Source: Gammaproteobacteria bacterium (GTDB lineage: Bacteria; Pseudomonadota; Gammaproteobacteria; Steroidobacterales; Steroidobacteraceae). Taken from it: a DNA stretch of 64,000 nt. The position numbers and the translations under genes are program-made. Of the stretch, positions 1 to 64,000 are shown piece by piece (within the stretch, counting starts at the first letter, position 1; each line of letters starts with the position of its first letter). A model generated the notes under the pieces. That model ran no database searches, had not been told where the DNA came from, and was given only the letters and a program-made list of their open reading frames with translations. Location: the NCBI GenBank assembly GCA_010027845.1, contig RGUL01000004.1:1810-65809 (forward strand). The letters run 5' to 3'.

Positions 1-839
1 CGCCTTCCTTTGTCGCCAACCAGCCGAGCATCGATTCTTGGGCGCGCGCACTCGAGCGGTTTTTACCGGCAGCGATCGTCTATCCGCTCGTGCGTTGGAA
101 GCGCATTTTGACGAGCGCGTTCTTCTATAAAATTGCACGCCGACGGCCACGCGTTTTTCGACGGCGGCTACTCGAACTCGCGGCGCAAGAGTTGCCGCCG
201 GATTTCGACGTGCACAAGCACTTCTCACCCACCTACGAGCCTTGGGATCAGCGTCTTTGCGCCGTTCCGGACGGTGATCTATTCAAAGAAATTTCAGTGG
301 GTCGCATGTCGGTTGTCACCGACCAAATCGAACGCTTCACGAGTGAAGGCATTCGACTGCGCTCGGGCGAAACCCTGCCCGCCGACTTAATCGTGCTCGC
401 GACGGGCCTCAAAGTTCAGCCATTCGGCGCAGTCAAAATATCGGTCGATGGACGGTCCATCGACTACGCCGAGACCATGGTCTATCGCGGCGCGATGCTC
501 AGTGGCGTGCCCAACATGGTCCACACCTTCGGCTACACGAACTCCTCTTGGACTCTGCGCGCCGATCTCATCGCCGCCTACATCGGTCGTATCGTCGCCT
601 ACATGCGTCGTCACGGCTTCGACAGCGTGACCGCGGTCCGAGATCCCGCCGTCGGTGAAATGCCGTTCATCGACTTCAATTCTGGATATGTGTTGCGTGC
701 CCTGCCGCTGTTACCGAAACAGGGCGATCGCTTCCCATGGCGCATTCATCAAAATTATTTGCGTGATCTATTCATCACGTTGTTCAGCAAACTGCGCGAC
801 CCGGCTTTGCGCTTCGGTCGACGCGAGGCCGGTACATGA
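1..839 (+). CDS. Flavin-containing (EthA/Baeyer-Villiger-type) monooxygenase, C-terminal part; 5' end lies outside the window
   Basis: Frame 3 is open from nt 3, so the ORF-track start at 90 (GTG) is internal. The C-terminal block GIRLRSGETLPADLIVLATG...TFGYTNSSWTLRADL resembles class B flavoprotein monooxygenases. Confidence 0.6.
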   Translation, partial: PSFVANQPSIDSWARALERFLPAAIVYPLVRWKRILTSAFFYKIARRRPRVFRRRLLELAAQELPPDFDVHKHFSPTYEPWDQRLCAVPDGDLFKEISVGRMSVVTDQIERFTSEGIRLRSGETLPADLIVLATGLKVQPFGAVKISVDGRSIDYAETMVYRGAMLSGVPNMVHTFGYTNSSWTLRADLIAAYIGRIVAYMRRHGFDSVTAVRDPAVGEMPFIDFNSGYVLRALPLLPKQGDRFPWRIHQNYLRDLFITLFSKLRDPALRFGRREAGT

Positions 840-1801
840 TCGTGTTCGCTTTTGGCATCGTCGTAGTTTTGATCGTCGGCTGCGCGTGGTTTACGAACCG
901 TTTGGCGCGTGCCGCCGAGCGGCGCCTGCCGCCGGTCGGACGCTTCGCGGAAGTGCCCGGGGCGCGCCTGCATTTCCTCGATCGGGGCGAGCAGCGCGAC
1001 GGGCCGACGATCGTCATGCTGCACGGGCTTGCCGGGCAGTTGCATAACTTCGCCTATGGTCTAGTCGACGATCTCGCCGGCGACACGCGCGTGATCGCCG
1101 TCGACCGTCCGGGTTCGGGATATTCGGTGCGCACCGACGGTGGCGTGCGCAGCTTGTTCGATCAAGCCGATGCCATCGAAGCGCTGTGTCGGCAGCTCGA
1201 ACTCGGTCGCGTGCTGCTCGTGGGCCATTCGCTAGGCGGCGCACTGTCGCTCGCATTCGCACTGCGTCACCCGCAGCGCGTCGCCGGCCTCGCCCTAATC
1301 GCGCCACTGACGACGTTCTCGGGCACGATGCCCGCGGTTTTCGCCCGGCTGCGCATCCGTAGCGATGCGATGCGCCGCTGCTTCGCGGCGGTGCTCGCTA
1401 CACCGCTCTTGATCCTGAACCGTGATCGCATCATGCCGCAAATCTTCGGCCCGGAATCCGTGCCGAGCGACTATCCACTCCGCGCCGGCGGCCTGTTGTC
1501 GTTGCGTCCGTCGCAATTCGTCGCCGCATCGCAAGATCTCGGTGCGCTGCCTGAGGTGATGCCCGTCATCGAAGGTCGTTACGACGAGTTACTCAAAGCC
1601 GGTGCGCCGCCGATCTCAATCATTTACGGTCGCGACGATCGGATCCTCGATCCGGTGTTGCAAGGCGAGGGGTTTGCGAAACGTGTGCCACGCACGCGAC
1701 TCGTGATGATCGACGGTGGCCACATGCTGCCCGTCACCCAGCCTCGCGTCTGCGCGCAATTTTTGCGCGACGCGTGGCGACAGACGGGCGCGCCGAATTG
1801 A
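836..1801 (+). CDS. Alpha/beta hydrolase
   Basis: HGLAG oxyanion region, GHSLGG nucleophile elbow, C-terminal DGGH. ATGA start/stop overlap with the upstream gene at 836-839. Confidence 0.8.
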   Translation: MIVFAFGIVVVLIVGCAWFTNRLARAAERRLPPVGRFAEVPGARLHFLDRGEQRDGPTIVMLHGLAGQLHNFAYGLVDDLAGDTRVIAVDRPGSGYSVRTDGGVRSLFDQADAIEALCRQLELGRVLLVGHSLGGALSLAFALRHPQRVAGLALIAPLTTFSGTMPAVFARLRIRSDAMRRCFAAVLATPLLILNRDRIMPQIFGPESVPSDYPLRAGGLLSLRPSQFVAASQDLGALPEVMPVIEGRYDELLKAGAPPISIIYGRDDRILDPVLQGEGFAKRVPRTRLVMIDGGHMLPVTQPRVCAQFLRDAWRQTGAPN

Positions 1802-2394
1802 TGCTCAAGGGGACGACCCTTCGTCTCCTGGCGCTATACACCTGCGCGGTGTTGCTGGGCCTCGCAAGCGCCTGGCTTTGGGTGACGCGCGTCGGCATGA
1901 GCGGCGTCGATGCCGGTCAATGGCGAGTGAATCTGCTCGCCGGCAGTACCCGCGCGGATGCTTACACCCGCGCCCGCATCGCAATCTTTGCCCTACTCGC
2001 GCTCGATCGTCGCGAAACGTTGTACTACACCACCGATCGCGACGATGACGATGCGACGTTACGCGCCGAATGCACGTACTCGGTCGCGCTTCGACCGCCC
2101 GCCGCACGCTGGTGGAGCATCACCGCTTACGCAGCCGACGGTTTTTTGTTCCCCGACAAAGCTCACCGGTACAGCGTCAGCGGTGAGAATGCGCAGGTCG
2201 ACGCGGACGGTCGCGCGCGATTTCTCATCGCACCGCAATCGAGCCCGGCTGGCGTCGACGCACGGATTGCGACGAGCGGCACCGGAGGGATGCGGCTGAC
2301 ACTACGGCTCTATCAACCGGATGACTCTTTGCAACGAGCACCGCAGACGCTCGATCCGCCTCGAATCAAAAAAGACGGGCGGTGTGTGTCGTGA
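1801..2394 (+). CDS. DUF1214-like membrane-anchored protein
   Basis: Start moved to ATG 1801 (TGATG overlap with the upstream stop). N-terminal TM segment. The WWSITAY / RYSVSG blocks recall DUF1214 (from memory). Confidence 0.5.
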   Translation: MLKGTTLRLLALYTCAVLLGLASAWLWVTRVGMSGVDAGQWRVNLLAGSTRADAYTRARIAIFALLALDRRETLYYTTDRDDDDATLRAECTYSVALRPPAARWWSITAYAADGFLFPDKAHRYSVSGENAQVDADGRARFLIAPQSSPAGVDARIATSGTGGMRLTLRLYQPDDSLQRAPQTLDPPRIKKDGRCVS

Positions 2395-2930
2395 ACGCCT
2401 GGCGACATTTTTTGACTGCCATAGGTGTTCTACTCGTCACCCATGCGCTGACGGTGTGGGCATTGCCGCGGGTGATCATGTGGCGCGTGATGACGGTGGC
2501 GAGCGCCGAAACCAGCGTCGCCGGCACCTTCCTGCCGCCGCCGACCGATCACACGGCACGTCGTATCGTCATGCCCAGCCCCGATTTGCTCTACGCAACC
2601 TGCAGTTTTTCGCTGCGCGACGGCCCGGTTCGGGTGAGTTTTGACGGCCATTACCCCCGTTACTGGTCGATCGCCCTGTACGCCGACAATTCCGATAATT
2701 TTTTCGTCACCGGCGACCGGAACGCCACCGATCAGCCACGGCAATGGTTGGTCTCGACCGCCAACCAAGCAGCGAGCGCCGTCGACCGAGTGGCCGAGCG
2801 GCGAATCACGGCGCCGTCCGATCGAGTCTTTCTTTTGATGCGGCTGTTGGTCAACGATGATCCGACCGTACTCGCCGATGCCGAGCGCGCTCGTCACAGT
2901 TTGCGCTGTACGAGGACTGCCGAATCATGA
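2391..2930 (+). CDS. DUF1254-like membrane-anchored protein
   Basis: GTG 2391 forms a GTGA overlap with the upstream stop (ORF-track start is 2382). N-terminal TM segment. PSPDLLYATC...YWSIALYADNSDNFF recalls DUF1254. Confidence 0.5.
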   Translation: MNAWRHFLTAIGVLLVTHALTVWALPRVIMWRVMTVASAETSVAGTFLPPPTDHTARRIVMPSPDLLYATCSFSLRDGPVRVSFDGHYPRYWSIALYADNSDNFFVTGDRNATDQPRQWLVSTANQAASAVDRVAERRITAPSDRVFLLMRLLVNDDPTVLADAERARHSLRCTRTAES

Positions 2931-2961
2931 TCGAATCGGGGCATTGACCGGAGGACATTGC

Positions 2962-4587
2962 ATGCTCGGTTTGATGCAAGATCACCCGCTGCTCATCTGG
3001 CAATTGCTCGAGCACGGGGCCAGACATCACGGCCACGTCGAAATCGTCTCGCGCCGCGTCGAAGGCGACGTGCATCGCTATACCTACCGCGACGCGTTGC
3101 GCCGTGCTTATCGTGTCGCCAATGCGATCGACGCGCTCGGCATCGAGCCGGGCGAACGTATCGCCACACTCGCCTGGAACGGTTACAGGCACTTCGAACT
3201 ATATTACGGCGTGAGTGGCAGCGAACGCGTCCTGCACACGCTCAATCCGCGTCTCACCCCCGAGCAACTCGCCTGGATCGTCGCCGACGCCGACGATCGC
3301 GTGCTCTGTTTCGATTTGAGTTTTTTGCCGCTCGTGCAAGCGGTGCACACACGCTGCCCGAGCGTTCGTCATTGGATCGCGCTTTGTGAAGGCGACGCGT
3401 TGCCCAAAGAAACCGGCATCCCGAATCTTCTAAGTTATGAAGCGTGGATCGACGCGCAGCCTGCGCATTATGCGTGGCCGGAATTCGACGAACGCTCCGC
3501 CTCGGCGTTGTGTTACACGAGTGGCACGACCGGCAACCCGAAAGGCGTGCTCTACAGTCACCGCTCGGCCTTACTGCATGCACTCGCCGGCTCGCTACCG
3601 GACTCGACCGCGATGTCGGCGCAGGAATGCGTGTTACCGGTCGTGCCGATGTTCCACGTCAACGGTTGGGGCGTGCCGTACAGCGCGCCGATGACCGGTG
3701 CAAAACTGGTGTTTCCCGGTCCCGCACTCGATGGCAAGTCGGTGTACGACTTGATCGAGTCCGAGGGCGTTACGCTTGCCGCGGGCGTGCCCACGGTTTG
3801 GCTCGCCTTGCTCGCTCACGTGAACGGTAACGGGCTGCGCTTTTCGAGTTTGCGTCGCAGCATGGTGGGCGGATCGGCCTGTGCGCCCGCGATGGTCGAT
3901 GCGTTCCGAGCGTTCGGTGTCGACGTGTTGCACGGTTGGGGCATGACCGAGATGTCGCCACTCGGCACCTTAAGTCATATCGGTCCACAGCAGAAATCTT
4001 TGAGCGTGGAGCAACAAACGCAACTCATTTGCAAGCAAGGTAAAGTGCCCTTCGGCGTGGATATGAAGATCGTCGATGACGCGGGCACCGAATTGCCTTG
4101 GGACGGCATTGCTGCGGGTGACCTGCACGTACGTGGTCCTTGGGTGGTCTCGCGATATTTCGGCAAGGAAGGGATCGACGCGAGAATCGACGGCTGGTTC
4201 CCGACCGGCGACGTTGCGACGATCGACCCGGACGGCAACATGCAGATCACGGATCGCAGCAAGGACGTGATCAAATCCGGCGGTGAGTGGATCAGCTCGA
4301 TCGACATCGAAAATATCGCACTCGCACATCCCGCGGTCGCGATCGCCGCTTGCATCGCCGTACCGCATCCGAAGTGGGACGAGCGTCCGCTGCTGATCGT
4401 CGTGCCGAAACCGGGCGCGACCGTCGATCGCCGCGCGTTGCTCGAGTTCTATGCCGGCAAGGTCGCTAAGTGGCAGGTGCCCGACGACGTCGTGGTCGTC
4501 GACGCCATACCGTTAGGCGCGACCGGTAAGATTCAAAAAAATCTGCTGCGCGATCGGTTCCGCGATCACGCCCTGCCGAATCTTTGA
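2962..4587 (+). CDS. AMP-dependent acyl-CoA synthetase (fatty-acid--CoA ligase)
   Basis: YTSGTTGNPKGV AMP-binding motif, GWFPTGD, KDVIKSGGEWIS. ATG 2962 is preceded by GGAGGA at 2950-2955. The ORF-track start at 2857 overlaps the previous gene. Confidence 0.85.
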   Translation: MLGLMQDHPLLIWQLLEHGARHHGHVEIVSRRVEGDVHRYTYRDALRRAYRVANAIDALGIEPGERIATLAWNGYRHFELYYGVSGSERVLHTLNPRLTPEQLAWIVADADDRVLCFDLSFLPLVQAVHTRCPSVRHWIALCEGDALPKETGIPNLLSYEAWIDAQPAHYAWPEFDERSASALCYTSGTTGNPKGVLYSHRSALLHALAGSLPDSTAMSAQECVLPVVPMFHVNGWGVPYSAPMTGAKLVFPGPALDGKSVYDLIESEGVTLAAGVPTVWLALLAHVNGNGLRFSSLRRSMVGGSACAPAMVDAFRAFGVDVLHGWGMTEMSPLGTLSHIGPQQKSLSVEQQTQLICKQGKVPFGVDMKIVDDAGTELPWDGIAAGDLHVRGPWVVSRYFGKEGIDARIDGWFPTGDVATIDPDGNMQITDRSKDVIKSGGEWISSIDIENIALAHPAVAIAACIAVPHPKWDERPLLIVVPKPGATVDRRALLEFYAGKVAKWQVPDDVVVVDAIPLGATGKIQKNLLRDRFRDHALPNL

Positions 4588-4589
4588 GT

Positions 4590-4609
4590 CGCGCGCCCGA
4601 CGGCGCGCG
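4590..4609. terminator. GC-rich hairpin between convergent genes
   Basis: cGCGCGCC-cgac-GGCGCGCg gives an 8-bp stem with a 4-nt loop. It sits between the stop of the CoA ligase (4587) and the stop of the esterase-like gene (4615). There is no T-tract. Confidence 0.4.
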
Positions 4610-4614
4610 CCGCT

Positions 4615-6348
4615 TCAATATCGCCAACTGCGGACATCCGCCCCGGGCGGTGCCGTCGCCAGCATTCGCTCGACCGCCCATGGCAACACCATTTGCGGAT
4701 AGCGCAGGCGCGAATATGCATTCGAGCGGGTGTGATCGCCGTTCCAACAATGCTCGTCACGATCACCGTAGTCGACCACCGCATCCGCCGCGGGTTGTGC
4801 CGTCTTCAAAAACTCTTCGACCGCATACACCGCATTGTTGAGATAGTAGTTGTCCATGTCACCGACATAGAGACGCAATTTACCGCGTAACTTCGGTGCT
4901 AAGCGCGGCCAGTCGCGACGTAAAATGTGTCCGAGGTCGTAATTCTCGCGCCAATAGGCGGCTGTGATCGGATCGATCTCGCCCGTGAGGCGATCCCAGA
5001 TGCGACGCGGATAACCGTCATCCCCGACCGGCGAGAACACCGATTCCCACACGTCGAACTGATCACCACTACGCGCACGAGTGCCGAGCGCGTACTCCCA
5101 AAGATTGTTCTCTTGCAGCGTGGTATCGACATGTCCGAGCCAATTACGATGCGCGGGGCGCGGTGTGCGCTTGAATCGATTCGGCATGAAATACGCGTTG
5201 CGATCGGCGTAGATGTCGACCGTCAAATAGTGCCTAAAATCGATGGGGTCCGGACACGCGATCCATGCGCCGTTGTAATCGTCCGGATAGAACATCTGCA
5301 CCGCCATCGCGATCCAGCCACCGGTGCTGCCGCCGTAGACGAAGCGTGCCCAACCTTGTCCGATACCGCGGAATCGGCGTTCGATCTCTGGGATCAATTC
5401 GTATTGGATCGCATCGCCGTACGGTCCGTTGTTTGCCGAATTCACACCGTACGAATCGTCGTAGAACGGCGTCGCGTGCTGAATTTCGACCAACAGCACA
5501 CGCGGGAACCCTTTGCCCGTCCACGATTGGAAGAACTCCCAAGACAACTGCTGCTGTATGCGGTTGTAGCCATCGAGCTTGAATCGCTTGCTGTATTCGG
5601 GCTTGAGGCTCGGATCCGGGGGCGTCTCGCGCCAAGCGGCCGGCCCTGAAGGGAAGTGTCCGTGATTGATGACGAGCGGATAGCGCGCATCCGGATGCGA
5701 ATCGAAACCCGCCGGCAGCGTCACGAACGCCCCGAGATAGGTATCGCGGCCCCAAAACTTCGACAGTCGGTCGCTGCGAATCCGTACGTATTTGACCCAC
5801 GGCGTTTCTTTGAATTCGGCGATGGGCGGGATTTCTTCGCTCAAGTCGAGCGCGATCGCCGCTTGCGCGCCCGACGCGCCGCGCCAACGAATCGTGATCG
5901 GCTTCGAATACAGATTGCCGGGCTTACGCCGCCATTGCTGCCCCTCGCCACGGTCGGGCGGTAGTTCGAGCACGCGGCCGTCGCCACGCCGAAACGTTTC
6001 GTAACGGTTCAGTAGCGCTTGGACTCGATATTCGCCGGGTGGCAAAGTCGATAACGTCTGCAGCGGGAAGCCGAAGGCCGTGTCGTCGATGCGTCGCGTC
6101 GTGCCCGGTTTCCAATTTCGCACGTCGAGCCCGAAGAACGGGATGGCCTCACCGTCCCAATTGACGAGCGCACGCGGTTCTTCGCCGGGCGCTTGATCGA
6201 CGGGCGCGAACATGAGTAGCAATCGCCCCATTTGCGGGCCGCCTTGAAACTTGGCGGGCAAACGCACTTCGACGCTCGGTGCGGCCAGCGCGGCGACCGG
6301 CAACAGCGCCAGCAACCAAAGCACGAGCGCCGGTGATTTTCTTTGCAT
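4615..6348 (-). CDS. Secreted esterase-like alpha/beta hydrolase
   Basis: Start moved to ATG 6348, which gives the signal peptide MQRKSPALVLWLLALLPVAALAAP. The longer ORF-track N-terminus is Arg-rich and overlaps the upstream gene. GGSTGGW (GxSxG) elbow in the C-terminal half. Confidence 0.55.
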   Translation of the reverse strand: MQRKSPALVLWLLALLPVAALAAPSVEVRLPAKFQGGPQMGRLLLMFAPVDQAPGEEPRALVNWDGEAIPFFGLDVRNWKPGTTRRIDDTAFGFPLQTLSTLPPGEYRVQALLNRYETFRRGDGRVLELPPDRGEGQQWRRKPGNLYSKPITIRWRGASGAQAAIALDLSEEIPPIAEFKETPWVKYVRIRSDRLSKFWGRDTYLGAFVTLPAGFDSHPDARYPLVINHGHFPSGPAAWRETPPDPSLKPEYSKRFKLDGYNRIQQQLSWEFFQSWTGKGFPRVLLVEIQHATPFYDDSYGVNSANNGPYGDAIQYELIPEIERRFRGIGQGWARFVYGGSTGGWIAMAVQMFYPDDYNGAWIACPDPIDFRHYLTVDIYADRNAYFMPNRFKRTPRPAHRNWLGHVDTTLQENNLWEYALGTRARSGDQFDVWESVFSPVGDDGYPRRIWDRLTGEIDPITAAYWRENYDLGHILRRDWPRLAPKLRGKLRLYVGDMDNYYLNNAVYAVEEFLKTAQPAADAVVDYGDRDEHCWNGDHTRSNAYSRLRYPQMVLPWAVERMLATAPPGADVRSWRY

Positions 6349-6359
6349 GACTTCGTCCC

Positions 6360-7205
6360 TCAACGGTCGAATTTGGCGGCGGCAGCGTCGAGTGCTGCGA
6401 TCGGATCGGCCGCGACGTGTGGCGCGGCACGGGCGAGATTCGCACGCCAGTCGGCCGGCAGATCTTCGTACCGACGCACTTTGCGCCCGACCATGCGCGA
6501 GGTCAGACCGCCCGGTCGATCGCCCATGTTCATCCACCGCTGCCAGCCCGTGACCTCAGCAAAAAATACGGTCGCCTCACCGACCTTCACCCGTGGATCG
6601 GACAGGTTGGCGAGACTGCCGTGATAGACGGCGATATCGTTCACCTCGAAGGGCTTGTCGCGCCCCGGAGTGAAGACTCGCGCCACCGACTCGTCGCGTT
6701 GGAAAACATCGTCACCGACGATTAGCGGCGGATGCAGCGTGGCTGTAGCCTCGAGCGGCGTGCTGCCGATTTCTTTGGGCAAGACGCGAACGTTGTCGGC
6801 ACCGTAGCGCGTCACGGTCGGCCCCACCGGACTCATGCGCACCGGCAGGACTTCGTTCGTATACGGATTGCGCCACGCATCGAGTGCACGGCCGGTTTGC
6901 AGATCGAGGATCACGTTCATCTCGAGTTGCGTGACCTCGAACCCGCCGTCCACGACGTGCTTGACACGCTGCAAGGTCCCGATGGAGGCCGTATAGAGTG
7001 GCGTGAGCGTGGTGCCGACCTGCCCGTATTTGACGCCCTGCAACCACCAAAAAACCAAGCCGTCGTCGCTACGAAAGTGCATTTTTCGGTACATCAACCC
7101 CGCGTCGGTGGCCGTGGCAGCGCTCGCATCTGTCGCACCGACGGCACCGACGACCGAAAACGCTGCGGCCGCACCCAACCACTCCCGACGATCCATCGAA
7201 ATCAT
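6360..7205 (-). CDS. DUF1838-like protein with twin-arginine (Tat) leader
   Basis: MISMDRREWLGAAAAFSVVGAVGATDASA leader. The MYRKMHFRSDDGLVFWWLQG block resembles the DUF1838 family (from memory). Start is ambiguous among 7217, 7205 and 7196. Confidence 0.5.
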   Translation of the reverse strand: MISMDRREWLGAAAAFSVVGAVGATDASAATATDAGLMYRKMHFRSDDGLVFWWLQGVKYGQVGTTLTPLYTASIGTLQRVKHVVDGGFEVTQLEMNVILDLQTGRALDAWRNPYTNEVLPVRMSPVGPTVTRYGADNVRVLPKEIGSTPLEATATLHPPLIVGDDVFQRDESVARVFTPGRDKPFEVNDIAVYHGSLANLSDPRVKVGEATVFFAEVTGWQRWMNMGDRPGGLTSRMVGRKVRRYEDLPADWRANLARAAPHVAADPIAALDAAAAKFDR

Positions 7206-8062
7206 TTCGTACTCCATAAAATCGGAAATAACTCATCCGGCGGTGGCTCACCCGTACGCATCAATCCCGTCGCTTCCAAGGTCGGAATTTTGATCGTCAG
7301 AGCGTTCGGTGCCCACCGTACGTCATCACCGAGCCAACGCGTCGTGAGCGCGATCCGACGCCCGGCGTTCGTCGCCTTGCGAGGTAACGAGGCGTGTATC
7401 GTTTTCGGATGGATCAAAAGAACGTCACCCGCTGCACAGGGCCAGACATCTTTCGGCGCATCGGGTTGGGCCACGCGACGCTCGAGATGGCTCCATGGGA
7501 TGTGTTCGTTGACGAAGGCGTTCGGATCGGACATCGGCGAGTGATAGCGCCAAGGATCGAGATTCGAGCCGCGCAGCGTGACGATGGGTGCATCGTCCAG
7601 CGTCACGTCGGTCAATGCCACCCAGAATGACGGCATCATCGCGCCACGAAACGGGAAAGTACATTCGTCGTTGTGCCACGGCGTTGCCGACTCGGGACTC
7701 GATCCCCATTTCAAGAAAGTCGCGTCCATCCAAAAGCGCACATGCCGCGCGCCCATCAAGCGCGCGACTAGCTCGGCAGCCACACTGTCGTACAACCAAT
7801 CCCTCAGAGCGGGCACGTGTTGCGCGAAGTTCCGCAGCTGTAACTGTCCCTCGCCTCGATGTACGGTCGGCGGATTTTGATGTTTTGCCCCCGAGGCACA
7901 GGCATCGAACACCGCAGTGCCGAACGCTTCCGCGGCGGCGTCGATCGCCTGCGTCAAACGTGCGCAGGTCGCGGCGTCGAACACTCCGCGGACGTGTACG
8001 CACCCCTCGGACGCGTAACGCGCAACGTGTTCCCGATCGATCAACTCCTCGATACGACTCAC
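7202..8062 (-). CDS. Phytanoyl-CoA dioxygenase (PhyH) family Fe(II)/2-oxoglutarate oxygenase
   Basis: WHNDE (HxD facial triad) and a distal His in LLIHPKTIHASLPRK. Size is typical for the family. Confidence 0.6.
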   Translation of the reverse strand: MSRIEELIDREHVARYASEGCVHVRGVFDAATCARLTQAIDAAAEAFGTAVFDACASGAKHQNPPTVHRGEGQLQLRNFAQHVPALRDWLYDSVAAELVARLMGARHVRFWMDATFLKWGSSPESATPWHNDECTFPFRGAMMPSFWVALTDVTLDDAPIVTLRGSNLDPWRYHSPMSDPNAFVNEHIPWSHLERRVAQPDAPKDVWPCAAGDVLLIHPKTIHASLPRKATNAGRRIALTTRWLGDDVRWAPNALTIKIPTLEATGLMRTGEPPPDELFPILWSTK

Positions 8063-8066
8063 TCGT

Positions 8067-8642
8067 TCACTCCAAAGGATCGTGCGCGTCGGGCATCAAT
8101 GCAACCGGATGATGCAGCGCCTTGAACGTCGCATCGCGGGGATGATGATCCCATCGCAAGGTCAACGGTACGTTGGTGAAATGTACCCCGATGTTGATGA
8201 TCCACAGCACGATCAGCGCGACGTAGGTCGCCATCGCAAAACTAGATTCATCGACGCCCGCTAAGTCGAAGCCCCACCAACATTGCCAAAGCCGCCACGG
8301 CAGATACAAGCACGGCACGATCACCCAAATCGCACTTCGCCAACGCTTCCAGACGAAGATCTCGGTCGCCACTTGCGCGAACAACATGACGAGATATGCG
8401 CCGAGGCCGACGGCAATGTTGGCATCGGCCTCGGTGGCGATCGCCCACGCGAGCGTGACGGCCGGCCACAACAAGCCCACGAGCCAGATCACCACCAGCC
8501 AAACTTTGAACCACAGCGGCGGCGGTCGCGGGCCCGGGAACGGCGCACTACCGGCAACACGCCGCGCACCGATCCAGACGTAGAGACTCGCGATTGCAAA
8601 GAAAGCGATATTCTGTGCCAGCGCCGCAGCCAGTGGATTCAT
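8067..8642 (-). CDS. Hypothetical polytopic membrane protein
   Basis: Trp-rich hydrophobic segments, no recognisable motif. Start at ATG 8642 or 8669. First gene of a co-directional run with 7202..8062. Confidence 0.4.
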   Translation of the reverse strand: MNPLAAALAQNIAFFAIASLYVWIGARRVAGSAPFPGPRPPPLWFKVWLVVIWLVGLLWPAVTLAWAIATEADANIAVGLGAYLVMLFAQVATEIFVWKRWRSAIWVIVPCLYLPWRLWQCWWGFDLAGVDESSFAMATYVALIVLWIINIGVHFTNVPLTLRWDHHPRDATFKALHHPVALMPDAHDPLE

Positions 8643-9456
8643 GACTATGCCCAAAGACCTGATCCCCAAAGGATACGCCAGAACGCGCGACGGGCAGGTG
8701 CATTACCGTCGGCTCGGCGCCGGCTCCGTGACATTTTTGCTCATACACTGGTTACCCCTCTCCTCGCGCATGTACGCCGCGCTGATGCCGCTGCTCGCGG
8801 CCCGCGGATTCGATGTACTCGCCGTCGATCTGCTCGGTTACGGGCGCTCGGATCCCCGACCTACGAATTGGTCCATGACGGCGTGGGCGGATAACTTGGC
8901 GGAAGTTTTGACCGAACTCGGCTGCGATACGGTGGTCGCACTCGGTGGACACAGCGGCGCCTGCGTCGCCGCCGAATTGGCAGTGCGCCACCGGCAGCGG
9001 GTCACGCGCGTGATTCTGGATGGCTGCCCGCTGCCCACACCCGAACTACGCGCGACGTTTCGTTCCATGAAAGCCGCTCAACGACCGACGCCGCAGCCGG
9101 ATCGTAGCCATGAATCGCTGGTGTTCAACACCGTACGCACGACCTACGAGCATTATCTGCCGGGTTTCACGGTGACGGCGGAGAACCTCGAGCGACTATG
9201 GCCGGCGATGATCGATTATCTAGAGACCGATTTCGTTTCGTCGGCACCGATCTCGGCCGATTACGATCTCGCCGCCACGCTCACGCAAATCACTCAACCT
9301 TTGACGCTGTTGTCGGCGGAGACCGACACGCTGTTTCCGACTTTCGGTGTTGCACGCCAGCTCGTGCCCGACGCACGCGCACGTTTGTTTACAAGCGATC
9401 ATCCGTTGCACGACATCAGTCGTACGATGGAATACTGCGAGGCGATTTTAGACTAG
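8641..9456 (+). CDS. Alpha/beta hydrolase
   Basis: LIHWLP oxyanion region, GGHSGA nucleophile elbow, C-terminal SDHPLHD. Confidence 0.65.
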   Translation: MTMPKDLIPKGYARTRDGQVHYRRLGAGSVTFLLIHWLPLSSRMYAALMPLLAARGFDVLAVDLLGYGRSDPRPTNWSMTAWADNLAEVLTELGCDTVVALGGHSGACVAAELAVRHRQRVTRVILDGCPLPTPELRATFRSMKAAQRPTPQPDRSHESLVFNTVRTTYEHYLPGFTVTAENLERLWPAMIDYLETDFVSSAPISADYDLAATLTQITQPLTLLSAETDTLFPTFGVARQLVPDARARLFTSDHPLHDISRTMEYCEAILD

Positions 9457-10523
9457 CGCAAGCGCGCGATCAGCGTCAGCGCGACGACCGCCATCAACAC
9501 GGGCGGAATCCACGCAAACAACAACGGGCTGTAGCCGAAGACGCGCACGCTGCTTTCGAGCAAGTTCTGCAGCATGAAGAACGCCAGCCCGAGCACCAAC
9601 CCGGTGCCGATCCAAGAACCCGTACTCGCCGAACGTAGCGATCCGAATACGAACGGGAATGCGAGCAACACGGAAAAGAACGCGGCGACGATGCGGGCGA
9701 TACGCGACCACATCACGTAGCGTGCCTCGCGGGCATCGAGACCGTTGTCCTGTAAATGGCTGATCACCCGCCACAACGTCACGGTCGACAACTGACTCGG
9801 TTCCGATGCTGCGATGCCGAGAAACTCCGCGCCGATTTTCGAAGTGATCACGCGATTCGGCGCTCGGATCGCCTCGACTCGTTCACCGTCGAAGCGCGAT
9901 TCGGCGAACGGCTCCAACGACCAGCGTCCCGTACCATCGGCGCGGGCCGTCACGGCTCGCCCGATCGAGCGCAGCGCATTATCCGGGCCGAGTTCGAACA
10001 ACATCATGCCGCCGAACTGCGCTTTGCCGGTTTGTCGCTCGACGGTCAGGATCACGTTCCCGTCGCGCGCCCAGGACTCGTGCGAGCCCCCCAAATCGAC
10101 GTTGGGAAATTTCGCAAACGCTTTGGCCTGGCGGGCGAGTTGCACCGCGGGCGGCGCCACGAGCTCGGTCATCGTGAAACCGAACAACATCAGCAACACG
10201 CCAGACGACATCACCGCTCGGGCGAGTCGCCATGGCGAGAAACCCGCGGTTCGCAACACCGTCAACTCACTGCCCCGTGCCAAATTACCGAGCGCGAGCA
10301 AGGCACCGATGAGCGCGGTGATCGGTAGCAGCTCCCAGACCTGTTGCGGCAGGTTCAAACAGACGAACAGCAACGCATCGGCCGTCGTGTAGCGACCAAT
10401 ACCGATGTCGTCTTGTTGCTCCATGAACAGAAACAATCCACCGAGCACGAGCACGATGGCGCCGACGAGGCCCACGCCACGCAGAATCGTGCCGATGATG
10501 TAGCGGTCTACCGTCTTGATCAT
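9453..10523 (-). CDS. lptG: LptF/LptG-family LPS export permease (closest to LptG)
   Basis: N-terminus DRYIIGTIL. GRYTTADALLFVCLNLPQQVWELLPITALIGALLALGNLARGSELTVLRTAGFS matches the conserved LptG block. About six TM segments with a periplasmic insert. Confidence 0.6.
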   Translation of the reverse strand: MIKTVDRYIIGTILRGVGLVGAIVLVLGGLFLFMEQQDDIGIGRYTTADALLFVCLNLPQQVWELLPITALIGALLALGNLARGSELTVLRTAGFSPWRLARAVMSSGVLLMLFGFTMTELVAPPAVQLARQAKAFAKFPNVDLGGSHESWARDGNVILTVERQTGKAQFGGMMLFELGPDNALRSIGRAVTARADGTGRWSLEPFAESRFDGERVEAIRAPNRVITSKIGAEFLGIAASEPSQLSTVTLWRVISHLQDNGLDAREARYVMWSRIARIVAAFFSVLLAFPFVFGSLRSASTGSWIGTGLVLGLAFFMLQNLLESSVRVFGYSPLLFAWIPPVLMAVVALTLIARLR

Positions 10524-10665
10524 GTGCCAGGGATTTTGCGCTTTTTCGCAAGGCGCTGCGACTTTCCCTTAGCGCGCGAAGCGCGCCACCGCACCGTGAT
10601 CCGGACGGCATCGGGCTAACGTCGTTGCGCAAAACCTCCATCGAAACGGTGCCGGAGTCGAAGCG

Positions 10666-11652
10666 ATGCGTAGACCGAAATTGCTCCTATCTTCCCTCCT
10701 CGTAGCCTGCGTCCTCACCGCCTGCCGCTTCGACTCTACCGATACGGCCACACCGACGCCCGGCAGTGGCTTGACGATCGATCTCACCGATGCGCCAGTC
10801 GACGATGCGCTCGAAGTCGTCGTGGTCTTTACGGGTATCGAAGTACAACCGGAAGCCGGTGGTCCGCCGATCGTCATCGATCTGCCGTCTCCGAAATCGA
10901 TCGATCTTTTGAAATACCGCAACGGCGCGACTGCTAACCTCGTCGCTGGCGCGAACGTGCCCGCCGGTCGTTACCTTTGGCTGCGACTCATGCTGCGTGC
11001 CGAGCAAAATTTACAGAGCGGCTCGTACATTCGTCTGCTCGACGGTCGGCAATTTCCACTCTACATCCCGAGCGGCAGCGAAACCGGACTCAAACTCGTA
11101 CGTGGCTTCACGGTGGCGCAAGGCGCGATCACAAAACTTTTGATCGACTTCGACTTGCGGAAATCTTTGGTGGCGCCACCCGGACAGCAGCCGAACTGGT
11201 TCTTGAAGCCCGCCTTGCGTCTGATCGACGAATTGCAGGTGGGAACGGTGAGCGGCACGGTAGACTTATCGGCGCTGGCGACCGCAACGGGCGCCACGAC
11301 GGCAACCTGCAAAGCGGGCATTTACGTCTTCAACGGTGCAAACGCCACACCCGACGACATGGACGGCAAGGCGTCGGACGGTGCCGATCCGATCGTCTAC
11401 TTCCCCGTCACACCAGCGGCCGGCGGCAGCACCGCAACCTATTCCATTCCGCTGCTCGAGGTCGGCGCGTACACGATCGCAGCCACGTGCCAATTCGACG
11501 TCGATGCGGATCCTAGCGTCAGCGAATACGATCCGACCGCGACGGCACCGGCGCCCGGCGCACCTACACCGCCCGGATATCAGACCATGAAATTCGCGAC
11601 GCGCAACGCGAGCATCACCAACGGTGGCACGACGACCGTCAATTTGCCCTGA
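10666..11652 (+). CDS. DUF4382-like lipoprotein
   Basis: Lipobox LTAC. LTIDLTDAPVDDALEVVVVFTGIEVQ...IDLLKYRNG...GRYLWLRLML is the typical DUF4382 N-terminal pattern. Confidence 0.65.
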   Translation: MRRPKLLLSSLLVACVLTACRFDSTDTATPTPGSGLTIDLTDAPVDDALEVVVVFTGIEVQPEAGGPPIVIDLPSPKSIDLLKYRNGATANLVAGANVPAGRYLWLRLMLRAEQNLQSGSYIRLLDGRQFPLYIPSGSETGLKLVRGFTVAQGAITKLLIDFDLRKSLVAPPGQQPNWFLKPALRLIDELQVGTVSGTVDLSALATATGATTATCKAGIYVFNGANATPDDMDGKASDGADPIVYFPVTPAAGGSTATYSIPLLEVGAYTIAATCQFDVDADPSVSEYDPTATAPAPGAPTPPGYQTMKFATRNASITNGGTTTVNLP

Positions 11653-11718
11653 CCGGCGCGCACGCGCGCGGCATCGAACGCGCTAACATCGACCCCTGCA
11701 CTCAAAGGGGGGATCGGG

Positions 11719-12252
11719 TTGACTTCGAAGCATGCCGTCACGCTGCTATTGATCGGCGCGTATTTTTTGCTCGTGCTCGTCAGCCTGCGGCGTCGAGGCC
11801 GAGAAATCTCGGGGCCTTGGTGGTTTTTACTACGCAGTTTCTTCCCGAATTGGCGCTTTTATCACGACGTCGGCCATCAACCTCGACTGTTTCTCCGTCA
11901 TCGAACGTCCGACGGTAATTGGTCGGACTGGTCGATGTTCCTACCTCGTGCACGGTTTCGATTGCGCGACCTACTGCATAACCCGATCAATAATCTCGAA
12001 CTCGCCCGACAAAATCTCGTCGATCATTTGAGCGCCGACATTCACACCCTCGCCGATGACGCCGATGCCGGACGGTTGGTCTCTTATCGCCTCGTCGACC
12101 GGCTCGCGCACGAACTTCTGCAGCGCGAGTCGGCATCGAAAATCGGCGATCCACCGATCGCCTATCAATTCGAAGTGCGCTTGATCCCACCTCTCGCCCC
12201 TGCGACCGATGCCGTCACCGTCCTGACTTCGCCGGAGCGAGCATGGACTTGA
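11719..12252 (+). CDS. Small membrane-anchored protein, possibly SdpA-like
   Basis: TTG start with GGGGGGA at 11707-11713. One N-terminal TM segment, then the FFPNWRFY motif. Overlaps the next gene by 10 nt. Confidence 0.35.
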   Translation: MTSKHAVTLLLIGAYFLLVLVSLRRRGREISGPWWFLLRSFFPNWRFYHDVGHQPRLFLRHRTSDGNWSDWSMFLPRARFRLRDLLHNPINNLELARQNLVDHLSADIHTLADDADAGRLVSYRLVDRLAHELLQRESASKIGDPPIAYQFEVRLIPPLAPATDAVTVLTSPERAWT

Positions 12253-13040
12253 GCTCGCTACCGACGGCGGTCAAAACGTTCGAATGCCTCGGTGCAATCA
12301 GTCTGTTGATTCAAACGGCTGAGTTTTTGCGACTGCGGCCTGCGACGGCCGTCACCGGTGTCTGGTCGTGGCCGATCCAACGGGCCGATCTTGCACACGC
12401 CTCGGCGTCGACGCAGCGTGTGTTCGACGCTTTATTCGACGATGCGCTCGTTCATGCCCATCTTTGGCTGCGCGCCTTGATGGCCGCCAGCTTGTTCTTC
12501 GGCAGCACGACGCTGACCGCCGCCTTCCTGTTCGCGAGCGGCATCGTGATCCTCATCCGTTGGCGAGGTGCGTTCAACGGCGGCAGCGACTTCATGACGC
12601 TGGTATTCGCCACCGCATTACTCATCGGAAACCTCGCGACGCCGTTCTTCGGCGAGACGCTCGCCTGGAAAGCAGCGCTTTGGTACGGATGTATCCATGC
12701 GGTGACCTCGTACTTCATCTCGGGCGCTATCAAATTATTCTCGGTTCGTTGGCGTAACGGCACTGCGCTGACGCATTTCCTTGACGGCGGCATCTACGGC
12801 CCACTACCCGCGCACAGTTCGTTCAGGCGTCCGGTCGTGGCGGTCGTCTGCTCTTGGGCCTTCATCTTATGGGAATTCGCCTTTCCGCTCGCTTTGCTCG
12901 ACCCTCGACATGCGCTGGTCTGGTGCGCTGTCGCCGGCGGGTTTCACGTGCTCGTGTTTCGCTACTTCGGCTTGAATCGGTTTTTTTGGGCATGGCTGAC
13001 GATGTTTCCTGCCATCATTCATTGCGCCGGTCAGTGGTGA
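12243..13040 (+). CDS. HTTM-domain (vitamin-K carboxylase-like / SdpB-like) polytopic membrane protein
   Basis: Multiple TM segments. NGGSDFMTLV, YFISGAIKLFSVRWRNGTALTHFLDG and GFHVLVFRYFGLNRFFWAWLTMFP match HTTM hallmark blocks (from memory). Confidence 0.5.
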   Translation: MDLSSLPTAVKTFECLGAISLLIQTAEFLRLRPATAVTGVWSWPIQRADLAHASASTQRVFDALFDDALVHAHLWLRALMAASLFFGSTTLTAAFLFASGIVILIRWRGAFNGGSDFMTLVFATALLIGNLATPFFGETLAWKAALWYGCIHAVTSYFISGAIKLFSVRWRNGTALTHFLDGGIYGPLPAHSSFRRPVVAVVCSWAFILWEFAFPLALLDPRHALVWCAVAGGFHVLVFRYFGLNRFFWAWLTMFPAIIHCAGQW

Positions 13041-13067
13041 CCGGAGGTTTTCGGTTACCATCCGCTC

Positions 13068-13697
13068 ATGTACCGCAAAGCCCCGGGCGTTCCCGGTCGA
13101 ACCTGGTGGCAGAGACTGACGTCGCGCAGCGCGCGCCGTGCGGCCAAACGTGATTTTTTATTCGCTTCTCTGCCGACCGACGGCGTAGCGATCGAAGTTG
13201 GCGTTTTCGACGGCGATTTCTCTGAGCGGATCCTGCACTTCAACCGACCGCGAATCCTGCATCTCGTCGATCCTTGGTTCCTCGCCGCGGACGGCAGCTT
13301 GATCGACGGTCCGACCCAACAATTCGCCTCGACCAGCGAAGCAGCGGCAAGTCTGGAAGATCAATACCAAAAAATTCTCGCTCGGTTTGCCGATCAGATT
13401 GCGGCGGGGCGCATCGTCGTGCACCGAATGCTGTCGCACGACGCAGCGCAGCTCTTCGGCGATGAGCATTTCGATTGGGCGTACGTGGATGCGAGCCACT
13501 TCTATGACGACGTGCGGCGCGATCTCGAGGCTTTTTGGCCAAAGATCAAACGCGGCGGTCACATGCTAGGCGACGATTACGGGCGCCGCGGCATCTGGGA
13601 ACACGGCGTCACACGCGCCGTCGATGAATTCCGCAAGCGCGCGGACGTCGAGACGCTGGCGCTACGTAATCACCAATTTTTGATCAAAAAACGTTGA
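13068..13697 (+). CDS. Class I SAM-dependent methyltransferase
   Basis: IEVGVFDGDFS (motif I-like) and DWAYVDASHFYDDV...LKPGG-like KRGGHMLGDDY. Confidence 0.65.
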   Translation: MYRKAPGVPGRTWWQRLTSRSARRAAKRDFLFASLPTDGVAIEVGVFDGDFSERILHFNRPRILHLVDPWFLAADGSLIDGPTQQFASTSEAAASLEDQYQKILARFADQIAAGRIVVHRMLSHDAAQLFGDEHFDWAYVDASHFYDDVRRDLEAFWPKIKRGGHMLGDDYGRRGIWEHGVTRAVDEFRKRADVETLALRNHQFLIKKR

Positions 13698-13728
13698 ATG
13701 CGATGATTTGCACTGGTCGAGCAACTTC

Positions 13729-14994
13729 TCAGCTCGCAGGTGGCATGAACATTAGCGTCGACGGTTGCCGCTCGCGCTGCAATCGCGCAGCGACTTTTTC
13801 CGCCTCACTCCACGCACGCAGCAGATTCTCACCTGCCAGTTTGCGTAACTCGGCGTCGGTCCAACCCCGACGGATGAGCTCTGCGAATAGTTGCGGATAG
13901 CCTGCAACGTCTTCCAAGCCCTCGGGCCACCACTCGTTACCGTCGTAGTCGCCGCCGATTCCGACATGGTCGACGCCGGCGACGTTGCGGATGTGTTCGA
14001 TATGGTCTGCGACCATCGCGATCGTCGTCTTCGGTAATTTGATCGCTGCGTAGCCTTCGCGTCGCACGCGCTCGGCGTCCTCGGGCGTCGCCGCGGCCCG
14101 CGCGCGCAAACCGATTTCGGCGAGCGCGGGCGTGAGCACTTTGTCGACGTCACAATTGATGAAGTTCGCTACGAACGTCACCATCACCACACCGCCGTTC
14201 TGCGGCAGCTTTTGCAAGATGTCATCCGGCACGTTGCGCGGCACGTTGCAAACGGCGCGCGCCGACGAGTGCGAAAAGATCACCGGCGCTTGCGCCACGC
14301 GTAACGCATCGCTCATCGTGCTAGGCGCGGCGTGCGAGAGATCGACCAGCATGCCTAGTCGATTCATCTCGCGAACGACTTCTTCGCCGAACGGCGTCAA
14401 ACCTTTGTTACGCGGTTGCAGCGGCGCAGCAGCATCCGCCCAATCGAGATGTGCGTTGTGGGTGAGCGCCATGTAGCGCACGCCGAGGTCGTAATAGGCG
14501 CGGAGCGCGCCGATCGAATTTTCGAGACCGTAACCACCCTCCATGCCGAGCATAGAGGCGATTTTCCCGGCGCGTTTGGCACGCCGCACGTCGGCGACCG
14601 AGCCGGCGAACATCAACGCGTCCGGATATCGCTCGATCATTCGCCGCGCGATGTCGATTTGTTCGAGTTGCTGCTTAGCGTACGGACCACTTCCCTCGCC
14701 CGGAATGTAGACCGACCAAAATTGCGCACCGAGCCCACCGGCCCGCAAGCGTGCGAGGTCCGTGTCCCCTTTTGTCTTAACGCGCAGATCGTAGGCCGCG
14801 ACATCCGACGGTGCTGCGGCGTTACGCTTGATCGCCATCGGTAAATCGTTGTGGCCGTCGATCAAAATCGCCGAGGCCAACACGGCGCGCGCATGCCGCA
14901 AAGCGGCATCTTCATCGCCCGCAGCGATCGCGGTGATCGAGAATAGTGACAAAAGAGCGGCGAGCGCTGGCGCGAGGTGAGTTTTGGTGTTCAT
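13729..14994 (-). CDS. Secreted membrane dipeptidase (peptidase M19)
   Basis: IDGHNDLP, LTHNAHLDWAD, SHSSARA and GIGGDYDG motifs. Start moved to ATG 14994, which gives signal peptide MNTKTHLAPALAALLSLFSITAIAAGD. Confidence 0.85.
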   Translation of the reverse strand: MNTKTHLAPALAALLSLFSITAIAAGDEDAALRHARAVLASAILIDGHNDLPMAIKRNAAAPSDVAAYDLRVKTKGDTDLARLRAGGLGAQFWSVYIPGEGSGPYAKQQLEQIDIARRMIERYPDALMFAGSVADVRRAKRAGKIASMLGMEGGYGLENSIGALRAYYDLGVRYMALTHNAHLDWADAAAPLQPRNKGLTPFGEEVVREMNRLGMLVDLSHAAPSTMSDALRVAQAPVIFSHSSARAVCNVPRNVPDDILQKLPQNGGVVMVTFVANFINCDVDKVLTPALAEIGLRARAAATPEDAERVRREGYAAIKLPKTTIAMVADHIEHIRNVAGVDHVGIGGDYDGNEWWPEGLEDVAGYPQLFAELIRRGWTDAELRKLAGENLLRAWSEAEKVAARLQRERQPSTLMFMPPAS

Positions 14995-15048
14995 GCGCCG
15001 CAGTGTCGCGTACGCTCCGGGCACTCTGCAACCGGTTAACATGCACCC

Positions 15049-16461
15049 ATGAACGAACTGCGACGTGGGCTCGGGCTGTGGGGCGGTATCGCGGTCAACG
15101 TCGGTAACGTCATCGGCACCGGGGTGTTTCTCAAGACCCGCGTGATGACTTGCAACGTCGAGGATCCGCTGCTGGTGATGCTTGTTTGGGTAGCCGCAGG
15201 CTTGCTGTCCTTGCTCGGTGCCCTCTGCTACGCCGAATTATCAGCCGGGATGCCGGCCGCAGGCGGCGACTACGTCTTTCTGCGGCGCGCGTACGGTCGC
15301 CCCGCGAGCTTTCTCTACGGTTGGACGGTATTTGCGATCATGAAGACCGGCTCGCAAGCTGCCCTCGCCGTCGGATTCGCGATTTTCGTCAACGCGATCT
15401 CGAACGGCGCGCTCGATTCCACCTGGTTCACTTTGCCGGTGGCCGATGGCATCGCCGTCCGCGGTTTGACGATCGTCGCCCTCGGGGCGCTGTGGTTCGT
15501 GACGCTCATCAACTGTGCCTCGATCGGCGCCACCGGCAGCATCGCGACGTTGTTGACTGCCGCAAAAGTCGTCGCGGTCGCTGCGATCGGCCTCGCCGCA
15601 TTCGCCTTCGGCACCGGTGATCTCGGTCATTTCTTCGATTCCGCTGCAGGTGGGCGCTGCGAGGGTGTTCAACAAAGCGCGATCGGCGGCATCGCCGGCT
15701 TCGGTGCTGCGATGCTGGGCGCGATGTGGGCTTACGACGGCTGGAACAACGTCGCGCCCTTGTGCGGTGAAGTCAAAGATCCACAAAAAAATCTACCGCG
15801 CATTTTCGTCGGTAGCACGCTGCTCGTGATCGCGCTCTATGTCGGCATCAATGCCGCCTATTTTTATGTCATGTCGCCAACACATATTGCCGATGTCTCG
15901 GCCACCTCGTCGGTCGCCACCGAAGTCGTGCGATTATTCGCAGGGCCGATCGCCGTCACGCTGATGGCGGCGGTGCTGATGACATCGTCGCTGGGTTCCT
16001 TGCACGCGTCCGTACTCGCCAATTCGCGCGTACCGTACGCCATGGCGAAGGACGGACTGTTCTTCGCGCCGCTGTCGCGGTTATCGACGCGCACACGAGT
16101 GCCGGTGAACGCCGTGCTCGCGCAGGCGAGCTGGGCGAGCGTACTGGCGATCTCCGGCAGCTACGACACGCTCACCGATTCGGTCGTCTTCGCGTCCTGT
16201 CTGTTCTACGCACTAGCCGCTGGAGCGGTGTGGGTACTACGGCGCAAGGAGCCCGATCTACCGCGGTCGTTCAAAACCTGGGGTTATCCGTACACCCCGC
16301 TCGCGTTCGTGCTGGTGTCGTTCGCATTACTCGTTAACGCGCTGGTCGCTACGCCGACACAAGCGTTGCTCGGCATCGGCGTCGTGTTACTCGGTCTACC
16401 GTTTTATTGGTTTTGGAGTCGACGGACTGCCGGGGATCACGACTTGCGTTCAGATCGGTAG
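15049..16461 (+). CDS. APC-family amino acid permease
   Basis: About 12 TM segments. N-terminal GNVIGTGVFL and the overall APC pattern. Confidence 0.85.
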   Translation: MNELRRGLGLWGGIAVNVGNVIGTGVFLKTRVMTCNVEDPLLVMLVWVAAGLLSLLGALCYAELSAGMPAAGGDYVFLRRAYGRPASFLYGWTVFAIMKTGSQAALAVGFAIFVNAISNGALDSTWFTLPVADGIAVRGLTIVALGALWFVTLINCASIGATGSIATLLTAAKVVAVAAIGLAAFAFGTGDLGHFFDSAAGGRCEGVQQSAIGGIAGFGAAMLGAMWAYDGWNNVAPLCGEVKDPQKNLPRIFVGSTLLVIALYVGINAAYFYVMSPTHIADVSATSSVATEVVRLFAGPIAVTLMAAVLMTSSLGSLHASVLANSRVPYAMAKDGLFFAPLSRLSTRTRVPVNAVLAQASWASVLAISGSYDTLTDSVVFASCLFYALAAGAVWVLRRKEPDLPRSFKTWGYPYTPLAFVLVSFALLVNALVATPTQALLGIGVVLLGLPFYWFWSRRTAGDHDLRSDR

Positions 16462-17175
16462 GTTCGGTAGCGCGTGGAACGCATGCCGCAAACTTTCCCC
16501 CCAACTACTTCGAATCATTGCGAAATACTCGTCTTCGGGGCCGATACTGCGGTGGAGGTGCACCCGTAAGGCATCGCGCTTCAAACATAGTAGGTCGAGG
16601 GGCAAGCCCACTGAAATATTTGATCGAATCGTCGAATCCATGGAAATCAGCGAGCACTTGATCGCCTCTGCGAGACTCGACGAGCGTGTCAGCACACGAT
16701 CGAGAATAGGCTTACCGTACTTCGATTCACCGATCTGAAAATACGGCGTCTCGTTGGTCGCTTCGATGAAATTACCGGCGGCGTAGACACTGAAAAGCCG
16801 GGGCTCCGCGCCACTAATCTGCCCGCCCAAAATGAACGAGGCATTGAATTCTATACCGTGATTTTTGAACGCTTCGGCGTCGCGCTCGTGAACTTTACGA
16901 ATCGCCGCTCCGACCAATGCAGCAGCATCGAACATCGAACCGACGGTGTACAGACTCGGTCTTTCGGGATGTCGGATTTCTTCGTCGAGCTCGTGAACCA
17001 CTGCCTGCGACACCGCGAGATTGCCAGCCGTCAGCAATACTAAGGCGCGATCGTTCGGCCGCTCGAAGACGTGCATCTTACGAAACGTGTTGATGTGGTC
17101 GACACCGGCATTGGTACGGGAGTCCGATAGGAACACCATTCCGGTGTCGAGTAAGGTTGCGATGCAGTAAGTCAT
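16450..17175 (-). CDS. Proteasome-type peptidase (Anbu, ancestral beta-subunit homologue)
   Basis: Start moved to ATG 17175, which gives MTYCIATLLDTGMVFLSDSRTN with Thr directly after Met (Ntn nucleophile). Last gene of the ATP-grasp/alpha-E/transglutaminase operon. Confidence 0.75.
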   Translation of the reverse strand: MTYCIATLLDTGMVFLSDSRTNAGVDHINTFRKMHVFERPNDRALVLLTAGNLAVSQAVVHELDEEIRHPERPSLYTVGSMFDAAALVGAAIRKVHERDAEAFKNHGIEFNASFILGGQISGAEPRLFSVYAAGNFIEATNETPYFQIGESKYGKPILDRVLTRSSSLAEAIKCSLISMDSTIRSNISVGLPLDLLCLKRDALRVHLHRSIGPEDEYFAMIRSSWGESLRHAFHALPNLPI

Positions 17176-17200
17176 GACCGATTTTACTGTGCACCAGTCT

Positions 17201-18049
17201 CTATTGTTGAGCGTCGCGCTGCTGCAGCAACCGCGGACGTGGCGCGACCGTCCGTCGCGGGCCGGTGCCCTCGAACACCTCCACCTTGGCTGACATCGAT
17301 TCCGCGCCGCCCCCACGCCGCACCCCACGCACCGGGCAAGCGTCGAGGTAGTCACGGCCGACCGCGAGACGGCAATGTTGTGGACCGGCTAGCGTTCCGT
17401 TCGTGACGTCCACCGAACACCAATGCTGCGCCTGCTCGAGCCATACGTCGACCCAGGCGTGGCTGGCGACGTGATCGTCGCGGTCGGTTAATAGGTAGCC
17501 GCTGACGTATCGCGCAGGCAGACCGAGCGCGCGACTACACGCGAGCATCACGTGTGCGTGATCCTGGCAGACACCGCGGCCCAACGCGAAGGCATGCGCT
17601 GCCGTATCGAACACCGCCGTTGCACCGGCCACGTAGTCGAGCGTCTCACGGATTCGCAACGCGAGCTTAATTACGTCGTCTTGATCGAACCCCGAACGGC
17701 GCGATCCGGCGAACGCCCTCAACGCCTCGTCGGCTCGCGTCAGTACGGTCTCCGGAAGATAGACGAGCGGCGAAAGTGAGTGCGCCGCTAACGCGGCCGC
17801 GGTCGGTTCCGTCTCGACGACGCCAGCGACCAATATTTGAATTTCGTCATGCGGCTCGTCGATCGTCAACAGGTGCATGACGTTGCCGTGGGCATCGACT
17901 TGTTGAGCCTGCTTACCGGGCGCCGAGAGAGTCCAATTCTGTACCCGTTGACCGGCGTCGGCACGGGGCGTCAAACGTAGGCTTTGCACGCTGTGCCGTA
18001 CCGGGCGGTCGTAGCGATAGAGAGTTTCGTGTCGGATTTGCAGCAACAT
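17201..18049 (-). CDS. Transglutaminase-family protein
   Basis: Start moved to ATG 18049 (MLLQIRHETLYRYDRPV, the typical N-terminus). Catalytic GRGVCQDHAH motif. The longer ORF-track N-terminus overlaps the alpha-E gene. Confidence 0.85.
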   Translation of the reverse strand: MLLQIRHETLYRYDRPVRHSVQSLRLTPRADAGQRVQNWTLSAPGKQAQQVDAHGNVMHLLTIDEPHDEIQILVAGVVETEPTAAALAAHSLSPLVYLPETVLTRADEALRAFAGSRRSGFDQDDVIKLALRIRETLDYVAGATAVFDTAAHAFALGRGVCQDHAHVMLACSRALGLPARYVSGYLLTDRDDHVASHAWVDVWLEQAQHWCSVDVTNGTLAGPQHCRLAVGRDYLDACPVRGVRRGGGAESMSAKVEVFEGTGPRRTVAPRPRLLQQRDAQQ

Positions 18050-18051
18050 GG

Positions 18052-19002
18052 TCAGACCGTCGCCGCCGACACCAAGAAATCCTCGCCGATCCGCGCACCG
18101 AGATCGCTCGTTTTGTTCAAGAACTCCTCTAAGTACCGACCCAGCCCCGACGTCAACACCTCGTCGATGCGACCGTATTGCAAACTCGCCTGGATCTCCC
18201 CGGCGCGTCGCAGTGTTTCGACCGATCGGACGTTTGCAACCTTCACCAATATTGCGTGTACGCGACTCATGCTGTGATGCAGTGAACGTGGCATGCCATC
18301 GCGCAACATCAACAACTCCGCAACACGCCGCGGCGTGATCACGTCGCGATACACCTTTCGATAGATCTCGAAAGCCGACACCGAACGCAACAACGCGCTC
18401 CACTCGTAATAGTCTGCGGCGTCATCATATTTTGATGCATCGTCGGCGAACGAGGCGAAATGAGCATCTAAGATGCGCGCCGTGTTGTCGGCGCGCTCCA
18501 GGTAGGTGCCGAGTCGAGTGAAGTCGAGCGCATCGTCATGCAGCATCGTACCCTCGATCACGCCACGCGCGAGATGCGAGCGAAATTTCACCCACTCGAA
18601 AAAATTCGTAATTCCCTGCACCGAAACCGAATCGCGTCTAAACCCGCGGATTTCGAGCCAGGTCGCATTGAGCGTTTCCCAAGTCTCTGACGTTAGCGTA
18701 CCGCGCACGGCATGGGCATTTTGCCGCGCGCGGTCTAAGCATTGTTCGATGCTGCCCGGGTTGGCGGGCTCGAAACTGATCCAGTCGATCGCTGCCGGTT
18801 GGCTTACGGATTGATGAGTCAATAGAAATGGCTGTAGCTGCCCAACGATCGCGAGCGTCGACGTCCAACGACGACGGACGGCTTCGTCCTCTTGACGCAA
18901 CAACGTCATACGGCAGTTGACGTCTAGCATGCGAGCGAGGTTTTCAGCGCGCTCGGTATAACGAGCCATCCAATATAGATGGTCTGCGGTGCGGCTCAGC
19001 AT
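18052..19002 (-). CDS. Alpha-E domain protein
   Basis: MLSRTADHLYWMARYTERAENLARMLDV is the canonical alpha-E N-terminus. Start at 19002 (or 19014). Confidence 0.85.
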   Translation of the reverse strand: MLSRTADHLYWMARYTERAENLARMLDVNCRMTLLRQEDEAVRRRWTSTLAIVGQLQPFLLTHQSVSQPAAIDWISFEPANPGSIEQCLDRARQNAHAVRGTLTSETWETLNATWLEIRGFRRDSVSVQGITNFFEWVKFRSHLARGVIEGTMLHDDALDFTRLGTYLERADNTARILDAHFASFADDASKYDDAADYYEWSALLRSVSAFEIYRKVYRDVITPRRVAELLMLRDGMPRSLHHSMSRVHAILVKVANVRSVETLRRAGEIQASLQYGRIDEVLTSGLGRYLEEFLNKTSDLGARIGEDFLVSAATV

Positions 19003-20414
19003 GTCAGCACCCAAGTATCTTTTGTGCCACCACCTTGCGATGAGTTGACCACCAATGATCCATCGCGCAGCGCGACGCGAGTCAAGCCGCCCGGCACCAT
19101 CGACACGTCACGGCCGGAGAGCACGAACGGACGCAGGTCGATATGTCGAGGCGCTAATCCGCTTTCGACAAAGGTTGGGCAAGCCGACAGCGCGAGGGTT
19201 GGCTGTGCGATATAACGAGCGGGATCGGTGATTATTTTGTTACGAAATGATTCGATTTCGACACGACTCGCGCGCGGTCCGATCAACATGCCATAGCCAC
19301 CCGCACCGTGCACTTCTTTGACGACGAGTTCGTCGAGATGTGACAAGACGTATTGCAGATCTTTGGGTCGACTCAAAATCCACGTCGGGACGTTTTGTAA
19401 TAACGGCTCCTCGCCGAGATAGAAGCGAATCATCTCGGGCACATAAGGATAGGTTGATTTATCGTCCGCGATGCCGCTGCCGATCGCATTCGAAATGGTG
19501 ACTCTCCCGGCTCGATAGGCCGTCAATAATCCGGGCACCCCGAGCATCGATTCGGGCTTGAATGCCAGCGGATCGAGATAGTCGTCGTCGATTCGCCGAT
19601 AGATGACGTCGACGCGGCGCGGGCCTTGCGTGGTGCGCATATAGACGACTTCATCATCGACGAATAGGTCCTGCCCTTCGACGAGTTCGATACCCATTTG
19701 CTGCGCGAGAAACGCATGCTCGAAATACGCGCTATTGCTCGCGCCAGGGGTCAGCAACACAACCGTTGGTTCACGCACACCGGCTGGGGCGACGCTACGC
19801 AAAGTGTCGAGCAGAAGATCCGGGTAATGTTCGACCGGCGCTACCGGATGCTCCGCAAACACCTCCGGAAACAGGCGCATCATAGCCTTGCGATCCTCGA
19901 GCATGTAGGACACACCCGAAGGCACGCGCAGATTATCCTCGAGGACGTAGTACTCCCCCGCGCCCGCGCGTACCAGATCGATTCCGGCGATTTGCGCGTA
20001 GACATCCATCGGCACGTCGATGCCTTGCATCTCCGGTCGATATTGCGCATTACATAAAACTTGCTCCGGGGGAATTTTGCCGGCGCGCAGAATTTGTTGA
20101 TCGTGATAGACGTCGTGCAAAAATGCATTGAGCGCAGTGACGCGCTGCCAAAGACCACGCTCGATCAAGTTCCACTCGGCCACGGGAATGATGCGCGGCA
20201 CGATGTCGAAGGGGATCAGTCGCTCCGTCCCGATCTCATCGCCATATACGGCGAACGTTATTCCGGCGCGACGGAACAGCGTGTCAGCTTCCGCGAGTTT
20301 CTCGCGCACGCGATCCGCGGGAAGTGCGGCCAACCATCTGGAGTAACGCGCGTAGTGTGCGCGGACGGCACCATCCGCAGCAGTCATTTCGTCAAAAATT
20401 TGCGCTGCCGGCAT
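18996..20414 (-). CDS. Circularly permuted type-2 ATP-grasp protein
   Basis: 472 aa, with conserved blocks YYVLEDNLRVPSGVSY and VVKEVHGAGGYGMLIGP. First gene of the Anbu operon. Confidence 0.85.
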   Translation of the reverse strand: MPAAQIFDEMTAADGAVRAHYARYSRWLAALPADRVREKLAEADTLFRRAGITFAVYGDEIGTERLIPFDIVPRIIPVAEWNLIERGLWQRVTALNAFLHDVYHDQQILRAGKIPPEQVLCNAQYRPEMQGIDVPMDVYAQIAGIDLVRAGAGEYYVLEDNLRVPSGVSYMLEDRKAMMRLFPEVFAEHPVAPVEHYPDLLLDTLRSVAPAGVREPTVVLLTPGASNSAYFEHAFLAQQMGIELVEGQDLFVDDEVVYMRTTQGPRRVDVIYRRIDDDYLDPLAFKPESMLGVPGLLTAYRAGRVTISNAIGSGIADDKSTYPYVPEMIRFYLGEEPLLQNVPTWILSRPKDLQYVLSHLDELVVKEVHGAGGYGMLIGPRASRVEIESFRNKIITDPARYIAQPTLALSACPTFVESGLAPRHIDLRPFVLSGRDVSMVPGGLTRVALRDGSLVVNSSQGGGTKDTWVLTC

Positions 20415-20490
20415 GAACGAACCTCCCGCTGACGATCATAGCGGAAAGTGCCGTCGTTCAAATAAATGCACCGTTCCGATGCGTTCGATC

Positions 20491-20516
20491 AAGGCGCTGC
20501 ACCATCTCGGCGCCTT
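20491..20516 (-). terminator. Weak hairpin downstream of the quinone oxidoreductase gene
   Basis: AAGGCGC-N12-GCGCCTT gives a 7-bp stem. There is no U-tract on either strand. Confidence 0.2.
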
Positions 20517-20536
20517 CTTAACACCTTATCGACGTC

Positions 20537-21529
20537 TCAACGATCGCAATCGACGACGACCTTGCCGATCACTTCGCGATTCAAAAGCTGCTCGATCGCA
20601 CGGCCACCCTCGGCGAGCGGAAAGCGGGCCGATACTAACGGATGAATCTTTCCCTCTGCATACATGGTGAGCAGCTCGCGCAATGCTGCATCGTATTTTT
20701 TCGGCTCTTGCCGACGCGCGGCCCCCATGAACACGCCGCGGATGTCACAGCCTTTCAGGAGGGGCAAGTTGAGTGGAATGCGCGGAATGCCGGCAGGGAA
20801 CCCGATGACGAGATAACGCCCGCGCCACGCCGCAGTGCGCAGCGCGGGCTCGGCGTAATCGCCGCCGACCGGATCGAAGATCACGTCTGCGCCGCGCGCA
20901 CCACAGGCACTTTTGAAAGCGGCAGCGAGTGCCTTGCCGTCGCTAGGCTCGACGGGATAGACGACGACCTCATCCGCGCCCGCAGCGCGCGCGGCCCGTG
21001 CCTTCGTCTCGGTCGACACGGCGGCGACGACGCGTGCGCCTAGCGATTTGCCGAGATCAATCGCTGCGAGACCGACGCCGCCCGCGGCACCGAGGACGAG
21101 CAGTGTTTCGCCTGCTTTCAATTCACCACGATCGACGAGTGCATGATGCACGGTGCTGTAGGTCACGAGCACGCCGGCGGCGACGTCGAAGGGCATGGAG
21201 TCGGGCATCGGAATGCAGTGCGCGGCATCGACCACGAGCTTGTCGGCGAAGCCGCCATATTCGACATGTGCGATCACTCGATCGCCGATTTTGAGGCTCT
21301 TGACCTCAGGCCCCACCAAGTCGATGACCCCAGACGTTTCCAGACCCGGCGCGAAAGGCCGCGGCGGACGCATCTGGTATTTATCTTCGATCAGCAATGC
21401 GTCCGGAAAATTGACGCCGCAACAACGCACGGCGATTCGCACTTGGCTTGACCCGACCGTCGGGTCCGGCAGTTCGCGTAACACCAACGCGGCCGGCCCG
21501 CCGGCAACTTCACTCAATAACGCTCGCAT
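20537..21529 (-). CDS. NADPH:quinone oxidoreductase (MDR/zeta-crystallin family)
   Basis: GVNFPD..., GETLLVLGAAGGVGLAAIDLGK Rossmann motif, about 330 aa. Confidence 0.8.
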   Translation of the reverse strand: MRALLSEVAGGPAALVLRELPDPTVGSSQVRIAVRCCGVNFPDALLIEDKYQMRPPRPFAPGLETSGVIDLVGPEVKSLKIGDRVIAHVEYGGFADKLVVDAAHCIPMPDSMPFDVAAGVLVTYSTVHHALVDRGELKAGETLLVLGAAGGVGLAAIDLGKSLGARVVAAVSTETKARAARAAGADEVVVYPVEPSDGKALAAAFKSACGARGADVIFDPVGGDYAEPALRTAAWRGRYLVIGFPAGIPRIPLNLPLLKGCDIRGVFMGAARRQEPKKYDAALRELLTMYAEGKIHPLVSARFPLAEGGRAIEQLLNREVIGKVVVDCDR

Positions 21530-21645
21530 GCGGTTACCCCTCGAGTCTCACGACAACGGTAGCACGGGTCGTAAATTCGATTGACGCTACCGGTAAGCTT
21601 CATCGACACTCGCCTCCCCCGTCTGACCCGTATCCGCCGCGCCGA

Positions 21646-22155
21646 ATGCTCCGCCTTGCCGTTCCAGTGAACGCCGCCGCTTTGAAAGTCGCCGCTTTGA
21701 GCCTCGCAGTGCTTTGCGGCGCGCGCCTGATGCTCGGACCGCTCGCCGCAGCAGCACCCGCCACCGGACTGCGCATCGAGTCGCCCATGGTGCGCGAAAC
21801 GCTGCCGGGACAAACTACCGGCAGCGCTTACCTCGTCATTCACAACGAGAGCGACGTCGCCAGACGTTTACTCGGTGCTGCGACGCCAGCAGCCCGCGAA
21901 ATACAGATTCACGACATGTCGCTGCGCGATGGCATCATGCGTATGCGACAAGTCACCGACGGTGTCGCAATTCCGGCGCGCGGTAAAGTGGCCTTCGTCG
22001 CCGGCGGCCTGCATCTGATGTTGGTCGGACTGCAGGCACCCCTCAGCGCCGGAAGCGACGTACCGCTCACCTTGCGATTCGATCGTGGTGGCGAACTCAC
22101 CATACCGATACGGATCGTGTCGATCGACGATACGACGTCGCAACCAAAGAAATGA
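21646..22155 (+). CDS. Periplasmic copper chaperone PCu(A)C
   Basis: Start moved to ATG 21646 (signal peptide). AYLVIHN, IQIHDM...MRMRQV and GGLHLML (HxM) Cu(I)-binding pattern. Confidence 0.75.
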   Translation: MLRLAVPVNAAALKVAALSLAVLCGARLMLGPLAAAAPATGLRIESPMVRETLPGQTTGSAYLVIHNESDVARRLLGAATPAAREIQIHDMSLRDGIMRMRQVTDGVAIPARGKVAFVAGGLHLMLVGLQAPLSAGSDVPLTLRFDRGGELTIPIRIVSIDDTTSQPKK

Positions 22156-22724
22156 TACGGCTGCTCGTTTTGATCTTCACCGCGCTACTCGGGGCTTGTA
22201 GTGCGCCGGCGCCGTTCAACGCCTCCGAGGTGCCGAAACTCGACTATGGTCACGGCGTCGAGTTGCGCGATACCGAAGGCAAGGTTCATCGCATCGAAGA
22301 ATTCCGCGGTCGCGTGACATTGCTGTTCTTCGGTTTCACGCGCTGCCCGGACGTGTGCCCGACGATGCTGTTGCGACTCAAAAAGGTGCGCGACGCCGTT
22401 GGGCCGCTCGCTTCGAACGTACAAGTCGTTTTACTCAGCGTTGATCCGGAGCGTGACACGCCGGACATCCTGCGGGCCTACGTTAAACATTTCGATCCGT
22501 CGTTCATCGCATTACGGCCCGAACCCGAGCGACTCGAACAAACGCTGAAGGCATTCCGCGCGATCGCAATTCGGGTGCCGACCGCAGACGGCAGCGATTA
22601 CACCGTCGATCACTCGGCGACGATTTTCGTCTACGACCGCACCGGTGCCTTGCGCTTGATCGCGCAGCCGCAACTGGAGATCGATAAGCTCGCCGCGGAC
22701 GTCGCGCGCCTCGTTCGCGAGTGA
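22152..22724 (+). CDS. SCO1/SenC-family copper-binding thiol:disulfide protein
   Basis: CPDVCP (CxxxC), conserved DHSATIFVYD His, lipoprotein-type leader LLGAC. ATGA overlap with PCuAC. Confidence 0.85.
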   Translation: MIRLLVLIFTALLGACSAPAPFNASEVPKLDYGHGVELRDTEGKVHRIEEFRGRVTLLFFGFTRCPDVCPTMLLRLKKVRDAVGPLASNVQVVLLSVDPERDTPDILRAYVKHFDPSFIALRPEPERLEQTLKAFRAIAIRVPTADGSDYTVDHSATIFVYDRTGALRLIAQPQLEIDKLAADVARLVRE

Positions 22725-22731
22725 GCGTTCG

Positions 22732-25428
22732 TTAGGATTTTTTTCGTCGGCGGGCGAACCACCAGCCGATCGAGCCCGCCACCGCAAACCCGACTGCCGG
22801 CCAGAGCAACGCCGGCAAAATCACACGTCGCAGTGCGTTCTGTGAAACCTGCGCACGCGGTTCATATCCCGCTGGTAACGGCAAAATTTTGTCGTCGCGC
22901 TCGAATTTTTGATAAGCGGCGCGCAAGCGCTCGAAGTCTTGCGGTCTCGTCCGACGCAAGTCGCGGGTCTCACCAGGATCCGCAGCGATGTCGAACAATT
23001 GCCAATTGCCGCTACCCACGGGCGGCATATTGCGCACCAACTTCAAATCACCGGCGAACAGCGCCGAATTTCCCGCCAGCTCGAACCCCACCGTCTCTTG
23101 CGGTCCGCGCGCCGATGCCGAAGCGCCACGTAACACCGGTACGAGGCTTTTACCCGAAATGGGTTCGATGCTGGGCGAAGGGTCGCCGACGGCGACGCCC
23201 GCGAGATCGAGTAGCGTCGGCGCGATATCCGTGACATGCGTGAAACTTTTGACGATGCGCCCACCGTGCTCGCCTGCCGGGAGCAAGCCAGGGCCGCGTA
23301 TCACGAGCGGCACCCTTAACGCGCCCTCACCCGCATAAAACTTATGAGTCGCGAGTGGTGCATTCGCCGCGCTCACCCAATTGGGGCCAATGGTGGCATA
23401 GGCGCCGGCACTGCCCATGCGATCGACCGCGCGGGTGTACTGCGTCATCAGCCACATACGCCCACTCAAATACTCGTAAGGATCGGAAGGCTCGGCTCCG
23501 TTATCGGACAAAAATACGAAAACGGTGTCTTGATCTTGACCGAGTGCACGGATCGTTTCGCGCAGGCGGCCGATTTCCGCGTCCATCGTCTCGGCCATCG
23601 CCGCATAAACTTCCATGCGTCGCGCGTCGTAGCGTCGTCGTTGCGGTGATAGCGAGTTCCACTCCTCGATACCGGGCCACTGCGCTGGTGCGGTGTTTGC
23701 CGGCAGCAGACCGAGCTCGATCGCCCGCTCGCGACGTCGATCGCGTACCACCTGCCATCCGGCATCGTACCTTCCATGCTGCCGCGCCATCGCCTCTGCG
23801 GGGGCCTGCAGCGGAATGTGATTCGCTTGAAATGCGAGGTACAACATGAACGGCGGCGGCTCACCCGCAGCGGTCTTGCGGATGGACCAATCGTTACGCA
23901 AGTAGTCGATCGCGCGATCGACGTAGTAGCGCGACGAATAGAATTCTTTGGGCATCTGCGTCGACTTGCCATCTTCGAACCAAGCGACACGATCGGTCAG
24001 CGCTAAATATCTTTGATCGGTACGCCAGTTATCCGAGCCGCTGTCACCTTGAACGATTGAGCGATCAAAGCCACGCGCCGGCGGCAGGTTGTACTCTTCC
24101 TTACCGACGTGCCATTTACCCACCGCATACGTGCGATAGCCGTGCTGCTGCAGCCGCGAGCTCATAGTCACGACGTTGCGATCGAGCACGGTCAGATAGC
24201 CGGGTTTACCCTCAAGTTGCGGTGGCACGGATTCGTGCATCGCACCGACGCCGGTACGATGACTATTGACACCAGTGAGCAGCATCGCGCGTGTCGGCGA
24301 GCATTCGCTCGCCACGTGAAAGTTAGCGAAGCGCGTGCCTTGGCTCGCTAACGTGTCGATGTTCGGCGTACGAATTTCGCTGCCGAACGCACCGATGTCG
24401 GTGTAGCCGAAATCGTCTGCGACGATCACCACGATGTTCGGCCGTCGCTGCGGGATATCTTTGTTTGCGGTCGCGGGGATCGAGCGCACGGTCCGAAAGC
24501 CGACGTGTGACGTGCCGAGCGAGGGATCTGCGGGCTGACGCGAACCGCTGCGATAGCGCTCGCAAAAGTCCGACGAACAAAGATGCGAACCACCTTTGAT
24601 GACGTGTTTGCCGGCTTTTTCTGGATCCGATCGTTTAGCGTCCGCGGCGGTCGCCGGTGCGACCGCGTCCGAATACCAATCGGTGGTCCACTCCCAAACG
24701 TTCCCGACCATGTCGTACAAGCCGCGCGCGTTGGCGGGGAAACAACCGGACGGAGCAACGCCGCGATAGCCGTCGTCCCCTTGGTCGAGCACCGGAAAAC
24801 TACCCTGCCACGTATTGGCCAGCCAACGACCCTGTGGGTCACGTCGCTCGGACTCGGGATCGTCGCTGGCCGCAACGTCGCCGCGCGCAGCCCACTCCCA
24901 CTCGAGTTCGGTAGGCAAGCGACGATCGCGCCACTTTGCATAGGCGGCCGCGTCTTCGAACGCGACGGCGGTTACCGGCTCGTCGTCGCGCGCGATCGAC
25001 CCGGCGCCGAGCGGGTTGCGCCAATTCGCCGAGGACTCGAGTCGCCAAGCACTCTGCCGGCGATCGAACACCGCCGCGCCCTGCGCCTTCCCGTCCGCGC
25101 CGATGCGCTCGGCGACGGTGACGTAGCCGGTAGCTTTGACGAAGGCCGCAAATTGCCCGTGCGTCACCTCGGTCGCGTCGATGTCGAAATCGTTAACTAC
25201 GCCGACACCGCCGACCCGCTCCTCGGGCCAGCGCGTCACGTCGCCACGATTCAGCCGACCACCGCGTACCGTAACCGTGCGACCGATCGCAGCGCTGCCG
25301 AGACACGCTGCGGATATCTTCGAAGTCGCCGTCGTCGCGCCGTTCGGCGGCAATGCCGCACGCTCGCAACCACTCAAAAAAATGCCGGCGCCGACGAGCG
25401 CGACCAGCAGAGTCCTCCGTTCGATCAC
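22732..25428 (-). CDS. Fusion protein: lipoprotein leader + formylglycine-generating enzyme (FGE/SUMF1) domain + type I (FGly) sulfatase-family hydrolase + C-terminal TM anchor
   Basis: GTG start in a GTGA overlap with the upstream stop. Lipobox FLSGC. FGE blocks RLPTELEWEWAARG, GNVWEWTTDWY and GGSHLCSSDFCERYRSGSRQ. Sulfatase blocks NIVVIVADDFGYTD and ASECSPTRAMLLTG. Tail LPALLWPAVGFAVAGSIGWWFARRRKKS. Confidence 0.85.
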   Translation of the reverse strand: MIERRTLLVALVGAGIFLSGCERAALPPNGATTATSKISAACLGSAAIGRTVTVRGGRLNRGDVTRWPEERVGGVGVVNDFDIDATEVTHGQFAAFVKATGYVTVAERIGADGKAQGAAVFDRRQSAWRLESSANWRNPLGAGSIARDDEPVTAVAFEDAAAYAKWRDRRLPTELEWEWAARGDVAASDDPESERRDPQGRWLANTWQGSFPVLDQGDDGYRGVAPSGCFPANARGLYDMVGNVWEWTTDWYSDAVAPATAADAKRSDPEKAGKHVIKGGSHLCSSDFCERYRSGSRQPADPSLGTSHVGFRTVRSIPATANKDIPQRRPNIVVIVADDFGYTDIGAFGSEIRTPNIDTLASQGTRFANFHVASECSPTRAMLLTGVNSHRTGVGAMHESVPPQLEGKPGYLTVLDRNVVTMSSRLQQHGYRTYAVGKWHVGKEEYNLPPARGFDRSIVQGDSGSDNWRTDQRYLALTDRVAWFEDGKSTQMPKEFYSSRYYVDRAIDYLRNDWSIRKTAAGEPPPFMLYLAFQANHIPLQAPAEAMARQHGRYDAGWQVVRDRRRERAIELGLLPANTAPAQWPGIEEWNSLSPQRRRYDARRMEVYAAMAETMDAEIGRLRETIRALGQDQDTVFVFLSDNGAEPSDPYEYLSGRMWLMTQYTRAVDRMGSAGAYATIGPNWVSAANAPLATHKFYAGEGALRVPLVIRGPGLLPAGEHGGRIVKSFTHVTDIAPTLLDLAGVAVGDPSPSIEPISGKSLVPVLRGASASARGPQETVGFELAGNSALFAGDLKLVRNMPPVGSGNWQLFDIAADPGETRDLRRTRPQDFERLRAAYQKFERDDKILPLPAGYEPRAQVSQNALRRVILPALLWPAVGFAVAGSIGWWFARRRKKS

Positions 25429-26528
25429 AACACGAGGCGCCGGTCCGCTTCGTGCAAACGTCCGGCAAGCTGCTGCAACAGTTCGCGCGTTTCGGTCGGG
25501 TGCTCGGCGATCACGTGTGCGAAATTGTCGATCGTTACCTTACGCAGCGATGCCGCTCGGGTCACGACCACCGATGCCGACCGCGGCAGTTGTAACAGCA
25601 GACCCATCTCACCCACCCACTCGCCCGGACCCAGTTTTGCGAGGACTAGCTCGCTGCCGTCGGCATTGCGCTTACGAACTTCGAGTTCGCCGCGCTCAAC
25701 GACGTACGCGCGATCGGCAATGTCACCTTCGTGCAAGACCACCGCACCGACCGGAAATAAAGTATGGCTACAGTCGGTGAAGATGCAGCGATAGCGCTCG
25801 GTGTGGAACAACTTCGCGCATCCGGCGCGCGCGCGAGCACCGAACGTCCAGCCATGTACGAAAACGGCGAGTACCGCGCCGGCAACCGGTCCGACGCAAT
25901 ACAACCAAAATCCGTCGAATACGGACGTCAACAACGCCGGCGCGAAGCTGCGCGCGGGATTTAGGCTCGTGCCCGAGACCGGCGCTTCCACGAACACCAG
26001 CAGCGCGACTAAAAGACCAGCGAAATACGGTGTGCGCGCGGCATGACGCGGTTCGTTGACGCAGTAGAGGATCGTGAACATCAGCATGAAGGTGATGACA
26101 AATTCCGCGCCGAGTGCGATCCCGGTCGAATATTCGGCGCCAGGCGTGGTCAAACCGAGTTGCACGCTTTGCGCTGCAGCGCCGCCGACGAGCGCGACGA
26201 TCATGACGCCCAATACCGCACCGGACATTTGCGCGATGCAGTAGGCGACCGCGTCCGGCCCCGTCACCTGACCTTTGACCCAAAACGCCAATGTGACAGC
26301 CGGGTTCAAGTGCCCGCCGCTGCGTTGTCCGAGCGGCGAAAGCACGACCGCCGTGCCACCGCCTGCGAACAACAAGCCCGTGCATAAGCGACGCAGTGGC
26401 TCGTTCGGAATCAACTCGCGCATGATGCTACCGTCGGACCACATGACGGTGACGGCGCCGATGCCCACGATCATCATGATCGCGGTGCCGAGAAACTCTG
26501 CAAAATATTCTGGTAGGTGTGATTTCAC
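25425..26528 (-). CDS. MIP-family channel (aquaporin) fused to a C-terminal cyclic-nucleotide-binding domain
   Basis: EYFAEFLGTAIMM, HLNPAVT (26298-26306) and SLNPARS (25953-25961). The C-terminal CNB has the phosphate-binding cassette GEMGLLLQLPRSAS. GTG 26528 is preferred over ATG 26648, which would overlap the upstream gene by 70 nt. Confidence 0.8.
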   Translation of the reverse strand: MKSHLPEYFAEFLGTAIMMIVGIGAVTVMWSDGSIMRELIPNEPLRRLCTGLLFAGGGTAVVLSPLGQRSGGHLNPAVTLAFWVKGQVTGPDAVAYCIAQMSGAVLGVMIVALVGGAAAQSVQLGLTTPGAEYSTGIALGAEFVITFMLMFTILYCVNEPRHAARTPYFAGLLVALLVFVEAPVSGTSLNPARSFAPALLTSVFDGFWLYCVGPVAGAVLAVFVHGWTFGARARAGCAKLFHTERYRCIFTDCSHTLFPVGAVVLHEGDIADRAYVVERGELEVRKRNADGSELVLAKLGPGEWVGEMGLLLQLPRSASVVVTRAASLRKVTIDNFAHVIAEHPTETRELLQQLAGRLHEADRRLVL

Positions 26529-26578
26529 GAGTATTCGTTTCCGATCAAGCCGAACTGACCCCGAAACGAATATACCGG

Positions 26579-28378
26579 TCAGCGCGCGACTTTGGCAGGC
26601 CCCGTTATTTTTTGAGGCGACACCCCCACTGGCGCATTCACGGTCCATTCATGATCGATTTGACCGTTACGCCGGGACGCGTTCTCGTCTTTCGGCAACC
26701 AAGCTCGAACGTACTGCGAGGTCACTTTGCCTGGCGTGACGGTCACACGCAGATGTCCGGAGCTGCTCACGATCGTCCCGGCGACATAGTGATAGTCGCT
26801 GGCGATGTTTGCACCACTATTGTTGTTCTTAGCGCTCGGTTGCGGAACGGTTTGATAGACGACACCGTCGAGTTCTTGGCGGACGTACACATGATCGTGT
26901 CCTTTGAATACTGCGGTGACTTTATATTTGACCAACAGGTCGTGGATCGGCGCCGTCCAACCCGGGCGCTTTTGCGCAAAGCCCGCCGAGCCGTCCGAAT
27001 TCTTACCGCCCCACTCGTAAAACGGCGCCGCCTCGATACCTCCGCGCATCGCGCCGTCGAGTCCGCCGACGATGTTGTGCAGGAACACGAATTTGAACGT
27101 CGCCGTACTTTTCGACAGCGTCTCGACCAGCCATTGATACTGGCGCGCACCGAGCGTGAAGTTCCAAGCATCCGCACCGGGCTTCGTGGCGGTGTTCCAA
27201 AAGGGATCGAGCACGATGAATTGGGCGTCACCCCAGTTCCAGGAGTACCACGCGACACGATTACCGGCGACCGGATCGACGAACGAGTCGCCCGTGTAAA
27301 ACGCATTCGGCGTCGGAATCGGAAAAAACTCGAGTCGTGCTTGCGATGCCCACATCGGCAAACTCTGCGCCGAGCCGTCGACCAGCCAGCCGAGCTCGGC
27401 GTCGTGGTTACCGTTCACCAAAAATAGTGGCGCAGAATGGGTCAACAATCCGAAGTTGGCGCGCTCGTAACGGTATCGCGCATCGAGCGTCGCTTTGCTC
27501 GTTGGTTGCGCGATGACCGCCGTGAGCGGCTCGGCATGCTTCTCAGTCATGAAGGTATCGCCGAGATCGACATGAAAATCCGGTTGATCGGCGAGTATGT
27601 TCGCGAGCGTGCGTTTGTACTGATCAACGTCGGAATTTTCGTCCATGTGCGAGTCGGCCTGCACCGTGAACGTGAAACTTTGACCCTTCGGTCGCGCGGT
27701 TTGAAACCGGTAATTCTTAGAAACAGTATCGGTTGTGCTACCGGTCTGTCGCAGAATCACGCGATATTGATATGCGGTGTTCGAACGTAATGCGTTCAAG
27801 GTCACCTCGAGAACTTTACCGGCGACGAGATTTTGCGTTGCAGACTGGGTTTCGCTCGCATCGGTCGCGGCTTTGTAGGCGATCGTCAGTGTGCCGCTAC
27901 GATCCACCGAATACAGTTTCAGCCGCATCGACGTGTCGGTGGGCGCACCGAGGACGATATCCCCGGGGAAATCGGCCGCGACGCTGACGGCGGCAGCTGG
28001 CGTGGCGGTCGCTGCGCTTGACGCGGCGCTGTTGCCGATCCGATTGGTCGCGATAACGGAGCAGGAATAGGCGGTGCCGTTCGTCAAACCACCAACGGTG
28101 ATCGGACTCGCCGCGCCCGTGCCGGTCGCGGTCGTAGAACCGGCCGCGCAACTCGCGGTGTAGCCGGTGATCGCCGCACCACCATCGCTCGACGGCGCGG
28201 TGAAACTCAGGGTGATCTTGCCATCGCCGGCGGCAGCGGCGACGGATGATGGTGCGCCCGGAACCGTTGCGGCGGGCGTCACCGGCGTCGGCGCGACCGG
28301 TGTCGACGCTGCGCCACCCCCGCCCCCACACGCCGCCAACGATGCGATGAGCAGACTAGGCCAAAGAATTTTGTGCAT
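26579..28378 (-). CDS. Lipoprotein: Fn3 domain + purple-acid-phosphatase-like metallophosphoesterase
   Basis: Start moved to ATG 28378 (MHKILWPSLLIASLAACGGGGG lipobox). Fn3 block ITLSFTAPSSDGGAAITGYTASC. Metallophosphoesterase motifs ADSH, LGDTF, VNGNHD and KGHDHVY. Confidence 0.7.
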   Translation of the reverse strand: MHKILWPSLLIASLAACGGGGGAASTPVAPTPVTPAATVPGAPSSVAAAAGDGKITLSFTAPSSDGGAAITGYTASCAAGSTTATGTGAASPITVGGLTNGTAYSCSVIATNRIGNSAASSAATATPAAAVSVAADFPGDIVLGAPTDTSMRLKLYSVDRSGTLTIAYKAATDASETQSATQNLVAGKVLEVTLNALRSNTAYQYRVILRQTGSTTDTVSKNYRFQTARPKGQSFTFTVQADSHMDENSDVDQYKRTLANILADQPDFHVDLGDTFMTEKHAEPLTAVIAQPTSKATLDARYRYERANFGLLTHSAPLFLVNGNHDAELGWLVDGSAQSLPMWASQARLEFFPIPTPNAFYTGDSFVDPVAGNRVAWYSWNWGDAQFIVLDPFWNTATKPGADAWNFTLGARQYQWLVETLSKSTATFKFVFLHNIVGGLDGAMRGGIEAAPFYEWGGKNSDGSAGFAQKRPGWTAPIHDLLVKYKVTAVFKGHDHVYVRQELDGVVYQTVPQPSAKNNNSGANIASDYHYVAGTIVSSSGHLRVTVTPGKVTSQYVRAWLPKDENASRRNGQIDHEWTVNAPVGVSPQKITGPAKVAR

Positions 28379-28389
28379 TGCGTGCGATC

Positions 28390-29871
28390 TCAAGGCAAAG
28401 AATACGAAAATGCGACGGTGCCCGACACCTTTCCGGGGCCTTCGTCGACCGGCAACCACACCCGCACGTATTCGACTTTGATGCCGGTCGGCGAAACCGT
28501 GACGCGGGTGTAGCCCGAGTTCGGATATTTGTCACCGCCGGTGTAGGCATCGTCATTTCGAAATGCGTATGCCGGGTCAGCCGGCTCGGGGAGCGTTTGA
28601 TAAGTGACGCCGTCGAGCGCCTCGCGCACCCAAATATGATCGTGTCCTTGGAAGAAAATGTTCACCTTGTTTGCGACGAGCAAACGATGAATCGGTAAAT
28701 TCCACGTCGGGCGTCGGGTCGCGAACTCGTCGACACCAGCGGCCGACTTCCCGCCCCACTCCCAAAGATTCGCGATCTCGATACCACCGCGACCGGTGCC
28801 TAGCACGTGGTGCGCAAAGACGAACTTGTATTTCGCCTTGCTCGTTTCGAGCGTCGTCTTCAGCCACTGATATTGACTGTCACCGTGCGTGACTTCCCAG
28901 GGGCTCGAACGTTTCGAACCGCCGCCGAAAACGTTGTCGACTGGCACCGGTGAGGACCAATACGGATCGATCACCACGAACAACGCGTCGCCCCAGGTCC
29001 AAGAATAGTAGTTGCGCAGTTGGCCGATGAAGGCGACCGGCTCGCTATTGCCGCCGTAAAACCGATCCGGTGCTGGTTGCGAGTACAAAGAATTCCGTGC
29101 ATTTTGCGCCCACACGGCCACGTTGTTCGGTGTGCCGTCGAGCAGATACCGTGCGGCCTGTTCGTGATTACCATTGACAAGAAATAGCGAAGCGCGTCGC
29201 GCGACCGTCGAAAAATATGGTCGCTGCAACGTGTAGCGGCCACGCACCTGCGCCTCGTTGATAGTGGTGGCGTCTAATGTATCGACGCTGAAATCGTCGC
29301 CCATCGCGATGTAGAAATCGGGTCGGTCCGCGGCCACTGCATCGAGCGTACGTTGGTAGAGCGTCGGATCGAATTCGGACTTCAAGCGCTCCGGATGCGA
29401 ATCACCCTGCAACGCGAACATGAAAGTCGAACCGGCCGGTCGCGCAGTTTGGAATTGCAGTTCATCGGTGGTCTGCGTCGTCGAGCCGTTCGCAGGCACG
29501 AGACTCACGCGGTAGTAGTAACGCGTATTAGCCGCCAAGTTCACCACGGCAACTTCGAGCGGTTTGTCTGCCGACAAATTAGCTGTCGCGGTTTGGGTGT
29601 CGAGTCGACCGGGCACCGTGCCGTAGGCGACGGTGACGGCCCCCGATTCGGTGGTCGAATAAAGATTCAGCTTGATTGAATCGCTGGTCGGCGAGGCGAG
29701 TACGATGTCGCCTTTGAAGGTGGTCGTCGCAGTGGTGGTCGGCGGCGTGGGTGTCGACGGGGCGGTCGGTGTGTTAGCAGCCGAAGACGGCGCCGACGAT
29801 CCACCACCACCGCAAGAAATTATCATCGCCGCACCGATCGCTACGACAATGTTGCGCAGTTGAACCGTCAA
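28390..29871 (-). CDS. Lipoprotein: purple-acid-phosphatase-like metallophosphoesterase (paralogue of 26579..28378, without Fn3)
   Basis: TTG start with GGAG 9 nt upstream. Lipobox IISCGGGG. Motifs GDSH, MGDDF, VNGNHE, FAHH and QGHDHIW. Confidence 0.7.
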   Translation of the reverse strand: MTVQLRNIVVAIGAAMIISCGGGGSSAPSSAANTPTAPSTPTPPTTTATTTFKGDIVLASPTSDSIKLNLYSTTESGAVTVAYGTVPGRLDTQTATANLSADKPLEVAVVNLAANTRYYYRVSLVPANGSTTQTTDELQFQTARPAGSTFMFALQGDSHPERLKSEFDPTLYQRTLDAVAADRPDFYIAMGDDFSVDTLDATTINEAQVRGRYTLQRPYFSTVARRASLFLVNGNHEQAARYLLDGTPNNVAVWAQNARNSLYSQPAPDRFYGGNSEPVAFIGQLRNYYSWTWGDALFVVIDPYWSSPVPVDNVFGGGSKRSSPWEVTHGDSQYQWLKTTLETSKAKYKFVFAHHVLGTGRGGIEIANLWEWGGKSAAGVDEFATRRPTWNLPIHRLLVANKVNIFFQGHDHIWVREALDGVTYQTLPEPADPAYAFRNDDAYTGGDKYPNSGYTRVTVSPTGIKVEYVRVWLPVDEGPGKVSGTVAFSYSLP

Positions 29872-29999
29872 TCTTTTTCTCCGAGTCGAGTGTCGCCGTG
29901 TTCGTATTGTGTTGAAATCGTTGCGCGATACCCGTCACGAAGTAGTAAAGTTTTGCAAAGAATCCTGTTGCCACCGTCTCAGAAGGCGATCATTCGTTC

Positions 30000-31850
30000 A
30001 TGAAAGTTTTCCTCCAGCGTGCGCTGAGTTCAGCGCTCTTGATGGCCACTCTGTCGAGTTGCGGCGGTGGCGGCGGCAGTGGCGCCACGACGCCTACGAC
30101 CCCTACGACGCCCACTCCGCCGGCCACGGTGAGCACACCCGGCGCACCGACCGGCGTCACTGCGACCGTCGGTAATGCGACGCTGACGATCGCCTTCACG
30201 GCACCGAGTTCGAACGGCGGTGCGACGATCACGGGCTATACGGTCACTTGCACCGCCGGCGCGAACTCTAAAACCGCCACCGGCAGCGCAAGTCCGATCA
30301 GCGTGACGGGACTCACGAACGGCACCAATTACAGTTGCTCGGTCACCGCGACGAATTCCGCAGGTACCGGCGCCGCATCCACGAGCGTCACCGCGACGCC
30401 GGCCGCGCCTACCTCGAGCTTCGCGTTGACGAGTACAGCCGGGACGGCAGGTAGCGCGATGGCCGCGGACTACACATGTGATGGCACGGGCTCCTCGCCA
30501 CAACTATCTTGGACCAACGCGCCAGCTGGGACCAAAGAATTCGCTCTACTGATGACCACGCTGCCGGGCGACGGCACGACCAAGTGGAACTGGGTGCTGT
30601 ACGGCATCCCCGCAGCGACCAAGTCGCTCAACAAAGATACCTTCGGTATCGGCACGACCGGCGTCGGCAGCGATGGTCCGTTTGCCGGCTACCAGCCACC
30701 CTGCTCCCAAGGCCCGGGGGCGAAAACGTACACGTTTACGCTGTATGCGCTCTCTGCGACGCCCGATTTGTCTGCCGCCGGCTCGACCGTCAACGGCTCG
30801 ACGATCACGAGCGCGATCGCCGGGATTACTTTGGGTTCGGCCACGCTCGATCTCAACTACACGCGTCCGACGAATGCCACCGGTTCATCGACCGCCTGCG
30901 GCTATGTACGTAGTTCGCTCGGTGGTTCGACCACCGGCAACGCGAGCGTCGCCTGCGATGCTAACTACGCTTACGTCAGCTCGAACAGTCTCGCCACCCA
31001 CACGATGATGAATGGCATCACCGCCACCAACCTGCAGGTCCCGACCGCGCAAAATTTCTTAGGCGCCAACGGTTGGAAGATTCCGCTCGCACCGGCGATC
31101 GCCGCGAGCACGGTTTCCGCGGTCGACGGACCGATCGGTATCGCCGTGAACGGCGTGTTGATTTTCAATCCTTGCAAACAAGGTGGTTGCCAGAATGGTG
31201 ACACCAAGGTGCTCGGTGAACTCGACGTCTGTAACGGCCATGCGGGTCGAGCCGACGATTATCACTACCACGCTGCACCGGTGTGCATGATGCAAACCAA
31301 AGCGGCCAACTATTGGGATACGCACCCGGTCGGCTGGGCGCTCGATGGTTATGCGATCTATGGTTATAACGACGCCGACGGTAAGGTCGCGGCACGCGAC
31401 ACGGTGTGCGGCGGCAACACCAATGCCGTCGTCAACGGTCCGAGCGGCTACGCCTACCACGTCACCGACGCATCGCCGTACGTGCTCGCCTGCTTTCGCG
31501 GCACGCCGAGCCCGGACCTGGCGAACCAAAGCAGCAAATTCTCGCCGATGCGTCAGCCCCCCGTGCAGCCTTTCAAAGTTTCGAACATGACCTTGGCGAC
31601 CGACGCCAAAGATGGCTATCAAGTGCTGCAGTTCACCTCGGCGATCAATTTCACGACTAACGAAACGGGCTCCGACACTTATTCGAACGCACCCGGCACT
31701 TATCGCATTCGCTACAAGCAACTCGGCGGCGCGGAGCTCACCAACGCGCTCACACAATCCGGTAACGGGAATAAAACGGCGTGCTGGGCGTTCCAATTCA
31801 CCGATTCGGCAGGCGCGACGACCCAACCGAACATCACGTATTGCCGTTGA
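30000..31850 (+). CDS. Lipoprotein: Fn3 + PEBP (YbhB/YbcL-type) + YHYH-motif domain
   Basis: Lipobox LSSCGGGGG. Fn3 block LTIAFTAPSSNGGATITGYTVTC. PEBP-like DYTCDG...SPQLSWTNAP..EFALLM...YTFTLYAL. GHAGRADDYHYHAAP with YHYH at 31260-31271. Confidence 0.65.
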   Translation: MKVFLQRALSSALLMATLSSCGGGGGSGATTPTTPTTPTPPATVSTPGAPTGVTATVGNATLTIAFTAPSSNGGATITGYTVTCTAGANSKTATGSASPISVTGLTNGTNYSCSVTATNSAGTGAASTSVTATPAAPTSSFALTSTAGTAGSAMAADYTCDGTGSSPQLSWTNAPAGTKEFALLMTTLPGDGTTKWNWVLYGIPAATKSLNKDTFGIGTTGVGSDGPFAGYQPPCSQGPGAKTYTFTLYALSATPDLSAAGSTVNGSTITSAIAGITLGSATLDLNYTRPTNATGSSTACGYVRSSLGGSTTGNASVACDANYAYVSSNSLATHTMMNGITATNLQVPTAQNFLGANGWKIPLAPAIAASTVSAVDGPIGIAVNGVLIFNPCKQGGCQNGDTKVLGELDVCNGHAGRADDYHYHAAPVCMMQTKAANYWDTHPVGWALDGYAIYGYNDADGKVAARDTVCGGNTNAVVNGPSGYAYHVTDASPYVLACFRGTPSPDLANQSSKFSPMRQPPVQPFKVSNMTLATDAKDGYQVLQFTSAINFTTNETGSDTYSNAPGTYRIRYKQLGGAELTNALTQSGNGNKTACWAFQFTDSAGATTQPNITYCR

Positions 31851-31878
31851 GCACCAACCTATCTTTGGTCGATCTGCG

Positions 31879-32439
31879 ATGTTGAGAGTTTTCGCACTCG
31901 CGACCGTCTCGCTCTTCATGGGTGCAATGGCACTCGCGCACGAACTCCCCGATGATCGGGTGACGATCGTGCAGCGCGAACCGACGCATCTCTCGATTAC
32001 GTTTTACGTCGACGAAGTCGGGCTTCTACAACGCCTGATCGCCCCGAACAGTTCGCGGGCGGAGTTCTTGCTCGCCTGCGCCGCGCTGCCGCAGGCGATG
32101 CTCGCAGGCAGGTTGCAAGCCGCGCGCAATGCATTTGAGTCGGAGGTCGCGATCCGCGACCCTGATCGTCGCAGTTTGGCAATCTCAGCGTTCCGATGGC
32201 CGACGATCATCGACACGCAAAGACTGCTAAAGGAAAGCGCGCTTACTCTGCTGGCAACCGGCACCGATCATGAGAGAGGCGTCCTGACCGAGATTAACGC
32301 TGACGCGACGGCTGGTAAGTTGCTTAATTCGATCACCTTCGTCAAGCCGAAGTCGTTACCAAGGCTTACGGTCGTATCCTATCGCCCGTTACAACAGCAA
32401 ATGAACGACGAGATCAGCGAAATCAAAATCACGTTTTAA
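31879..32439 (+). CDS. Hypothetical secreted protein
   Basis: Start moved to ATG 31879 (signal peptide MLRVFALATVSLFMGAMALA). No recognisable motif. Confidence 0.4.
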   Translation: MLRVFALATVSLFMGAMALAHELPDDRVTIVQREPTHLSITFYVDEVGLLQRLIAPNSSRAEFLLACAALPQAMLAGRLQAARNAFESEVAIRDPDRRSLAISAFRWPTIIDTQRLLKESALTLLATGTDHERGVLTEINADATAGKLLNSITFVKPKSLPRLTVVSYRPLQQQMNDEISEIKITF

Positions 32440-32451
32440 CGTGAGAGAAGA

Positions 32452-32808
32452 TCAGCGTAGACTGTGTGCGACCGGCTTGCCGGTCTCGTCGACGCAAACG
32501 AAGACGATTTCGTCGATAATAACGATGATTTGCAAAGTCGTTAAATCGCGCACTTGCACTTCCAAAGTTAATGAAGTAACTCCGACTTTTTTCAATCGAA
32601 CGCCGATCTCAACCACGTCACCCTGACGCGCCGGGGCGACGAAATTGATCGCAGACATGCTTTTGGTCACGACTCGTCGGTGCCGTGATTCTATCGACGC
32701 GTAAATCGCCGCTTCTTCGTCGATCCACTCCAGACATCGGCCGCCGAACAATGTGCCGTTGGCGTTTAGATCACCAGGCTTCACCAGCTTTCTCGTCAAA
32801 AAGCGCAT
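32452..32808 (-). CDS. Acyl-CoA thioesterase (hotdog fold, YciA-like)
   Basis: LVKPGDLNANGTLFGGRCLEWIDEEAAIYA is the typical hotdog thioesterase N-terminal block. Confidence 0.75.
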   Translation of the reverse strand: MRFLTRKLVKPGDLNANGTLFGGRCLEWIDEEAAIYASIESRHRRVVTKSMSAINFVAPARQGDVVEIGVRLKKVGVTSLTLEVQVRDLTTLQIIVIIDEIVFVCVDETGKPVAHSLR

Positions 32809-32809
32809 A

Positions 32810-32818
32810 CCCCCCCCC
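32810..32818 (-). repeat. G9 homopolymer (C9 on + strand) one nt upstream of the thioesterase ATG
   Basis: Read directly: ...cat a ccccccccc ga... on the + strand, i.e. GGGGGGGGG-T-ATG on the coding strand. Confidence 0.9.
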
Positions 32819-32953
32819 GAACCGCGGCGCTATGCTAATTCGAGAAGGTTTCGCTGAGATGAAATAGGTTCGATGTAACGTCGCCGTCGATTCATAAATC
32901 ATTAATGAATGAATGGAATTCTTAATCGTTCAGGCGGAACGGACCCGAGCGAT

Positions 32954-34000
32954 ATGAAAAAGACTTTACGTTTGATCGTAGGCCTTTCCGGTATCGTGCA
33001 CGCTAGCGACTTATTAGCCGAAGTCGCAGATGGAACGGTGACAAGATTGTCACCGACCGAAGTTCAGCTGAGATGGACCGGCGCTACGCAAGTCGACGTT
33101 CTACGGCGATCGTACGATCGGAGCGTGCCGGAACAATGTTTGGTCACGTCGCACAACAATTCTTCGCTACTGGTAAAGGACGACGGTATTCCGGCTCTTT
33201 ACGTTATTCGTGACGTGACCGACGGTTCTCAGATCGTCGCGTCCGAGCGTATTGTACCGTTAACGCAAGGATCCAACTTTCGCGACGTCGGTGGATATCG
33301 CACGTCCGATGGTAAACGTGTGCGATGGGGGATGATTTTTAGAAGCGGCGGACAGCCACAGCTCAGCGACCGCGACCTTGAGATCGTGAAGAGCTTGAAG
33401 TTGCGGCGTATTATTGATCTTAGATCCCGCGAGGAGCGATCGATCGCTCCGACGCGGATCGATGAGGTGCCCTACGAGGCGGTCGGATACTCGTTCACGA
33501 CATTGGTGCCGGCCGGAACGCCCACTCCAGCATCGGGCGGTGTCTACAATGGCTTCGCATCGTTACTTGCGCCACACCTGCGCATCATCACTCGCAACAT
33601 TTTGAGCGGCGAGACACCTTTGGTTTTTAATTGCTCAGCCGGACAGGATCGAACCGGGTTTGTCGCAGCAATTTTGCTTGCGGCCATCGGCGTCGAACGG
33701 GACGATATCGAGCGAGACTATCTGGCGTCGACTGGTTTTCGGCAACCGCAATACGAAATGCCAGCGCTCGACCCTCAAACGGTGTCGGCGGACTCGGTCG
33801 CGATGTTTTTCGCCCGCGCGCAGCAAAGCCCGGATTGGCTGCGCCCTAAGCCGCTGGTGACGAGTTCCGGTGAGCCGCTCATTCGGATCGCGATGCGAGA
33901 TGTCGAGGCGCGCTGGGGTAGCGTAGAGAATTATTTGAAAGCTGAGGTGGGGCTAAGCGATTCTGAATTGCAGCGCTTGCGAGCGATTTTGAGCGATTGA
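32954..34000 (+). CDS. Secreted tyrosine-phosphatase-fold protein (Y_phosphatase3-like)
   Basis: Signal peptide MKKTLRLIVGLSGIVHA. NFRDVGGYRTSDGKRVRWGMIFRSG. Active-site loop NCSAGQDRTG (CX5R). The ORF-track start at 32909 is also possible. Confidence 0.7.
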   Translation: MKKTLRLIVGLSGIVHASDLLAEVADGTVTRLSPTEVQLRWTGATQVDVLRRSYDRSVPEQCLVTSHNNSSLLVKDDGIPALYVIRDVTDGSQIVASERIVPLTQGSNFRDVGGYRTSDGKRVRWGMIFRSGGQPQLSDRDLEIVKSLKLRRIIDLRSREERSIAPTRIDEVPYEAVGYSFTTLVPAGTPTPASGGVYNGFASLLAPHLRIITRNILSGETPLVFNCSAGQDRTGFVAAILLAAIGVERDDIERDYLASTGFRQPQYEMPALDPQTVSADSVAMFFARAQQSPDWLRPKPLVTSSGEPLIRIAMRDVEARWGSVENYLKAEVGLSDSELQRLRAILSD

Positions 34001-34014
34001 TCGATGGAGATCGA

Positions 34015-34050
34015 CGCGGCCGGTGCAGAGAAAGCTCACTGCACCGGCCG
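34015..34050. terminator. Perfect 13-bp-stem hairpin between convergent genes
   Basis: GCGGCCGGTGCAG-agaaagctca-CTGCACCGGCCGC, between stop 34000 (+) and stop 34075 (-). Confidence 0.6.
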
Positions 34051-34074
34051 CCCCAACATCCTCTAGGTTGTAAC

Positions 34075-36489
34075 TTAAAATTTTACGCCGAACTCGATGC
34101 CGAAAGTGCGCGGTTCGTTGAAGAATCCGCCGTAGCCGGTCGTCGGCGCGGCCGTGCCTCTGTAGAAGACATGTTCTTCGTCGAGCAGGTTACGCGACCA
34201 AATCGAGACGGATGCCATACCACCACCTACCGGAATGTCGGCGAGTGACATACGTCCGTTCACGACCATAGAGCTGTCGCCTTTGGTGTTCGAGAGTGTC
34301 ACGGTCCGAACGCCACCTGGCGCGTCTGCAAAAGCGAAATCCGTGTTGGCCGTATAGAAACCGTCACTGAAATTCGCGTCGAGGTGCAATGCAAACTTGA
34401 AGCCCATGAACGGAGTCTGGTAATCCGCCGCCACGCTGCCCGCTTTCTCCGGCGAGTAGGTCTGATAGATCGGAATCGGCGAATTGATGATCGTAATAGC
34501 CCCGCTAACAATTTGCGGGAAGGGATTCTGCGTCGCCGGAATCTCTGCTTTGTTGTAGGCGTAGCTCGCGGAGAGCGTCAAATCGTCGGTCGCCGCGAAC
34601 GTAAGATCCGCTTCGACGCCCTGCAATTTACCCTTGCCCGGCGCGTTGATGGTTTCGGTCGTCGTACGGTTCGTCAGCACGTTGCCCTGTAGATAGGGCG
34701 CGCTGAAGTCGACCTGAATATCTTTGTACTTCCCGTCATACACGGCAACGTTCAGACGCGCGCGGCGATCGAAGAATTCCATTTTCGAACCGATTTCCAC
34801 CATCTCGACCGTCTCCGGACCGAACGGCTTATAGGTCAACGAACGCGAGTTCGCGCCACCAGATTTATATCCCGATGCGTACCGCGCGTAAGCCAACACG
34901 TCGTCGGTCACGTCATAAGCGACATTGAAGATCGGGTCGAATCGCGACCAAGAAGTATTCAAAGGATTTGGTGACACGAGCGGCGTCGTCGTTCCGGGCT
35001 GAAAGAAAATCTGCCCTTGCGAGCCAACCGGGAAATTGACGTCGTTGATCGTCAGCATTCGACCGACCTTCTCGTCCTTCGTCCAACGACCACCGGCGGT
35101 GACGTGTAATTTGTCGTCAAGACCCTGCGGCGTGTACGTCGCCTGGCCGAACACACCCTGACTCGTCGTCGTGACTTTTGAGGCGCGGTCGATTCGCTGC
35201 GCCAAGTAATCGATCGAGCGCGGCAGGCTCCCTATGCCAATCGCATCGGTGAATGCATTGGTCGTGAACGCCCGCGCGTTATCCTGAACCGTCTCGCGAA
35301 AATATAGTGCACCGGCGGTCCACTTCAATCGCTCGGTGGCGCCGATGAAGTCGATTTCTTGGCTGAACTGGTCCTGATTGAAAAGGGCCAAGCTGTAGCG
35401 ACCGAACTGCTGATTCAGTACCGTCGCCAATGTCGGCGATTTAAAGGCTCCGACGGACAGTGCCGCCGAACCATTATCCCACTGATCCTGCGTGAGGTCG
35501 CGATAGGCAGTGATCGACTTGACCGTCAAAGAATCGGAGACCGTCCATTCACCGGTGAGTCTATGTCCCGACGTCTTGCCAACACTTTTCTGCTGGGGCA
35601 CGCCGAAGGTGGCGGTGTCGATGCGTTTAGTGCTGGCGGTGTTGCCCGCGACCGGAACGAGCGTCGTGAGTGGTGTCGGGCCGAGATACTGCTGATAAAG
35701 CGTCGTCGTCGCATCGTACGCTACGTCATATGCATAGTCGGCCGAAATATCCGCTGTCGGCGCCCAAAGCACGCGAGCACGAAAACCGCGGCGCTCGAAA
35801 CCTCCGAAGTCTTCCGCTTGGGGCAGCGGGTTCGCCACCCAGCCGTCTCGACCGGTGAGCACCCCGCCGACTTTCACCGACAAATCCGCAAACTTTGGGA
35901 AGTTGAGTTGGAACTCGCTCTGATAGCCGTTGAAGTTCGCTACGCTAGCTTTCGCCACCAGGCCGAACTCACCCGTCGGTCGCTTGGTCGTGATCGACAC
36001 CGCGCCGCCTTCGGTATTGCGGCCGAATAAAGTTCCCTGCGGGCCTTTCAACACTTCGATACTGTCCACGTCGTACAAAGCTACGCCGAGACCCTGCGGA
36101 CGGCCTAAATAAACACCGTCGACATACATTCCGACGCCCTGATCGCGCGCTGGCTGGTTACTGTCCAATAGGACGCCGACGCCACGAATGTTGGTGATCA
36201 ACGCGCCAGGACGCGAGAAAAACGGTGCGATCTTGAGGGACGGGATAGCGCCATCACCGAGATCGACGAGCGAATAGACCTGTCGATCTTCTATGCCGGC
36301 CGCCGAGAGCACCGAAATCGCGATCGGTGTTTCTTGCAGGTTTTCTCTGCGCTTTTGCGCGGTGACCGTCACTTCCTCTAAACCACCCGATGTCGACTCT
36401 GATGCCGTGACCGGCGCCGCAGTTGCCGCTGGGACGAACGAACTGAGAATTAAAGTCGAAACGATCGCAATCGAGAGTTTCCGTTCCAT
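34075..36489 (-). CDS. TonB-dependent receptor
   Basis: Signal peptide, LEEVTVTAQKRRENLQETPIAISV plug start, C-terminal ...TFGIEFGVKF. Confidence 0.9.
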   Translation of the reverse strand: MERKLSIAIVSTLILSSFVPAATAAPVTASESTSGGLEEVTVTAQKRRENLQETPIAISVLSAAGIEDRQVYSLVDLGDGAIPSLKIAPFFSRPGALITNIRGVGVLLDSNQPARDQGVGMYVDGVYLGRPQGLGVALYDVDSIEVLKGPQGTLFGRNTEGGAVSITTKRPTGEFGLVAKASVANFNGYQSEFQLNFPKFADLSVKVGGVLTGRDGWVANPLPQAEDFGGFERRGFRARVLWAPTADISADYAYDVAYDATTTLYQQYLGPTPLTTLVPVAGNTASTKRIDTATFGVPQQKSVGKTSGHRLTGEWTVSDSLTVKSITAYRDLTQDQWDNGSAALSVGAFKSPTLATVLNQQFGRYSLALFNQDQFSQEIDFIGATERLKWTAGALYFRETVQDNARAFTTNAFTDAIGIGSLPRSIDYLAQRIDRASKVTTTSQGVFGQATYTPQGLDDKLHVTAGGRWTKDEKVGRMLTINDVNFPVGSQGQIFFQPGTTTPLVSPNPLNTSWSRFDPIFNVAYDVTDDVLAYARYASGYKSGGANSRSLTYKPFGPETVEMVEIGSKMEFFDRRARLNVAVYDGKYKDIQVDFSAPYLQGNVLTNRTTTETINAPGKGKLQGVEADLTFAATDDLTLSASYAYNKAEIPATQNPFPQIVSGAITIINSPIPIYQTYSPEKAGSVAADYQTPFMGFKFALHLDANFSDGFYTANTDFAFADAPGGVRTVTLSNTKGDSSMVVNGRMSLADIPVGGGMASVSIWSRNLLDEEHVFYRGTAAPTTGYGGFFNEPRTFGIEFGVKF

Positions 36490-36569
36490 GAGCGCTCCGT
36501 GATGCAGTAATTAACTCGTCGAACAGACGAGCCGAGCGCTCAATGGTCGGCGTGCAAGATAAAATTTTA

Positions 36570-36598
36570 TTGACCGATTGTTGAAGTTATTGTGAATG
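36570..36598 (-). promoter_or_regulatory. Pho-box-like array of three 11-bp-phased TTCAC/TTCAA/GTCAA units upstream of the TonB receptor gene
   Basis: Minus strand reads CATTCAC-aata-ACTTCAA-caat-CGGTCAA, followed by an AT-rich stretch (TAAAATTTTATCTT). Unit starts are at 36596, 36585 and 36574. The array overlaps the last codons of phnX. Confidence 0.35.
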
Positions 36599-37450
36599 GC
36601 CGGACGTTTGATCGGGTCGGCTGGCGTTCGGCAAGACCCCGGACGCGATCAATTCTTCGATTTGATCTACGATCGGTAATAAATCGGCAACACCGTCGAT
36701 GACGAAATCGGGACCGGCCTCTCTCAGGTCCGCATGCGCACGCGATCGTATCGCAGAGCGTTCACCGGCCGACAACGACTGCCATTGCTCGATCGTCCGA
36801 CCGATCGCGTTACCCGTCGTCGCCACACCGACCGTCCAACACCCCGCGTTCTTGCCTTCGAGTAGTCCGGGCACGGTATCGTCTATCTTAATCACACGAT
36901 GGGTGGGCCATACCGCGAGCTCGATCAATGATTTGTAAATAGCGATCGGTGTCGGACGGCCCTGCGCGACCTCGTCGGCACACACCACGCTGTCCAAATC
37001 CAAGCCTTGTTCGAACGATCGACGAACAACCGGCACCATCACATCACGGCTGTAACCGGTCGTCGATCCGATGCGAACGCCCCGCGCACGAAGTTCTGCG
37101 ATCGTGTCGAGGACTCCTGGGATGATGTTGGAACGACGCTCGGCTGCGGCAACCAGTCGCGGTCGCAACTCCTCGTATAAACGGTCCACGTCGACTAATT
37201 CGATCGGGCGACCTATAGCAGCCTCCCAACTGCGCTTCACACCGGGCAGTTTACTAATCGCCAAGATGTGCTCACGCTTGCCGAGGCCCATCGGGCCCCG
37301 GACGTCTTCCTCCGTCACGGTGACATGATGTTGGCGGAATAGCTCGACCATCGCAGAGGTCGGTGCGGTGCTACCGAAGTCGACCAGGGTTCCGGCCCAA
37401 TCAAAGATCACCGCTCTCACTGCTGGCTGCTCGGTTGACTTGCTCACCAT
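36587..37450 (-). CDS. phnX: Phosphonoacetaldehyde hydrolase (phosphonatase)
   Basis: AVIFDWAGTLVDFG (HAD motif I), PMGLGKREH (Schiff-base Lys region), IGSTTGYSR, IKIDDTVPGLLEGKNAGCWTVGV. Confidence 0.9.
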   Translation of the reverse strand: MVSKSTEQPAVRAVIFDWAGTLVDFGSTAPTSAMVELFRQHHVTVTEEDVRGPMGLGKREHILAISKLPGVKRSWEAAIGRPIELVDVDRLYEELRPRLVAAAERRSNIIPGVLDTIAELRARGVRIGSTTGYSRDVMVPVVRRSFEQGLDLDSVVCADEVAQGRPTPIAIYKSLIELAVWPTHRVIKIDDTVPGLLEGKNAGCWTVGVATTGNAIGRTIEQWQSLSAGERSAIRSRAHADLREAGPDFVIDGVADLLPIVDQIEELIASGVLPNASRPDQTSGHSQ

Positions 37451-38562
37451 GCTTCAAAGACCTCCTCGGCGATTCCGAATGCAGTGCTCGCCCCGGTCCC
37501 GCTGGTGACCAAGACCAGCCGCACCGTTTCATGGGGCGCACGGATCAAGGCATCGCGCTCGAATCCGACCGGATAGGTTCCGACCCAGCGTTCGACCACA
37601 TCGAACTCGTTCACACGAATCGCCTCTGCGAACAAGCGTAAAATAATTTGATCGATTTTTTCGCTGGCGAAAGGTTGCGCGGCCCGTTGCTCGTGATGCG
37701 AGTCGCCAATGACGAACGTACCGTCCGCGCTTTGCACGGCAATTAAGTGAATACCTGCCTCTAAAGCCTCCGCCTCCTCGGCCGCGAGCTGATTCATCAA
37801 ATGCGCTGAGGCCTTGCGCGCCGTATACCCACCGTAGCGTACGAGGCTGAGGTCGGACATGACCGCGGACGGCACGTCGAGTCGATCGTGCGGTTTGACG
37901 CGAAGCATTTGCAGACGAGTCAAGCGCAGCGACAGATCGGCGATCCACGGCGCGATGATGCCCGTTAAGTCAGTGCCCGGGCAGACGACGATCCTCTCAG
38001 CGTGAATCTGACCGAAGTTGGTCAAGACTCGGTCGGCCTGAACGTCTACCACCGTCGTTCCCCAAAAAATTCGAACGCCGCGTACTCGCTCGAGCCACTC
38101 GGCTAGTCGGGGTATCGCGACGCGCGACTCGATCCGGATCTCGTGCGGCGAGTACAAGACCGCCGCCGCGCTCTCGAGATTGAGATAGGGCAGAGTTTGC
38201 TGAATTTCGCCCGCGGAGAGCACTCGACATTCTCGTCCCATATCGGTCGACAAAAACTCCTCCAGCACTGCCGCCGCCGCTTTGCGCCGTCCGATAACCC
38301 ACAACCCACGCTGCTCGATCGGAATTGATGCGTCCGAGGTGATTCGCACCCATAAATCGCGCGTTCTTCTCGCGCGTCGCCAGGTTTCACCCTCCGGCTG
38401 ACCGGTAACCGTGATGAAGCCGAAATTGCGTACCGAAGACCCAATACAAAAATGATCGCGCTCAACGATCGCAACTCGTAGTCCGCGCCGAGCCGCCTCG
38501 ACTGCGTGAGCAAGCCCGACGATTCCTGCGCCGACGACCAGAACATCGAATTTCTCGGTCAT
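37444..38562 (-). CDS. FAD-dependent oxidoreductase of the type associated with 2-aminoethylphosphonate catabolism
   Basis: [15 protein letters not shown] dinucleotide motif and [13 protein letters not shown]. It sits between phnE and phnX. It resembles the TIGR03364-type family (from memory). Confidence 0.65.
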
Positions 38563-39308
38563 GCAATCCGTTTCCTGACGTAGGCGGAAAACAAATCGGT
38601 CAAGGTCACGGTGCCGATCAAAATGATCAACACCGCGGACGTCTGGGCATACTGAAACCCCTTGATCACCTCGACCAGCACCACGCCGATTCCGCCCGCC
38701 CCCACCATGCCCACCACCGAGGCGGAACGAACGTTAGCCTCGAATCGGTAAAGAACGTAGCTGGCCCAAAGCTGCGTCACTTGAGGCAGAACTCCGAAGA
38801 TTATTTCCGTCAGGCGACTCGCGCCGGTGGCGCGAATCGCGAGCACTGGTTGACTGTCGATCGTCTCGACCGCCTCAGCGAAAAGCTTTCCTAAAGTTCC
38901 GGCAGTCGTCACTGCGAGCGCCAAAACACCTGCAAACGGTCCCAAGCCCACCGCGACGATGAACAACATCGCGAAAACCATTTCATTGATCGCCCGACAA
39001 GCATCCATCAGTCGCCGAACCGGTTGATAAATTACCGACGGCACGACATTCTCAGCGCTGAGCAAACCGAATGGCACGGCAGCGATTACGGCGAGAAAAG
39101 TTCCGCAAATCGCGATTTGCACCGTGGTAATCGTCTCGCGTGCGTACAGACGCCAATCGGTGAAATCCGGCGGCAGGAAATCCGCACCGTACTCGAGGAT
39201 GTTGTCGGCGTTCGCGAATAACTGCATCGGCTGGATATCGGCGCCGTTCCACGCCCAAGTGACGAGTAACGCAGTCAACCCCATCCAGAGGTACCGGACA
39301 CCGCTCAC
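38559..39308 (-). CDS. phnE: Phosphonate ABC transporter permease
   Basis: About 250-aa polytopic protein with the EAA-like loop [21 protein letters not shown]. Overlapping stop/start with its neighbours. Confidence 0.8.
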
Positions 39309-40177
39309 GGCTGCGACCCTCGGAGGCGCTCTAGCTCTCTAATCGGCATCAGTTGCAAATTAGACGATTTCTTAAAACCGCCGTAGTCGTACATGTTCTT
39401 CAAAACTGCTCGCTCCGCAGCGTCCGTCTTGCCGTAGTCGATGACGAACGACTCGATTTTCGCTTTCAAAGTGGTCGGCAAATCGGCTCGCCAAACGAGT
39501 GGATCGCTAGGAATCGGCGGACTCCGCCACAACTCGCGAACTTGTGCTCGGCGTGCAGGCTGATTGATTTTCAATTTTTGAAGATCTTCGGAATCAGTGA
39601 TGGCGACATCAACCTGCCGTGCCAACACCGCTTGTATGTTGGAGGCATGGCCCGCCATGTTTACGGCTTTGAAAGCCGTTCGATAGTCGACACGGTTCTC
39701 GTCGAAAAGATACCGCACCGGATACAGATAGCCGGAGGTCGAACTCGGATCACCGATTCCTAGTTTCAAGTCACCTGCTCGCGCGAGGACGTCTTCGATG
39801 GTCCGCAACGGCGAGTCCACTCGGGTGATTAGAAGACTGTAATAGGCGGCCGATCCATCCGAGTAGTAAATTTGCGCAAATACTTCGCCCTTCGCACGAT
39901 CGACAGCTGCGATCGCAGCTTTGTTCCCCAGCCACGCAACATCCACCTTACGAAAGCGCATCGCCTCGACCACCCCGGCATAATCCGGGGCGTAAAATCC
40001 GCGCACTTTGAGTCCCGTCTTGCGTTCCATGTCGCGAAAGAACGGCTCCCAACGCGTACGTTGGATCGACGAGGAATCTGTCGCGATCACGCCGAACACG
40101 ATTTCTTGCGCTTGAACGAGGCCAGCCCCCAAAACGAGCACGCAAGCGACCGTAATCGCCCGAAAAAGACTCAACAC
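39305..40177 (-). CDS. phnD: Phosphonate/phosphite ABC transporter substrate-binding protein
   Basis: Signal peptide. FGVIATDSS..., [19 protein letters not shown] and [12 protein letters not shown] blocks typical of PhnD. Confidence 0.8.
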
Positions 40178-40947
40178 GCGAATACCTGCTGTGCAACAGC
40201 GTCGTCGAACGATTCCGGCGTACCGTCAAAGACGATTTTTCCGGACTTAAGGGCGACGATTCGATGGCAATGGCGACGCGCCAGATCCAATTGATGGAGA
40301 GTGATCAACAGGGTCACGCCGCGGCTCTCGTTGAGTTCGACCAGATGACGCATTACACGTCCACATGACTCGACGTCGAGTGCGGCAACGGGTTCGTCTG
40401 CCAATACGACATGAGCGCCTTGAACTAAAACTCGCGCAATGGCGCCACGTTGCTGCTGTCCGCCGGACAGAGTGGACGCGCGCTGCAAGGCGTGATCGCT
40501 CAACCCGACGATCGACAAAGCATCTCTCGCAGCCTGAAGGTCTGACGGCATAATTCGTCCGGTCACCATGCGCCAAACCGGCGTCCGCCCCGCCGCTCCC
40601 AACAAGGCGTTGGTCAGCAACGACAGCGGTCCGACTAAGTTGTACTGTTGAAAGATGACGCCAATCCGTGTCCGGACTTCCCGTATTTTTTTTGAGATAC
40701 GTCCGCGCGTTTGAATGGGATGACCGAGTACGACGATATCGCCCGAGTTGCGGTCCACGCATTCAAGTCCAGCAATCAAGCGTAGCAGTGTGGACTTGCC
40801 CGACCCGGAGGGACCCACGATAGCCACCCGCTCACCAGATTCAATCCTTAGGGAGATCTGCGTCAAAATGCGGTGACCGCCGAACGATTTCGAGCAATCG
40901 GAGATTCGTATCGCGTCACTGTCCATGCCGCGACGGTAGAGGGACAT
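40171..40947 (-). CDS. phnC: Phosphonate ABC transporter ATP-binding protein
   Basis: Walker A GPSGSGKST, signature LSGGQQQR, Walker B VVLADEP. An alternative start at 40926 is possible. Confidence 0.85.
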   Translation of the reverse strand: MSLYRRGMDSDAIRISDCSKSFGGHRILTQISLRIESGERVAIVGPSGSGKSTLLRLIAGLECVDRNSGDIVVLGHPIQTRGRISKKIREVRTRIGVIFQQYNLVGPLSLLTNALLGAAGRTPVWRMVTGRIMPSDLQAARDALSIVGLSDHALQRASTLSGGQQQRGAIARVLVQGAHVVLADEPVAALDVESCGRVMRHLVELNESRGVTLLITLHQLDLARRHCHRIVALKSGKIVFDGTPESFDDAVAQQVFAC

Positions 40948-41014
40948 CGTTAAGAATCAATGACGTCATCCCCTTGTAACGGAAATATGCGGTCGAACTA
41001 TTTATGCTGCGGTC

Positions 41015-41578
41015 ATGATCGCCATACCGGATATTGCAGAACTTTTCAGGGCCCGCGGCTCACGCCGCTATGCCGACGAGCCGGTCACGCAACTCGAGCA
41101 TGCGTGGCAAACGGCACGATATGCCCGAGAAGCGACCGACGATTCAGAGCTCGAGTTAGCCGGATGGCTGCACGATATCGGCCATCTTTTGATTGAGGAC
41201 GACGGATCGCCGACGTTACGCGGCCTCGACGATCGCCACGAAACGTCTGGCCGACTCATTTTAGCGCCTCTGTTCGGGCAGCGAGTGGCCGAGATTGTCG
41301 GATTACACGTCCGCGCCAAACGGTATCTGACGAAGGTGGACCCCGACTATCTTCGACGACTTTCCGGCGACTCGATGCGCAGCTTGGCACTGCAAGGCGG
41401 TCCGATGACGGCCGAGGAAGCGGATGTCTTCATCTGCCAGCCGGCAGCGGCTGACGCGCTCGCGTTACGACGGTGGGACGACGCTGCGAAAGTTGCCGGA
41501 GATGCTCCGACCTGTGTCGATGCGTCGCTACACGATCTCCAAATATTGATGCGACACGTCGCCGAACTTAGATCATGA
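41015..41578 (+). CDS. PhnZ-like HD-domain (mixed-valent diiron) phosphonate oxygenase
   Basis: VTQLEHAWQTA, WLHDIGH, GLHVRAKRYL, LALQGGPM and RRWDDAAK align block-for-block with PhnZ as I remember it. Confidence 0.7.
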   Translation: MIAIPDIAELFRARGSRRYADEPVTQLEHAWQTARYAREATDDSELELAGWLHDIGHLLIEDDGSPTLRGLDDRHETSGRLILAPLFGQRVAEIVGLHVRAKRYLTKVDPDYLRRLSGDSMRSLALQGGPMTAEEADVFICQPAAADALALRRWDDAAKVAGDAPTCVDASLHDLQILMRHVAELRS

Positions 41579-42822
41579 GCGGCGCCCACACGGATTCCGG
41601 GGCCGAACGTAAGCTCGCGTTCCGCATGGCGATCACAGCGATTTTTACCCTCGCCGGCTATGAGTCGTTACGCTCAGCAGCCACGGTGTTGTTGAAGACG
41701 GCTTACGGCCCGAACATCCTGCCGCTTGCGATGGCGACTACCCCGATCGTCACATTGGTCGGCCTCTGGGCGTATAGCAAACTCTTGACCGCGCTCGGAC
41801 CACGACGAACTGTCGTGACGACGACACTAGGATTTTCACTGCTTATAACGCTCTCGTTCATCGCGATTCATAGCGGACTACAGCCGGCGACGCTGCTGCT
41901 CTACTGGCTCAAAGAGTTCTATATCGTGCTGTTGATCGAGCAATACTGGAGTTACCTCAACTCCAAATTGACCGAACCGAGTGCCCGACGCCTCAACGGT
42001 CCGATCACCGGAGTCGCAGGGTTCGGCAGCATCATGGGCGGCTGGATCGTATCGACAGCGGCCTTACCGCTCGGTACCGAGGCATTGCTATTAATCGGTG
42101 CTGCGACCTTGTTGCCTGCCGCTTGGCTTGTCAATTCCACCTACCGCCATTTCGGCGAGCCCGCACCACGTGAAACGTCGTCACCGGTCAGGCAGCGCTC
42201 TGCACTCGGTTGGGATTTGATCCGTAACGACCGGCGACTCGCCGCGCTCTTAGCGGTGGTGCTCGTCACCCAGATGCTCTCTTCGCTACTGGAACTGAAG
42301 TTTCAGAATTTGTCGTCGCTCGCGTATGCTGGTCGGCGTGATGCAGAGACGGCCTTTCAAGGGCAGTTTTGGTTCTATCTCAACTCGGTTGCTTTGTTTT
42401 CTCAATTCTTACTGACGCCTTTGTTCCTCACACGGTTCAGCCTGCGACAAGTTCACTTGTTGATGCCGGCCGTCCAACTCGGCGCCATCGGCTGGGCACT
42501 GCTCGCGCCCTCTCTCTGGTCGGTTAGCGCCGCGTTCATGGCCTTTAAAGCATTGGACTACTCGCTGTTTCGCGGCGCCAAGGAACTCGTTTATTTACCG
42601 CTAAGTTTCGATGGTCGTTACCGGACCAAAGAATTGATCGACGTCTTCGGCTATCGTTCCGGCAAAGCCGTTTCATCGCTCAGTATCGCGGCCCTACAAA
42701 AGACAGGTCTCGATCTATCGACTTGGTTTTTGCCGGCCGCTTTCGCGCTCGGCACGCTCTGGATGGGACTGTCGCTACCGCTGACCTCGATGCCAAAAAA
42801 ACCGCTCGACGATCAACCCTGA
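41575..42822 (+). CDS. 12-TM transporter (MFS / TLC-type nucleotide-antiporter-like)
   Basis: ATGA overlap with the HD oxygenase gene. Hydrophobic periodicity suggests about 12 TM segments. The N-terminal ERKLAFRMAITAIFTLAGYESLRSA resembles Npt/TLC-like carriers. The family call is weak. Confidence 0.45.
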   Translation: MSGAHTDSGAERKLAFRMAITAIFTLAGYESLRSAATVLLKTAYGPNILPLAMATTPIVTLVGLWAYSKLLTALGPRRTVVTTTLGFSLLITLSFIAIHSGLQPATLLLYWLKEFYIVLLIEQYWSYLNSKLTEPSARRLNGPITGVAGFGSIMGGWIVSTAALPLGTEALLLIGAATLLPAAWLVNSTYRHFGEPAPRETSSPVRQRSALGWDLIRNDRRLAALLAVVLVTQMLSSLLELKFQNLSSLAYAGRRDAETAFQGQFWFYLNSVALFSQFLLTPLFLTRFSLRQVHLLMPAVQLGAIGWALLAPSLWSVSAAFMAFKALDYSLFRGAKELVYLPLSFDGRYRTKELIDVFGYRSGKAVSSLSIAALQKTGLDLSTWFLPAAFALGTLWMGLSLPLTSMPKKPLDDQP

Positions 42823-44432
42823 TCAAACTTCCGCTGACCCGCTTGAACGGTCATCGTGCGCGTCTCTTCGACACTCGGATCACGTTGCGCGACGGTACGC
42901 ATGAAATGCCAGCGTCCCTCGGCTTGTGTCGGGCGGAGAATCAAACTCACGTAGCCGCGACGAGCGAGCTCGGTGTACGCGAGGCCAGGGTTTGCGCCTC
43001 GCATCACGGCCGCGAACTCGTCTCGCGAAATTTGCGGTGCAAACTTTTCGTAACCCGGTGACGTGACCGAGTGACCTGCAAGTTCGACGCCGGCCGAAGC
43101 CCCGTCGACCGCCAGATTTTGTCCCCACGCGTTGTGACTGTCACCCGAGAGCACCAAGAGATCGGCGTTCGACGACAACGCCGCGCGTAACAGTCGATCG
43201 CGAGCGTCCGGAAAACCACCCCAACTATCGAAGTTGAACGGCACCCCGTTACGAGCGGCGGCGATACCGAGTTGCACGTACTGGCGCATGCTCGCTGGCG
43301 AATCGGGGCGCAGCCATCCGGCGATCTGTTGTGGCATCAAAACCTCGCCCATCACCACTTGCTGCGCGAGTATTTGCCACCGTGTGCCGTTGCGTTTCGA
43401 CTCGAGCAACCCCGCGTGTAGCCAATGTTCTTGCTCGGGACCCATCAAGGTTCGAGCAGGGTCGCGCCATTGCTCGTCGCGGAATTTGCGGACGGCCTTG
43501 TCGACATCGCCGCCGACACGGACGGCGGCGATGAGATCGAGCGGCGCGCTGCGCGCGACCAAGCGAGTTTCGACTTTGAATAAGGTAGCGAGCTGACCGA
43601 TTTGATAACTTGACCAGTAGTCATCCGACACCGGCATCCATTCGCGGTATACCCGTTCGGCGATCGCTTTGCGGGCCGACCAACTGCCCTCGGTATCGCT
43701 CTGATGATTTTCGGCGCCGTCCCGCCAACTGTCGTTCGCAGTTTCGTGATCGTCCCATTGCGCGATCATCGGCATGCGTGCGTGCAGTCGCTGCAGATCG
43801 GGATCGAGGCGATAGCTTGCGTAACGCAGGCGATAGTCTGCCAGGGTTAAAATTTCGTGGGCGGGTTCGATCACTCGGCCATCGATCACGGACTTGGGGT
43901 CTGGATAAACACCGCGCTGATATTCGTACACGTAGTCGCCGACGTGCACGGCGAGATCCAAATCTTCCCGCGCCGCCGCGTGGGCGTAAGCGTTGAAGTA
44001 TCCAAACGGCAAATTGGAGCAGGAAAACAACGCGAGGCCGAATTGGTCGACTGACCCTTCCGGTAGCGTTCGAGTACGGCCGGTACGGCTGATCGAGCCG
44101 TCCGGTGCGATGAAGCGATAAAAGTACCAGCGATTCGGCGATAAACCGGAGACGACAACTTTTGCCGTGTGGTCGCGCTCGGGCGACGCGAGCGCCTCAG
44201 CACCGGCGACGATCTTGCGAAATCGCACGTCTCTCGCAACCTCGACACGAAGCTTGCGTTCGCTGTCCGCGACGAATCTCGTCCACAGCAGCACCGACCG
44301 TGCCGACGGTTCACCACTCGCAACGCCATGCGAAAACCCGCGGTTCGACAATGCGGCGGCGAGCCCCGGAACGGACAACATCCCGACGCCGAGCATCGAG
44401 GCCTGCAACAAATTGCGTCGATCGATCAACAT
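42813..44432 (-). CDS. phoD: Alkaline phosphatase D
   Basis: Tat leader MLIDRRNLLQASMLGVGMLSVPGLAAA. FSHGVASGEPSARSVLLWTR, VGDYVYEY, QWDDHE and SGDSHNAW. Confidence 0.85.
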   Translation of the reverse strand: MLIDRRNLLQASMLGVGMLSVPGLAAALSNRGFSHGVASGEPSARSVLLWTRFVADSERKLRVEVARDVRFRKIVAGAEALASPERDHTAKVVVSGLSPNRWYFYRFIAPDGSISRTGRTRTLPEGSVDQFGLALFSCSNLPFGYFNAYAHAAAREDLDLAVHVGDYVYEYQRGVYPDPKSVIDGRVIEPAHEILTLADYRLRYASYRLDPDLQRLHARMPMIAQWDDHETANDSWRDGAENHQSDTEGSWSARKAIAERVYREWMPVSDDYWSSYQIGQLATLFKVETRLVARSAPLDLIAAVRVGGDVDKAVRKFRDEQWRDPARTLMGPEQEHWLHAGLLESKRNGTRWQILAQQVVMGEVLMPQQIAGWLRPDSPASMRQYVQLGIAAARNGVPFNFDSWGGFPDARDRLLRAALSSNADLLVLSGDSHNAWGQNLAVDGASAGVELAGHSVTSPGYEKFAPQISRDEFAAVMRGANPGLAYTELARRGYVSLILRPTQAEGRWHFMRTVAQRDPSVEETRTMTVQAGQRKFDQG

Positions 44433-44485
44433 CTTTGTTCTCCGCTAGTTTTCGTATGAACGTAACAAAAGTATCGCTCGGGTCA

Positions 44486-44503
44486 ATGACATGGTGGTGA
44501 CAT
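44486..44503 (-). promoter_or_regulatory. Pho box upstream of phoD
   Basis: Minus strand reads ATGTCAC-cacc-ATGTCAT (7+4+7), then exactly 10 nt, then GATACT (44475-44470). GGAG lies 8 nt before the phoD ATG. This is the same layout as E. coli PhoB-activated promoters. Confidence 0.5.
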
Positions 44504-44509
44504 CTCGAA

Positions 44510-44554
44510 CTGTCACGCAAGCTAAATCTCCGTGTCACAACCCGCGCATAACAT
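44510..44554 (+). promoter_or_regulatory. Pho-box-like array plus -10 element upstream of the TonB receptor operon
   Basis: CTGTCAC-gcaa-GCTAAAT-ctcc-GTGTCAC with an 11-bp phase, then 10 nt, then TAACAT (44549-44554). Confidence 0.4.
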
Positions 44555-44584
44555 GCCGGCCCTCTGATGGGAGGGTCAACTTCA

Positions 44585-47032
44585 ATGCGATGCAAAACTG
44601 TTTTACTACTAATGACAATTCTGGCGGCAACTGCCACGCACGCTGACGAGCCCGCAAAGGCGACAAATAGGGACGATGGTCTCGAACTCGTCACGATCAC
44701 CGGCACGCGGGTTGCGCCACGCTCGGCGATCGAAAGCTTAGAGCCGATCGACGTCATCTCGAAAGATGCGATCGACCAAACCGGTTCGGCCGAACTGGTC
44801 GAGACGTTGGCGAGCCTCGTGCCCGCGTTCAGTGTTCAGACCCTTCCGGCATTGGATGCCACGATATTCGTCCGTCCGGCGCGACTAAGAAATTTGTCGC
44901 CGGATCAAACGTTGGTGCTGCTCAACGGTAAGCGTATGCACCGCTCTGCGATGATGATGAACCCGAGTTACGGCAGCGCCTTCCAAGCGCCCGATCTCGA
45001 TCAAGTGCCCAACTCGGCGTTGAAAACCGTCGACGTGTTGCGCGAGGGCGCAGCAGCACAATATGGCTCCGATGCGATCGCCGGCGTCATCAATCTTAAC
45101 CTCGATGATAGTCCAGGCTTTCGTGCCTTTGCCCAGTATGGCTCTCAGTTCAAGGGCGACGGTGCCGGACCGCGCGCGGGGCTGCGCGCAGGCGTCAAGT
45201 CCGATGAGAGTTTCGCGGCGGTGACGCTGGAATATTCTGACGCCGGCTACACCTCCCGATCGGTTCAGTCGACGAATGCCGCAGCCTCGCAAGCCGCATT
45301 TCCGTCGCTGTCTTTTCCGAATCCGGACGTCAACTGGGGCAAACCTTCGCGGCAAGCGACCCGACTTTCTTTGACGAGCGGGATGACTATCGGTGATGCG
45401 TCGTTGTACGCCTTCGGTACTTACGGCTCGGGCAAGGGGGTCGGCGATTTCAACTATCGCGGACCAGTCGGGAACTACGCGAGTCTGTTCAAACCCACCA
45501 CCGCGTTCCCCGGCTGGACCTTGCTCAGCGTCTATCCGGCTGGTTTCACGCCACATTTTGGTAGCAAAGACGAAGATATGAGTTTGGTCGTCGGTGCCAA
45601 AGGCGCGTTGGGCGACGTGAAGCTCGATCTGAGTGTCGGCACGGGTAACAACCGTATCAACTACGTCATGACTAATTCGATCAATGCCTCACTCGGCCCG
45701 AAGAGCCCGACGTCTTTCGATGACGGTACCGTTAAACAAGACGAGATGAACATTAACCTCGACGGCTCTCTACCGCTGACTGCCAGCGAGAATGCCGCAG
45801 TCTTGGCGTTCGGCGCCGAATATCGTCGCGAAAAATTCACGATACAACCTGGTGAAGAAGCCTCGTACACATTCGGCCCGGGCGCATACGGAACGCCGGC
45901 GCTCTCTTGCTGCTCGAGCGGCTTCCCGGGTTACGCGCCAGTAAACGCCGGTACGTGGTCCCAACGCAGCGAGGCGGCTTATGTCAATCTCTTTTCTAGG
46001 GTCACCAACGCTTGGAGCGTCGATGCCGCGGCACGTTACGAAAATTTTTCGACCTTCGGAAATTCTTTGACCTTCAAGTTATCGAATCGCCTCGAGCTCA
46101 CCGAGGGATTTGCGCTGCGTGGGACGATATCGAGCGGCTTCCGCGCGCCGACGCCAGCGCAAACATACAGCGAGGGCCTTTCGCAGTTCTTGCCAAGCGC
46201 TGCCGCATCGATCACGACCACAGGCCGCTTCAGCCCGATCGGTCCGGTCGCAGCGTTGTTAAATCAAAGACCGGGCGTCAATATCAAGCCGCTGCAAGCC
46301 GAAAAGTCACGGAACTATTCGCTCGGCGCCACTTGGGATGCTGGTAACGGCTTTCAGTCGACCGTCGACTTGTATCGCATCGATATCCGGAACCGCTTGA
46401 ACACCAGCACCTCGTACGTGCTCACCGCCGCCGAGAATACCGCTCTGACGGCACTCAAAATTCCGAATCTCCAAAACATCTACTCCGCGAACTTCCTGCA
46501 AAACGATTACGACACTCAAACCCAAGGGGTCGACTTCGTAGCTAGCTACGGCGCTATGGTCGGTAGCGGACGCCTGACGGTGACCGGGGCCATCAGCGTG
46601 ATCGATACCGAGATCACCGGAGGGTCACGCGCACTGAACCCGTACGCAAAGAAGATGACGGAAGATTCCTTACCCAAGCAACGGGCGACGGTCAGCGCCG
46701 CCTATAAATTCGACCGATTCGAGGTCACGCTGCGTGGTCGCCATTACGGCGAATGGTCGGATTGGACCGACACGTTTCCGAACTCCGCAGCGCCGGGCGC
46801 AACCTATCCGACCTTCGCGCCGCAAGTTTTCAGCGCGGTCAATTTTCTCGACCTAGTCGTAAATGTCGATTTACTGGAGCGTACAAAACTGCGCATCGGC
46901 GGCGAGAACATCCTCGATCGATATCCGGACAAGGCCAAGTGGCAAACCTTCCGCGGTCTCGTCTACTCTCGCAACTCTCCCTACAGCACGGACGGCGGGT
47001 ACTACTATGCGAGAGTCGAGTTTTCTTTCTGA
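44585..47032 (+). CDS. TonB-dependent receptor
   Basis: Start moved to ATG 44585 (MRCKTVLLLMTILAATATHA). LELVTITGTRV plug start. C-terminal YYYARVEFSF. Confidence 0.9.
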   Translation: MRCKTVLLLMTILAATATHADEPAKATNRDDGLELVTITGTRVAPRSAIESLEPIDVISKDAIDQTGSAELVETLASLVPAFSVQTLPALDATIFVRPARLRNLSPDQTLVLLNGKRMHRSAMMMNPSYGSAFQAPDLDQVPNSALKTVDVLREGAAAQYGSDAIAGVINLNLDDSPGFRAFAQYGSQFKGDGAGPRAGLRAGVKSDESFAAVTLEYSDAGYTSRSVQSTNAAASQAAFPSLSFPNPDVNWGKPSRQATRLSLTSGMTIGDASLYAFGTYGSGKGVGDFNYRGPVGNYASLFKPTTAFPGWTLLSVYPAGFTPHFGSKDEDMSLVVGAKGALGDVKLDLSVGTGNNRINYVMTNSINASLGPKSPTSFDDGTVKQDEMNINLDGSLPLTASENAAVLAFGAEYRREKFTIQPGEEASYTFGPGAYGTPALSCCSSGFPGYAPVNAGTWSQRSEAAYVNLFSRVTNAWSVDAAARYENFSTFGNSLTFKLSNRLELTEGFALRGTISSGFRAPTPAQTYSEGLSQFLPSAAASITTTGRFSPIGPVAALLNQRPGVNIKPLQAEKSRNYSLGATWDAGNGFQSTVDLYRIDIRNRLNTSTSYVLTAAENTALTALKIPNLQNIYSANFLQNDYDTQTQGVDFVASYGAMVGSGRLTVTGAISVIDTEITGGSRALNPYAKKMTEDSLPKQRATVSAAYKFDRFEVTLRGRHYGEWSDWTDTFPNSAAPGATYPTFAPQVFSAVNFLDLVVNVDLLERTKLRIGGENILDRYPDKAKWQTFRGLVYSRNSPYSTDGGYYYARVEFSF

Positions 47033-47044
47033 GTTCTTCGATTC

Positions 47045-48316
47045 GTGAGCCGCACGACGCGGCGTGAAATCCTAGCCGGAGGCTTGCTGCTCGGGGCAGC
47101 CTCCGGCTCGTTCGCGGCAACGACCCGCGGGTTACGCGGTGACGCGGTGGCGGCGGACGATGAGCGATATTGGCAATCGGTCGGCCAGTTCTACGACACT
47201 CCCAAAGATTTCATCAACCTCGAATACGGTAATTTCGGTCCGGTCGCTCTGCCGGTTATGGCCGCCTACCAGGGGCACCTGCGGGAAGTGAATCGCGCTG
47301 GAGCCTTTTATGCGCGACGGCAATTTCCGGAAGACACGAATCGATTGCGCAGCCGTGTCGCGGACCGACTTCGAGTCGACCTCGCAGAACTGACGTTCAC
47401 ACGGGGAGCAACCGAGGCCTTGCAGGCCCTGATAAGCGGCTATCGACATCTGAAGTCGGGCGATGCGGTGCTGTACGCGGACGTCGATTACGACGCTATG
47501 CAAGCGACGATGCGATGGTTGACCGACCGTCGCGGTGTCGAATCGATCAAGCTTGACTTACCTCTGCCGGCGACACGTCAAAACTTGATCGATGCGTACG
47601 AGCGAGGTTTGCTCGCGCATCCGAACGTGCGTTTGCTGTTATTGACGCACGTGAGCCATCGTCACGGTCTCGTGTTACCGATCAAAGAACTCGCCGCACT
47701 TGCCCGTCGTCACGGGGTCGTCACGGTATTGGACGCTGCGCACGCCTGGGGACAGATCCCTCTCGACCTTCACGACCTAGGTGTCGATTGCGCCGGCCTC
47801 AATGCGCATAAATGGATCGGAGCGCCACTCGGCGTCGGGCTGATTTGGATTCGTCGCGAGCGTATCGTCGATTTCGAGCCATACATGGGAACACACGATT
47901 TCCCGACCCACGATGATGTTCGTGATCGCGTGCACACGGGAACGAGCAATTTCGCCGCCTTACTCGCACTGGACGAGGCGCTCGCATTCCACGAAGCGCT
48001 CGGCCCTGCCGCTAAAATCGCTCGCCTATCCTATTTGCGCAATCGATGGATGGATCGCCTGCGTGAAGTGGATCGTGTCGAACTCATCACCCCTAGCGAC
48101 CTTGAGCTCGCCGGCGCAATCGGAGCCTTTCGCCTCAAGGGAAAATCTTCGACGATGGACAATGTAAACGTCGCGAAAGCGTTGTTCGATCAATACGGCG
48201 TGTTCACCGTGCATCGAACCGGGCTAGCGAGCGGCGCATGTGTGCGCGTCACGCCTCACGTTTTCACATCGATGCAGCATCTCGATCGGTTGGTCGAAGG
48301 AATTTTGAATCTTTAA
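47045..48316 (+). CDS. Class V aminotransferase-fold PLP enzyme with Tat leader
   Basis: GTG start. MSRTTRREILAGGLLLGAASGSFAAT leader. LDAAHAWGQIPLDL...GLNAHKWIGAPLGVGLIW (PLP-Lys). Confidence 0.75.
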   Translation: MSRTTRREILAGGLLLGAASGSFAATTRGLRGDAVAADDERYWQSVGQFYDTPKDFINLEYGNFGPVALPVMAAYQGHLREVNRAGAFYARRQFPEDTNRLRSRVADRLRVDLAELTFTRGATEALQALISGYRHLKSGDAVLYADVDYDAMQATMRWLTDRRGVESIKLDLPLPATRQNLIDAYERGLLAHPNVRLLLLTHVSHRHGLVLPIKELAALARRHGVVTVLDAAHAWGQIPLDLHDLGVDCAGLNAHKWIGAPLGVGLIWIRRERIVDFEPYMGTHDFPTHDDVRDRVHTGTSNFAALLALDEALAFHEALGPAAKIARLSYLRNRWMDRLREVDRVELITPSDLELAGAIGAFRLKGKSSTMDNVNVAKALFDQYGVFTVHRTGLASGACVRVTPHVFTSMQHLDRLVEGILNL

Positions 48317-48350
48317 CTTCGTTGCAATGTAATCCGTGCAACGTTAGCGA

Positions 48351-49400
48351 GTGCGCATTGCACTCGTCACCGATGCATGGGAACCGCAACTGAACGGCGT
48401 CGTTCAAACGCTGCGGCACACCATTAAAGAATTGCGAGTACGCGGTCACGAGGTGCATCGGATCTCGCCGGAGCAATTCCGGACGGTGCCTTGCCCGTCC
48501 TACCCCACGATTCGACTGGCGCTTTGGCAAGACGATGCCGTACGCCGCAAACTCACCAACCTGCAAGCCGAACGCGTGCATATCGCCACCGAAGGACCGT
48601 TGGGTGTGGCAGCACGAAATTGGTGTCTCGATCACCGCCTGCGATTCACGACTTCGTACCACACACAGTTTCCGGAGTATCTGCGTGCGCGCTGGCCGAT
48701 CCCACGCGCCTTGACCTACGCCTACCTCCACTGGTTTCATCTGCCAGCGACTCGGGTCATGGTCGCCACGCCGTCACTCAAAGAGACTCTCGGTAGCCGT
48801 GGTTTTCGTCGACTCGCGCTTTGGAGTCGCGGTGTCGACACGTCTTTGTTTCGACCGATTACCGCGCGACCGAGCACCGGTCGACCGACTTTCGTCTATC
48901 TCGGACGAGTATCGGTGGAGAAAAACGTCGAGGCGTTTTTGTCGTTGGATTTGCCCGGTCACAAGCTAGTGATCGGCGACGGCCCAGCCCTCGCGGCGTT
49001 AAAAACCAAATATCCACAGGTGACGTTCGCTGGGGCTCTGCACGGCGAGACTTTGGCAGCCCGTCTTGCCGCGTCCGACGTCTTGGTCTTCCCCAGTCTG
49101 ACCGACACCTTCGGTCTCGTCATGCTAGAAGCGATGGCCTGCGGTGTACCGGTCGCCGCCTTCCCCGTCACCGGCCCGAAGGACGTGGTACTGCCCGGGA
49201 TCACCGGTTGTTTGGACTCAGATCTGCGTCGGGCGGCACTCGACGCACTCGCCCTCGATCGCGAGGATTGTATCGAATTCGCACGTGAGCATTCCTGGAC
49301 GTCCTCGACCAATGAATTCCTAAATCTTTTGACACCCACCGTTCGCGCTTCGCACAAACGGACGACGAGACTCAGCAATGCCGTCACCATCAGTCACTGA
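48351..49400 (+). CDS. GT4-family glycosyltransferase (Agt-like candidate glycolipid synthase)
   Basis: MRIALVTDAWEPQLNGVVQTL N-terminus. C-terminal VFPSLTDTFGLVMLEAMACGVPVAA (the E-x7-E region). Confidence 0.75.
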   Translation: MRIALVTDAWEPQLNGVVQTLRHTIKELRVRGHEVHRISPEQFRTVPCPSYPTIRLALWQDDAVRRKLTNLQAERVHIATEGPLGVAARNWCLDHRLRFTTSYHTQFPEYLRARWPIPRALTYAYLHWFHLPATRVMVATPSLKETLGSRGFRRLALWSRGVDTSLFRPITARPSTGRPTFVYLGRVSVEKNVEAFLSLDLPGHKLVIGDGPALAALKTKYPQVTFAGALHGETLAARLAASDVLVFPSLTDTFGLVMLEAMACGVPVAAFPVTGPKDVVLPGITGCLDSDLRRAALDALALDREDCIEFAREHSWTSSTNEFLNLLTPTVRASHKRTTRLSNAVTISH

Positions 49401-51249
49401 GCGCCGCCACAGCCCGCTGTTGCCACGGCCGAAACCCGTGCCACCGTGGTTGTGGCAACAATTCGGCCGGATCACGGGCATCGACCGGCTTGAACGACTC
49501 TATCGCCAATTACCAGCCGCTGCCGAAGGCCTAGCGTTCATCGACGCGGCGTTGTCGGCGTTGGATGTTGATTGGACGTTACCAGCGGACGAGGCCGCGC
49601 GAATCCCGCGTCATGGACCGATCGTCATCGCAGCCAATCATCCCTATGGTGGCATCGACGGACTGGCGACGATCGCTGCGCTGCTGCGCTTCCGTCCGGA
49701 TCTGAGAGTCGTAGCAACGCAGGGGCTGGGCGAGATCGAAGCGCTCAAGAGGACGCTGATCGCGGTCGACAACTTCGGCAGTAAAGAGGCTGCGCAAAAA
49801 AATATTTTGGCGGTTCGTCGAGCGCTGCGACACGTGTGGAGTGGCGGCGCGCTGCTAATGTTTCCTGCGGGTGAGGTCGCGCACCTAGATCTCAATCATC
49901 GCTGCGTCGTCGATCCACCTTGGAAGCGCTCGGCGTTGAGTTTGCTGAGGTTGGCCAAGGCACCCGTTCTGCCTTTGTACGTACACGGCAGTAACGGCAT
50001 GGGCTTTCAACTCGCGGGCTTACTACATCCGTCGCTGCGTACGCTGTTGCTGCCGCGAGAGGTCACTAACAAGCGCGGCACTCGACTCGACTTGCGACTC
50101 GGCACCGCTGTCACCGCCGAACGGATCGGGGCGATCGAACACCACGCCGATCTTGAGCGCTTGCTGAGAATTCGACTGTATTCCCTCGCTGCGCCGCGGC
50201 CCGACGAACGGCGTACGTGCTTGCCCGCGCACGACACGACACTCGAAGAGCCCATTGCGCCGCAGGGCGATCCGCAAGAAATCGCCGACGAAATCGGCTC
50301 GCTGCCCAGTTCGTGCAAATTGACCGAGCTAGGACCGTTACATGTTTATGCAGTCGTCGGCCATCGTATTCCACGAATACTCGCCGAGATCGGTCGCTTG
50401 CGCGAGATCACTTTTCGCTCGGTCGGCGAAGGCACTGGCCGCGCACGCGATCTCGATCGCTTCGATCATTACTATGAACATCTATTCGCTTGGGACACCC
50501 GTAAAAACCAATTGGTGGGTGCATATCGAATGGCTCGAATCGATCAGGTTCGGCGGCAATATGGGCGTAAAGCGTTGTATCTCAGCACGCTGTTCGAAAT
50601 CAGCGAGCCGTTCTTCGGTCTGTTAGGACCAGCACTGGAGCTCGGCCGCTCGTTCGTTCGAGCGGAATACCAACGTGGTTTGACGCCCTTGATGGCACTT
50701 TGGGCTGGCATCGCAGAATTCGTGTCGCGTCACCCACGGTACGCGAAGTTACTCGGGCCGGTCAGCATCAGCGCCGATTACGACCAAAGCTCAAGAGAGC
50801 TGCTCGTGCGCTATCTTCGGTGGCATCATTTCGATCCGCTACTCGGTGCACTACTCAAGCCCCGCACGCCCTTCCGGCCGGCAGGCTCACTCGGCTCACT
50901 GAACCGTGAGCTCGCGACGCTCGCGAGGATCGACGATCTCGCGAAATATTGGCCAGACGAGCACCAAGGTCGCGCGCGGGCAGTGCCCGTGTTGCTACGC
51001 CAATATTTGAAGTTGGGTGGCCGTGTGGTCGGTTTCAATGTCGATCCGGCGTTCGGCAATTGCCTAGATTGCTTAACGATCGTCGACCTGCGTCGCACTC
51101 CGGACGAAGTACTCGGAAAATACATGGCACCCGAGTCGCTATCACGATTCCGTAATCATGCCGCCGGACGCACGATCCGACAGTCGTCTGCTTCGATCTC
51201 CCCGGTCTCGAGACCGAAAGTTACACTGCCTTCGACCGAAACGGGTTGA
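49378..51249 (+). CDS. Bifunctional acyltransferase: PlsC/OlsA-like O-acyltransferase + OlsB-like GNAT N-acyltransferase (OlsF-like)
   Basis: The N-terminal half has IAANHPYGGIDG and MFPAGEVAH. The C-terminal half has EIGRLREITFRSVGEGTG...DRFDHYYEHLFAWD...LVGAYRM, typical of OlsB/hemolysin-like N-acyltransferases. Confidence 0.6.
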   Translation: MPSPSVTERRHSPLLPRPKPVPPWLWQQFGRITGIDRLERLYRQLPAAAEGLAFIDAALSALDVDWTLPADEAARIPRHGPIVIAANHPYGGIDGLATIAALLRFRPDLRVVATQGLGEIEALKRTLIAVDNFGSKEAAQKNILAVRRALRHVWSGGALLMFPAGEVAHLDLNHRCVVDPPWKRSALSLLRLAKAPVLPLYVHGSNGMGFQLAGLLHPSLRTLLLPREVTNKRGTRLDLRLGTAVTAERIGAIEHHADLERLLRIRLYSLAAPRPDERRTCLPAHDTTLEEPIAPQGDPQEIADEIGSLPSSCKLTELGPLHVYAVVGHRIPRILAEIGRLREITFRSVGEGTGRARDLDRFDHYYEHLFAWDTRKNQLVGAYRMARIDQVRRQYGRKALYLSTLFEISEPFFGLLGPALELGRSFVRAEYQRGLTPLMALWAGIAEFVSRHPRYAKLLGPVSISADYDQSSRELLVRYLRWHHFDPLLGALLKPRTPFRPAGSLGSLNRELATLARIDDLAKYWPDEHQGRARAVPVLLRQYLKLGGRVVGFNVDPAFGNCLDCLTIVDLRRTPDEVLGKYMAPESLSRFRNHAAGRTIRQSSASISPVSRPKVTLPSTETG

Positions 51250-51926
51250 CGCGCCGTTCCGTCTTGCAGCGGCAGCATACCGGTCAAACTCGACAGTTTG
51301 CCTTCCGGCGCAAAGATCATCGTAGTGGTCGGTACGAACGGCCGCATCAGTGGTGATGATGCCTCCACCTTTACTCTGATGCTGCCGTCCGTACCGTAGT
51401 CCATTGGTCGCGCCCGTAGGCCCAAGATTAAGGCGTGATCGACGACCAAAAATTCGAAGTCGAGCGCCGCGCCACGACGCAGGCTCGCAAGGTTGTCGTG
51501 CAGGTAAACGGCTAACGCAGGTCCGACCAACACGTCTTTCCGCACACCGAGCAATCGTTTGTGTTGCGGCGGCTTACCGTCGCCGCGTTGCGCAACTAGG
51601 TCGATCGTATCGCCATGACGCCGCGCCTCGAACGATGCAGCCAGGTTGTCGCGAGTCAGCCGATAGAGCGACCAATTCGACCCGTCAGCGACCAACTCTT
51701 CGGTCGCGATCAATCCATGACTCGGCATGCGCCACTCCAAAGTGACCATGCGGGCACAACGACGAGCGATCGCGACGAGGCTCGCACCTCGCCTGTCCGA
51801 TGAGGTGGCGACGCCATTTGCCTGTGTTTTCGCCGCGGCGAAGCCGCTCGAGTTCGCGGTCAAAAGAGATACGGCCACGGTACACACCGCGATCCAGGAT
51901 TGAGAGCAGTCGAATCTCGAACGCAT
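51156..51926 (-). CDS. Hypothetical secreted protein
   Basis: Signal-peptide-like N-terminus. Its start lies 4 nt after the plcP-like stop. Its 3' end overlaps the convergent acyltransferase gene by 94 nt. Confidence 0.4.
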   Translation of the reverse strand: MRSRFDCSQSWIAVCTVAVSLLTANSSGFAAAKTQANGVATSSDRRGASLVAIARRCARMVTLEWRMPSHGLIATEELVADGSNWSLYRLTRDNLAASFEARRHGDTIDLVAQRGDGKPPQHKRLLGVRKDVLVGPALAVYLHDNLASLRRGAALDFEFLVVDHALILGLRARPMDYGTDGSIRVKVEASSPLMRPFVPTTTMIFAPEGKLSSLTGMLPLQDGTARQPVSVEGSVTFGLETGEIEADDCRIVRPAA

Positions 51927-51929
51927 CGC

Positions 51930-52739
51930 TCATGCCGCTTCGCCGAGCGCTCCGGCTTCCGGCACGGCCGCCACCAAAGAGTCGCGGATTTCGTTCCAAT
52001 TCCAAATCGATAGCCGACCGTTTCGATCTTCGACGAGGGCCGAACAACTCTCGACCCAGTCGCCGTCGTTACAGTAAAGGACGTCGGCTATACGACTGAT
52101 TTCTGGACGGTGAATGTGGCCACAAACGACCCCATCGAGCCCGCGTCGTCGCGCCTCGTGAGCGACGGCTTGCTCGAAACTCGAGATATAGCTGACAGCA
52201 TTTTTGACTTTGTGTTTCAAATAACCGGACAGCGACCAGTACGGATAGCCGAAAGCGCGCCGGATCTTATTGAAATGCCGATTCATTTCGATTGAGAAAT
52301 CGTAGGCGTGCGAGCCGAGCTTAGCGAGCCACGGGCTGCATTTGACGACGCTGTCGAACTCGTCGCCGTGTAGCACCAAAAGTCGTTCACCCTTCGCCGT
52401 GACGTGCAGGCAGTCCCGTTCCACGCGAAGGTTACCGAACACCGAGCCAGTGAATTCTCGGAAGTCTTCATCGTGATTACCCGGCACGAAGATGACCTCC
52501 GTCCCGTGCTTGGCTTTACCCAAGATGGTACGGACGACGTTGTTATGTTCCTGCGGCCAATAAAAACTGCGACGCATGCTCCACAGATCGACGATATCGC
52601 CGACTAGATAGAGTTTGTCGGTTTGTACTTCGCGAAGAAATTCAAGTAATGCGGTAGCATTGCAACCGCGCGTTCCGAGGTGGATGTCGGAGATGAAGAT
52701 GCTGCGCACGCGGCGCTCAAGGGTGCTCACCGGACTCAA
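51930..52739 (-). CDS. LpxH-fold metallophosphoesterase, PlcP-like phospholipase C candidate
   Basis: IFISDIHLGTRGC, LYLVGDIVDLW, VPGNHDEDF, LVLHGDEFD and VCGHIH. TTG at 52739; an internal GTG at 52709 is also possible. Confidence 0.6.
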   Translation of the reverse strand: MSPVSTLERRVRSIFISDIHLGTRGCNATALLEFLREVQTDKLYLVGDIVDLWSMRRSFYWPQEHNNVVRTILGKAKHGTEVIFVPGNHDEDFREFTGSVFGNLRVERDCLHVTAKGERLLVLHGDEFDSVVKCSPWLAKLGSHAYDFSIEMNRHFNKIRRAFGYPYWSLSGYLKHKVKNAVSYISSFEQAVAHEARRRGLDGVVCGHIHRPEISRIADVLYCNDGDWVESCSALVEDRNGRLSIWNWNEIRDSLVAAVPEAGALGEAA

Positions 52740-52771
52740 TCGCGTATTCCCGTGCGACCTTGACGGCGCGC

Positions 52772-52804
52772 ACTATGCGGGACTCGCGTGACGCGAAAGT
52801 GAAG
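52772..52804 (-). promoter_or_regulatory. Pho-box-like element plus -10 element upstream of the PlcP-like gene
   Basis: Minus strand reads CTTCAC-tttcg-CGTCAC (hexamers start 11 nt apart, at 52804 and 52793), then 10 nt, then CATAGT (52777-52772). Confidence 0.4.
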
Positions 52805-52815
52805 GATTTATTAAT

Positions 52816-54303
52816 TTATCGCGACAATTCTTTGATGGTCGAGAGCGACTGATCGAATCGAATGACCCACAGTTCGACCGGTGCGTCATTGCGATCAGCG
52901 ATGATGAGAGCTCCTCGCACTGCATCGGCGGATGCGCAGGCATGCAGTTGGCCCGACTCTCCATCGACGGTGCAATCTTCGATGCTGCCGGCGACCGGTC
53001 GACCAGTTGTGTCTCGCAGCTCCGACGCTAAACCAAAATCGTTGTCGTTGATGATGGCGATCGTTCGATCGTCGACGATGGCCAAACCCTCGGCTTTTGC
53101 TTGCGTCCAACCGACGGCATTCAGATCAAGCACGCGCTCTTTCTTGAGCGGTATGATCGCGTTGTAGTCCGCCCCCTCGACCGAATCACCCGCGATGCTG
53201 CTGGTTTCCAGCGTATGCCCGAACTCGGTGATGTCCGTGGTTCCGGGCGCGAGCTCCACCCGCATCAGCCAATTCTGAATCTTGCCGTCGCTTCGACGCG
53301 AGCCCTGCTCGATCGCTAGAAACTTGCCGGAGCCCAGCGCGACGATGTCGCCCACCTTCGCGGCGCCGGTGCGTCCTTTTTCATAGAGCGACCCGTCGAG
53401 GGGGTAAGCGAACGTTCGGCGCGCGCCCGTTCGAGGATCAAGCTCCAACCAGCGCAGGAATTTCGCTTGGTGCTTGATCTCGACCGAACTGCCGTCCTTG
53501 GTACGTGCTTTGAGCGATTTACCGTCGGCGCTTTGCGGATCGATTGGGCTTTGTAAGCTGCCGTACAGCTTGTCGTTCGACGAATCGAGCGTGAGGCCCT
53601 CCAAGCCACGATTGGTCCGCCGTTCCCCGAACACCACCGGCAGATCTTTTGCGGTCGTGCCCGGAGCCCACTTTTGCAAGATTTTTCCCGTGCGCGCATC
53701 GACGCGGAGAATGTACGGGCCGTACTCGTCCGACATCCAAAGCTTGCCGTCTTTATCGGGCCCGGTCACGGCTTCCAAGTCCAAACCTTGAGGGTCGAAC
53801 CGTCGAGCACCGGCGTCGAACCGATAGTCGGCGTCCAGTGGCACTTCCGCCAACTGCTTCGCGGACTTCTCATCGGGTGGCAGTCCGGTGACTGCAGTGC
53901 CGTCGAGGTTGATCAACGGTCGCGTCGACACGAGTCGTGCATGCCCGTCGGCCACTCGAACGACACCGAGCGTGGGCTGAAAGCCCGGGACCAAAAAAAC
54001 CTTGCTGCCCGAGCCCGCAGGTCGCTCGACTTTTCCCGGGCCGTCGGCGTTGGGCCCGCGATCGGTGACGGCATAGAACTCCAGCGTTCGACCATGCTTC
54101 GATTTGAACGCCAACCCCGAGCCAACGTCCAGCAAGAGACGCCGCCCGTCGCGCGTGACCGCGTCGAAACCCGGCGGTGACTCGAGCACGTACCGCTCGA
54201 TCGTCGGCGTGGCTTCCGCGGCCGAAACCGACGAAACGTGGCCGACCATCGCGACGCCGATCGCGCCGATAATCGACGCATAAAGACCGACACGAGCCAT
54301 CAA
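52816..54303 (-). CDS. Secreted phytase-like esterase (beta-propeller)
   Basis: Signal peptide. DLEAVTGPDKDGKLWMSDEYGPYILRVD, NRGLEGLTLD and AEGLAIVDDRTIAIINDNDFGL. Confidence 0.65.
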   Translation of the reverse strand: MMARVGLYASIIGAIGVAMVGHVSSVSAAEATPTIERYVLESPPGFDAVTRDGRRLLLDVGSGLAFKSKHGRTLEFYAVTDRGPNADGPGKVERPAGSGSKVFLVPGFQPTLGVVRVADGHARLVSTRPLINLDGTAVTGLPPDEKSAKQLAEVPLDADYRFDAGARRFDPQGLDLEAVTGPDKDGKLWMSDEYGPYILRVDARTGKILQKWAPGTTAKDLPVVFGERRTNRGLEGLTLDSSNDKLYGSLQSPIDPQSADGKSLKARTKDGSSVEIKHQAKFLRWLELDPRTGARRTFAYPLDGSLYEKGRTGAAKVGDIVALGSGKFLAIEQGSRRSDGKIQNWLMRVELAPGTTDITEFGHTLETSSIAGDSVEGADYNAIIPLKKERVLDLNAVGWTQAKAEGLAIVDDRTIAIINDNDFGLASELRDTTGRPVAGSIEDCTVDGESGQLHACASADAVRGALIIADRNDAPVELWVIRFDQSLSTIKELSR

Positions 54304-56516
54304 AACTCCGTACGCAGAGAGATTTGCGTGCTGCGTGGCGCCTGAAATTGATACTGATCACCGAGCGCAGTCTTACCTAGGCCGATCGCGGTCACGTCTT
54401 GATTGCTTTGCAAATTGAAGACGTTCGCCTGCAGTTTGAGCGACCGCAGGCCGAGCACTTTCTCCCACTTGTAGCTAACGCTGAAATCGACGTTCGAGCG
54501 CGCCTTGATTTTGTAGTTGTCGTAATTCGCTGCAGTCGCTGGCGTGTACTCGGTTTGGTAAGTTTCGCCGGTCATTTTGTAGATGATCGACGTGTCGATC
54601 GGTCCGCCCGACCACAACACCCCGGCGCCGAAAGTTTTGAGCGGTGCGCGCGCAATCTGCTTACCGGTTTCCAACGACTCAGCTTTGTTACTCGAGCCGT
54701 TCACGTACACCGCGAGACCACCGCCGACGATCATCGTCAGCTGACCCTCGATTCCTTGATATTTGGCGCCACCAATGTTGATGAACGCCGCGTTGGCGCC
54801 CGTCAAACCGTTCGACACCATTTTATTTTTGAAGTCGATTTTGTAGACGTCAAGATCCCACGCAAAACGATCGGACTTACCGATGATGCCAACCTGGTAA
54901 TTCGTCGAGGTCTGCGGGTCGGCGCTGTTCTTGGTCGGATCGGTGATGTAGAACGTATTCAGGTCCGGAATTTGATAGCCCTGAGCATATTGCGCATAGA
55001 CCGCTAGGTTGCCGCCGATCCGCTTGTTGACGGTAAAGAACGGCAGCGACTTCTCGTAGCCGACCAGAAAATTAGCTGGCAAACGGGTCGTTTGGTTCAC
55101 CAATGCGCTCAATGAGCGATTGATGCGCGCTTTTTTGTAGCCTGGCGTAATCGTCCAACCTGCACCAGGCTCCCAAATGAACTCCGCATACGGTTGTATA
55201 TTCAAGATCGACGACTGCTGGTCAAACTTGATCGACGGATACTGAACTGGTGTCGGCGAGGTCTCTGCGGGGTTCGGCACACCCAGCGTCAGGTCCAGAT
55301 CGTACTGGTGACGATCAGTACGCGACCACTCGTACCAGACCCCCGCGCGTAACACGCCAACGGACAAATCCTTATCGACGTTCATCATCACGCCGTACAC
55401 TCGATATTTGTTTTGTTTGTCGATCCCGGGAATATTTTTATTGCCAGTCGGTGCGGCTTTCGTGCCCGGAGCCGTCAACCCGGTCGGGTCGGTCGAGGAA
55501 ATCGTCTGGTTGTCGTAGGAGTAGGTGTACACGCGGCCGTCGGTTTTCCACCCATCGCCCCAATCAGACTCGAGCCGCAGGTATTCGAAATCGGTCGCTT
55601 TGTGCGTGAAATTGTAGCCTTGGTAGTTGAAGCTCGTCGGATCGTTATTCAAGCCAAAATTTTTGCCGAACGCCGCGACTTGCGCGAGCGTCGGGCCGTT
55701 GCTGTTGTCCGGTTGAACGTACTTGATTCGATTGATCGAAGAGAAAAGTATCATCTTCGAGTTGTTGACCGGCATCGTGAACTTTGCGGTGTAGTTGTTG
55801 CTGCCGATGGCGTTGTTGTTGACGTAGCCGTCCGACTCGAGACGCTGCACGTTCAGCTGCAACGTCGCATCCGTCGATCCCATTTTTCCGGACTCGAACG
55901 CACCACCGTAGAGGCGGGTGTTCCAGGTGCCGCCAGACACGAACAAACGACCTTCTTGCTCATCCGAGGGTTTCTTCGAAAACAAATTGATCGAGCCACC
56001 GAAAGTCGCATAGCCCAAGTTGCTCGCGTTACCAGGTCCACGCTCGACGATCGCCGAACCCATGACGGCAGCCGGAAAGAACGACGTCGAGTGGTGCGCC
56101 GGATTATTCGTATCGCCCCAGGGAATACCGTCGAAGGTGATGTTGTACTGATCATCGGAAAAACCACGCATCGTGATTTTGGTCTCGCTGAGACCCGGTC
56201 CGTTGGTCGAATCGCCAGACAAGCTCGGTGCGATGACTACGACGCGACTGTATTCGGCAGTTGGCGCGACCGCGCGTTCGATGAAATCGCGGCTGATGAT
56301 CGACTGCGGTTGAGTGGCTTGCAAGCTTGACCGTGTGGGCGCGACGGCGGCGGCGGAGCCTGCTTTGTCCTTCGTGTAATCACCCGCTTTGGCGGAAATC
56401 ACCACGGTGTCGAGTTCCGCCTCATTGGCCGCTCGGGAGTTGGCCTGTTGACCGAGCGCAGGTATTGCTGCAGTGAGGCCCATTGCGAACACGAAGATCG
56501 GATACTGACGCGACAT
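54300..56516 (-). CDS. TonB-dependent receptor
   Basis: Signal peptide, LDTVVISAK plug start, C-terminal ISLRTEF. Its stop overlaps the start of the phytase-like gene by 4 nt. Confidence 0.9.
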   Translation of the reverse strand: MSRQYPIFVFAMGLTAAIPALGQQANSRAANEAELDTVVISAKAGDYTKDKAGSAAAVAPTRSSLQATQPQSIISRDFIERAVAPTAEYSRVVVIAPSLSGDSTNGPGLSETKITMRGFSDDQYNITFDGIPWGDTNNPAHHSTSFFPAAVMGSAIVERGPGNASNLGYATFGGSINLFSKKPSDEQEGRLFVSGGTWNTRLYGGAFESGKMGSTDATLQLNVQRLESDGYVNNNAIGSNNYTAKFTMPVNNSKMILFSSINRIKYVQPDNSNGPTLAQVAAFGKNFGLNNDPTSFNYQGYNFTHKATDFEYLRLESDWGDGWKTDGRVYTYSYDNQTISSTDPTGLTAPGTKAAPTGNKNIPGIDKQNKYRVYGVMMNVDKDLSVGVLRAGVWYEWSRTDRHQYDLDLTLGVPNPAETSPTPVQYPSIKFDQQSSILNIQPYAEFIWEPGAGWTITPGYKKARINRSLSALVNQTTRLPANFLVGYEKSLPFFTVNKRIGGNLAVYAQYAQGYQIPDLNTFYITDPTKNSADPQTSTNYQVGIIGKSDRFAWDLDVYKIDFKNKMVSNGLTGANAAFINIGGAKYQGIEGQLTMIVGGGLAVYVNGSSNKAESLETGKQIARAPLKTFGAGVLWSGGPIDTSIIYKMTGETYQTEYTPATAANYDNYKIKARSNVDFSVSYKWEKVLGLRSLKLQANVFNLQSNQDVTAIGLGKTALGDQYQFQAPRSTQISLRTEF

Positions 56517-56563
56517 TTCTACGCCCTCGAATAATTCGAAAGGACGGAGGATGCGAAGGGAAA

Positions 56564-56590
56564 GTTACATTAGTGTTGCGAACTCGTGAA
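56564..56590 (-). promoter_or_regulatory. Degenerate 11-bp-phased TTCAC/GCAAC/GTAAC repeat upstream of the receptor/phytase-like operon
   Basis: Minus strand reads TGTTCAC-gagt-TCGCAAC-acta-ATGTAAC. There is no convincing -10 at the expected spacing. Confidence 0.2.
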
Positions 56591-56620
56591 CAAAATGGCG
56601 TTTTAACCGTTCCGACGCAA

Positions 56621-58573
56621 TCAAATTTCAATTCTCACGCCTAAATTGATCGTGCGCCCGGTCAGCGAACTCCAAGTGTCACGGGTCGGGATGGCGCCGA
56701 CGGGAGCGCCCATTCTAAGAAACGACTCGTGTTTGGTTTGCCGCACGTCGTTGAGGTTCATCGCATTCACGAAAACTACAGTGTTGCCGAAGTGACGTGC
56801 GGCGAGCACGCTGATTTCGCAAGTCGACGGTGTGGACGGCGCGCCGACTTCGTCGCGCTGCTGTCGGCCGGTGAACGCGAACTCCAGCCCCAGCCGCCAC
56901 GCGCCCGCGACTTCGTACAATGCCGCTAACTCGCCGGTGTACCGCGGCGTGAGCGGTAACTCATGCGACGCTCCGGCGCCACCGACCTGCGTCCAGAGCC
57001 GAGTCCAAGATGCCATGACATGCCACGGACCATCGACGTAACGCGCGACGCCTTCGACACCCGAGACGCGCAGTGGATATTCAGCGTTGACGATGTCGTA
57101 TCGTCCGTCATTCGTTCGGCGCAATTCGAGTGAGTGCTCGAGTTCGCTATGGAACACGCCCACGACGAGTTCTAAATCTTCGTCTTTCCAATCGAGATCG
57201 AGACTCGCACCGGTCGCGCGTTCGGCGCGATCGGCGCGGGAGGCGCGGAGCGCGCCGAAGCCGAGGTCGGCGAGCTCATCCAAGTCGTAATTCGGCGCCG
57301 AGTCGCCGCGGCCGACCGACAGACGCAAGTCGGTCGAGGCTGCGAGCTGATGAAGCACGGCAAGCCGAAAACTTCCGAGCCGCAGCGATTGCGCAGTTTC
57401 ATAACGCGCCGCGACTTGCCAGGACCAGTCCGTCGGAATCGTAAATGAATCGGTCAAAAAAACACCCGACTGTGTACCGGAATAGGCGAGGTCGGGACGT
57501 GCTTGAAACTGTAGGCTTTCACGCGCGCCAGAGATACCGAGTAACCAATCGTGTGCGCCGATCGAATCGCCGTGCGTCAACTCGAACCACGACGTTTCCA
57601 GGACCGTATCATCGCTGCGCCGATCGACGCGCAAATCGCGCTGTATGCGACGATACGAGGCGCGCACCTCGGTCGTCGCGCGTTCGTCTGCTGCGATTTT
57701 TGCAATGAACCCCGCTTCGCGATCTTTAGAACGCGAGCTCAACGAGAATTCGCGACCGAGCGCGGAGCGAGCATCCACCGTGCCGCCGACTCGCTGCTCG
57801 TCGGTCGCGGCAGCGGTCAAAAATAGCGACCGACCCGCATCGTCCTGCACCGTAACGCGCGGGCGCACGCTGACACGTTCGTAACCCGGAATCTCGAACC
57901 AGCGGTCACCGTCGATGTCGCTGCGTCGTTGCCGACTGCGAGCGATCGTGAGCGCCGCATCGGGCCAGGAGTCGTCTTCGGTGCGCAGCAACGCGATCAC
58001 GTTATCGGCACCACGCGAGCTCCTGTCGACGGTCATCACCGATTCGCCGCGACCGTCGGTCGAGACTAAATTCAACACGCCTGCGAGCGCCGTCAAACCG
58101 TATAACGGGGTCGCAACGCCTTTGATCACCTCGACCCGTTGCAGGTCGACGGGCGGCATTTGTAGCAAACCAAAACCGGTCGTGCCGGCGCCCGACGATG
58201 GCAAGCCGTCGCGCAACACGAGCGTGTGTCGGGCCGGTAGGCCGCGTAAGTGCAAGCCGGTTGCGCCTAAGCCGCCGGAGCCCACGTCGAACCGGATGCC
58301 GGGTAACTCCTGCAGTAACGAGGTGACATCACCGACGCGCACCGTCGAATTTTCCGCAATTTCCTCGGCCGGGACGGCCTCGACACGTAGTGGCTCGGCG
58401 CCGACCAACCGCGGGTGGCGGGTCGAGGTGACCACGATCGTCGTCAGTTCGTCATCTTCGTCGGCATGGGCAACCGGACTCATCGCAAGGATCGACCCGA
58501 ACATTAAGGCCGTCGCGATCGTCGCCAGCAGATACGCCGGCCGATGCGGAAAATAACGCATGCCAAACTTCAC
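56621..58573 (-). CDS. TonB-dependent receptor
   Basis: LTTIVVTSTR plug start, C-terminal NLGVRIEI. GTG at 58573 or ATG at 58561. Confidence 0.85.
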   Translation of the reverse strand: MKFGMRYFPHRPAYLLATIATALMFGSILAMSPVAHADEDDELTTIVVTSTRHPRLVGAEPLRVEAVPAEEIAENSTVRVGDVTSLLQELPGIRFDVGSGGLGATGLHLRGLPARHTLVLRDGLPSSGAGTTGFGLLQMPPVDLQRVEVIKGVATPLYGLTALAGVLNLVSTDGRGESVMTVDRSSRGADNVIALLRTEDDSWPDAALTIARSRQRRSDIDGDRWFEIPGYERVSVRPRVTVQDDAGRSLFLTAAATDEQRVGGTVDARSALGREFSLSSRSKDREAGFIAKIAADERATTEVRASYRRIQRDLRVDRRSDDTVLETSWFELTHGDSIGAHDWLLGISGARESLQFQARPDLAYSGTQSGVFLTDSFTIPTDWSWQVAARYETAQSLRLGSFRLAVLHQLAASTDLRLSVGRGDSAPNYDLDELADLGFGALRASRADRAERATGASLDLDWKDEDLELVVGVFHSELEHSLELRRTNDGRYDIVNAEYPLRVSGVEGVARYVDGPWHVMASWTRLWTQVGGAGASHELPLTPRYTGELAALYEVAGAWRLGLEFAFTGRQQRDEVGAPSTPSTCEISVLAARHFGNTVVFVNAMNLNDVRQTKHESFLRMGAPVGAIPTRDTWSSLTGRTINLGVRIEI

Positions 58574-58650
58574 GCGATTGAAACGAAGAGCGTGGATGAT
58601 ACTCCTCGACTGGTCGCTTCGTTATCCCCTGTTGGCGATCAGCCCCTTCG

Positions 58651-58680
58651 AGCTCCGATTAACCTCGGAGCTTTTTTTTG
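58651..58680 (+). terminator. Rho-independent-type hairpin with T8 tract, canonical only on the + strand
   Basis: AGCTCCG-attaacct-CGGAGCT followed by TTTTTTTT (58672-58679). No + strand gene ends here. Confidence 0.45.
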
Positions 58681-58685
58681 TTCGC

Positions 58686-59216
58686 TCAAAATGCAACGGC
58701 GCGGGAGATGGCGTAACCGAGTGCGGCGCCGACGACGACGTCCGTCGGATAGTGCAGGCCGAGAATGACGCGGGACACCGCCACCAACACGGCGAATCCG
58801 CCGAACACCAAAGAAAACTCCGGCAGATAATGCGCGGTCAGCGTCGCGAACATCACCGCGTGCAGCGTGTGACCCGATGGAAAACTATAACGATCGAGCG
58901 GGGGCATCGCGCAGTCGATCCCCACCAAACCGATGTAGGGTCGTTCGCGCACTAATAATTTTTTGAGAATTTTGTAGACGATCAAACCGAGAATGCCGGC
59001 GATCGCCATGCGCCCGGCCACCTCGTAGCCGGCATTACCGAGCCATAACGGCATCGAGAGAATCCATATCACCCAAAACGGCCCGTCACCCGCGCGACTC
59101 ACCGCGCGAAAAAAGCGACGAATTAAACGCCGCTGGGCTGCCGCGTTGGCAAATTTACAGAGACGATATTCGAGTTGGTCGACGCGCGCGAATGTCGGAC
59201 CGCCGGATCCGCTCAC
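58686..59216 (-). CDS. PAP2-family (type 2 phosphatidic acid) phosphatase
   Basis: All three PAP2 motifs are present: KKLLVRERP, FPSGHT and SRVILGLHYPTD. Confidence 0.8.
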   Translation of the reverse strand: MSGSGGPTFARVDQLEYRLCKFANAAAQRRLIRRFFRAVSRAGDGPFWVIWILSMPLWLGNAGYEVAGRMAIAGILGLIVYKILKKLLVRERPYIGLVGIDCAMPPLDRYSFPSGHTLHAVMFATLTAHYLPEFSLVFGGFAVLVAVSRVILGLHYPTDVVVGAALGYAISRAVAF

Positions 59217-60403
59217 GGCGTTACCGCCGTCGTACGAAAATCAGGTTCGGCGTCGACGACCTTGCCGTAGAGGCGCACCAAACGCTCCGCAAAAGATCGC
59301 GAGGACCAGCGCTCGGCATCGATGCGTGCTTTTGCCGACAGCTGTGCGCGTAACTCGGCGTCGCGCATCACTCGTGCGACGGCGGTCGCGAACTCTTCGA
59401 CGTTTTCGCGTACGACGACGCCACCGGAGACCTGCGCCATCACGTCGGCGGTCCCCATCACGGCGGTCGACACCACCGGTGTGCCCTGCGCGAGCGCCTC
59501 GATCAACACCAGACCCTGCGTCTCGGTTCGCGATGCAAAAACGAACGTGTCGGCCGCGCGATAGCAATCGAGCAGCGTCGTCTGTCGATCCATGTAGCCG
59601 ATGAACAAAATATTGAGATTGAGACCCAAATCGGTGGCGAGTTTTTTTAGGTGGGCTTCGGCAGGCCCTTCTCCGGCGACGATGAGCAAAACGTCGGGTA
59701 TTCGCTGCCGAAGATCGCTCAACATGTGTAACAAAAAGTCGATGTTTTTTTCGTGCGCCACTCGACCGACGAACAGCGCGACCGGTCGGTGCTGACCGAT
59801 GCCGTGTGCAGCCCGGAACCGTGCGCCGTTGCCAGCGCGATAGCAGTATGCGGGCAGACCGGTGGGCAAAACGTCGATGGGCGTTTGCACGCCATACGCA
59901 CGCAGTGCGTCCGCCATTTGCCGCGACGGCGAAATGATCGCTTGCACTTGTGCGCACTGCGAAACAGTGAACCGTCGCGCGAGACTGCGAGTCACGAATG
60001 CTGGCAGCACGGGCACGTAGTGCTGCAGATAATGTTCGAAATACGTGTGATAACTTTCGACGACCGGCACACCCAAGCGCCGGGCGATCTTGATGCCGGC
60101 ATAGTGCGCGGCGAATGGTGTCTGCACGTGTACGACGTCGACGTCCTCTGGCCGCAGACGCGCTGCCCAACGGTCGATTTCGCCGAACTTGAACAGCCGA
60201 TCCTCGGGGTCGCGCGGCACCTGCATCGCCGGGAGCCGCACGATACTCGTGTCGTCCGTCGCCCCATCGAAACCGGGGTACGAGGGCGTCACGAGAGTGC
60301 ACTCGTGCCCGAGCGCTAACAGATCGCTACGGTAGGTGTTAATCGACGTCGACACGCCATTAACGCGCGGAAAATAGACGTCCGATATCATCAGGATTTT
60401 CAC
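59213..60403 (-). CDS. GT4-family glycosyltransferase
   Basis: GTG start. KILMISDVYFPRVNGVSTSI N-terminus. C-terminal FVFASRTETQGLVLIEALAQGTPVV. Its stop overlaps the PAP2 start by 4 nt. Confidence 0.8.
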   Translation of the reverse strand: MKILMISDVYFPRVNGVSTSINTYRSDLLALGHECTLVTPSYPGFDGATDDTSIVRLPAMQVPRDPEDRLFKFGEIDRWAARLRPEDVDVVHVQTPFAAHYAGIKIARRLGVPVVESYHTYFEHYLQHYVPVLPAFVTRSLARRFTVSQCAQVQAIISPSRQMADALRAYGVQTPIDVLPTGLPAYCYRAGNGARFRAAHGIGQHRPVALFVGRVAHEKNIDFLLHMLSDLRQRIPDVLLIVAGEGPAEAHLKKLATDLGLNLNILFIGYMDRQTTLLDCYRAADTFVFASRTETQGLVLIEALAQGTPVVSTAVMGTADVMAQVSGGVVVRENVEEFATAVARVMRDAELRAQLSAKARIDAERWSSRSFAERLVRLYGKVVDAEPDFRTTAVTP

Positions 60404-60509
60404 GGTCGCTACGATATGGACGGTTTGTGAAGTTTTCGTTGCCGTTTTGCTAACTTCCCGTTACAAAAACTCGACCGACCTATTAATCGACACATCACTC
60501 GGGGCTAAC

Positions 60510-61367
60510 ATGATTCTTCTGACAGGTATCACCGGCAATATCGGCAGCGCCACGGCGCGTGCACTGCTCGACAAGGGCGTCAAATTCCGCGCACTGGTTC
60601 GCAACCTCGAGAAAGCTGCGCCGTGGGGTGAGAAAGGCATCGAACTCGTGCAAGGCGATTTGGACGACGCGGCTTCGTTGCAACGCGCCCTCGCCGGCGT
60701 CGATCGCGCCCTGCTGGTGATGCCGAACGGCGAGTTCCAAGAGCGCGCCGAACTCGCGTTCACCAAAGCCGCGCAGGCCGCACGCCTCGGTTGGCTCATC
60801 AAACTCTCCTCGCCCGAAGCCGTTCGTGGGACGACGAGCCCCATCCCGCTCGCGCACATCGCCGCCGAGGACGCCATCATGGCGTCGGGCTTGAAGTGGA
60901 CCTTCGTGCGACCGAGTTTCTACATGCAAAATTTTCGCGGCTCAGTCAAAACCGCGCAGACGACCGGTAAGTTGTCGATGCCCATGGGTAACGGCACGAT
61001 CGCCGTGACCGATAACAACGACGCCGGCCTGTTCATCGCGAAAATTTTGACCGACGCCGACAGCACGCCGCACTACGGCCAGTGCTACGACATCACCGGA
61101 CCCGACCCGGTGATGAGCTTTCACGACGTCGCGCGCGCGATCGGCGAAACGATCGGCAAGCCGGTGGTCTACGACGACTGCGACCCGAAAGCGTTTCAAG
61201 AGGCGATCCGCCCGTTCCATCGCAATCAATGGCACTCTGACGCCGTCGCGCGTTTGTTCGCCGAAATCGCGAACGGCAGAACTCCCGGGCACAAGACCGA
61301 CACCTTTCAAAAAATCATGGGTCGCCCGGGCCGCTCGCTGCGCGAATATCTCGCAACCTTGGTTTGA
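60510..61367 (+). CDS. NmrA-family NAD(P)-binding protein
   Basis: Start moved to ATG 60510 (MILLTGITGNIGSATARALLDKG). Confidence 0.75.
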   Translation: MILLTGITGNIGSATARALLDKGVKFRALVRNLEKAAPWGEKGIELVQGDLDDAASLQRALAGVDRALLVMPNGEFQERAELAFTKAAQAARLGWLIKLSSPEAVRGTTSPIPLAHIAAEDAIMASGLKWTFVRPSFYMQNFRGSVKTAQTTGKLSMPMGNGTIAVTDNNDAGLFIAKILTDADSTPHYGQCYDITGPDPVMSFHDVARAIGETIGKPVVYDDCDPKAFQEAIRPFHRNQWHSDAVARLFAEIANGRTPGHKTDTFQKIMGRPGRSLREYLATLV

Positions 61368-61933
61368 TCGGCGAACGGGACTTGCGACGACGCACTTACA
61401 AAATCGAACCGGCGACGCCCGACGCGATCGCACCGTTCGGTGCGCTGATCGGGCCACGCGCCGCGATCAAGCCGTCGGGTGTCGGCTATTACGCGGGTGC
61501 GGTTTCGACCGGTCGCCAAGTCGATTTTCAGGCGGACGGCGCGATGGAAGTTTCGCTCGCCACGTTGAAGCGCCGGCCGCTAGAAGTGCACTACATGGAG
61601 CGGCACTTCCAACACACCCAAACCTTCATCCCACTCGGCAACAAACCATTTTTGGCGATCCTAGCCCCGCCGGGGTCTGCCGACTTACCCGACTTCGATG
61701 CCGTCAAGGCTTTTCGTTTCGAGGGCGATACGGGTTTGTGTATCCACCGAGGCACGTGGCACGAATTTCCCTTCGCCGTCGAAGACGACACCCACATCGT
61801 CGTGATGTTGTCGTCACAAACGAGCCGTGATCTGCAAAATCGAGCACCGAACGGCATCGAGGCCTTCGGCCCCGATCTCGACAAAAAAGACATCGTGCTG
61901 CGTGAAGGGTTGTGTCTCGTGCTCGAAGAGTGA
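61364..61933 (+). CDS. Ureidoglycolate lyase/hydrolase-fold protein
   Basis: IAPFGALIG, MERHFQHTQTFIPL and GTWHEFPF blocks. TTG start overlaps the upstream stop. Confidence 0.55.
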   Translation: MIGERDLRRRTYKIEPATPDAIAPFGALIGPRAAIKPSGVGYYAGAVSTGRQVDFQADGAMEVSLATLKRRPLEVHYMERHFQHTQTFIPLGNKPFLAILAPPGSADLPDFDAVKAFRFEGDTGLCIHRGTWHEFPFAVEDDTHIVVMLSSQTSRDLQNRAPNGIEAFGPDLDKKDIVLREGLCLVLEE

Positions 61934-61956
61934 GTGCGCGCTAGGAGTTTTGAATA

Positions 61957-62568
61957 ATGTCTAAAGTGATCGTGTTCGGCGCCACATCGGGGGTCGCCAC
62001 CGGGTTGATTCGTGAACTGACCAAGCGCGGCATTACGAGCGTGCCGGTGTCGCGCTCGGGCTCGGGCGGCGCGCAGCGGATCGATGCGCTGGATGCGGCC
62101 GCGGTCGAGACGTTCTTCAACACACATCGCGACGCGACGGCGCTCGTGAGTCTGATCGGCGGCAAGCCGTTCCAAAAAGAAAAACTCACCCCGCCCGACC
62201 TAGTCGGCAATCGTCACCTGATCGAAGCTTGCGAACGACACGGAATCCGGCGCTTCGTGCTGGTGAGCACCATCGGTGCAGGTGACAGTCGCACGGCGGC
62301 GCCGTGGCTCGCCCGCCTTGTGCTCGGCAAGTTCATGGCGCTCAAAACCGAAGCGGAAGCACTGCTGCGCGAGTCGACACTCGAGTGGACGATCGTGCGC
62401 CCGGGTCATCTCAAAAACGGCGCAGCGACCGGTAACGGTATGCTGCTCGAGGATTCAACCGTGTCTGGCGCGATCGCCCGTGAAGACGTCGGCGCCTTGG
62501 TCGCGGACGTACTGAGTCGTCCAGAGACGATCGGCAAAATCTACGCCTGTATCGAACCGCGTAAGTAA
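61957..62568 (+). CDS. NAD(P)H-binding atypical SDR
   Basis: KVIVFGATSGVATGLIREL Rossmann motif, about 200 aa. Confidence 0.7.
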   Translation: MSKVIVFGATSGVATGLIRELTKRGITSVPVSRSGSGGAQRIDALDAAAVETFFNTHRDATALVSLIGGKPFQKEKLTPPDLVGNRHLIEACERHGIRRFVLVSTIGAGDSRTAAPWLARLVLGKFMALKTEAEALLRESTLEWTIVRPGHLKNGAATGNGMLLEDSTVSGAIAREDVGALVADVLSRPETIGKIYACIEPRK

Positions 62569-63395
62569 GGACGCATCAACTCCGACGACACGCGCCAAAG
62601 CTCGTCAGCCAAACGCTCATCGCGCACCTGCGGCGGCGGTTCTTTTTCAGTTGATTGCTCGAAATATTTGCCGGAGACGCTCGCGAGCTCGGGCGACGTT
62701 GCGACGTAGATCTGCGTCTGTGCAGCCTCCTCCGCCGACTTCAAAAGTTTTTTCTTGAAGGGCGCCAACAGCGCCCGCTGCCACCACGGAAAATGACGCC
62801 ACAGCGCCGTGTCCGACGGGCCCGGATTCACAGAATTCGACGTCGCCTGCGTTCCGGCGAACTCGCGCGCAAGTCGCAGCGAGAACAAAGCATTAGCGAG
62901 CTTCGACTGACCGTAAGCGCGATTCGGCGTAAAGCCTCGTGCACCAGCCAGATTGTCGAACTCAATTCCGGCAGGGGGCGCCCATTTGTAGGCGGAACTC
63001 GCCACCATCACGACGCGCCCCTGCGGCGCCGCGAGTACGTTCGGGCGCAAACGATCGACCAATAAAAAGTGCGCGAGGTGATTCACCGCGAAGTGTTGTT
63101 CGATGCCATTCACGACGCGCCGCTTGCCTTGCACCATGATGCCCGCGTTGCACATCAACACGTCCAGCGCGGGCGCGAGCGCGTTGACCCGCTCGGCGCA
63201 GGCGATGATCGATGCCGGCGATTCGAGTTCCAGTTCGAGCGGCGTGCAGTTCGAACCTACGTTCGCGCACGCTTGTTCGGCCGTCGCCAGCGAACGACCG
63301 GTGAGCAAAACCGCGTAGCCTAGACTCGCGAGTGCGCGGGCCGATTCGAGACCGAGTCCGGACGTGCCGCCGGTGATCAACGCCGTTTTAATCAT
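62541..63395 (-). CDS. Classical SDR oxidoreductase
   Basis: ITGGTSGLGLE (TGxxxGxG), NAG, YGQSKLAN (YxxxK). Confidence 0.85.
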   Translation of the reverse strand: MIKTALITGGTSGLGLESARALASLGYAVLLTGRSLATAEQACANVGSNCTPLELELESPASIIACAERVNALAPALDVLMCNAGIMVQGKRRVVNGIEQHFAVNHLAHFLLVDRLRPNVLAAPQGRVVMVASSAYKWAPPAGIEFDNLAGARGFTPNRAYGQSKLANALFSLRLAREFAGTQATSNSVNPGPSDTALWRHFPWWQRALLAPFKKKLLKSAEEAAQTQIYVATSPELASVSGKYFEQSTEKEPPPQVRDERLADELWRVSSELMRPYLRGSIQA

Positions 63396-63412
63396 AGGCC
63401 CCTCCGTAGGTC

Positions 63413-63454
63413 ACCAAAGAAAAGGGGCGCTCCGACTCGTCGTCGAAGCGCCCC
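63413..63454 (-). terminator. Rho-independent terminator after the partial TonB receptor gene
   Basis: Minus strand reads GGGGCGCT-N15-AGCGCCCC followed by TTTTCTTTGG. Confidence 0.65.
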
Positions 63455-63488
63455 GATTTTCAAGCTTCGTCGAAGTCGACGAATTCGA

Positions 63489-64000
63489 TCAGAACTTATA
63501 ACGCGCAGTCAAACCGAACGAGCGACGGTCACCCATCAGCGAGTTCGGGATGAAGTCCGGCAGGCCACTGGTCTGCACGGGCGTCGCGTTGGAGTTCGGC
63601 TGCGTGATGCCGGTGGCGACGTAGACCTTGTCGGTGAGGTTCTTCACCCACAATTCGACGTCGAGCTTGTTGCCCTGCGAGAAACCGACTCGCGCGTTGG
63701 CGAGCGAGTAACCGTCGTACCACTCTAGCGAGAGCGAGCGCGGGAACTGCTTGGACTGGTTACGGCCATCGAGACGCGCGAACCAGGTCCAATCACCCGT
63801 CAAACGATCTTCGTACTGCACGTACGCGTTCAACGTCTGCTTGGACGCACGCGTGAGCTGGTTGCCCGCGACGTTGGTCGAGCAGATCGGCGGCACGCCG
63901 CAGTAACGCGTGTTGCTGAGGTCGATCGCGCCGTTCCCGTACTTCGGATCGGTGAACGCCAGGCCCAAGCCCGCGGTCCACTGCTCGCTCAAGCGACCAT
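63489..64000 (-). CDS. TonB-dependent receptor, C-terminal part (5' end outside the window)
   Basis: The frame is open to the window edge. Beta-barrel pattern ending in the terminal SFGLTARYKF. Confidence 0.8.
   Translation of the reverse strand, partial: GRLSEQWTAGLGLAFTDPKYGNGAIDLSNTRYCGVPPICSTNVAGNQLTRASKQTLNAYVQYEDRLTGDWTWFARLDGRNQSKQFPRSLSLEWYDGYSLANARVGFSQGNKLDVELWVKNLTDKVYVATGITQPNSNATPVQTSGLPDFIPNSLMGDRRSFGLTARYKF

Follow-up and report, generated by a model that had tools for sequence, protein, structure and literature searches.

Both formylglycine-generating enzymes (FGEs) and type I sulfatases are well understood, and operons encoding the two together are common. The human FGE is a soluble protein of the ER lumen, where eukaryotic FGE works on its clients after translocation, and the P. 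aeruginosa arylsulfatase (PAS, AtsA) is generally described as a soluble enzyme. A natural protein that carries maturase and client on a single chain has, to our knowledge, not been previously described. In a crude survey of N-termini, about 62 of 72 bacterial FGEs encoded beside sulfatases had no export signal. In the copper-dependent FGE of Thermomonospora curvata, C269 and C274 are the Cu(I) ligands, with W228, S266 and R276 forming the O2 pocket and second sphere (PMC6676471), while the in vivo route of copper to FGE is a stated open question (PMC5324649).

The locus analyzed here lies in a 64 kb stretch of DNA (the window) derived from a MAG of a gammaproteobacterial lineage, whose relatives are named Steroidobacteraceae or Nevskiaceae. 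It encodes a real, conserved and rare fusion of an FGE with a sulfatase (Table 1). As the original prediction had described, the reading frame is uninterrupted over 898 codons; its translation is identical to NCBI NDD73736.1. The motifs and codon positions quoted in that prediction were all recovered by inspection of the sequence, and the scan that it had proposed with PF03781 and PF00884 matched both domains far above cut-off. Its domain assignments, the homology of the cysteine pair, the client motif, the lipobox and the C-terminal anchor were all borne out, and, judged from sequence, the FGE and sulfatase folds are beyond doubt.

Table 1. Features of the fused gene and its neighbors, in coordinates of the window.
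Feature	Coordinates	Strand	Basis or remark
Whole fused gene: lipoprotein signal, FGE, linker, sulfatase, C-terminal anchor	22732..25428	-	898 aa + stop
Predicted signal peptide, lipobox L-S-G-C (Cys21)	25366..25428	-	GTG start overlaps stop of upstream channel gene (GTGA)
FGE domain, residues 50-315	24484..25281	-	Pfam PF03781, 1.1e-63
W247 (= tcFGE W228)	24688-24690	-	alignment
Predicted copper site S281-H-L-C284-S-S-D-F-C289-E-R291	24556..24588	-	alignment to tcFGE S266, C269, C274, R276
13-residue linker SIPATANKDIPQR	24445..24483	-	in place of FGE stop codon and sulfatase signal peptide
Type I sulfatase, PAS-like, residues 329-850	22879..24444	-	Pfam, PAS alignment
FGly client motif C376-S-P-T-R-A-M-L-L-T-G (to residue 386)	24271..24303	-	fits C/S-x-P-x-R-xxx-L-T-G signature
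C-terminal tail: RRVILPALLWP, hydrophobic helix, RRRKKS	22735..22830	-	in 112 of 118 stand-alone homologues
MIP/aquaporin-family channel with C-terminal cyclic-nucleotide-binding domain	25425..26528	-	ORF reaches 26648, probable start 26528
SCO1/SenC copper chaperone, lipoprotein (LGAC), CPDVC motif	22152..22724	+	convergent, ends 7 nt from fusion stop
PCuAC periplasmic Cu(I) chaperone	21646..22155	+	ORF opens 21448, probable ATG 21646

The closest unfused relatives of the locus are syntenic split operons within this lineage (L003-L005 and L086; P0309/P0310 and P0003/P0004), in which a lipoprotein FGE gene is followed by a sulfatase gene with its own Sec signal peptide. The proteins are 78-79% (FGE) and 74-78% (sulfatase) identical to the corresponding halves of the fusion, and the lipobox, the C-terminal tail and the gene order (MIP-cNMP channel, FGE, sulfatase, convergent SCO1 and PCuAC, ADH) are common to both arrangements. 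The two split genes are joined by an ATGA overlap, whereas the fusion has neither this overlap nor the internal signal peptide. Independent assemblies from Logan, ENA, JGI and NCBI yield 19 versions of the fused protein in full length, 87-100% identical. Their linker is constant in length, which argues for a single fusion event, and near-neutral in sequence: dN/dS amounts to 0.056-0.072 in both domains versus 0.2-0.95 in the linker, at dS values reaching about 1. No single clean deletion at the DNA level could be reconstructed, and between the linker and the signal-peptide region of the split loci there is no longer a convincing alignment. In all likelihood, the fusion arose once and recently, by the joining of two adjacent, translationally coupled genes. 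The best explanation of the conserved motifs is that these encoded a periplasmic, lipoprotein-type, copper-dependent FGE and a Sec-exported, C-terminally anchored PAS-like arylsulfatase.

The original prediction had seen maturation outside the cytoplasm as implied by the fusion. Extracytoplasmic maturation itself fits the predicted export of the fused chain, but it is not a consequence of the fusion. Periplasmic maturation appears to be older, since the unfused relatives already encode both partners as exported proteins. Among the 120 closest FGE homologues, a subfamily with the pattern Cx4CxR, about 90 also have a lipobox. These sequences point to a sizeable, uncharacterized subfamily of predicted lipoprotein, and thus periplasmic, FGEs in Proteobacteria.

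The order FGE-then-sulfatase on one chain appears confined to this clade within the scope searched. It did not occur outside the clade among the best 150 of 1.84 billion representatives, nor in 80 genome and 80 metagenome loci of distant FGEs, nor among the 120 closest FGE homologues listed, a list that left out the known fused proteins P0001 and P0002. A scan of metagenome contigs with the FGE half listed matches 37-46% identical and is no census of close relatives. Most representatives that matched in two stretches were tandem sulfatases, and three loci that resembled long single ORFs (L024, L025, L053) were likewise rejected as fusions. That the architecture might be common was thus rejected for this order. 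The domain pair as such is not unique: two Planctomycetota clusters, P0199 (815 aa; 15 members, including Tara Oceans and Phycisphaerales MAGs) and P0181 (784 aa), also join a maturase with an intact FGE cysteine pair to a Cys-type client (CTPSR / CAPTR) behind an N-terminal signal peptide. In these proteins, which NCBI labels only as 'SUMF1/EgtB/PvdO family nonheme iron enzyme', the domains stand in reverse, with the sulfatase at the N-terminus and the FGE at the C-terminus. They have neither a lipobox nor a C-terminal anchor, their sulfatase belongs to another subfamily, and their origin is independent. These exported, reverse-order fusions suggest that such a joined chain is viable. The literature searched contained nothing relevant on a characterized FGE-sulfatase fusion, a periplasmic lipoprotein FGE or a link between FGE and PCuAC, in agreement with the earlier statement that no characterized example was known.

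Export of the fused chain is predicted from its N-terminus, where FLSGC occupies residues 17-21. Pattern matching finds the basic n-region, hydrophobic h-region and lipobox ([LVI][ASTVI][GAS]C, about 15-35 residues from the start) of a lipoprotein signal in MIERRTLLVALVGAGIFLSGC, and a lipobox in L001, L002, L003 and L086 as well. Tat export, for which a conserved S/T-R-R-x-F-L-K was sought, was rejected: the window reads E-R-R-T-L-L, but its relatives read D-T-R-T, K-L-A-E-P and S-R-S-Q. With no twin arginine kept among the relatives, export through Sec and SPase II is more likely. The C-terminal tail, ending in RRRKKS at residues 893-898, is taken to be a stop-transfer anchor whose basic end stays in the cytoplasm, and its occurrence in the stand-alone homologues (Table 1) marks it as ancestral. 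None of the curated models of C-terminal sorting signals (PEP-CTERM, LPXTG, MYXO-CTERM and others) passes convincingly. The PEP-CTERM model scores 14.8 against a cut-off of 16, whereas the LPXTG model reaches 18.5 (cut-off 15.9) with a match that is confined to model positions 12-33, the TM and basic part, and lacks an LPXTG motif. Neither model matches the C-terminus of a second family member. The predicted N-terminal lipid anchor and C-terminal TM helix would together require retention in the inner membrane; the +2 residue (Glu) is not predictive.

We infer lipidation, topology, formylglycine formation, action in cis or in trans, and the substrate along the following lines. With the FGE stop codon and the sulfatase signal peptide lost, the FGE lipoprotein signal would export the whole chain. 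Sec would thread it from N- to C-terminus. The FGE domain would be the first to reach the periplasm, where, once lipidated at Cys21, it would fold and take up Cu(I) at C284/C289, possibly from a relay running from the neighboring PCuAC to SCO1. It would then oxidize Cys376 of CSPTRAMLLTG to formylglycine before the sulfatase half folds, possibly in cis, given the 60 residues that lie between the FGE domain and Cys376, or in trans among adjacent membrane-tethered molecules. Turnover of the FGE there would further call for a periplasmic reductant. The C-terminal hydrophobic helix and RRRKKS would then halt transfer and anchor the chain, giving an active sulfate-ester hydrolase on the periplasmic face of the inner membrane. 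Most probably, the fusion secures a 1:1 stoichiometry and the proximity of maturase and client. It adds no new pathway, given that periplasmic action was already a property of the split ancestors.

The strongest competing reading is that the fusion is a neutral accident, with the FGE acting mainly in trans on neighboring molecules or other periplasmic sulfatases, and no special self-maturation. Such an accident could be tolerated, both partners having resided in the periplasm, tethered to the membrane, before they were joined. Outside the fused clade, which is narrow, all relatives have the split arrangement as a rule; the linker evolves neutrally, and no sequence feature demands action in cis. 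Yet the fusion has been kept through a dS of about 1 with dN/dS near 0.06 in both domains, two further fusions arose independently in Planctomycetota, and the 64 kb window, though not necessarily the whole genome, holds no other sulfatase gene on which the FGE could act. A neutral origin is thus rather unlikely, if still a serious contender, and a fusion that ensures stoichiometry and proximity is preferred. Fused and split forms that differ only at the junction constitute a natural experiment on whether FGE acts in cis, on the timing of formylglycine formation relative to Sec export and folding, and on the effect of tethering on conversion yield, which is a practical problem for recombinant sulfatases and aldehyde-tagged proteins.

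The gene neighborhood offers a concrete, if tentative, candidate for the copper source of the FGE. The PCuAC reading frame overlaps the start of SCO1 by 4 nt, and the pair is syntenic at all six close loci (L001-L005 and L086). This convergent pair suggests a periplasmic Cu(I) supply for the FGE, although the linkage is of shallow phylogenetic depth: 160 distant FGE loci lack it, as do three FGE relatives at 61-68% identity. The adjacency may reflect nothing more than inherited gene order, because PCuAC and SCO1 are convergent to the fusion and not co-transcribed with it, and flanking genes such as ADH are equally syntenic. The PCuAC-SCO1 relay that serves the CuA site of cytochrome oxidase likewise consists of a CxxxC lipoprotein SCO1 and a periplasmic PCuAC, and the chemical problem would be the same, namely to supply a cysteine pair with Cu(I) under the oxidizing conditions of the periplasm. 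Unlike in the CuA relay, no cytochrome oxidase gene adjoins the locus, the proposed client is the FGE, and the linkage is found only in this shallow clade. On the other side of the fused gene, the MIP-cNMP channel gene is translationally coupled to it and also lies upstream in L002, L003-5 and L086, and in part in L001. A bolder reading would unite all these genes in one self-contained periplasmic module, in which PCuAC-SCO1 obligatorily loads Cu(I) and keeps the FGE cysteine pair reduced, maturation occurs in cis during Sec translocation, and the cNMP-gated MIP channel belongs to the same functional unit. This is doubtful; if true, it would constitute the first dedicated copper-delivery route for any FGE and a natural single-chain, self-activating sulfatase.

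The hydrolase half is matched by PF00884 at residues 330-745 (3.4e-57; 194.5 bits against a cut-off of 25). Its closest characterized homologue is the P. aeruginosa arylsulfatase 1HDH (2e-104, residues 328-842). D13, D14, FGly51, R55, K113, H115, H211, D317, N318 and K375 of PAS all have equivalents in the fusion (D338, D339, C376, R380, K438, H440, H537, D642, N643 and K696). The sole cysteine of this half is C376, in the CSPTR of residues 376-380 (24289-24303). The solved PAS chain (536 residues, aligned from chain residue 3) has neither an N-terminal extension nor a TM tail; unlike it, the fusion protein is predicted to be exported, has its own maturase attached and ends in a TM anchor with an Arg/Lys tail. 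The NCBIfam arylsulfatase equivalog PRK13759 scores 120 bits against 481, and the subfamily is therefore not that equivalog.

The original prediction had proposed that the substrate may instead be a phosphoester, the hydrolase half being a phosphodiesterase or phosphonate-monoester hydrolase for phosphorus scavenging. Purple-acid-phosphatase-like genes do lie directly upstream (26579-29871), one of them is kept beside the fused cluster-2 locus, the Pfam Phosphodiest model reaches 22.8 bits, just below its cut-off, and PAS-type enzymes are catalytically promiscuous. These pointers are outweighed by the arylsulfatase as best characterized homologue, with every sulfatase catalytic residue kept, and by the PehA/PMH model NF045661, which scores 75.4 bits against a cut-off of 900 and matches short stretches only. 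The phosphatase genes are recent neighbors, absent beside split loci of the ancestral type, and more distant family members are found amid acyl-CoA dehydrogenase, SDR and DSBA genes, not phosphorus genes. A phosphoester substrate is, therefore, quite improbable.

The N-terminal domain is, on the evidence of its motifs, a complete copper-type aerobic FGE. PF03781 reaches 215.7 bits against a cut-off of 23.3 and covers profile positions 4-255 of 255. The domain has the fold, the Cx4C Cu(I) cysteine pair and the second-sphere Ser/Trp/Arg in common with the T. curvata (5NXL/6S07, about 1e-54), human SUMF1 (1Y1E, 1e-51) and Streptomyces coelicolor (2Q17/6MUJ, about 2e-49) enzymes. RLPTELEWEWAARG is found at residues 170-183, GNVWEWTTDWY at 242-252, and GGSHLCSSDFCERYR at 279-293; the last holds C284 (24577-24579) and C289 (24562-24564), which fall in the same alignment columns as the cysteine pairs of the T. 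curvata and human FGEs. Across the 19 fused members C284, C289, S281, W247 and R291 are invariant. CxPxRxxxLTG, the target motif of known aerobic FGEs, occurs in the client on the same chain; unlike the known copper FGEs, the domain is a predicted lipoprotein and is covalently joined to that client.

The FGE fold has been widely repurposed, and the domain could in principle have another role (as in PvdO, EgtB, PorK/GldK or T6SS immunity proteins) than sulfatase maturation. Weak NCBIfam matches to EgtB, GldK, SenA and PvdO point in this direction, but they score 52-80 bits against cut-offs of 350-500, and none of the EgtB, SenA, OvoA, PvdO, GldK/PorK and GldJ models (23-80 bits in all) reaches its cut-off. 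Since the best matches are bona fide FGEs, the Cu-ligand cysteines and the second-sphere residues are conserved and invariant, and the domain is fused to or adjoins a Cys-type sulfatase with a canonical client motif, such a role is highly improbable.

That the fused reading frame stems from an error in sequencing or assembly of a split pair, or is a pseudogene derived from one, is barely conceivable and was rejected: the window derives from a MAG and the nearest unfused relatives deviate only in about 60-90 nt around the junction, but 19 full-length fused ORFs from different studies and assemblers have linkers equal in length and different in sequence, both halves are under purifying selection, and the clean loss of the sulfatase signal peptide is unlike read-through of an intact split pair.

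The start codon of the fused gene is likewise consistent among relatives. The GTGA overlap with the stop of the upstream gene is kept in five loci, in each of which this GTG is the sole start preceding the signal peptide. A downstream start, as in the gene call of P0002 (861 aa), was rejected, as the window has no Met there, and the conserved GTGA-coupled GTG also yields 898 aa in L002.

The fusion ORF is real. Its product is recorded as NCBI NDD73736.1 (Gammaproteobacteria MAG, 69 kb contig), and 19 full-length fused versions, falling into two 90%-identity clusters, were found in Logan, ENA, JGI, and NCBI assemblies. The 861-aa length called for cluster-2 proteins results only from the gene caller having picked a downstream ATG. 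The stop codon of the upstream MIP-cNMP channel gene overlaps the GTG start of the fusion or FGE gene (GTGA) in five loci; this start, common to the window, L001, the fused locus L002, and the split loci L003 and L086, encodes a full lipoprotein signal in each of them. The catalytic residues are kept in all 19 fused versions, and the linker is always 13 residues long, with an identity of only 38-77%. In pairwise comparisons of the fused versions (dS up to ~1), dN/dS lay between 0.059 and 0.072 in the FGE domain and between 0.056 and 0.062 in the sulfatase domain, and the linker gave values from 0.2 to 0.95. Strong purifying selection has, therefore, acted on both domains ever since they were fused in a single event.

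The motifs and codon coordinates of the original prediction were all correct on re-check of the sequence, and its two domain assignments agree with Pfam, which places FGE-sulfatase (PF03781, 1.1e-63) at residues 50-315 and Sulfatase (PF00884, 3.4e-57) at residues 330-745. Among solved structures, the N-terminal half matched the T. curvata, human, and S. coelicolor FGEs (~1e-54 to 1e-49), and the C-terminal half matched the P. aeruginosa arylsulfatase (PAS; 1HDH, ~1e-104). The cysteine pair taken for catalytic, C284/C289, is homologous to that of FGE, as it aligns with the Cu(I) ligands C269/C274 of the T. curvata enzyme, whose second-sphere residues S266, W228, and R276 (PMC6676471) correspond to S281, W247, and R291. 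All PAS catalytic and metal-binding residues are kept in the sulfatase half (D338, D339, C376, R380, K438, H440, H537, D642, N643, and K696), and C376 is the sole cysteine of this half.

Features of the fusion gene and its surroundings in the window
Feature	Position	Strand	Remarks
Circularly permuted ATP-grasp type 2 protein	18996-20414	minus	Pfam CP_ATPgrasp_2, 2.2e-166
PCuAC	21646-22155	plus	4-nt overlap with SCO1
SCO1/SenC	22152-22724	plus	lipoprotein with CPDVC motif; convergent, 7 nt from fusion gene's stop
Fusion gene	22732-25428	minus	898 codons, GTG start
C-terminal tail	22735-22830	minus	NALRRVILPxLxWP, TM helix, RRRR(R); homologues P0003-P0120
MIP/aquaporin-family channel with C-terminal cyclic-nucleotide-binding domain	25425-26528 (ORF to 26648)	minus	Pfam MIP 3.8e-45, cNMP_binding 1.2e-18
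Purple-acid-phosphatase-like lipoprotein 1	26579-28459	minus	metallophosphoesterase domain
Purple-acid-phosphatase-like lipoprotein 2	28390-29871	minus	metallophosphoesterase domain; paralogue of 26579-28459
FN3-PEBP-YHYH lipoprotein	30000-31850	plus	

After the fused proteins, the nearest sulfatases are stand-alone proteins of ~600 aa, including P0003 (78% identity) and P0004 (74%), whose split loci (L086, L003-L005) match the window in gene order: MIP-cNMP channel, FGE, sulfatase, convergent SCO1 and PCuAC, and ADH. In these loci, the FGE and sulfatase genes overlap by 4 nt; the FGE (298-316 aa) carries a lipobox, and the sulfatase (598-603 aa) has its own Sec-type signal peptide (e.g., MKAWIVMIAVVAALASHDRAYADA) and the same C-terminal tail as the fusion protein. 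The FGE stop codon and the sulfatase signal peptide were lost through fusion. An NmrA-family gene of the window (60510-61364, plus strand) is 85% identical to one directly flanking the split genes (L003); it lies ~35 kb from the fusion gene, which indicates a rearrangement or insertion beside the cluster in the fused lineage. Another homologue, P0173 (886 aa), joins a zinc-ADH-like (quinone oxidoreductase) N-terminal half to a sulfatase that, where the two match, shares 57% identity with that of the window. It may be either a genuine fusion or an assembly error. In the locus family of the window, an ADH gene and the sulfatase gene are a few genes apart.

A crude N-terminal survey found a hydrophobic N-terminus in only ~10 of 72 distant sulfatase-linked FGEs. 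Within the subfamily of the window's own domain, a lipobox is present in ~90 of 120 FGEs, most others being visibly truncated at this point, and Cx4CxR in 120 of 120. Since most FGEs of this subfamily have the lipobox, FGly formation in the periplasm is predicted to be the ancestral state of the lineage. Periplasmic FGly formation is the topological equivalent of ER-lumenal FGE action in eukaryotes. While the observation behind the original prediction is confirmed, its interpretation holds in part only: both partners are predicted to be exported, but the split ancestors already were, so that maturation outside the cytoplasm predates the fusion instead of resulting from it, and the proposed phosphoester substrate finds little support. 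No new principle is revealed, since sulfatase maturation outside the cytoplasm is already predicted for the unfused ancestors.

This subfamily (P0309-P0427, 54-79% identity) is a large proteobacterial group of lipoprotein FGEs, with an extra conserved cysteine ~20 residues past the lipobox Cys (C42 in the fusion protein). Many of its members have no neighbouring sulfatase, and in L170-L172 the FGE adjoins a molybdopterin oxidoreductase, α/β-hydrolase, or β-lactamase-fold gene.

The fusion chain would be exported N to C by Sec, the twin arginine of the window's signal being unconserved in relatives, which argues for Sec over Tat. The FGE domain would be lipidated, folded, and loaded with Cu(I), and could convert Cys376 while the CSPTRAMLLTG segment has yet to fold, acting in cis or in trans, and the C-terminal helix with RRRKKS would halt transfer and anchor the enzyme in the inner membrane. 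It is likely that the fusion is functional, arose once, and joins an exported FGE to an exported, anchored sulfatase that is its client and matures in the periplasm. Action in cis is plausible, because 60 residues separate the FGE end from Cys376, and is much less certain than this core claim. Of 118 stand-alone sulfatase homologues, 112 share the C-terminal tail (RRVILPxLxWP, TM helix, poly-Arg). With its three parts, the tail resembles a sortase- or exosortase-type sorting signal, yet it matches none of the curated sorting-signal models convincingly, and is carried by no other real gene within the window.

A junction-spanning query was run against 1.84 billion cluster representatives. Among the 150 best matches, 10 covered the FGE half only, 138 the sulfatase half only, two had the reverse order, and none had the FGE-then-sulfatase order. 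The two-stretch sulfatase matches that were scanned proved to be tandem sulfatases. The reverse-order proteins, P0199 (815 aa) and P0181 (784 aa), originate from Planctomycetota MAGs and each combine a signal peptide, a client motif (CTPSR or CAPTR), and an intact FGE Cys pair; these fusions are independent of the window's. Their only NCBI annotation is 'SUMF1/EgtB/PvdO family nonheme iron enzyme'. In 80 genome and 80 metagenome loci with distant FGEs, the FGE and sulfatase genes were often neighbours and never a single ORF, and each of the 120 closest homologues of the FGE (54-79% identity) is a protein by itself. No description of a natural FGE-sulfatase fusion was found in the literature searched. 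The fusion is a rare, selected, single-origin joining of a known enzyme to its known client. Among proteins matching the FGE half were giants of 7-11 tandem FGE-fold domains (P0127, 3008 aa; P0188, 4448 aa; P0130; P0205).

PCuAC and SCO1 adjoin the FGE/sulfatase genes, 7 nt past the stop, in all six close loci, and no cytochrome oxidase gene is adjacent to the window's pair. For CuA, it is the PCuAC-SCO1 relay that delivers Cu(I) to two paired cysteines under the oxidising conditions of the periplasm. The Cu route to FGE in vivo is acknowledged as an open question (PMC5324649). The linkage is seen neither in 160 distant FGE loci nor beside FGE relatives with 61-68% identity; being shallow and kept only in the close clade, it makes the pair a tentative, rather doubtful candidate for the Cu(I) supply of the periplasmic FGE. 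As a natural experiment, the fusion is useful for questions of cis or trans maturation and of how FGE is supplied with copper in the periplasm.

For the hydrolase half, a sulfate ester has the best support as substrate, judging from its PAS-like sequence with every catalytic residue kept and from a PehA model score far below cut-off. The phosphoester once proposed is disfavoured by the same PehA result and by the phosphatase genes, which are not beside the split loci: the 26579-28459 gene is 88% conserved beside the fused cluster-2 locus L002 and absent from those of the split relatives. Distant family members neighbour acyl-CoA dehydrogenase, SDR, DSBA, and metallo-β-lactamase-fold genes, a context from which lipid-like sulfate esters might be speculated as substrates.

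One of the two phosphatase-like lipoproteins has an FN3 domain, and both share Cys-Gly-Gly-Gly-Gly lipobox regions with the FN3-PEBP-YHYH lipoprotein. The ATP-grasp gene is one of three consecutive minus-strand ORFs (17201-18403, 18052-19014, and 18996-20414); by eye, 18052-19014 and 17201-18403 resemble the alpha-E and transglutaminase-like partners frequent beside such a protein.

Follow-up and report, generated by a model that had tools for sequence, protein, structure and literature searches.

Gene and genomic context

The DNA stretch analyzed here, referred to as the window, is 64 kb (64,000 nucleotides) long. On its minus strand lies a complete coding sequence (25425..26528) for a 367-amino acid protein, here called MIP-CNB, in which a MIP channel domain is fused to a cyclic-nucleotide-binding (CNB) domain. 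According to the open reading frame (ORF) list and the sequence itself, the gene has a GTG start at 26526-26528 and a TGA stop at 25425-25427, and the minus-strand frame is open over 25425-26648 without interruption. An earlier sequence-only reading had left the start in doubt between GTG 26528 and ATG 26648; four sequence arguments settle this question for GTG 26528, which is the probable start. GTG 26528 was chosen because homologues start at an aligned MKxHLPEY, and ATG 26648 is disfavored because it would create a 70-nt overlap with the upstream gene, because the 40 added residues have no counterpart among homologues, and because a relative with 98% identity reads ATG-CTC-GTG at the place of ATA-CTC-GTG in the window. 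A consensus scan gave a sigma-70-like match, CTGCCA-18-TATATT (26569..26598, minus strand), which spans the stop codon of the upstream gene (26579-26581) and runs from its last codons into the following 47-nt untranslated gap. Such matches are no commoner in this region than in shuffled sequence, and we consider this one a weak promoter candidate for the MIP-CNB gene.

In this genome, MIP-CNB is the first gene of an overlapping pair. Its TGA stop lies inside the GTG start of a downstream gene (22732-25428, minus strand) for a periplasmic FGE-sulfatase/sulfatase lipoprotein, the two genes sharing 4 nt (GTGA, 25425..25428). The overlap, on which a link between the two genes had been proposed, is present in the sequence and recurs with the same 4 nt in relatives L081, L082, and L097, but the link is confined to one sub-lineage; within it, we infer that the two genes may be translationally coupled. 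In six of the 10 other lineages examined, the neighbors are a GH63-like hydrolase and a glucose-1-dehydrogenase-like SDR, and two of these six add glycogen genes, an adenylate-cyclase-type gene, and a second CNB protein. The related lineages L088-L090 and L096, whose neighbor proteins are 86-90% identical, encode nearby a GAF-GAF-PAS class III cyclase with Lys/Thr adenylate-type specificity residues as well as a second CNB protein; the 64-kb window itself encodes neither a cyclase nor a further CNB protein. The presence of the GH63-like hydrolase and the sugar dehydrogenase in most other lineages points to carbohydrate/osmolyte turnover as the ancestral setting. Please note that the gene context changes between lineages and therefore does not fix the permeant. 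Recurring neighbors that are possible partners are the GH63-like enzyme, the SDR, and a Pyr_redox-CNB-Fer4 protein.

Fusion architecture

Both domain assignments made from the sequence alone, together with the HMM check named for them, were borne out by Pfam scores far above the curated thresholds: MIP (PF00230) scored 155.3 bits (cut-off 25; residues 5-225, profile positions 8-222 of 222) and cNMP_binding (PF00027) scored 67.1 bits (cut-off 27.5; residues 258-343, profile positions 4-89 of 89). The motifs quoted earlier, i.e., GGHLNPAVT, TSLNPARS, VVLHEGDIADRAYVVERGELEV, and GEWVGEMGLLLQLPRSASVV, are all found in the ORF. The AlphaFold2 (AF2) model of the protein, with a mean pLDDT of 86.7, has six transmembrane (TM) helices with two half-helices, after which come a beta-roll and two further helices. 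A count of the architecture in databases, also named earlier as a check, gave the same fusion at similar length (~367 amino acids) in 119 of the 120 best clusters, which spread over Gamma- and Betaproteobacteria, Acidobacteriota, and Bdellovibrionota. Databases label these homologues simply as "aquaporin" or "aquaporin Z", names that are strictly speaking incorrect. Our literature search found no published description of a bacterial MIP with a cyclic-nucleotide-binding domain, in keeping with the earlier remark that gating by cyclic nucleotides had not been shown for any bacterial MIP; a 2019 review still treats the gating of prokaryotic aquaporins as an open question.

The MIP-CNB fusion is real and no artefact. 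One database entry (P0097), 95% identical, is frameshifted past residue ~214, which could suggest that two separate genes were joined in error during sequencing or assembly, or in a pseudogene. This explanation is hardly credible and is effectively refuted: the ORF in the window is unbroken, the architecture is continuous in the 119 of 120 independent best clusters, which come from many samples and phyla, purifying selection acts on both domains and on the junction motif, and the GC3 of the gene agrees with that of the adjoining genes. A second MIP subclade (P0124) has a homologous CNB module, 50-57% identical, and P0139 has the architecture MIP + NDH2-like + CNB; since these also pair a MIP with a CNB, the pairing has been selected repeatedly.

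Pore domain and selectivity filter

The MIP channel domain (residues 5-229; 25842..26516, minus strand) has six TM helices and two NPA half-helices, as supported by Pfam (155 bits), AF2, and Foldseek; the helices in the AF2 model are 2-30, 43-63, 76-85, 90-115, 135-158, 166-185, 191-201, and 209-229. Foldseek matches the model to aquaporin structures at E 5e-13, and the closest PDB folds are the AqpM structures 3ne2/2evu (34% identity, TM-score 0.82 on the target). Residue conservation was counted over 56 family members. The first NPA box (N75-P76-A77; 26298..26306, minus strand) is invariant in 56/56, and so are N and P of the second box (N190-P191-A192; 25953..25961, minus strand) and R193 directly after it (25950-25952, minus strand), the filter arginine; thus the two invariant boxes and the Arg noticed earlier are confirmed. 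The other filter positions, all on the minus strand, are F54 at H2 (26367..26369; F in 55/56), V178 at H5 (25995-25997; V in 56/56), and T187 (25968-25970; T in 56/56). Alignment with 75 diverse MIPs (MAFFT) places F54 at the canonical Phe position, with a one-residue insertion at S64-P65.

The resulting filter, F-V-T-R, is fairly hydrophobic and AqpM-like. It differs from that of AqpZ, a point missed in the earlier description of this domain as a standard MIP. The filter suggests water and/or a small uncharged solute as the permeant rather than strict AqpZ-type water selectivity. AqpM (Methanothermobacter marburgensis, 2evu/2f2b; Archaeoglobus fulgidus, 3ne2) is the best fold match and shares both NPA boxes and a filter of the form Phe-aliphatic-small hydroxyl-Arg, with the His at H5 replaced; we take the AqpM residues to be F-I-S-R. 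AqpM, however, is ~245 amino acids long without a cytoplasmic domain, and the MIP-CNB family has one additional residue inserted ahead of loop B, a Cys/His tail, and the CNB domain. Membership in the AqpM grade is not established because the phmmer scores of MIP-CNB to AQP4, PIP, TIP, and AqpM are all similar (80-90 bits).

Escherichia coli AqpZ shares with MIP-CNB the MIP fold, the NPA boxes, and the filter Phe and Arg, but it has His at H5 where MIP-CNB has Val178, and MIP-CNB carries ~135 extra residues. MIP-CNB scores 81.3 bits with the NCBIfam AqpZ equivalog NF003838, below the cut-off of 256. The label "aquaporin Z" is therefore unjustified, and an AqpZ identity (F-H-T-R filter) was rejected. 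A GlpF-type channel (W-G-F-R filter, Asp after the second NPAR) was rejected too, as the filter is F-V-T-R and NPARS has Ser; the 60 best PDB sequence matches include no GlpF structure. The AQPX grade (Tesan et al. 2021, PMC8355241), in whose filter the Arg at LE2 and the aromatic residue in TM2 are missing, does not fit R193 and F54, which are conserved in the MIP-CNB family. An S5-P-loop-S6 cation-channel pore was likewise discarded, the membrane domain being a MIP fold, and there is no ion-channel family among the Pfam or PDB matches of the protein.

Sensor domain and Cys/His motif

The CNB domain (residues 256-364; 25437..25763, minus strand; Pfam, phmmer, and AF2) consists of a beta-roll followed by B and C helices to the C terminus, with strands at 255-332 and helices at 333-342 and 344-364 in the AF2 model. 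Its phmmer matches include PKA R subunits, PKG, and CRP (E 1e-19 to 1e-10), and the SthK CNBD is homologous at E 7e-8. The phosphate-binding cassette, W304-V-G306-E307-M-G-L-L-L-Q-L-P315-R316-S-A318-S-V (25569..25619, minus strand; aligned to PKA), matches the PKA (GELAL...PRAAT) and CRP cassettes residue for residue, so that the complete CNB with a canonical cassette and a C-helix recognized from the sequence holds. In such cassettes, Gly-Glu contacts the ribose 2'-OH and Arg-[ST/A]-Ala contacts the phosphate; here, G306 is kept in 55/56 members, E307 in 54/56, R316 in 55/56, and A318 in 56/56. RSA-type cassettes do not tell cAMP from cGMP; for MIP-CNB, cAMP is seemingly the more likely ligand. 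The MIP C terminus is cytoplasmic by established topology, and cyclic nucleotides are found in the cytoplasm; by domain order and this topology, the CNB domain is on the cytoplasmic side.

The pore and the sensor are separated in the model by only ~25 residues, non-helical and filled by a 19-residue Cys/His motif right after TM6, C237-AKL-x-H242-TE-x-Y-x-C248-x-F250-xx-C253-x-Y/H255 (25764..25820, minus strand). The linker of about 20 residues described from the sequence is indeed short, but it is not a neutral linker: C237, K239, L240, H242, C248, F250, and C253 are invariant in 56/56 members. Mean pairwise identity is 0.73 for the motif versus 0.26 for the preceding residues 230-236, seven positions that vary freely; at 0.77, the cassette has the highest value among all segments. 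The cassette is thus conserved even more than the Cys/His motif, and therefore nucleotide binding is under its own selection. No Pfam model covers the C-x4-H-x5-C-x4-C spacing, and AF2 confidence in this linker is low (62-66). We consider the motif a candidate metal-binding or redox knuckle that may couple the pore domain to the sensor. The same motif ends hundreds of stand-alone MIPs and is the hallmark of a large clade; it is older than the CNB fusion.

Discussion

In one polypeptide, MIP-CNB joins an aquaporin-superfamily pore, whose TM6 leads at its cytoplasmic end straight into the Cys3-His motif, to a complete CNB domain. Our preferred reading, to which we assign a probability of roughly 0.6, is a cAMP-regulated neutral-solute or water channel in which the sensor gates the pore. 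A MIP tetramer would assemble with one sensor domain under each pore; cytoplasmic cAMP would dock in the canonical phosphate-binding cassette; the B/C-helix lid would shift, and its motion might be relayed by the short, rigid, probably metal-bound Cys/His knuckle, so that the cytoplasmic mouth of the pore would open or close. Points against this gating model are the low AF2 confidence of the linker and the lack of a cyclase or further CNB protein in the window. The fuller version, i.e., the first known second-messenger-gated aquaporin, in which the cAMP sensor together with a metal-bound Cys3-His knuckle switches each pore, is more tentative and, in our estimate, falls somewhat short of even odds.

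The logic expected here resembles that of MloK1, SthK, CNG, and HCN, in which a CNB is fused directly behind the last TM helix of a tetrameric membrane channel and the ligand moves the lid, which changes the cytoplasmic pore end; MloK1 and CRP also share the RSA-type cassette. These channels, in contrast, have one shared S5-P-S6 cation pore unrelated to the MIP fold with its one pore per subunit, the permeant of MIP-CNB is expected to be neutral, and the helical C-linker of HCN, CNG, and SthK is absent, its place being taken by the 19-residue Cys/His motif. Because a MIP tetramer has a separate pore in every monomer, reasoning based on the "gating ring" of tetrameric cation channels does not carry over automatically. 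In an exotic sub-case, four sensors in a ring would gate conduction along the central tetramer axis. Gated eukaryotic aquaporins are known from SoPIP2;1 (loop-D capping), yeast Aqy1 (N-terminal plug), AQP0 with calmodulin, and reported cGMP effects on AQP1; the structures of SoPIP2;1 and AQP0-calmodulin are among the fold matches of our model. The proposed likeness is that a cytoplasmic element blocks or frees the cytoplasmic mouth of the individual pore. These aquaporins, in contrast, use loops, termini, phosphorylation, pH, Ca2+, or a separate protein, and we know of none in this set that has a covalently fused ligand-binding domain or is bacterial.

Several other explanations have to be weighed against sensor gating. 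The pore may be constitutively open, as is assumed for AqpZ, with the CNB serving a role other than gating, e.g., cAMP-dependent recruitment or regulation of a partner at the membrane, stability or localization, or local cAMP buffering. The AF2 model has no confident contact between CNB and pore, which fits this, the recurring neighbors could be the partners, and both established knowledge and the 2019 review hold that no post-translational gating has been demonstrated for a bacterial aquaporin. We nevertheless consider an open pore unlikely: an invariant motif ties the sensor to TM6 at a distance of no more than ~25 residues, an arrangement ill suited to an adaptor that acts freely, and the neighbor genes are inconstant between lineages. 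Moreover, in the other characterized fusions of a membrane protein with a CNB that are known to us, i.e., MloK1, SthK, HCN/CNG, and SLC9C1, the CNB regulates its own transport domain.

Two further explanations concern what the cytoplasmic part senses. If the Cys3-His motif were the primary regulator, responding to metal, metalloid, or redox state, the CNB would be a mere modulator or structural cap, and such a redox- or metal-gated pore could pass, e.g., H2O2, H2S, or a metalloid hydroxide. In favor of this, the invariant motif predates the fusion, MIPs of this clade also occur joined to modules related to redox or thiol chemistry (NDH2-like Pyr_redox_2, DM13, DoxX, VOC/glyoxalase), and filters of the AqpM type have come up in discussions of H2S and of other solutes than water. 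On the other hand, its spacing fits no Pfam model and the cassette is the more strongly conserved element, and we hold this explanation to be quite doubtful; the Cys3-His and cyclic-nucleotide mechanisms are compatible and not mutually exclusive. It is more improbable still that the ligand of the CNB-like domain is neither cAMP nor cGMP, or that the domain is ligand-free, as in some CRP/FNR-family or degenerate CNBs. CNB folds in CRP/FNR relatives do bind other effectors, and the window encodes no cyclase, but the residues for ribose and phosphate contact, Gly-Glu and Pro-Arg-Ser-Ala, are kept in at least 54 of the 56 members, the cassette aligns with bona fide cAMP binders, and adenylate-type cyclases are encoded beside the gene in the related L088-L090 and L096.

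If the sensor does gate the pore, bacteria would be able to control the flux of water or small solutes on a scale of minutes, linked to the turnover of osmolytes and glycogen, and this conserved, unstudied design could give the first bacterial water/solute channel directly switched by a second messenger. The Cys/His-tailed MIPs would then be a previously unrecognized clade of regulated channels that take interchangeable sensor or enzyme modules (CNB, NDH2-like, VOC, DM13, DoxX). The uncharacterized stand-alone members, "CAKLxH-tail" MIPs from Nitrospira, Nitrospinota, Vicinamibacteria, and Betaproteobacteria MAGs, share with MIP-CNB the N-terminal HxPEY motif, the loop-B insertion, the post-TM6 Cys/His motif, and 36-48% identity in the pore domain. 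They differ in stopping directly past the motif, at ~250-290 amino acids, and in their filter residues, e.g., Met at the aligned F54 (H2) column in L004-L008; other Cys/His-tailed MIPs run into VOC/glyoxalase, DM13, DoxX, or NDH2-like domains and not into a CNB. Some of the "CAKLxH-tail" MIP genes adjoin a GH63-like hydrolase or SDR gene.

Domain architecture and spread of the fusion

Here, we report a minus-strand gene at 25425-26528 of the window whose 367-aa product combines an aquaporin-type MIP pore with intact filters, an invariant short junction and a cytoplasmic cyclic-nucleotide-binding (CNB) domain. Both domains proposed in the sequence-only reading were recovered in HMM scans: PF00230 matches residues 5-225 at 155.3 bits (cut-off 25), and cNMP_binding (PF00027) matches residues 258-343 at 67.1 bits (cut-off 27.5). 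The AlphaFold2 model, built with 56 family sequences (mean pLDDT 86.7), has six TM helices, two NPA half-helices, a beta-roll and two C-terminal helices; its top fold matches in the PDB are the AqpM structures 3ne2 and 2evu, with 34% identity and a TM-score of 0.82 (on target).

Counting the architecture, as had been proposed, we found both Pfam domains in 119 of the 120 best clusters (90% identity; 5.8 billion proteins searched). The proteins of these clusters are mostly exactly 367 aa long, are 52-98% identical to the window protein and carry in the databases only the names "aquaporin" or "aquaporin Z"; where a source is named, it is a MAG of Nevskia, Gammaproteobacteria, Bryobacteraceae, Acidobacteriota, Terriglobia or Bdellovibrionota. 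The fusion also occurs in a MAG from Betaproteobacteria (locus L001). The lone exception among the 120 is P0097, from a JGI contig and 95% identical to the window protein, in which a frameshift after about residue 214 removes TM6, the junction and the CNB domain; this copy would be the product of an assembly error or a pseudogene of one population. The MIP-CNB pairing has been retained repeatedly in evolution.

When 1.84 billion representatives at 50% identity were searched exhaustively with HMMER, only about five to seven fusion clusters emerged, full length in P0121, P0122 and P0124, fragmentary in P0097, P0126 and P0211, and with an extra NDH2-like domain in P0139; though present in several phyla, the family thus takes up a compact part of sequence space. 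Please note that the GTDB genome scan, run with generic MIP peptides and showing at least two full-length fusion loci among the matches listed, says little about taxonomic spread.

Reading frame

The open reading frame runs without interruption on the minus strand from 26648 to 25425, and translation from GTG 26528 gives the 367-aa protein with all of the motifs quoted earlier. GTG 26528 and ATG 26648 had been weighed as starts, and three observations decide for the former: homologues start at the aligned MKxHLPEY, ATG 26648 would overlap the upstream gene (stop at 26579) by 70 nt and is unmatched by homologues, and the 98%-identical relative reads ATG-CTC-GTG where the window reads ATA-CTC-GTG, which places an ATG two codons ahead of the GTG. 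At the other end, the TGA stop indeed overlaps the GTG with which the next gene starts (GTGA, 25425-25428), and a 4-nt stop/start overlap is also found in the relatives L081, L082 and L097; the translational coupling with the FGE-sulfatase gene, earlier put as a fact, may reasonably be inferred from this overlap. The GC3 of the gene (0.72) matches that of its neighbors (0.68-0.70). A consensus promoter scan gave one sigma-70-like site upstream, no more than expected by chance.

Pore and selectivity filter

Both NPA boxes and the Arg after the second box (R193), noticed in the first reading, are present and invariant in the 56 aligned family members. The usual 20-residue spacing to NPA would put A55 at filter position H2; this assignment was dropped after MAFFT alignment with 75 diverse MIPs, which revealed a one-residue insertion (S64-P65) common to the family and its nearest relatives and therefore places Phe54 at H2, giving the filter F54-V178-T187-R193. 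F54 is conserved in 55/56 sequences, and V178, T187 and R193 in 56/56 each. We take the AqpM filter to be F-I-S-R and the residue of AqpZ/AQP1 at the V178 position to be His; Val in place of this His predicts an AqpM-like, wider and more hydrophobic constriction. With the AqpZ equivalog model, the protein reaches only 81 bits where 256 are required, so that the name "aquaporin Z" is not warranted; GlpF-type features are absent from the protein. Membership in the AQPX grade was ruled out, since AQPX proteins are without the filter Arg and the aromatic residue (PMC8355241), yet both are kept here. The permeant would be water and/or a small neutral solute, which is as far as sequence evidence reaches.

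Cyclic-nucleotide sensor and ligand

Searched by itself, the CNB part finds PKA regulatory subunits, PKG and CRP with E values of 1e-19 to 1e-10. Its phosphate-binding cassette, GEMGLLLQLPRSASV, pointed out in the first reading, is canonical and aligns with GELALLYNAPRAATV of PKA regulatory subunits in the printed alignments. The residues that contact ribose and phosphate in classical CNB domains correspond to G306-E307 and P315-R316-S-A318, which are kept in at least 54 of the 56 family members, and the domain is predicted to be competent for nucleotide binding. The N-terminal helical bundle is absent, a Cys/His motif standing in its place, and in the AlphaFold2 model the C-helix ends within three residues of the C-terminus.

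RSA-type cassettes occur in binders of cAMP and of cGMP alike and therefore do not discriminate between the two. In two related lineages (L088-L090 and L096), a GAF-GAF-PAS class III cyclase gene adjoins the MIP-CNB gene; Lys (KFIGD) and Thr (YTVIGDGVNLASR) occupy the specificity positions of this cyclase, which is the adenylate-cyclase pattern of class IIIb. Of the features considered, only this adenylate-type neighbor favors cAMP.

A conserved Cys/His junction and its MIP clade

The stretch between pore and sensor had been described as a linker of about 20 residues. It is indeed short, but it is not a plain linker: directly after TM6, at residues 237-255 (25764-25820, minus strand), lies the motif CAKLxHTExYxCxFxxCxY (C-x4-H-x5-C-x4-C), in which C237, K239, L240, H242, C248, F250 and C253 are invariant in 56/56 aligned sequences. 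Mean pairwise identity is 0.73 for this motif, 0.77 for the phosphate-binding cassette, 0.61 for the pore domain, 0.57 for the CNB beta-roll, 0.51 for the B/C helices and 0.26 for residues 230-236. No Pfam model covers the motif, and AlphaFold2 confidence is low there (pLDDT 62-66). The obvious candidates are a metal knuckle of Cys3-His type and a sensor of redox state or of a metalloid.

The same motif, here as CAKLHHxNxxRCIFxCxY, is the extreme C-terminus of stand-alone MIPs of 250-290 aa from Nitrospira, Nitrospinota, Vicinamibacteria and betaproteobacterial MAGs, which came to light in the GTDB genome scan. The motif is also found in L004, L005, L006, L007 and L008 and in the homologous proteins P0130-P0262; an x[ACGS]KLxH tail is present in 67 of the 107 nearest MIP representatives, and the strict Cys3-His form in about 35 of the MIP representatives listed. 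Several Cys/His-tailed MIPs are fused straight after the motif to other modules, i.e., VOC/glyoxalase (five representatives, some with an extra predicted TM segment ahead of the VOC domain), DM13, DoxX, or an NDH2-like flavoprotein plus CNB, and one has an N-terminal GH15/trehalase-like domain (P0139, P0142, P0150, P0160, P0168, P0170, P0234, P0238 and P0267, all outside the window). Such a range of partners suggests that the family is modular and that its channels are regulated or coupled to enzymes; the invariant motif defines a large MIP clade of which, with its modular fusions, we found no description in the literature searched.

The fusion protein P0124 has a pore nearest to the stand-alone Cys-tailed MIPs and P0139 (53-61% identity), and the main MIP-CNB family is absent from the eight best matches of this pore; its CNB module, however, shares 50-57% identity with the modules of most main-family members. 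Either transfer of the CNB module from one subclade to another or many losses of it would explain this, and the motif would be the constant junction either way.

Proposed regulation and its alternatives

We consider cNMP-regulated permeability the probable function of this protein, at a probability of about 0.6. The protein would assemble as a tetramer, cAMP binding would shift the B/C-helix lid, the movement would be transmitted via a rigid Cys/His junction, and the cytoplasmic vestibule of each pore would open or become occluded. Such gating would be alike in outcome to the loop-D capping of SoPIP2;1 and the N-terminal plug of Aqy1, and alike in logic to MloK1, SthK and HCN. The protein itself falls outside the cyclic-nucleotide-gated ion-channel family, because it has neither the pore fold nor the C-linker by which that family is recognized.

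Bacterial aquaporins are usually regarded as always-open and controlled through transcription only, and a constitutive pore whose CNB domain serves another role is the alternative we take most seriously, though we think it unlikely. The invariance of the Cys/His motif could mean that it is the primary control element, which seems less probable still and would be compatible with nucleotide regulation. That the CNB domain, with its PKA-like cassette, binds a non-nucleotide ligand is quite improbable, and an artefactual fusion is hardly credible given that 119 of 120 best clusters share both domains.

In the literature searched, on such fusions and on the phylogeny of prokaryotic aquaporins, no MIP-CNB fusion is described. 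Nor is one mentioned in the 2019 review "Prokaryotic Aquaporins", which states that regulation was observed at the transcriptional level only and that post-translational gating needs more study. The sequences can already be found in public databases with generic labels, and each of the two domains is a textbook one; their combination appears undescribed in the literature searched. As a canonical cyclic-nucleotide sensor is built here onto an aquaporin fold, a single recombinant protein would suffice to put prokaryotic gating to a direct test. If such gating proves true, the cyclic-nucleotide-gated principle would apply to channels for neutral solutes as well as to those for cations, MIP research would gain a simple ligand-switchable pore of interest for biomimetic membranes and biosensors, and cAMP signalling would be tied to the water/osmolyte balance of soil and freshwater bacteria.

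Gene context in other lineages

In six of the ten lineages examined, a GH63/MGH1-like hydrolase of about 890 aa adjoins the MIP-CNB gene, followed in five of these six by a glucose-1-dehydrogenase-like SDR (NCBIfam NF005559, 237 bits, cut-off 215). The hydrolase/SDR stretch lies at L084 9178-12785, L088 9308-12820, L092 7181-10739, L094 7443-10946 and L096 7272-10782; in the sixth lineage (L091, hydrolase stretch at 9108-11777), a zinc-type alcohol dehydrogenase stands where the SDR is otherwise found. NCBIfam gives the hydrolase no name, and the PDB contains no sequence relative of it. Its identity with the glucosylglycerol hydrolase GghA/Slr1670, which would point to glycerol, was not supported: cyanobacterial GghA/Slr1670 is described as a GHL5-family protein, whereas the hydrolase matches GH63/MGH1-like models. 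Among CNB-less relatives in other phyla, the MIP gene has the GH63-like gene upstream of it in L003, at a distance of about 2.7 kb, and directly upstream in L008; in L006, the SDR gene is directly upstream. The same neighbors, with or without CNB and across phyla, therefore point to an ancestral tie to alpha-glucoside or osmolyte/storage-carbohydrate metabolism.

The L088-L090 and L096 lineages also have divergent glgC- and glgA-like genes, L088/L089 additionally a glycogen phosphorylase gene. These same lineages encode an 816-aa Pyr_redox_2 + CNB + 4Fe-4S ferredoxin protein. The cyclase gene and the Pyr_redox-CNB-ferredoxin gene, at 2424-4718 and 12822-15272 in L088 and at 431-2722 and 10817-13104 in L096, share a cluster with the MIP-CNB gene, which suggests that cAMP signalling is organized there as a local module and acts through two CNB proteins.

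Gene context in the window

A tblastn search of the window found no GH63-like, SDR, cyclase or second CNB gene. Downstream of the MIP-CNB gene, in the window as in the 98% relative, is instead an 898-aa lipoprotein (22732-25428, minus strand; lipobox LSGC) with FGE-sulfatase and sulfatase domains, of which the FGE domain presumably matures the sulfatase fused to it. In the 89% relative (L097 10050-12808), the two are separate genes, each overlapping the preceding gene by 4 nt, and among 120 clusters of sulfatase homologues the fusion is confined to the two closest, so it is very recent. The taxon names attached to the sulfatase homologues suggest relatives in Steroidobacteraceae or Nevskiaceae. 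The sulfatase linkage of MIP-CNB in this lineage is a local rearrangement.

PCuAC and SCO1/SenC copper-chaperone genes (21448-22724, plus strand) lie tail to tail with the FGE-sulfatase gene, an arrangement kept in relatives (L081 5395-6413, L097 12813-13831). Aerobic FGE is copper-dependent, and the adjoining chaperones may therefore supply copper to the periplasmic FGE domain.

Secreted phosphoesterases are dense in the window, at 26579-29871 (minus), 30000-31850 (plus), 32909-34000 (plus) and 42813-44432 (minus): two purple-acid-phosphatase-like metallophosphatases (one with fn3), a Y_phosphatase3 protein and PhoD, together with an fn3-PEBP-YHYH protein. With four TonB-dependent receptors (34075-36489, 44567-47032, 54300-56516 and 56621-58573), the stretch looks like a phosphorus-scavenging region. 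At 28378-28459 (minus strand), the listed GTG start of the fn3-metallophosphatase (28459) makes this gene overlap the preceding one by 70 nt; translation more likely begins at a Met further downstream, behind which a lipoprotein signal (MHKILWPSLLIASLAAC) is encoded.

Follow-up and report, generated by a model that had tools for sequence, protein, structure and literature searches.

Four open reading frames lie on the minus strand between positions 22732 and 29871 of the window, i.e. the whole 64,000-nucleotide stretch of DNA that we analysed (Table 1). An ORF check of the window recovered all four at the coordinates given in the original prediction, and both the gene models and the operon-like spacing hold on re-checking: the genes for the lipoproteins PAP_A and PAP_B are separated by 11 nt, PAP_B and the MIP-CNBD channel gene by 50 nt, while the channel gene overlaps that of the FGE-sulfatase fusion by 4 nt. 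Every domain assignment was reproduced in our domain search, and the flanks are as originally described, with PCuAC and SCO1 genes converging on the sulfatase gene on one side and an fn3-PEBP-YHYH lipoprotein gene diverging on the other. Membrane tethering of the hydrolases, too, stands as a prediction: the sequence shows three lipoboxes (IISC, LAAC and LSGC) as well as a TM helix at the C-terminus of the fusion protein.

Table 1. Features of the four-gene locus and its flanks, in window coordinates
Feature	Position	Strand	Domains or remarks
PCuAC copper chaperone	21646..22155	+	likely start ATG at 21646; end overlaps SCO1 start by 4 nt
SCO1/SenC copper chaperone	22152..22724	+	converges on sulfatase gene, 7-nt gap
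FGE-sulfatase fusion lipoprotein, 898 aa	22732-25428	-	FGE-sulfatase (E 1.1e-63) + Sulfatase (E 3.4e-57)
C-terminal TM anchor, RRRKKS tail	22735-22824	-	from sequence
PAS-type sulfatase domain	22891-24447	-	CSPTR at 24289-24303
Fusion linker, 12 residues	24448-24483	-	from comparison with L008
FGE domain	24484-25281	-	catalytic CSSDFC at 24562-24579
Fusion lipobox LSGC	25366-25380	-	from sequence
MIP-CNBD channel, 367 aa	25425-26528	-	from GTG at 26528; MIP (E 3.8e-45) + cNMP_binding (E 1.2e-18)
Channel phosphate-binding cassette GEMGLLLQLPRSAS	25572-25613	-	from sequence
Channel linker GCAKLxHTERYRCIFxxC	25770-25823	-	invariant in family alignment
Channel NPA motifs	26298-26306 and 25953-25961	-	from sequence
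PAP_B/channel spacer	26529..26578	-	50 nt; synteny breakpoint, phosphorus-stress segment versus conserved backbone
PAP_B, B-type paralogue, 599 aa	26579-28378	-	from ATG at 28378; fn3 + Pur_ac_phosph_N + Metallophos
PAP_A, A-type lipoprotein binuclear metallophosphoesterase, 493 aa	28390-29871	-	Pur_ac_phosph_N + Metallophos
Divergent intergenic region, PAP_A to fn3-PEBP-YHYH gene	29872..29999		128 nt, non-coding
fn3-PEBP-YHYH lipoprotein	30000..31850	+	conserved partner of PAP_A/PAP_B pair
186-aa secreted protein	31879..32439	+	HELxxDR...VVSYRP...F; conserved fourth gene of PAP/PEBP module

In PAP_A the lipobox is followed by a linker rich in Pro and Thr, then by an N-terminal beta-sandwich of the PAP type and finally by a Metallophos domain bearing the motifs GDSH, GDDFS, GNHE and GHDH; PAP_B, which is about 41% identical, has an fn3 domain between its lipobox and the PAP-type N and Metallophos domains. 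None of the seven metallophosphoesterase ligands (D157, H159, D192, N235, H354, H410 and H412 in PAP_A numbering) varies in the alignment. In a Foldseek search, the AF2 model of PAP_A (pLDDT 80.9) was closest to the lupin PPD1 PAP, Bacillus subtilis PhoD and kidney bean PAP. The term 'PAP-like', under which the two proteins had been introduced, is valid for the fold only, because the tyrosine ligand that defines PAPs is missing. We envisage PAP_A and PAP_B as an anciently duplicated lipoprotein pair that combines the fold of PAPs and PhoD with the usual metal ligands of metallophosphoesterases and would hydrolyse organophosphate esters outside the cytoplasm, releasing phosphate.

The two genes travel together: A-type and B-type genes are paired in five of the five independent contexts examined, in three of which they are accompanied by PEBP-YHYH and a gene for a protein of about 190 residues. 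PEBP-YHYH adjoins the PAP pair, at 61–83% identity, in the related loci L093-95, L178/179 and L177, and the 186-aa protein, which has no match in Pfam or NCBIfam, is 29–42% identical to the product of the gene after PEBP-YHYH in L093, L178 and L177. The real conserved partners of PAP_A and PAP_B are, on sequence comparison, each other, the PEBP-YHYH lipoprotein and the ~190-aa secreted protein.

PAP_A and PAP_B also sit at the edge of a ~34-kb phosphorus-stress segment (26579-60446). Besides PhoD, whose promoter has a perfect Pho-box-like repeat (TGTCAC-N5-TGTCAT), this segment encodes PhnX together with an ABC system for phosphonate, five TonB receptors, Y_phosphatase3, GT4 enzymes and proteins resembling phytase and OlsF. 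The relative L008, with a channel 89% identical to ours, lacks the segment at this position, while its backbone is collinear with the window on either side; synteny with L008 breaks at the PAP_B/MIP junction. The difference could be either an insertion in the window lineage or a deletion in L008.

The original prediction took the four genes for what looks like one transcription unit. Our scans returned four promoter sites and 12 terminator sites, compared with 2.9 and 11.7, respectively, in shuffled sequence, i.e. no excess of either; co-transcription is therefore neither contradicted nor proven. Both a weak promoter-like match (26569-26598) and a hairpin overlap the PAP_B/channel spacer; in stability the hairpin does not exceed shuffled sequences (z -0.5 and -1.6). 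The divergent intergenic region presumably holds the promoters of both the PAP_A and the fn3-PEBP-YHYH genes; the promoter scan found no match to the sigma-70 consensus there, nor did the region contain a Pho-box-like repeat with up to two to three mismatches allowed. Given spacings of 11, 50 and -4 nt and no convincing terminator, all four genes may be co-transcribed in this genome, which could tie them together functionally in a new, local way.

The GTG start of the channel is backed by the family alignment. Its pore filter consists of A55, V178, T187 and R193; like the CHCC linker and the binding cassette, it shows little or no variation across the family. The architecture originally described as a cNMP-gated MIP channel is confirmed in that an intact cNMP-binding cassette follows a MIP pore; as an AqpZ equivalog the protein fails (80.9 bits against a cut-off of 256). 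More than 120 clusters at 90% identity carry MIP and cNMP-binding domains, in Pseudomonadota, Acidobacteriota and Bdellovibrionota, and the channel is a member of this widespread, unstudied family, which we regard as the part of the locus most worthy of study. The family's usual neighbour is a GH63-like hydrolase (43 of 95 loci, in two different gene orders), and cyclases are found nearby; elsewhere, the family is tied to this cytoplasmic hydrolase, to an SDR resembling glucose dehydrogenase, to GlgA and to class III cyclases. The pore is AqpM/NIP-like, and its small hydrophobic Ala/Val/Thr/Arg filter suggests passage of small neutral solutes and not of water only. A cyclic nucleotide, probably cAMP, would bind to the CNBD and alter permeability, and the invariant Cys-His-Cys-Cys motif that joins the pore to the cytoplasmic C-terminal cNMP-binding domain may form a structural metal site or a redox site.

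In L008, the FGE, with its own lipobox, and the sulfatase, with its own signal peptide, are encoded by separate genes; in the window lineage a 12-residue linker takes the place of the stop codon and signal peptide. The fusion is, judged from these sequences, a recent in-frame joining of two neighbouring genes, both of which already encoded exported proteins. The catalytic Cys pair of the FGE domain aligns to those of the human and T. curvata FGEs. The alignment of the sulfatase domain with PAS (1HDH; E 1.6e-104) spans the latter entirely (residues 3-520), and this domain holds the only CxPxR...LTG signature in the window. The notion of a self-maturing FGly hydrolase agrees with the sequence, in which an intact FGE Cys pair stands beside a single CSPTR target. 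The product would combine, in one frame, an FGE lipoprotein that depends on copper and oxygen with a sulfatase of the Pseudomonas AtsA type that keeps a C-terminal membrane anchor. Once the protein has been exported by Sec, its FGE domain would act in the periplasm on Cys376 of the sulfatase domain as this emerges, turning the residue into formylglycine either in cis or in trans; the mature enzyme would then cleave sulfate esters on the outer side of the inner membrane. The adjacency of SCO1 and sulfatase is kept in L008, L010, L011 and L012.

Gene order argues against the one conserved four-gene system of the original prediction. The full order is kept only in the near-identical assemblies L011, L012 and L096, with channels 97–100% identical. 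In L008 and L010, at 89% channel identity, the MIP, separate FGE, separate sulfatase, SCO1 and PCuAC genes follow in order and the PAP-like genes are absent. In L093-L097, at 82–85%, PEBP-YHYH diverges from PAP_A-PAP_B, followed by seven genes on both strands and then by MIP and PAP2, which places the PAP pair 6.7 kb from the channel; neither FGE nor sulfatase is present in these loci. No MIP-CNBD, PAP-like, SCO1 or PCuAC gene lies within 10 kb in any of 80 GTDB loci with sulfatase orthologues, 13 of which have an FGE. In a second lineage (L093), however, the PAP module is found no more than 7 kb upstream of the channel gene, so that a certain linkage of the two may be older than their direct contact. 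The MIP/FGE overlap of 4 nt, being kept at 89% identity, suggests translational coupling of at least those two genes.

We consider it probable that the locus is not one conserved machine but an operon-like arrangement, specific to this lineage, of three modules that were inherited separately: a putative phosphate-scavenging enzyme pair (PAP_A and PAP_B), a predicted cyclic-nucleotide-sensing aquaporin-like channel, and a sulfatase fused to its own maturation enzyme. The host is probably a gammaproteobacterium of fresh water that resembles Steroidobacteraceae. The original prediction envisaged an integrated envelope machine in which two tethered phosphoesterases and a self-maturing sulfatase strip phosphate or sulfate from a small ester outside the cell and the cNMP-gated MIP imports the neutral product, such as glycerol. 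The shared strand, the tight spacing, the predicted export and tethering of all three hydrolases and a filter compatible with small neutral solutes agree with such a machine, but we judge it improbable, given the loss of the order outside assemblies with near-identical channels, the lack of partner genes in the 80 sulfatase-orthologue loci, the breakpoint at the PAP_B/MIP junction, and the different partners that the PAP pair (PEBP-YHYH and the 190-aa protein) and the channel family keep. Import of a hydrolysis product through the channel is speculation, because the hydrolase conserved beside this family in other loci is a GH63-like enzyme of the cytoplasm.

A smaller unit, in which MIP-CNBD, FGE and sulfatase work together, SCO1 and PCuAC metallate the FGE, and the channel, under cNMP control, lets through the alcohol left after desulfation or some other small neutral compound linked to the reaction, is rather unlikely. 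The lineages at 89% and 97–100% identity both keep the 4-nt overlaps (MIP/FGE and FGE/sulfatase) as well as the converging SCO1-PCuAC genes, FGE and sulfatase are both exported in the clade, and FGE is an established copper enzyme (reference 40 cited in PMC11500405). The block occurs, however, only in close relatives, and shared ancestry therefore explains it equally well; SCO1 or PCuAC accompanies none of the 13 FGE-containing loci and none of the 80 sulfatase loci, at 82–85% identity the channel adjoins PAP2 instead, and convergent genes are not co-transcribed. Very improbable, in our view, is that the whole stretch including the fusion serves phosphorus starvation, its PAS-type FGly hydrolase acting mainly as a promiscuous phosphodiesterase or phosphonate monoesterase and not as a sulfatase. 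Phosphorus-scavenging genes abound in the window, PAS has a known promiscuity towards phosphoesters, and the fusion is weakly similar to the phosphoric/sulfuric ester hydrolase PehA. Yet the PehA score (75 bits) is far under the cut-off of 900, the arylsulfatase PAS is by far the best match, the PAP, channel and fusion genes have no Pho-box-like repeat nearby, and the fusion gene is on the backbone side of the breakpoint and present in L008, which has no phosphorus segment there.

Each part can be set beside a known system. PAP_A shares with PAPs and PhoD an N-terminal fn3-like beta-sandwich, a binuclear metallophosphoesterase domain and an extracytoplasmic, phosphate-scavenging context, and plant PPD1, kidney bean PAP and B. 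subtilis PhoD are its best structural matches (Foldseek E 3e-18 to 5e-17, TM 0.54–0.57). Sequence identity to them is only about 14–15%, with no match to PDB sequences at E 0.01, and the Pfam PhoD and Pur_ac_phosph_N scores fall below the gathering cut-offs. Motif I of PAP_A is GDSH, with a histidine, whereas that of PAPs is GDxG, and the tyrosine of the PAP motif GDxxY is replaced (D192-D-F-S195). Unlike known PAPs and PhoD, the proteins here always occur as an A/B paralogue pair, along with PEBP-YHYH; we found no description of the module of PAP A/B, PEBP-YHYH and the 190-aa protein in the literature searched. The pair's surroundings (PhoD, PhnX/phosphonate ABC, phytase-like, TonB, OlsF-like and GT4 genes) resemble Pho-regulon neighbourhoods of phosphorus scavenging and lipid remodelling, from which the PAP_A/PEBP-YHYH intergenic region differs in having no Pho-box-like repeat.

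The fusion's sulfatase domain has the CSPTR motif and the metal and catalytic residues of Pseudomonas aeruginosa AtsA (PAS), and its FGE domain resembles aerobic FGEs (T. curvata, S. coelicolor and human SUMF1; E about 1e-54), including both copper-binding cysteines. Unlike PAS and FGE, it unites both in one 898-aa polypeptide with a lipoprotein export signal and a C-terminal TM anchor, while in relatives FGE is a separate protein; PAS itself, to our knowledge, has neither signal peptide nor anchor.

The channel shares the six-helix MIP fold and two NPA motifs with AqpM and NIPs, AqpM being its best structural match (33–34% identity, TM 0.82–0.84 on the target). At filter position H5 a hydrophobic residue replaces histidine, as in AqpM (Ile) and NIPs (Val/Ile), whereas the A/V/T/R combination is its own and invariant. 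The protein also carries a cytoplasmic C-terminal extension of ~130 residues with the CHCC motif and CNBD; none of the solved structures covers this MIP, CHCC and CNBD architecture. Membership in the MloK1/SthK family is rejected, since the channel has a MIP pore, with four separate monomer pores for neutral solutes, in place of an Ion_trans potassium-channel pore, and a Cys-His-Cys-Cys linker instead of the C-linker. With MloK1/SthK-type channels it does share a C-terminal cytoplasmic CNBD with a GE...RSA cassette on a tetrameric membrane pore, and this analogy suggests that its permeation may likewise be controlled by ligand.

The four minus-strand open reading frames of the original prediction, with their coordinates and spacings, are borne out by the sequence: from PAP_A to the fusion gene, the neighbours are separated by 11 nt, 50 nt and a 4-nt overlap. 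All of the predicted domains, both in the four genes and in their flanks, were recovered by Pfam and NCBIfam. The cluster thus comprises two lipoprotein metallophosphoesterase genes (PAP_A and PAP_B), a gene for a channel with a MIP pore and a cNMP-binding domain (MIP-CNBD), and an FGE-sulfatase fusion gene. Lipoboxes IISC, LAAC, LSGC and LSSC, which fit [LVI][ASTVI][GAS]C at the end of the signal peptide, can be read directly in the translations, as can a C-terminal TM anchor.

Features of the window and related loci
Feature	Position	Strand	Description
PAP_A	28390-29871	minus	493 aa; Pur_ac_phosph_N + Metallophos (Pfam/NCBIfam)
PAP_B	26579-28378	minus	599 aa from ATG at 28378; fn3 + Pur_ac_phosph_N + Metallophos
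Channel gene	25425-26528	minus	367 aa; GTG at 26528 (start backed by family alignment); MIP + cNMP_binding
Pore-CNBD linker	25770-25823		residues 236-253 of the channel
Fusion gene	22732-25428	minus	898 aa; FGE-sulfatase + Sulfatase
Flanks of the four genes			PCuAC + SCO1 on one side, fn3-PBP-YHYH on the other (Pfam/NCBIfam)
Intergenic region 5′ of PAP_A	29872-29999		128 nt
Stem 5′ of the channel start codon	26530-26570; L011:1545-1590	minus	9 bp
Promoter-like site	26569-26598		weak
~190-aa secreted protein	31879-32439; L093:7451-8026; L178:5596-6192; L177:5797-6381		partner of the PAP pair
Phosphorus-stress segment	26579-60446		~33.9 kb
PhoD gene	42813-44432	minus	312 bits
Pho-box-like repeat	44486-44502		perfect direct repeat
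Further TGTCAC copies	44511-44517; 44533-44539		just downstream of the repeat
TonB receptor gene	44567-47032	plus	divergent from PhoD
Anbu-type operon	16450-20414	minus	between amino-acid permease and ADH genes
Context of sulfatase orthologues	L074:8212-9525; L081:13085-14188; L062:1308-1952		example loci
GH63/MGH1-like neighbourhood of the channel	L001, L003, L099-L131 and others; e.g. L117:11271-13946		
Surroundings of a PKD-bearing PAP pair	L180:13872-17698		B/A order
Small-ORF group	L001:3711-4507		five ORFs, 44-53 aa

Scans for consensus (sigma-70) promoters and terminators returned matches at chance level, among them one weak promoter-like site, and neither support nor oppose an internal promoter. 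A conserved 9-bp stem (AUUCGUUUC...GAAACGAAU) lies just 5′ of the channel start codon in both the window and L011; we rejected this PAP_B/channel hairpin as a terminator since its folding energy is indistinguishable from that of shuffled sequence and a T-run is absent. With the scans at chance level, the four genes may be co-transcribed in this organism.

We fetched contigs encoding channel homologues and compared their gene arrangements. Where the channel is 97-100% identical to that of the window (L011, L012, L096), the arrangement is kept, down to the 898-aa fusion and the copper-chaperone pair SCO1/PCuAC. At 89% identity (L008, L010), the MIP-CNBD gene is followed by a separate 316-aa FGE gene, a separate 603-aa sulfatase gene, SCO1 and PCuAC; these two loci lack PAP-like genes and have, in the upstream position, a 308-aa gene that matches no Pfam family. 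At 82-85% identity (L093-L097), the gene for the fn3-PBP-YHYH lipoprotein (PEBP-YHYH) is divergent from PAP_A-PAP_B, after which come seven unrelated genes on both strands and then a 473-aa gene, MIP-CNBD and PAP2, with FGE and sulfatase absent from the arrangement. Scanning GTDB with the sulfatase-domain profile yielded 80 loci (49-72% identity, mostly Steroidobacteraceae and Burkholderiales); an FGE gene was found near the sulfatase orthologue in 13 of these, and a channel, PAP-like, SCO1 or PCuAC gene within 10 kb in none of the 80.

An integrated four-gene system, as had been proposed on the strength of this arrangement, is therefore not supported: neither its content nor its order is kept across divergent genomes, and the predicted order was found only with channels that are 97-100% identical. 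By contrast, the A-type and B-type PAP paralogues (~40% identical to each other) are paired, in either order, in five out of five independent contexts. One flank of the channel gene in L008 (TonB receptor, SDR, NAD-binding protein, ureidoglycolate lyase, NmrA) is collinear with 63998-60558 of the window and the other (ADH, amino-acid permease, M19 dipeptidase) with 21529-13732, so that the ~33.9 kb from NmrA to the channel gene (26579-60446) are extra in the window relative to L008. The PAP_B/channel spacer is a synteny breakpoint, and the genes of the cluster came to lie side by side recently, where an island meets the backbone. Neither an integrase nor a tRNA was seen at the ends of the segment. 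Close spacing and a plausible story do not suffice to define a system; synteny splits the cluster into three modules, each of which yields a concrete lead. The window also carries an Anbu-type operon (circularly permuted ATP-grasp, Alpha-E, transglutaminase-like and proteasome-like subunit genes) between amino-acid permease and ADH genes that are adjacent in L008 and L011.

PAP_A and PAP_B carry the metallophosphoesterase motifs DxH, GD, GNH(D/E), H and GHxH, with ligands D157, H159, D192, N235, H354, H410 and H412 invariant in 32 sequences, and score 32.8 and 28.6 bits against Pfam Metallophos (cut-off 21.5), which places both in the calcineurin-like metallophosphoesterase superfamily. The family is very large, with 5,973 of 8,000 scored candidates at E <= 1e-5 and typically 60-79% identity; its members come mostly from freshwater metagenomes and are named just 'metallophosphoesterase' or 'hypothetical'. 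In three of the five contexts the A/B pair is accompanied by PEBP-YHYH (61-83% identical) and by a ~190-aa secreted protein (29-42%), which comes after PEBP-YHYH wherever the latter accompanies the pair. This small protein has HELxxDR directly after the signal peptide and ...VVSYRP...F at its end, and matches nothing in Pfam or NCBIfam. Given the pairing and these partners, the conserved unit here spans 26579-32439 and overlaps only half of the proposed cluster. In L177 the PAP module adjoins ppk and ppx.

PAP_A and PAP_B would cleave organophosphate esters extracytoplasmically, possibly as an A/B heteromer. Literature searches on YHYH and on metallophosphoesterase/Pho/PEBP returned nothing relevant, which is weak evidence given their incomplete coverage. 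The PAP A/B, PEBP-YHYH and 190-aa module, abundant in freshwater metagenomes, is a candidate for an unrecognised route of organic-phosphorus mineralisation. PAP-like genes lie near an FGE-fold domain a second time, in an unrelated case, in L180: a PKD-bearing PAP B/A pair there has as neighbours both a 1141-aa PKD/arylsulfotransferase protein and a >1250-aa protein with PKD repeats and an FGE-sulfatase-type domain.

The two PAP genes are part of a phosphorus-scavenging and phosphorus-sparing neighbourhood. Beyond PAP_B/PAP_A, PEBP-YHYH and the gene for a 186-aa protein, the ~33.9-kb segment contains genes for a Y_phosphatase3 protein, five TonB-dependent receptors, PhnX (309 bits, cut-off 220), a TIGR03364 FAD oxidoreductase, a phosphonate ABC transporter, PhoD, a phytase-like protein, a small metallophosphoesterase, two GT4 glycosyltransferases and an OlsF-like bifunctional acyltransferase (381 bits, under the cut-off of 620). 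The divergent promoter of PhoD and a TonB receptor gene contains a perfect Pho-box-like direct repeat, TGTCAC-CACCA-TGTCAT (TGTCAC-N5-TGTCAT), with two more TGTCAC copies just downstream. Searches for the E. coli-type Pho box CTGTCAT-N4-CTGTCAT, allowing <=3 mismatches, and for TGTCAY-N5-TGTCAY, the local variant, found neither pattern in the intergenic region 5′ of PAP_A; overall counts are at or below chance, and the sole perfect copy is that in the PhoD promoter.

Just two protein clusters, the closest ones at 92% and 87% identity, combine FGE and sulfatase domains, all other orthologues being stand-alone sulfatases of ~600 aa. The L008 FGE carries a lipobox of its own, and the L008 sulfatase a signal peptide of its own together with the same C-terminal TM anchor and Arg-rich tail. 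As each carries an export signal, both partners were exported before they fused. In the window lineage a 12-residue in-frame linker replaces the stop codon and a ~25-residue signal peptide. A sequencing frameshift was rejected as the source of the fusion, the same in-frame junction being present in three independent assemblies and two protein clusters.

The putative aerobic formylglycine-generating enzyme domain scores 215.7 bits in Pfam, and its C284 and C289 (CxxxxC before RYR) align to the catalytic, copper-binding Cys pairs of T. curvata and human FGE. The second domain is a predicted type I (FGly-dependent, S1) sulfatase: its alignment to P. aeruginosa PAS runs over the full length, residues 3-520 (E 1.6e-104), its metal and catalytic residues DD, K-W-H, H, DN and K are invariant in 31 orthologues, and CSPTRAMLLTG from residue 376 fits the C-x-P-x-R-x4-TG signature, with no other CxPxR...LTG signature anywhere in the 64 kb of the window. 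It is reasonable to suppose that the FGE domain would mature the sulfatase in the periplasm, in cis or in trans. The adjacent SCO1 and PCuAC genes would agree with the copper requirement of FGE; the adjacency is confined to close relatives and may be mere shared ancestry. A general copper chaperone-FGE link is unsupported outside close relatives across the 80 GTDB sulfatase loci.

Around orthologues of the membrane-anchored sulfatase in Burkholderiales and Steroidobacteraceae (L013-L092), genes recur for DsbA-like (437 aa) and unannotated (429 aa) proteins, for MBL-fold and alpha/beta hydrolases, and for an SDR, an acyl-CoA dehydrogenase and a TetR regulator; they hint, weakly, at a lipophilic substrate. 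Literature searches for an FGE-sulfatase fusion found nothing relevant (coverage was incomplete, making this weak evidence). A natural fusion of FGE and substrate sulfatase, two exported proteins, points to post-export FGly formation in the Gram-negative periplasm and is predicted to offer a ready-made self-activating sulfatase scaffold.

The channel is a six-TM MIP protein (Pfam MIP 154.8 bits) with NPA motifs at residues 75-77 and 190-192. We set the filter positions by the N-20, N-12, N-3, N+3 rule from the asparagine of the nearer NPA and confirmed them by ungapped profile alignment to AQP4; the resulting A55, V178, T187 and R193 are invariant in a 43-sequence alignment. In the same alignment, the pore-CNBD linker GCAKLxHTERYRCIFxxC has three invariant Cys and one invariant His. 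This Cys-His-Cys-Cys linker, at which AF2 confidence falls (pLDDT 65-74), looks like a putative metal-binding or redox site. The C-terminal sensor scores 67.3 bits against Pfam cNMP_binding (cut-off 27.5) and contains the phosphate-binding cassette G-E-x-(A/G)-L...R-(S/T)-A, with G306, E307 and R316 nearly invariant and A318 invariant across the 43 sequences. A cNMP would control the small-solute pore, and because of the RSA cassette this is probably cAMP.

Both domains are present in all but one truncated protein of the best 120 protein clusters, which are mostly 350-393 aa long (commonest 367 aa), derive from Nevskia, other Gammaproteobacteria, Acidobacteriota, Bryobacteraceae and Bdellovibrionota, and are annotated just as 'aquaporin' or 'aquaporin Z'. 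A phmmer search with linker plus CNBD against a 1.84-billion-protein representative library gave mostly multi-CNBD proteins and so does not measure family size; few MIP-CNBD clusters at 50% identity were among the results (P0368, P0372, P0380, P0393, P0425). Clustering of neighbours placed a ~890-aa cytoplasmic GH63/MGH1-like hydrolase gene beside the channel gene in 43 of 95 loci, downstream and co-directional in a freshwater clade (60-65% identity), upstream and divergent in a soil clade (52-56%). Also often nearby are genes for a glucose-1-dehydrogenase-like SDR, GlgA, a double-CNBD flavin/Fe-S oxidoreductase and GAF-PAS class III cyclases. None of these neighbours occurs in the 64-kb window. 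This neighbourhood, with the hydrolase and the SDR next to the channel gene in most other lineages, resembles a conserved module for carbohydrates or osmolytes, linked to cAMP and of undescribed function.

Two further channel loci deserve mention. The P0004 contig, an 82-85% relative on which the L093/L097 arrangement continues, has an unusually high number of cNMP sensors, since beyond the channel gene come PAP2, an ABC transporter carrying a CNBD, a stand-alone CNBD protein and an Ion_trans channel. In L001, ~5.5 kb upstream of the channel gene, five tandem small ORFs beside a C39-peptidase ABC exporter and its membrane-fusion partner look like a bacteriocin-like cluster.

A wider reading would make MIP-CNBD a widespread, unstudied family of bacterial MIP proteins gated directly by a cyclic nucleotide, in which sensor and pore are coupled via the invariant Cys-His-Cys-Cys metal/redox site, and whose gene, in this lineage, has joined that of a periplasmic self-maturing sulfatase dependent on copper, in one operon with translational coupling; we put this forward tentatively and consider it somewhat doubtful as a whole. 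If true, prokaryotes would have in MIP-CNBD their first known ligand-gated MIP. According to a 2019 review of prokaryotic aquaporins, no gating mechanism is established (PMC6912568), and our literature searches on aquaporins with CNBD/cNMP, incomplete in coverage and thus weak evidence, found no description of the architecture. The family would supply direct gating for prokaryotic aquaporins in a compact, conserved and easy-to-express form.

How do these proteins compare with characterised ones? A PDB sequence search with PAP_A gave no match, so fold comparison was needed; its AF2 model (pLDDT 80.9) is nearest to plant PAPs (PPD1, kidney bean PAP) and B. subtilis PhoD. The label 'PAP-like' holds for the fold and for the arrangement of an N-terminal fn3-like domain before a metallophosphoesterase domain, with Pur_ac_phosph_N at 26 and 29 bits, slightly under the cut-off of 30. 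It does not extend to the defining motifs: the GDxxY tyrosine ligand, source of the Fe(III)-tyrosinate chromophore of purple acid phosphatases, is absent, the corresponding stretch being G191-D192-D-F194-S195 (F invariant, S nearly invariant), and motif I is GDSH, with a histidine, rather than GDxG. Nor do the PhoD/PhoD_N profiles place them among PhoD-like phosphatases: PAP_B, at 22.9 bits, stays under the gathering score of 27, and PAP_A does not match, whereas the true PhoD of the same window scores 311.8 bits. Together with PEBP-YHYH and the 190-aa protein, the pair is a conserved, uncharacterised module, and the lineage-specific, self-contained FGE-sulfatase is a new variant of FGE/sulfatase proteins. 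Foldseek matched the channel model to AqpM, PIP2 and AQP4, with AqpM the closest solved fold, and found no PDB chain covering pore plus CNBD. The A/V/T/R filter differs from both F/H/T/R of AqpZ (NF003838 equivalog, 80.9 bits vs a cut-off of 256) and W/G/F/R of GlpF-type aquaglyceroporins (sole model match, Gla, 37 bits vs 400). As in AqpM and NIP, a small hydrophobic residue takes the place of the histidine of water channels, and this unstudied CNBD-fused family is a new variant of MIP proteins.
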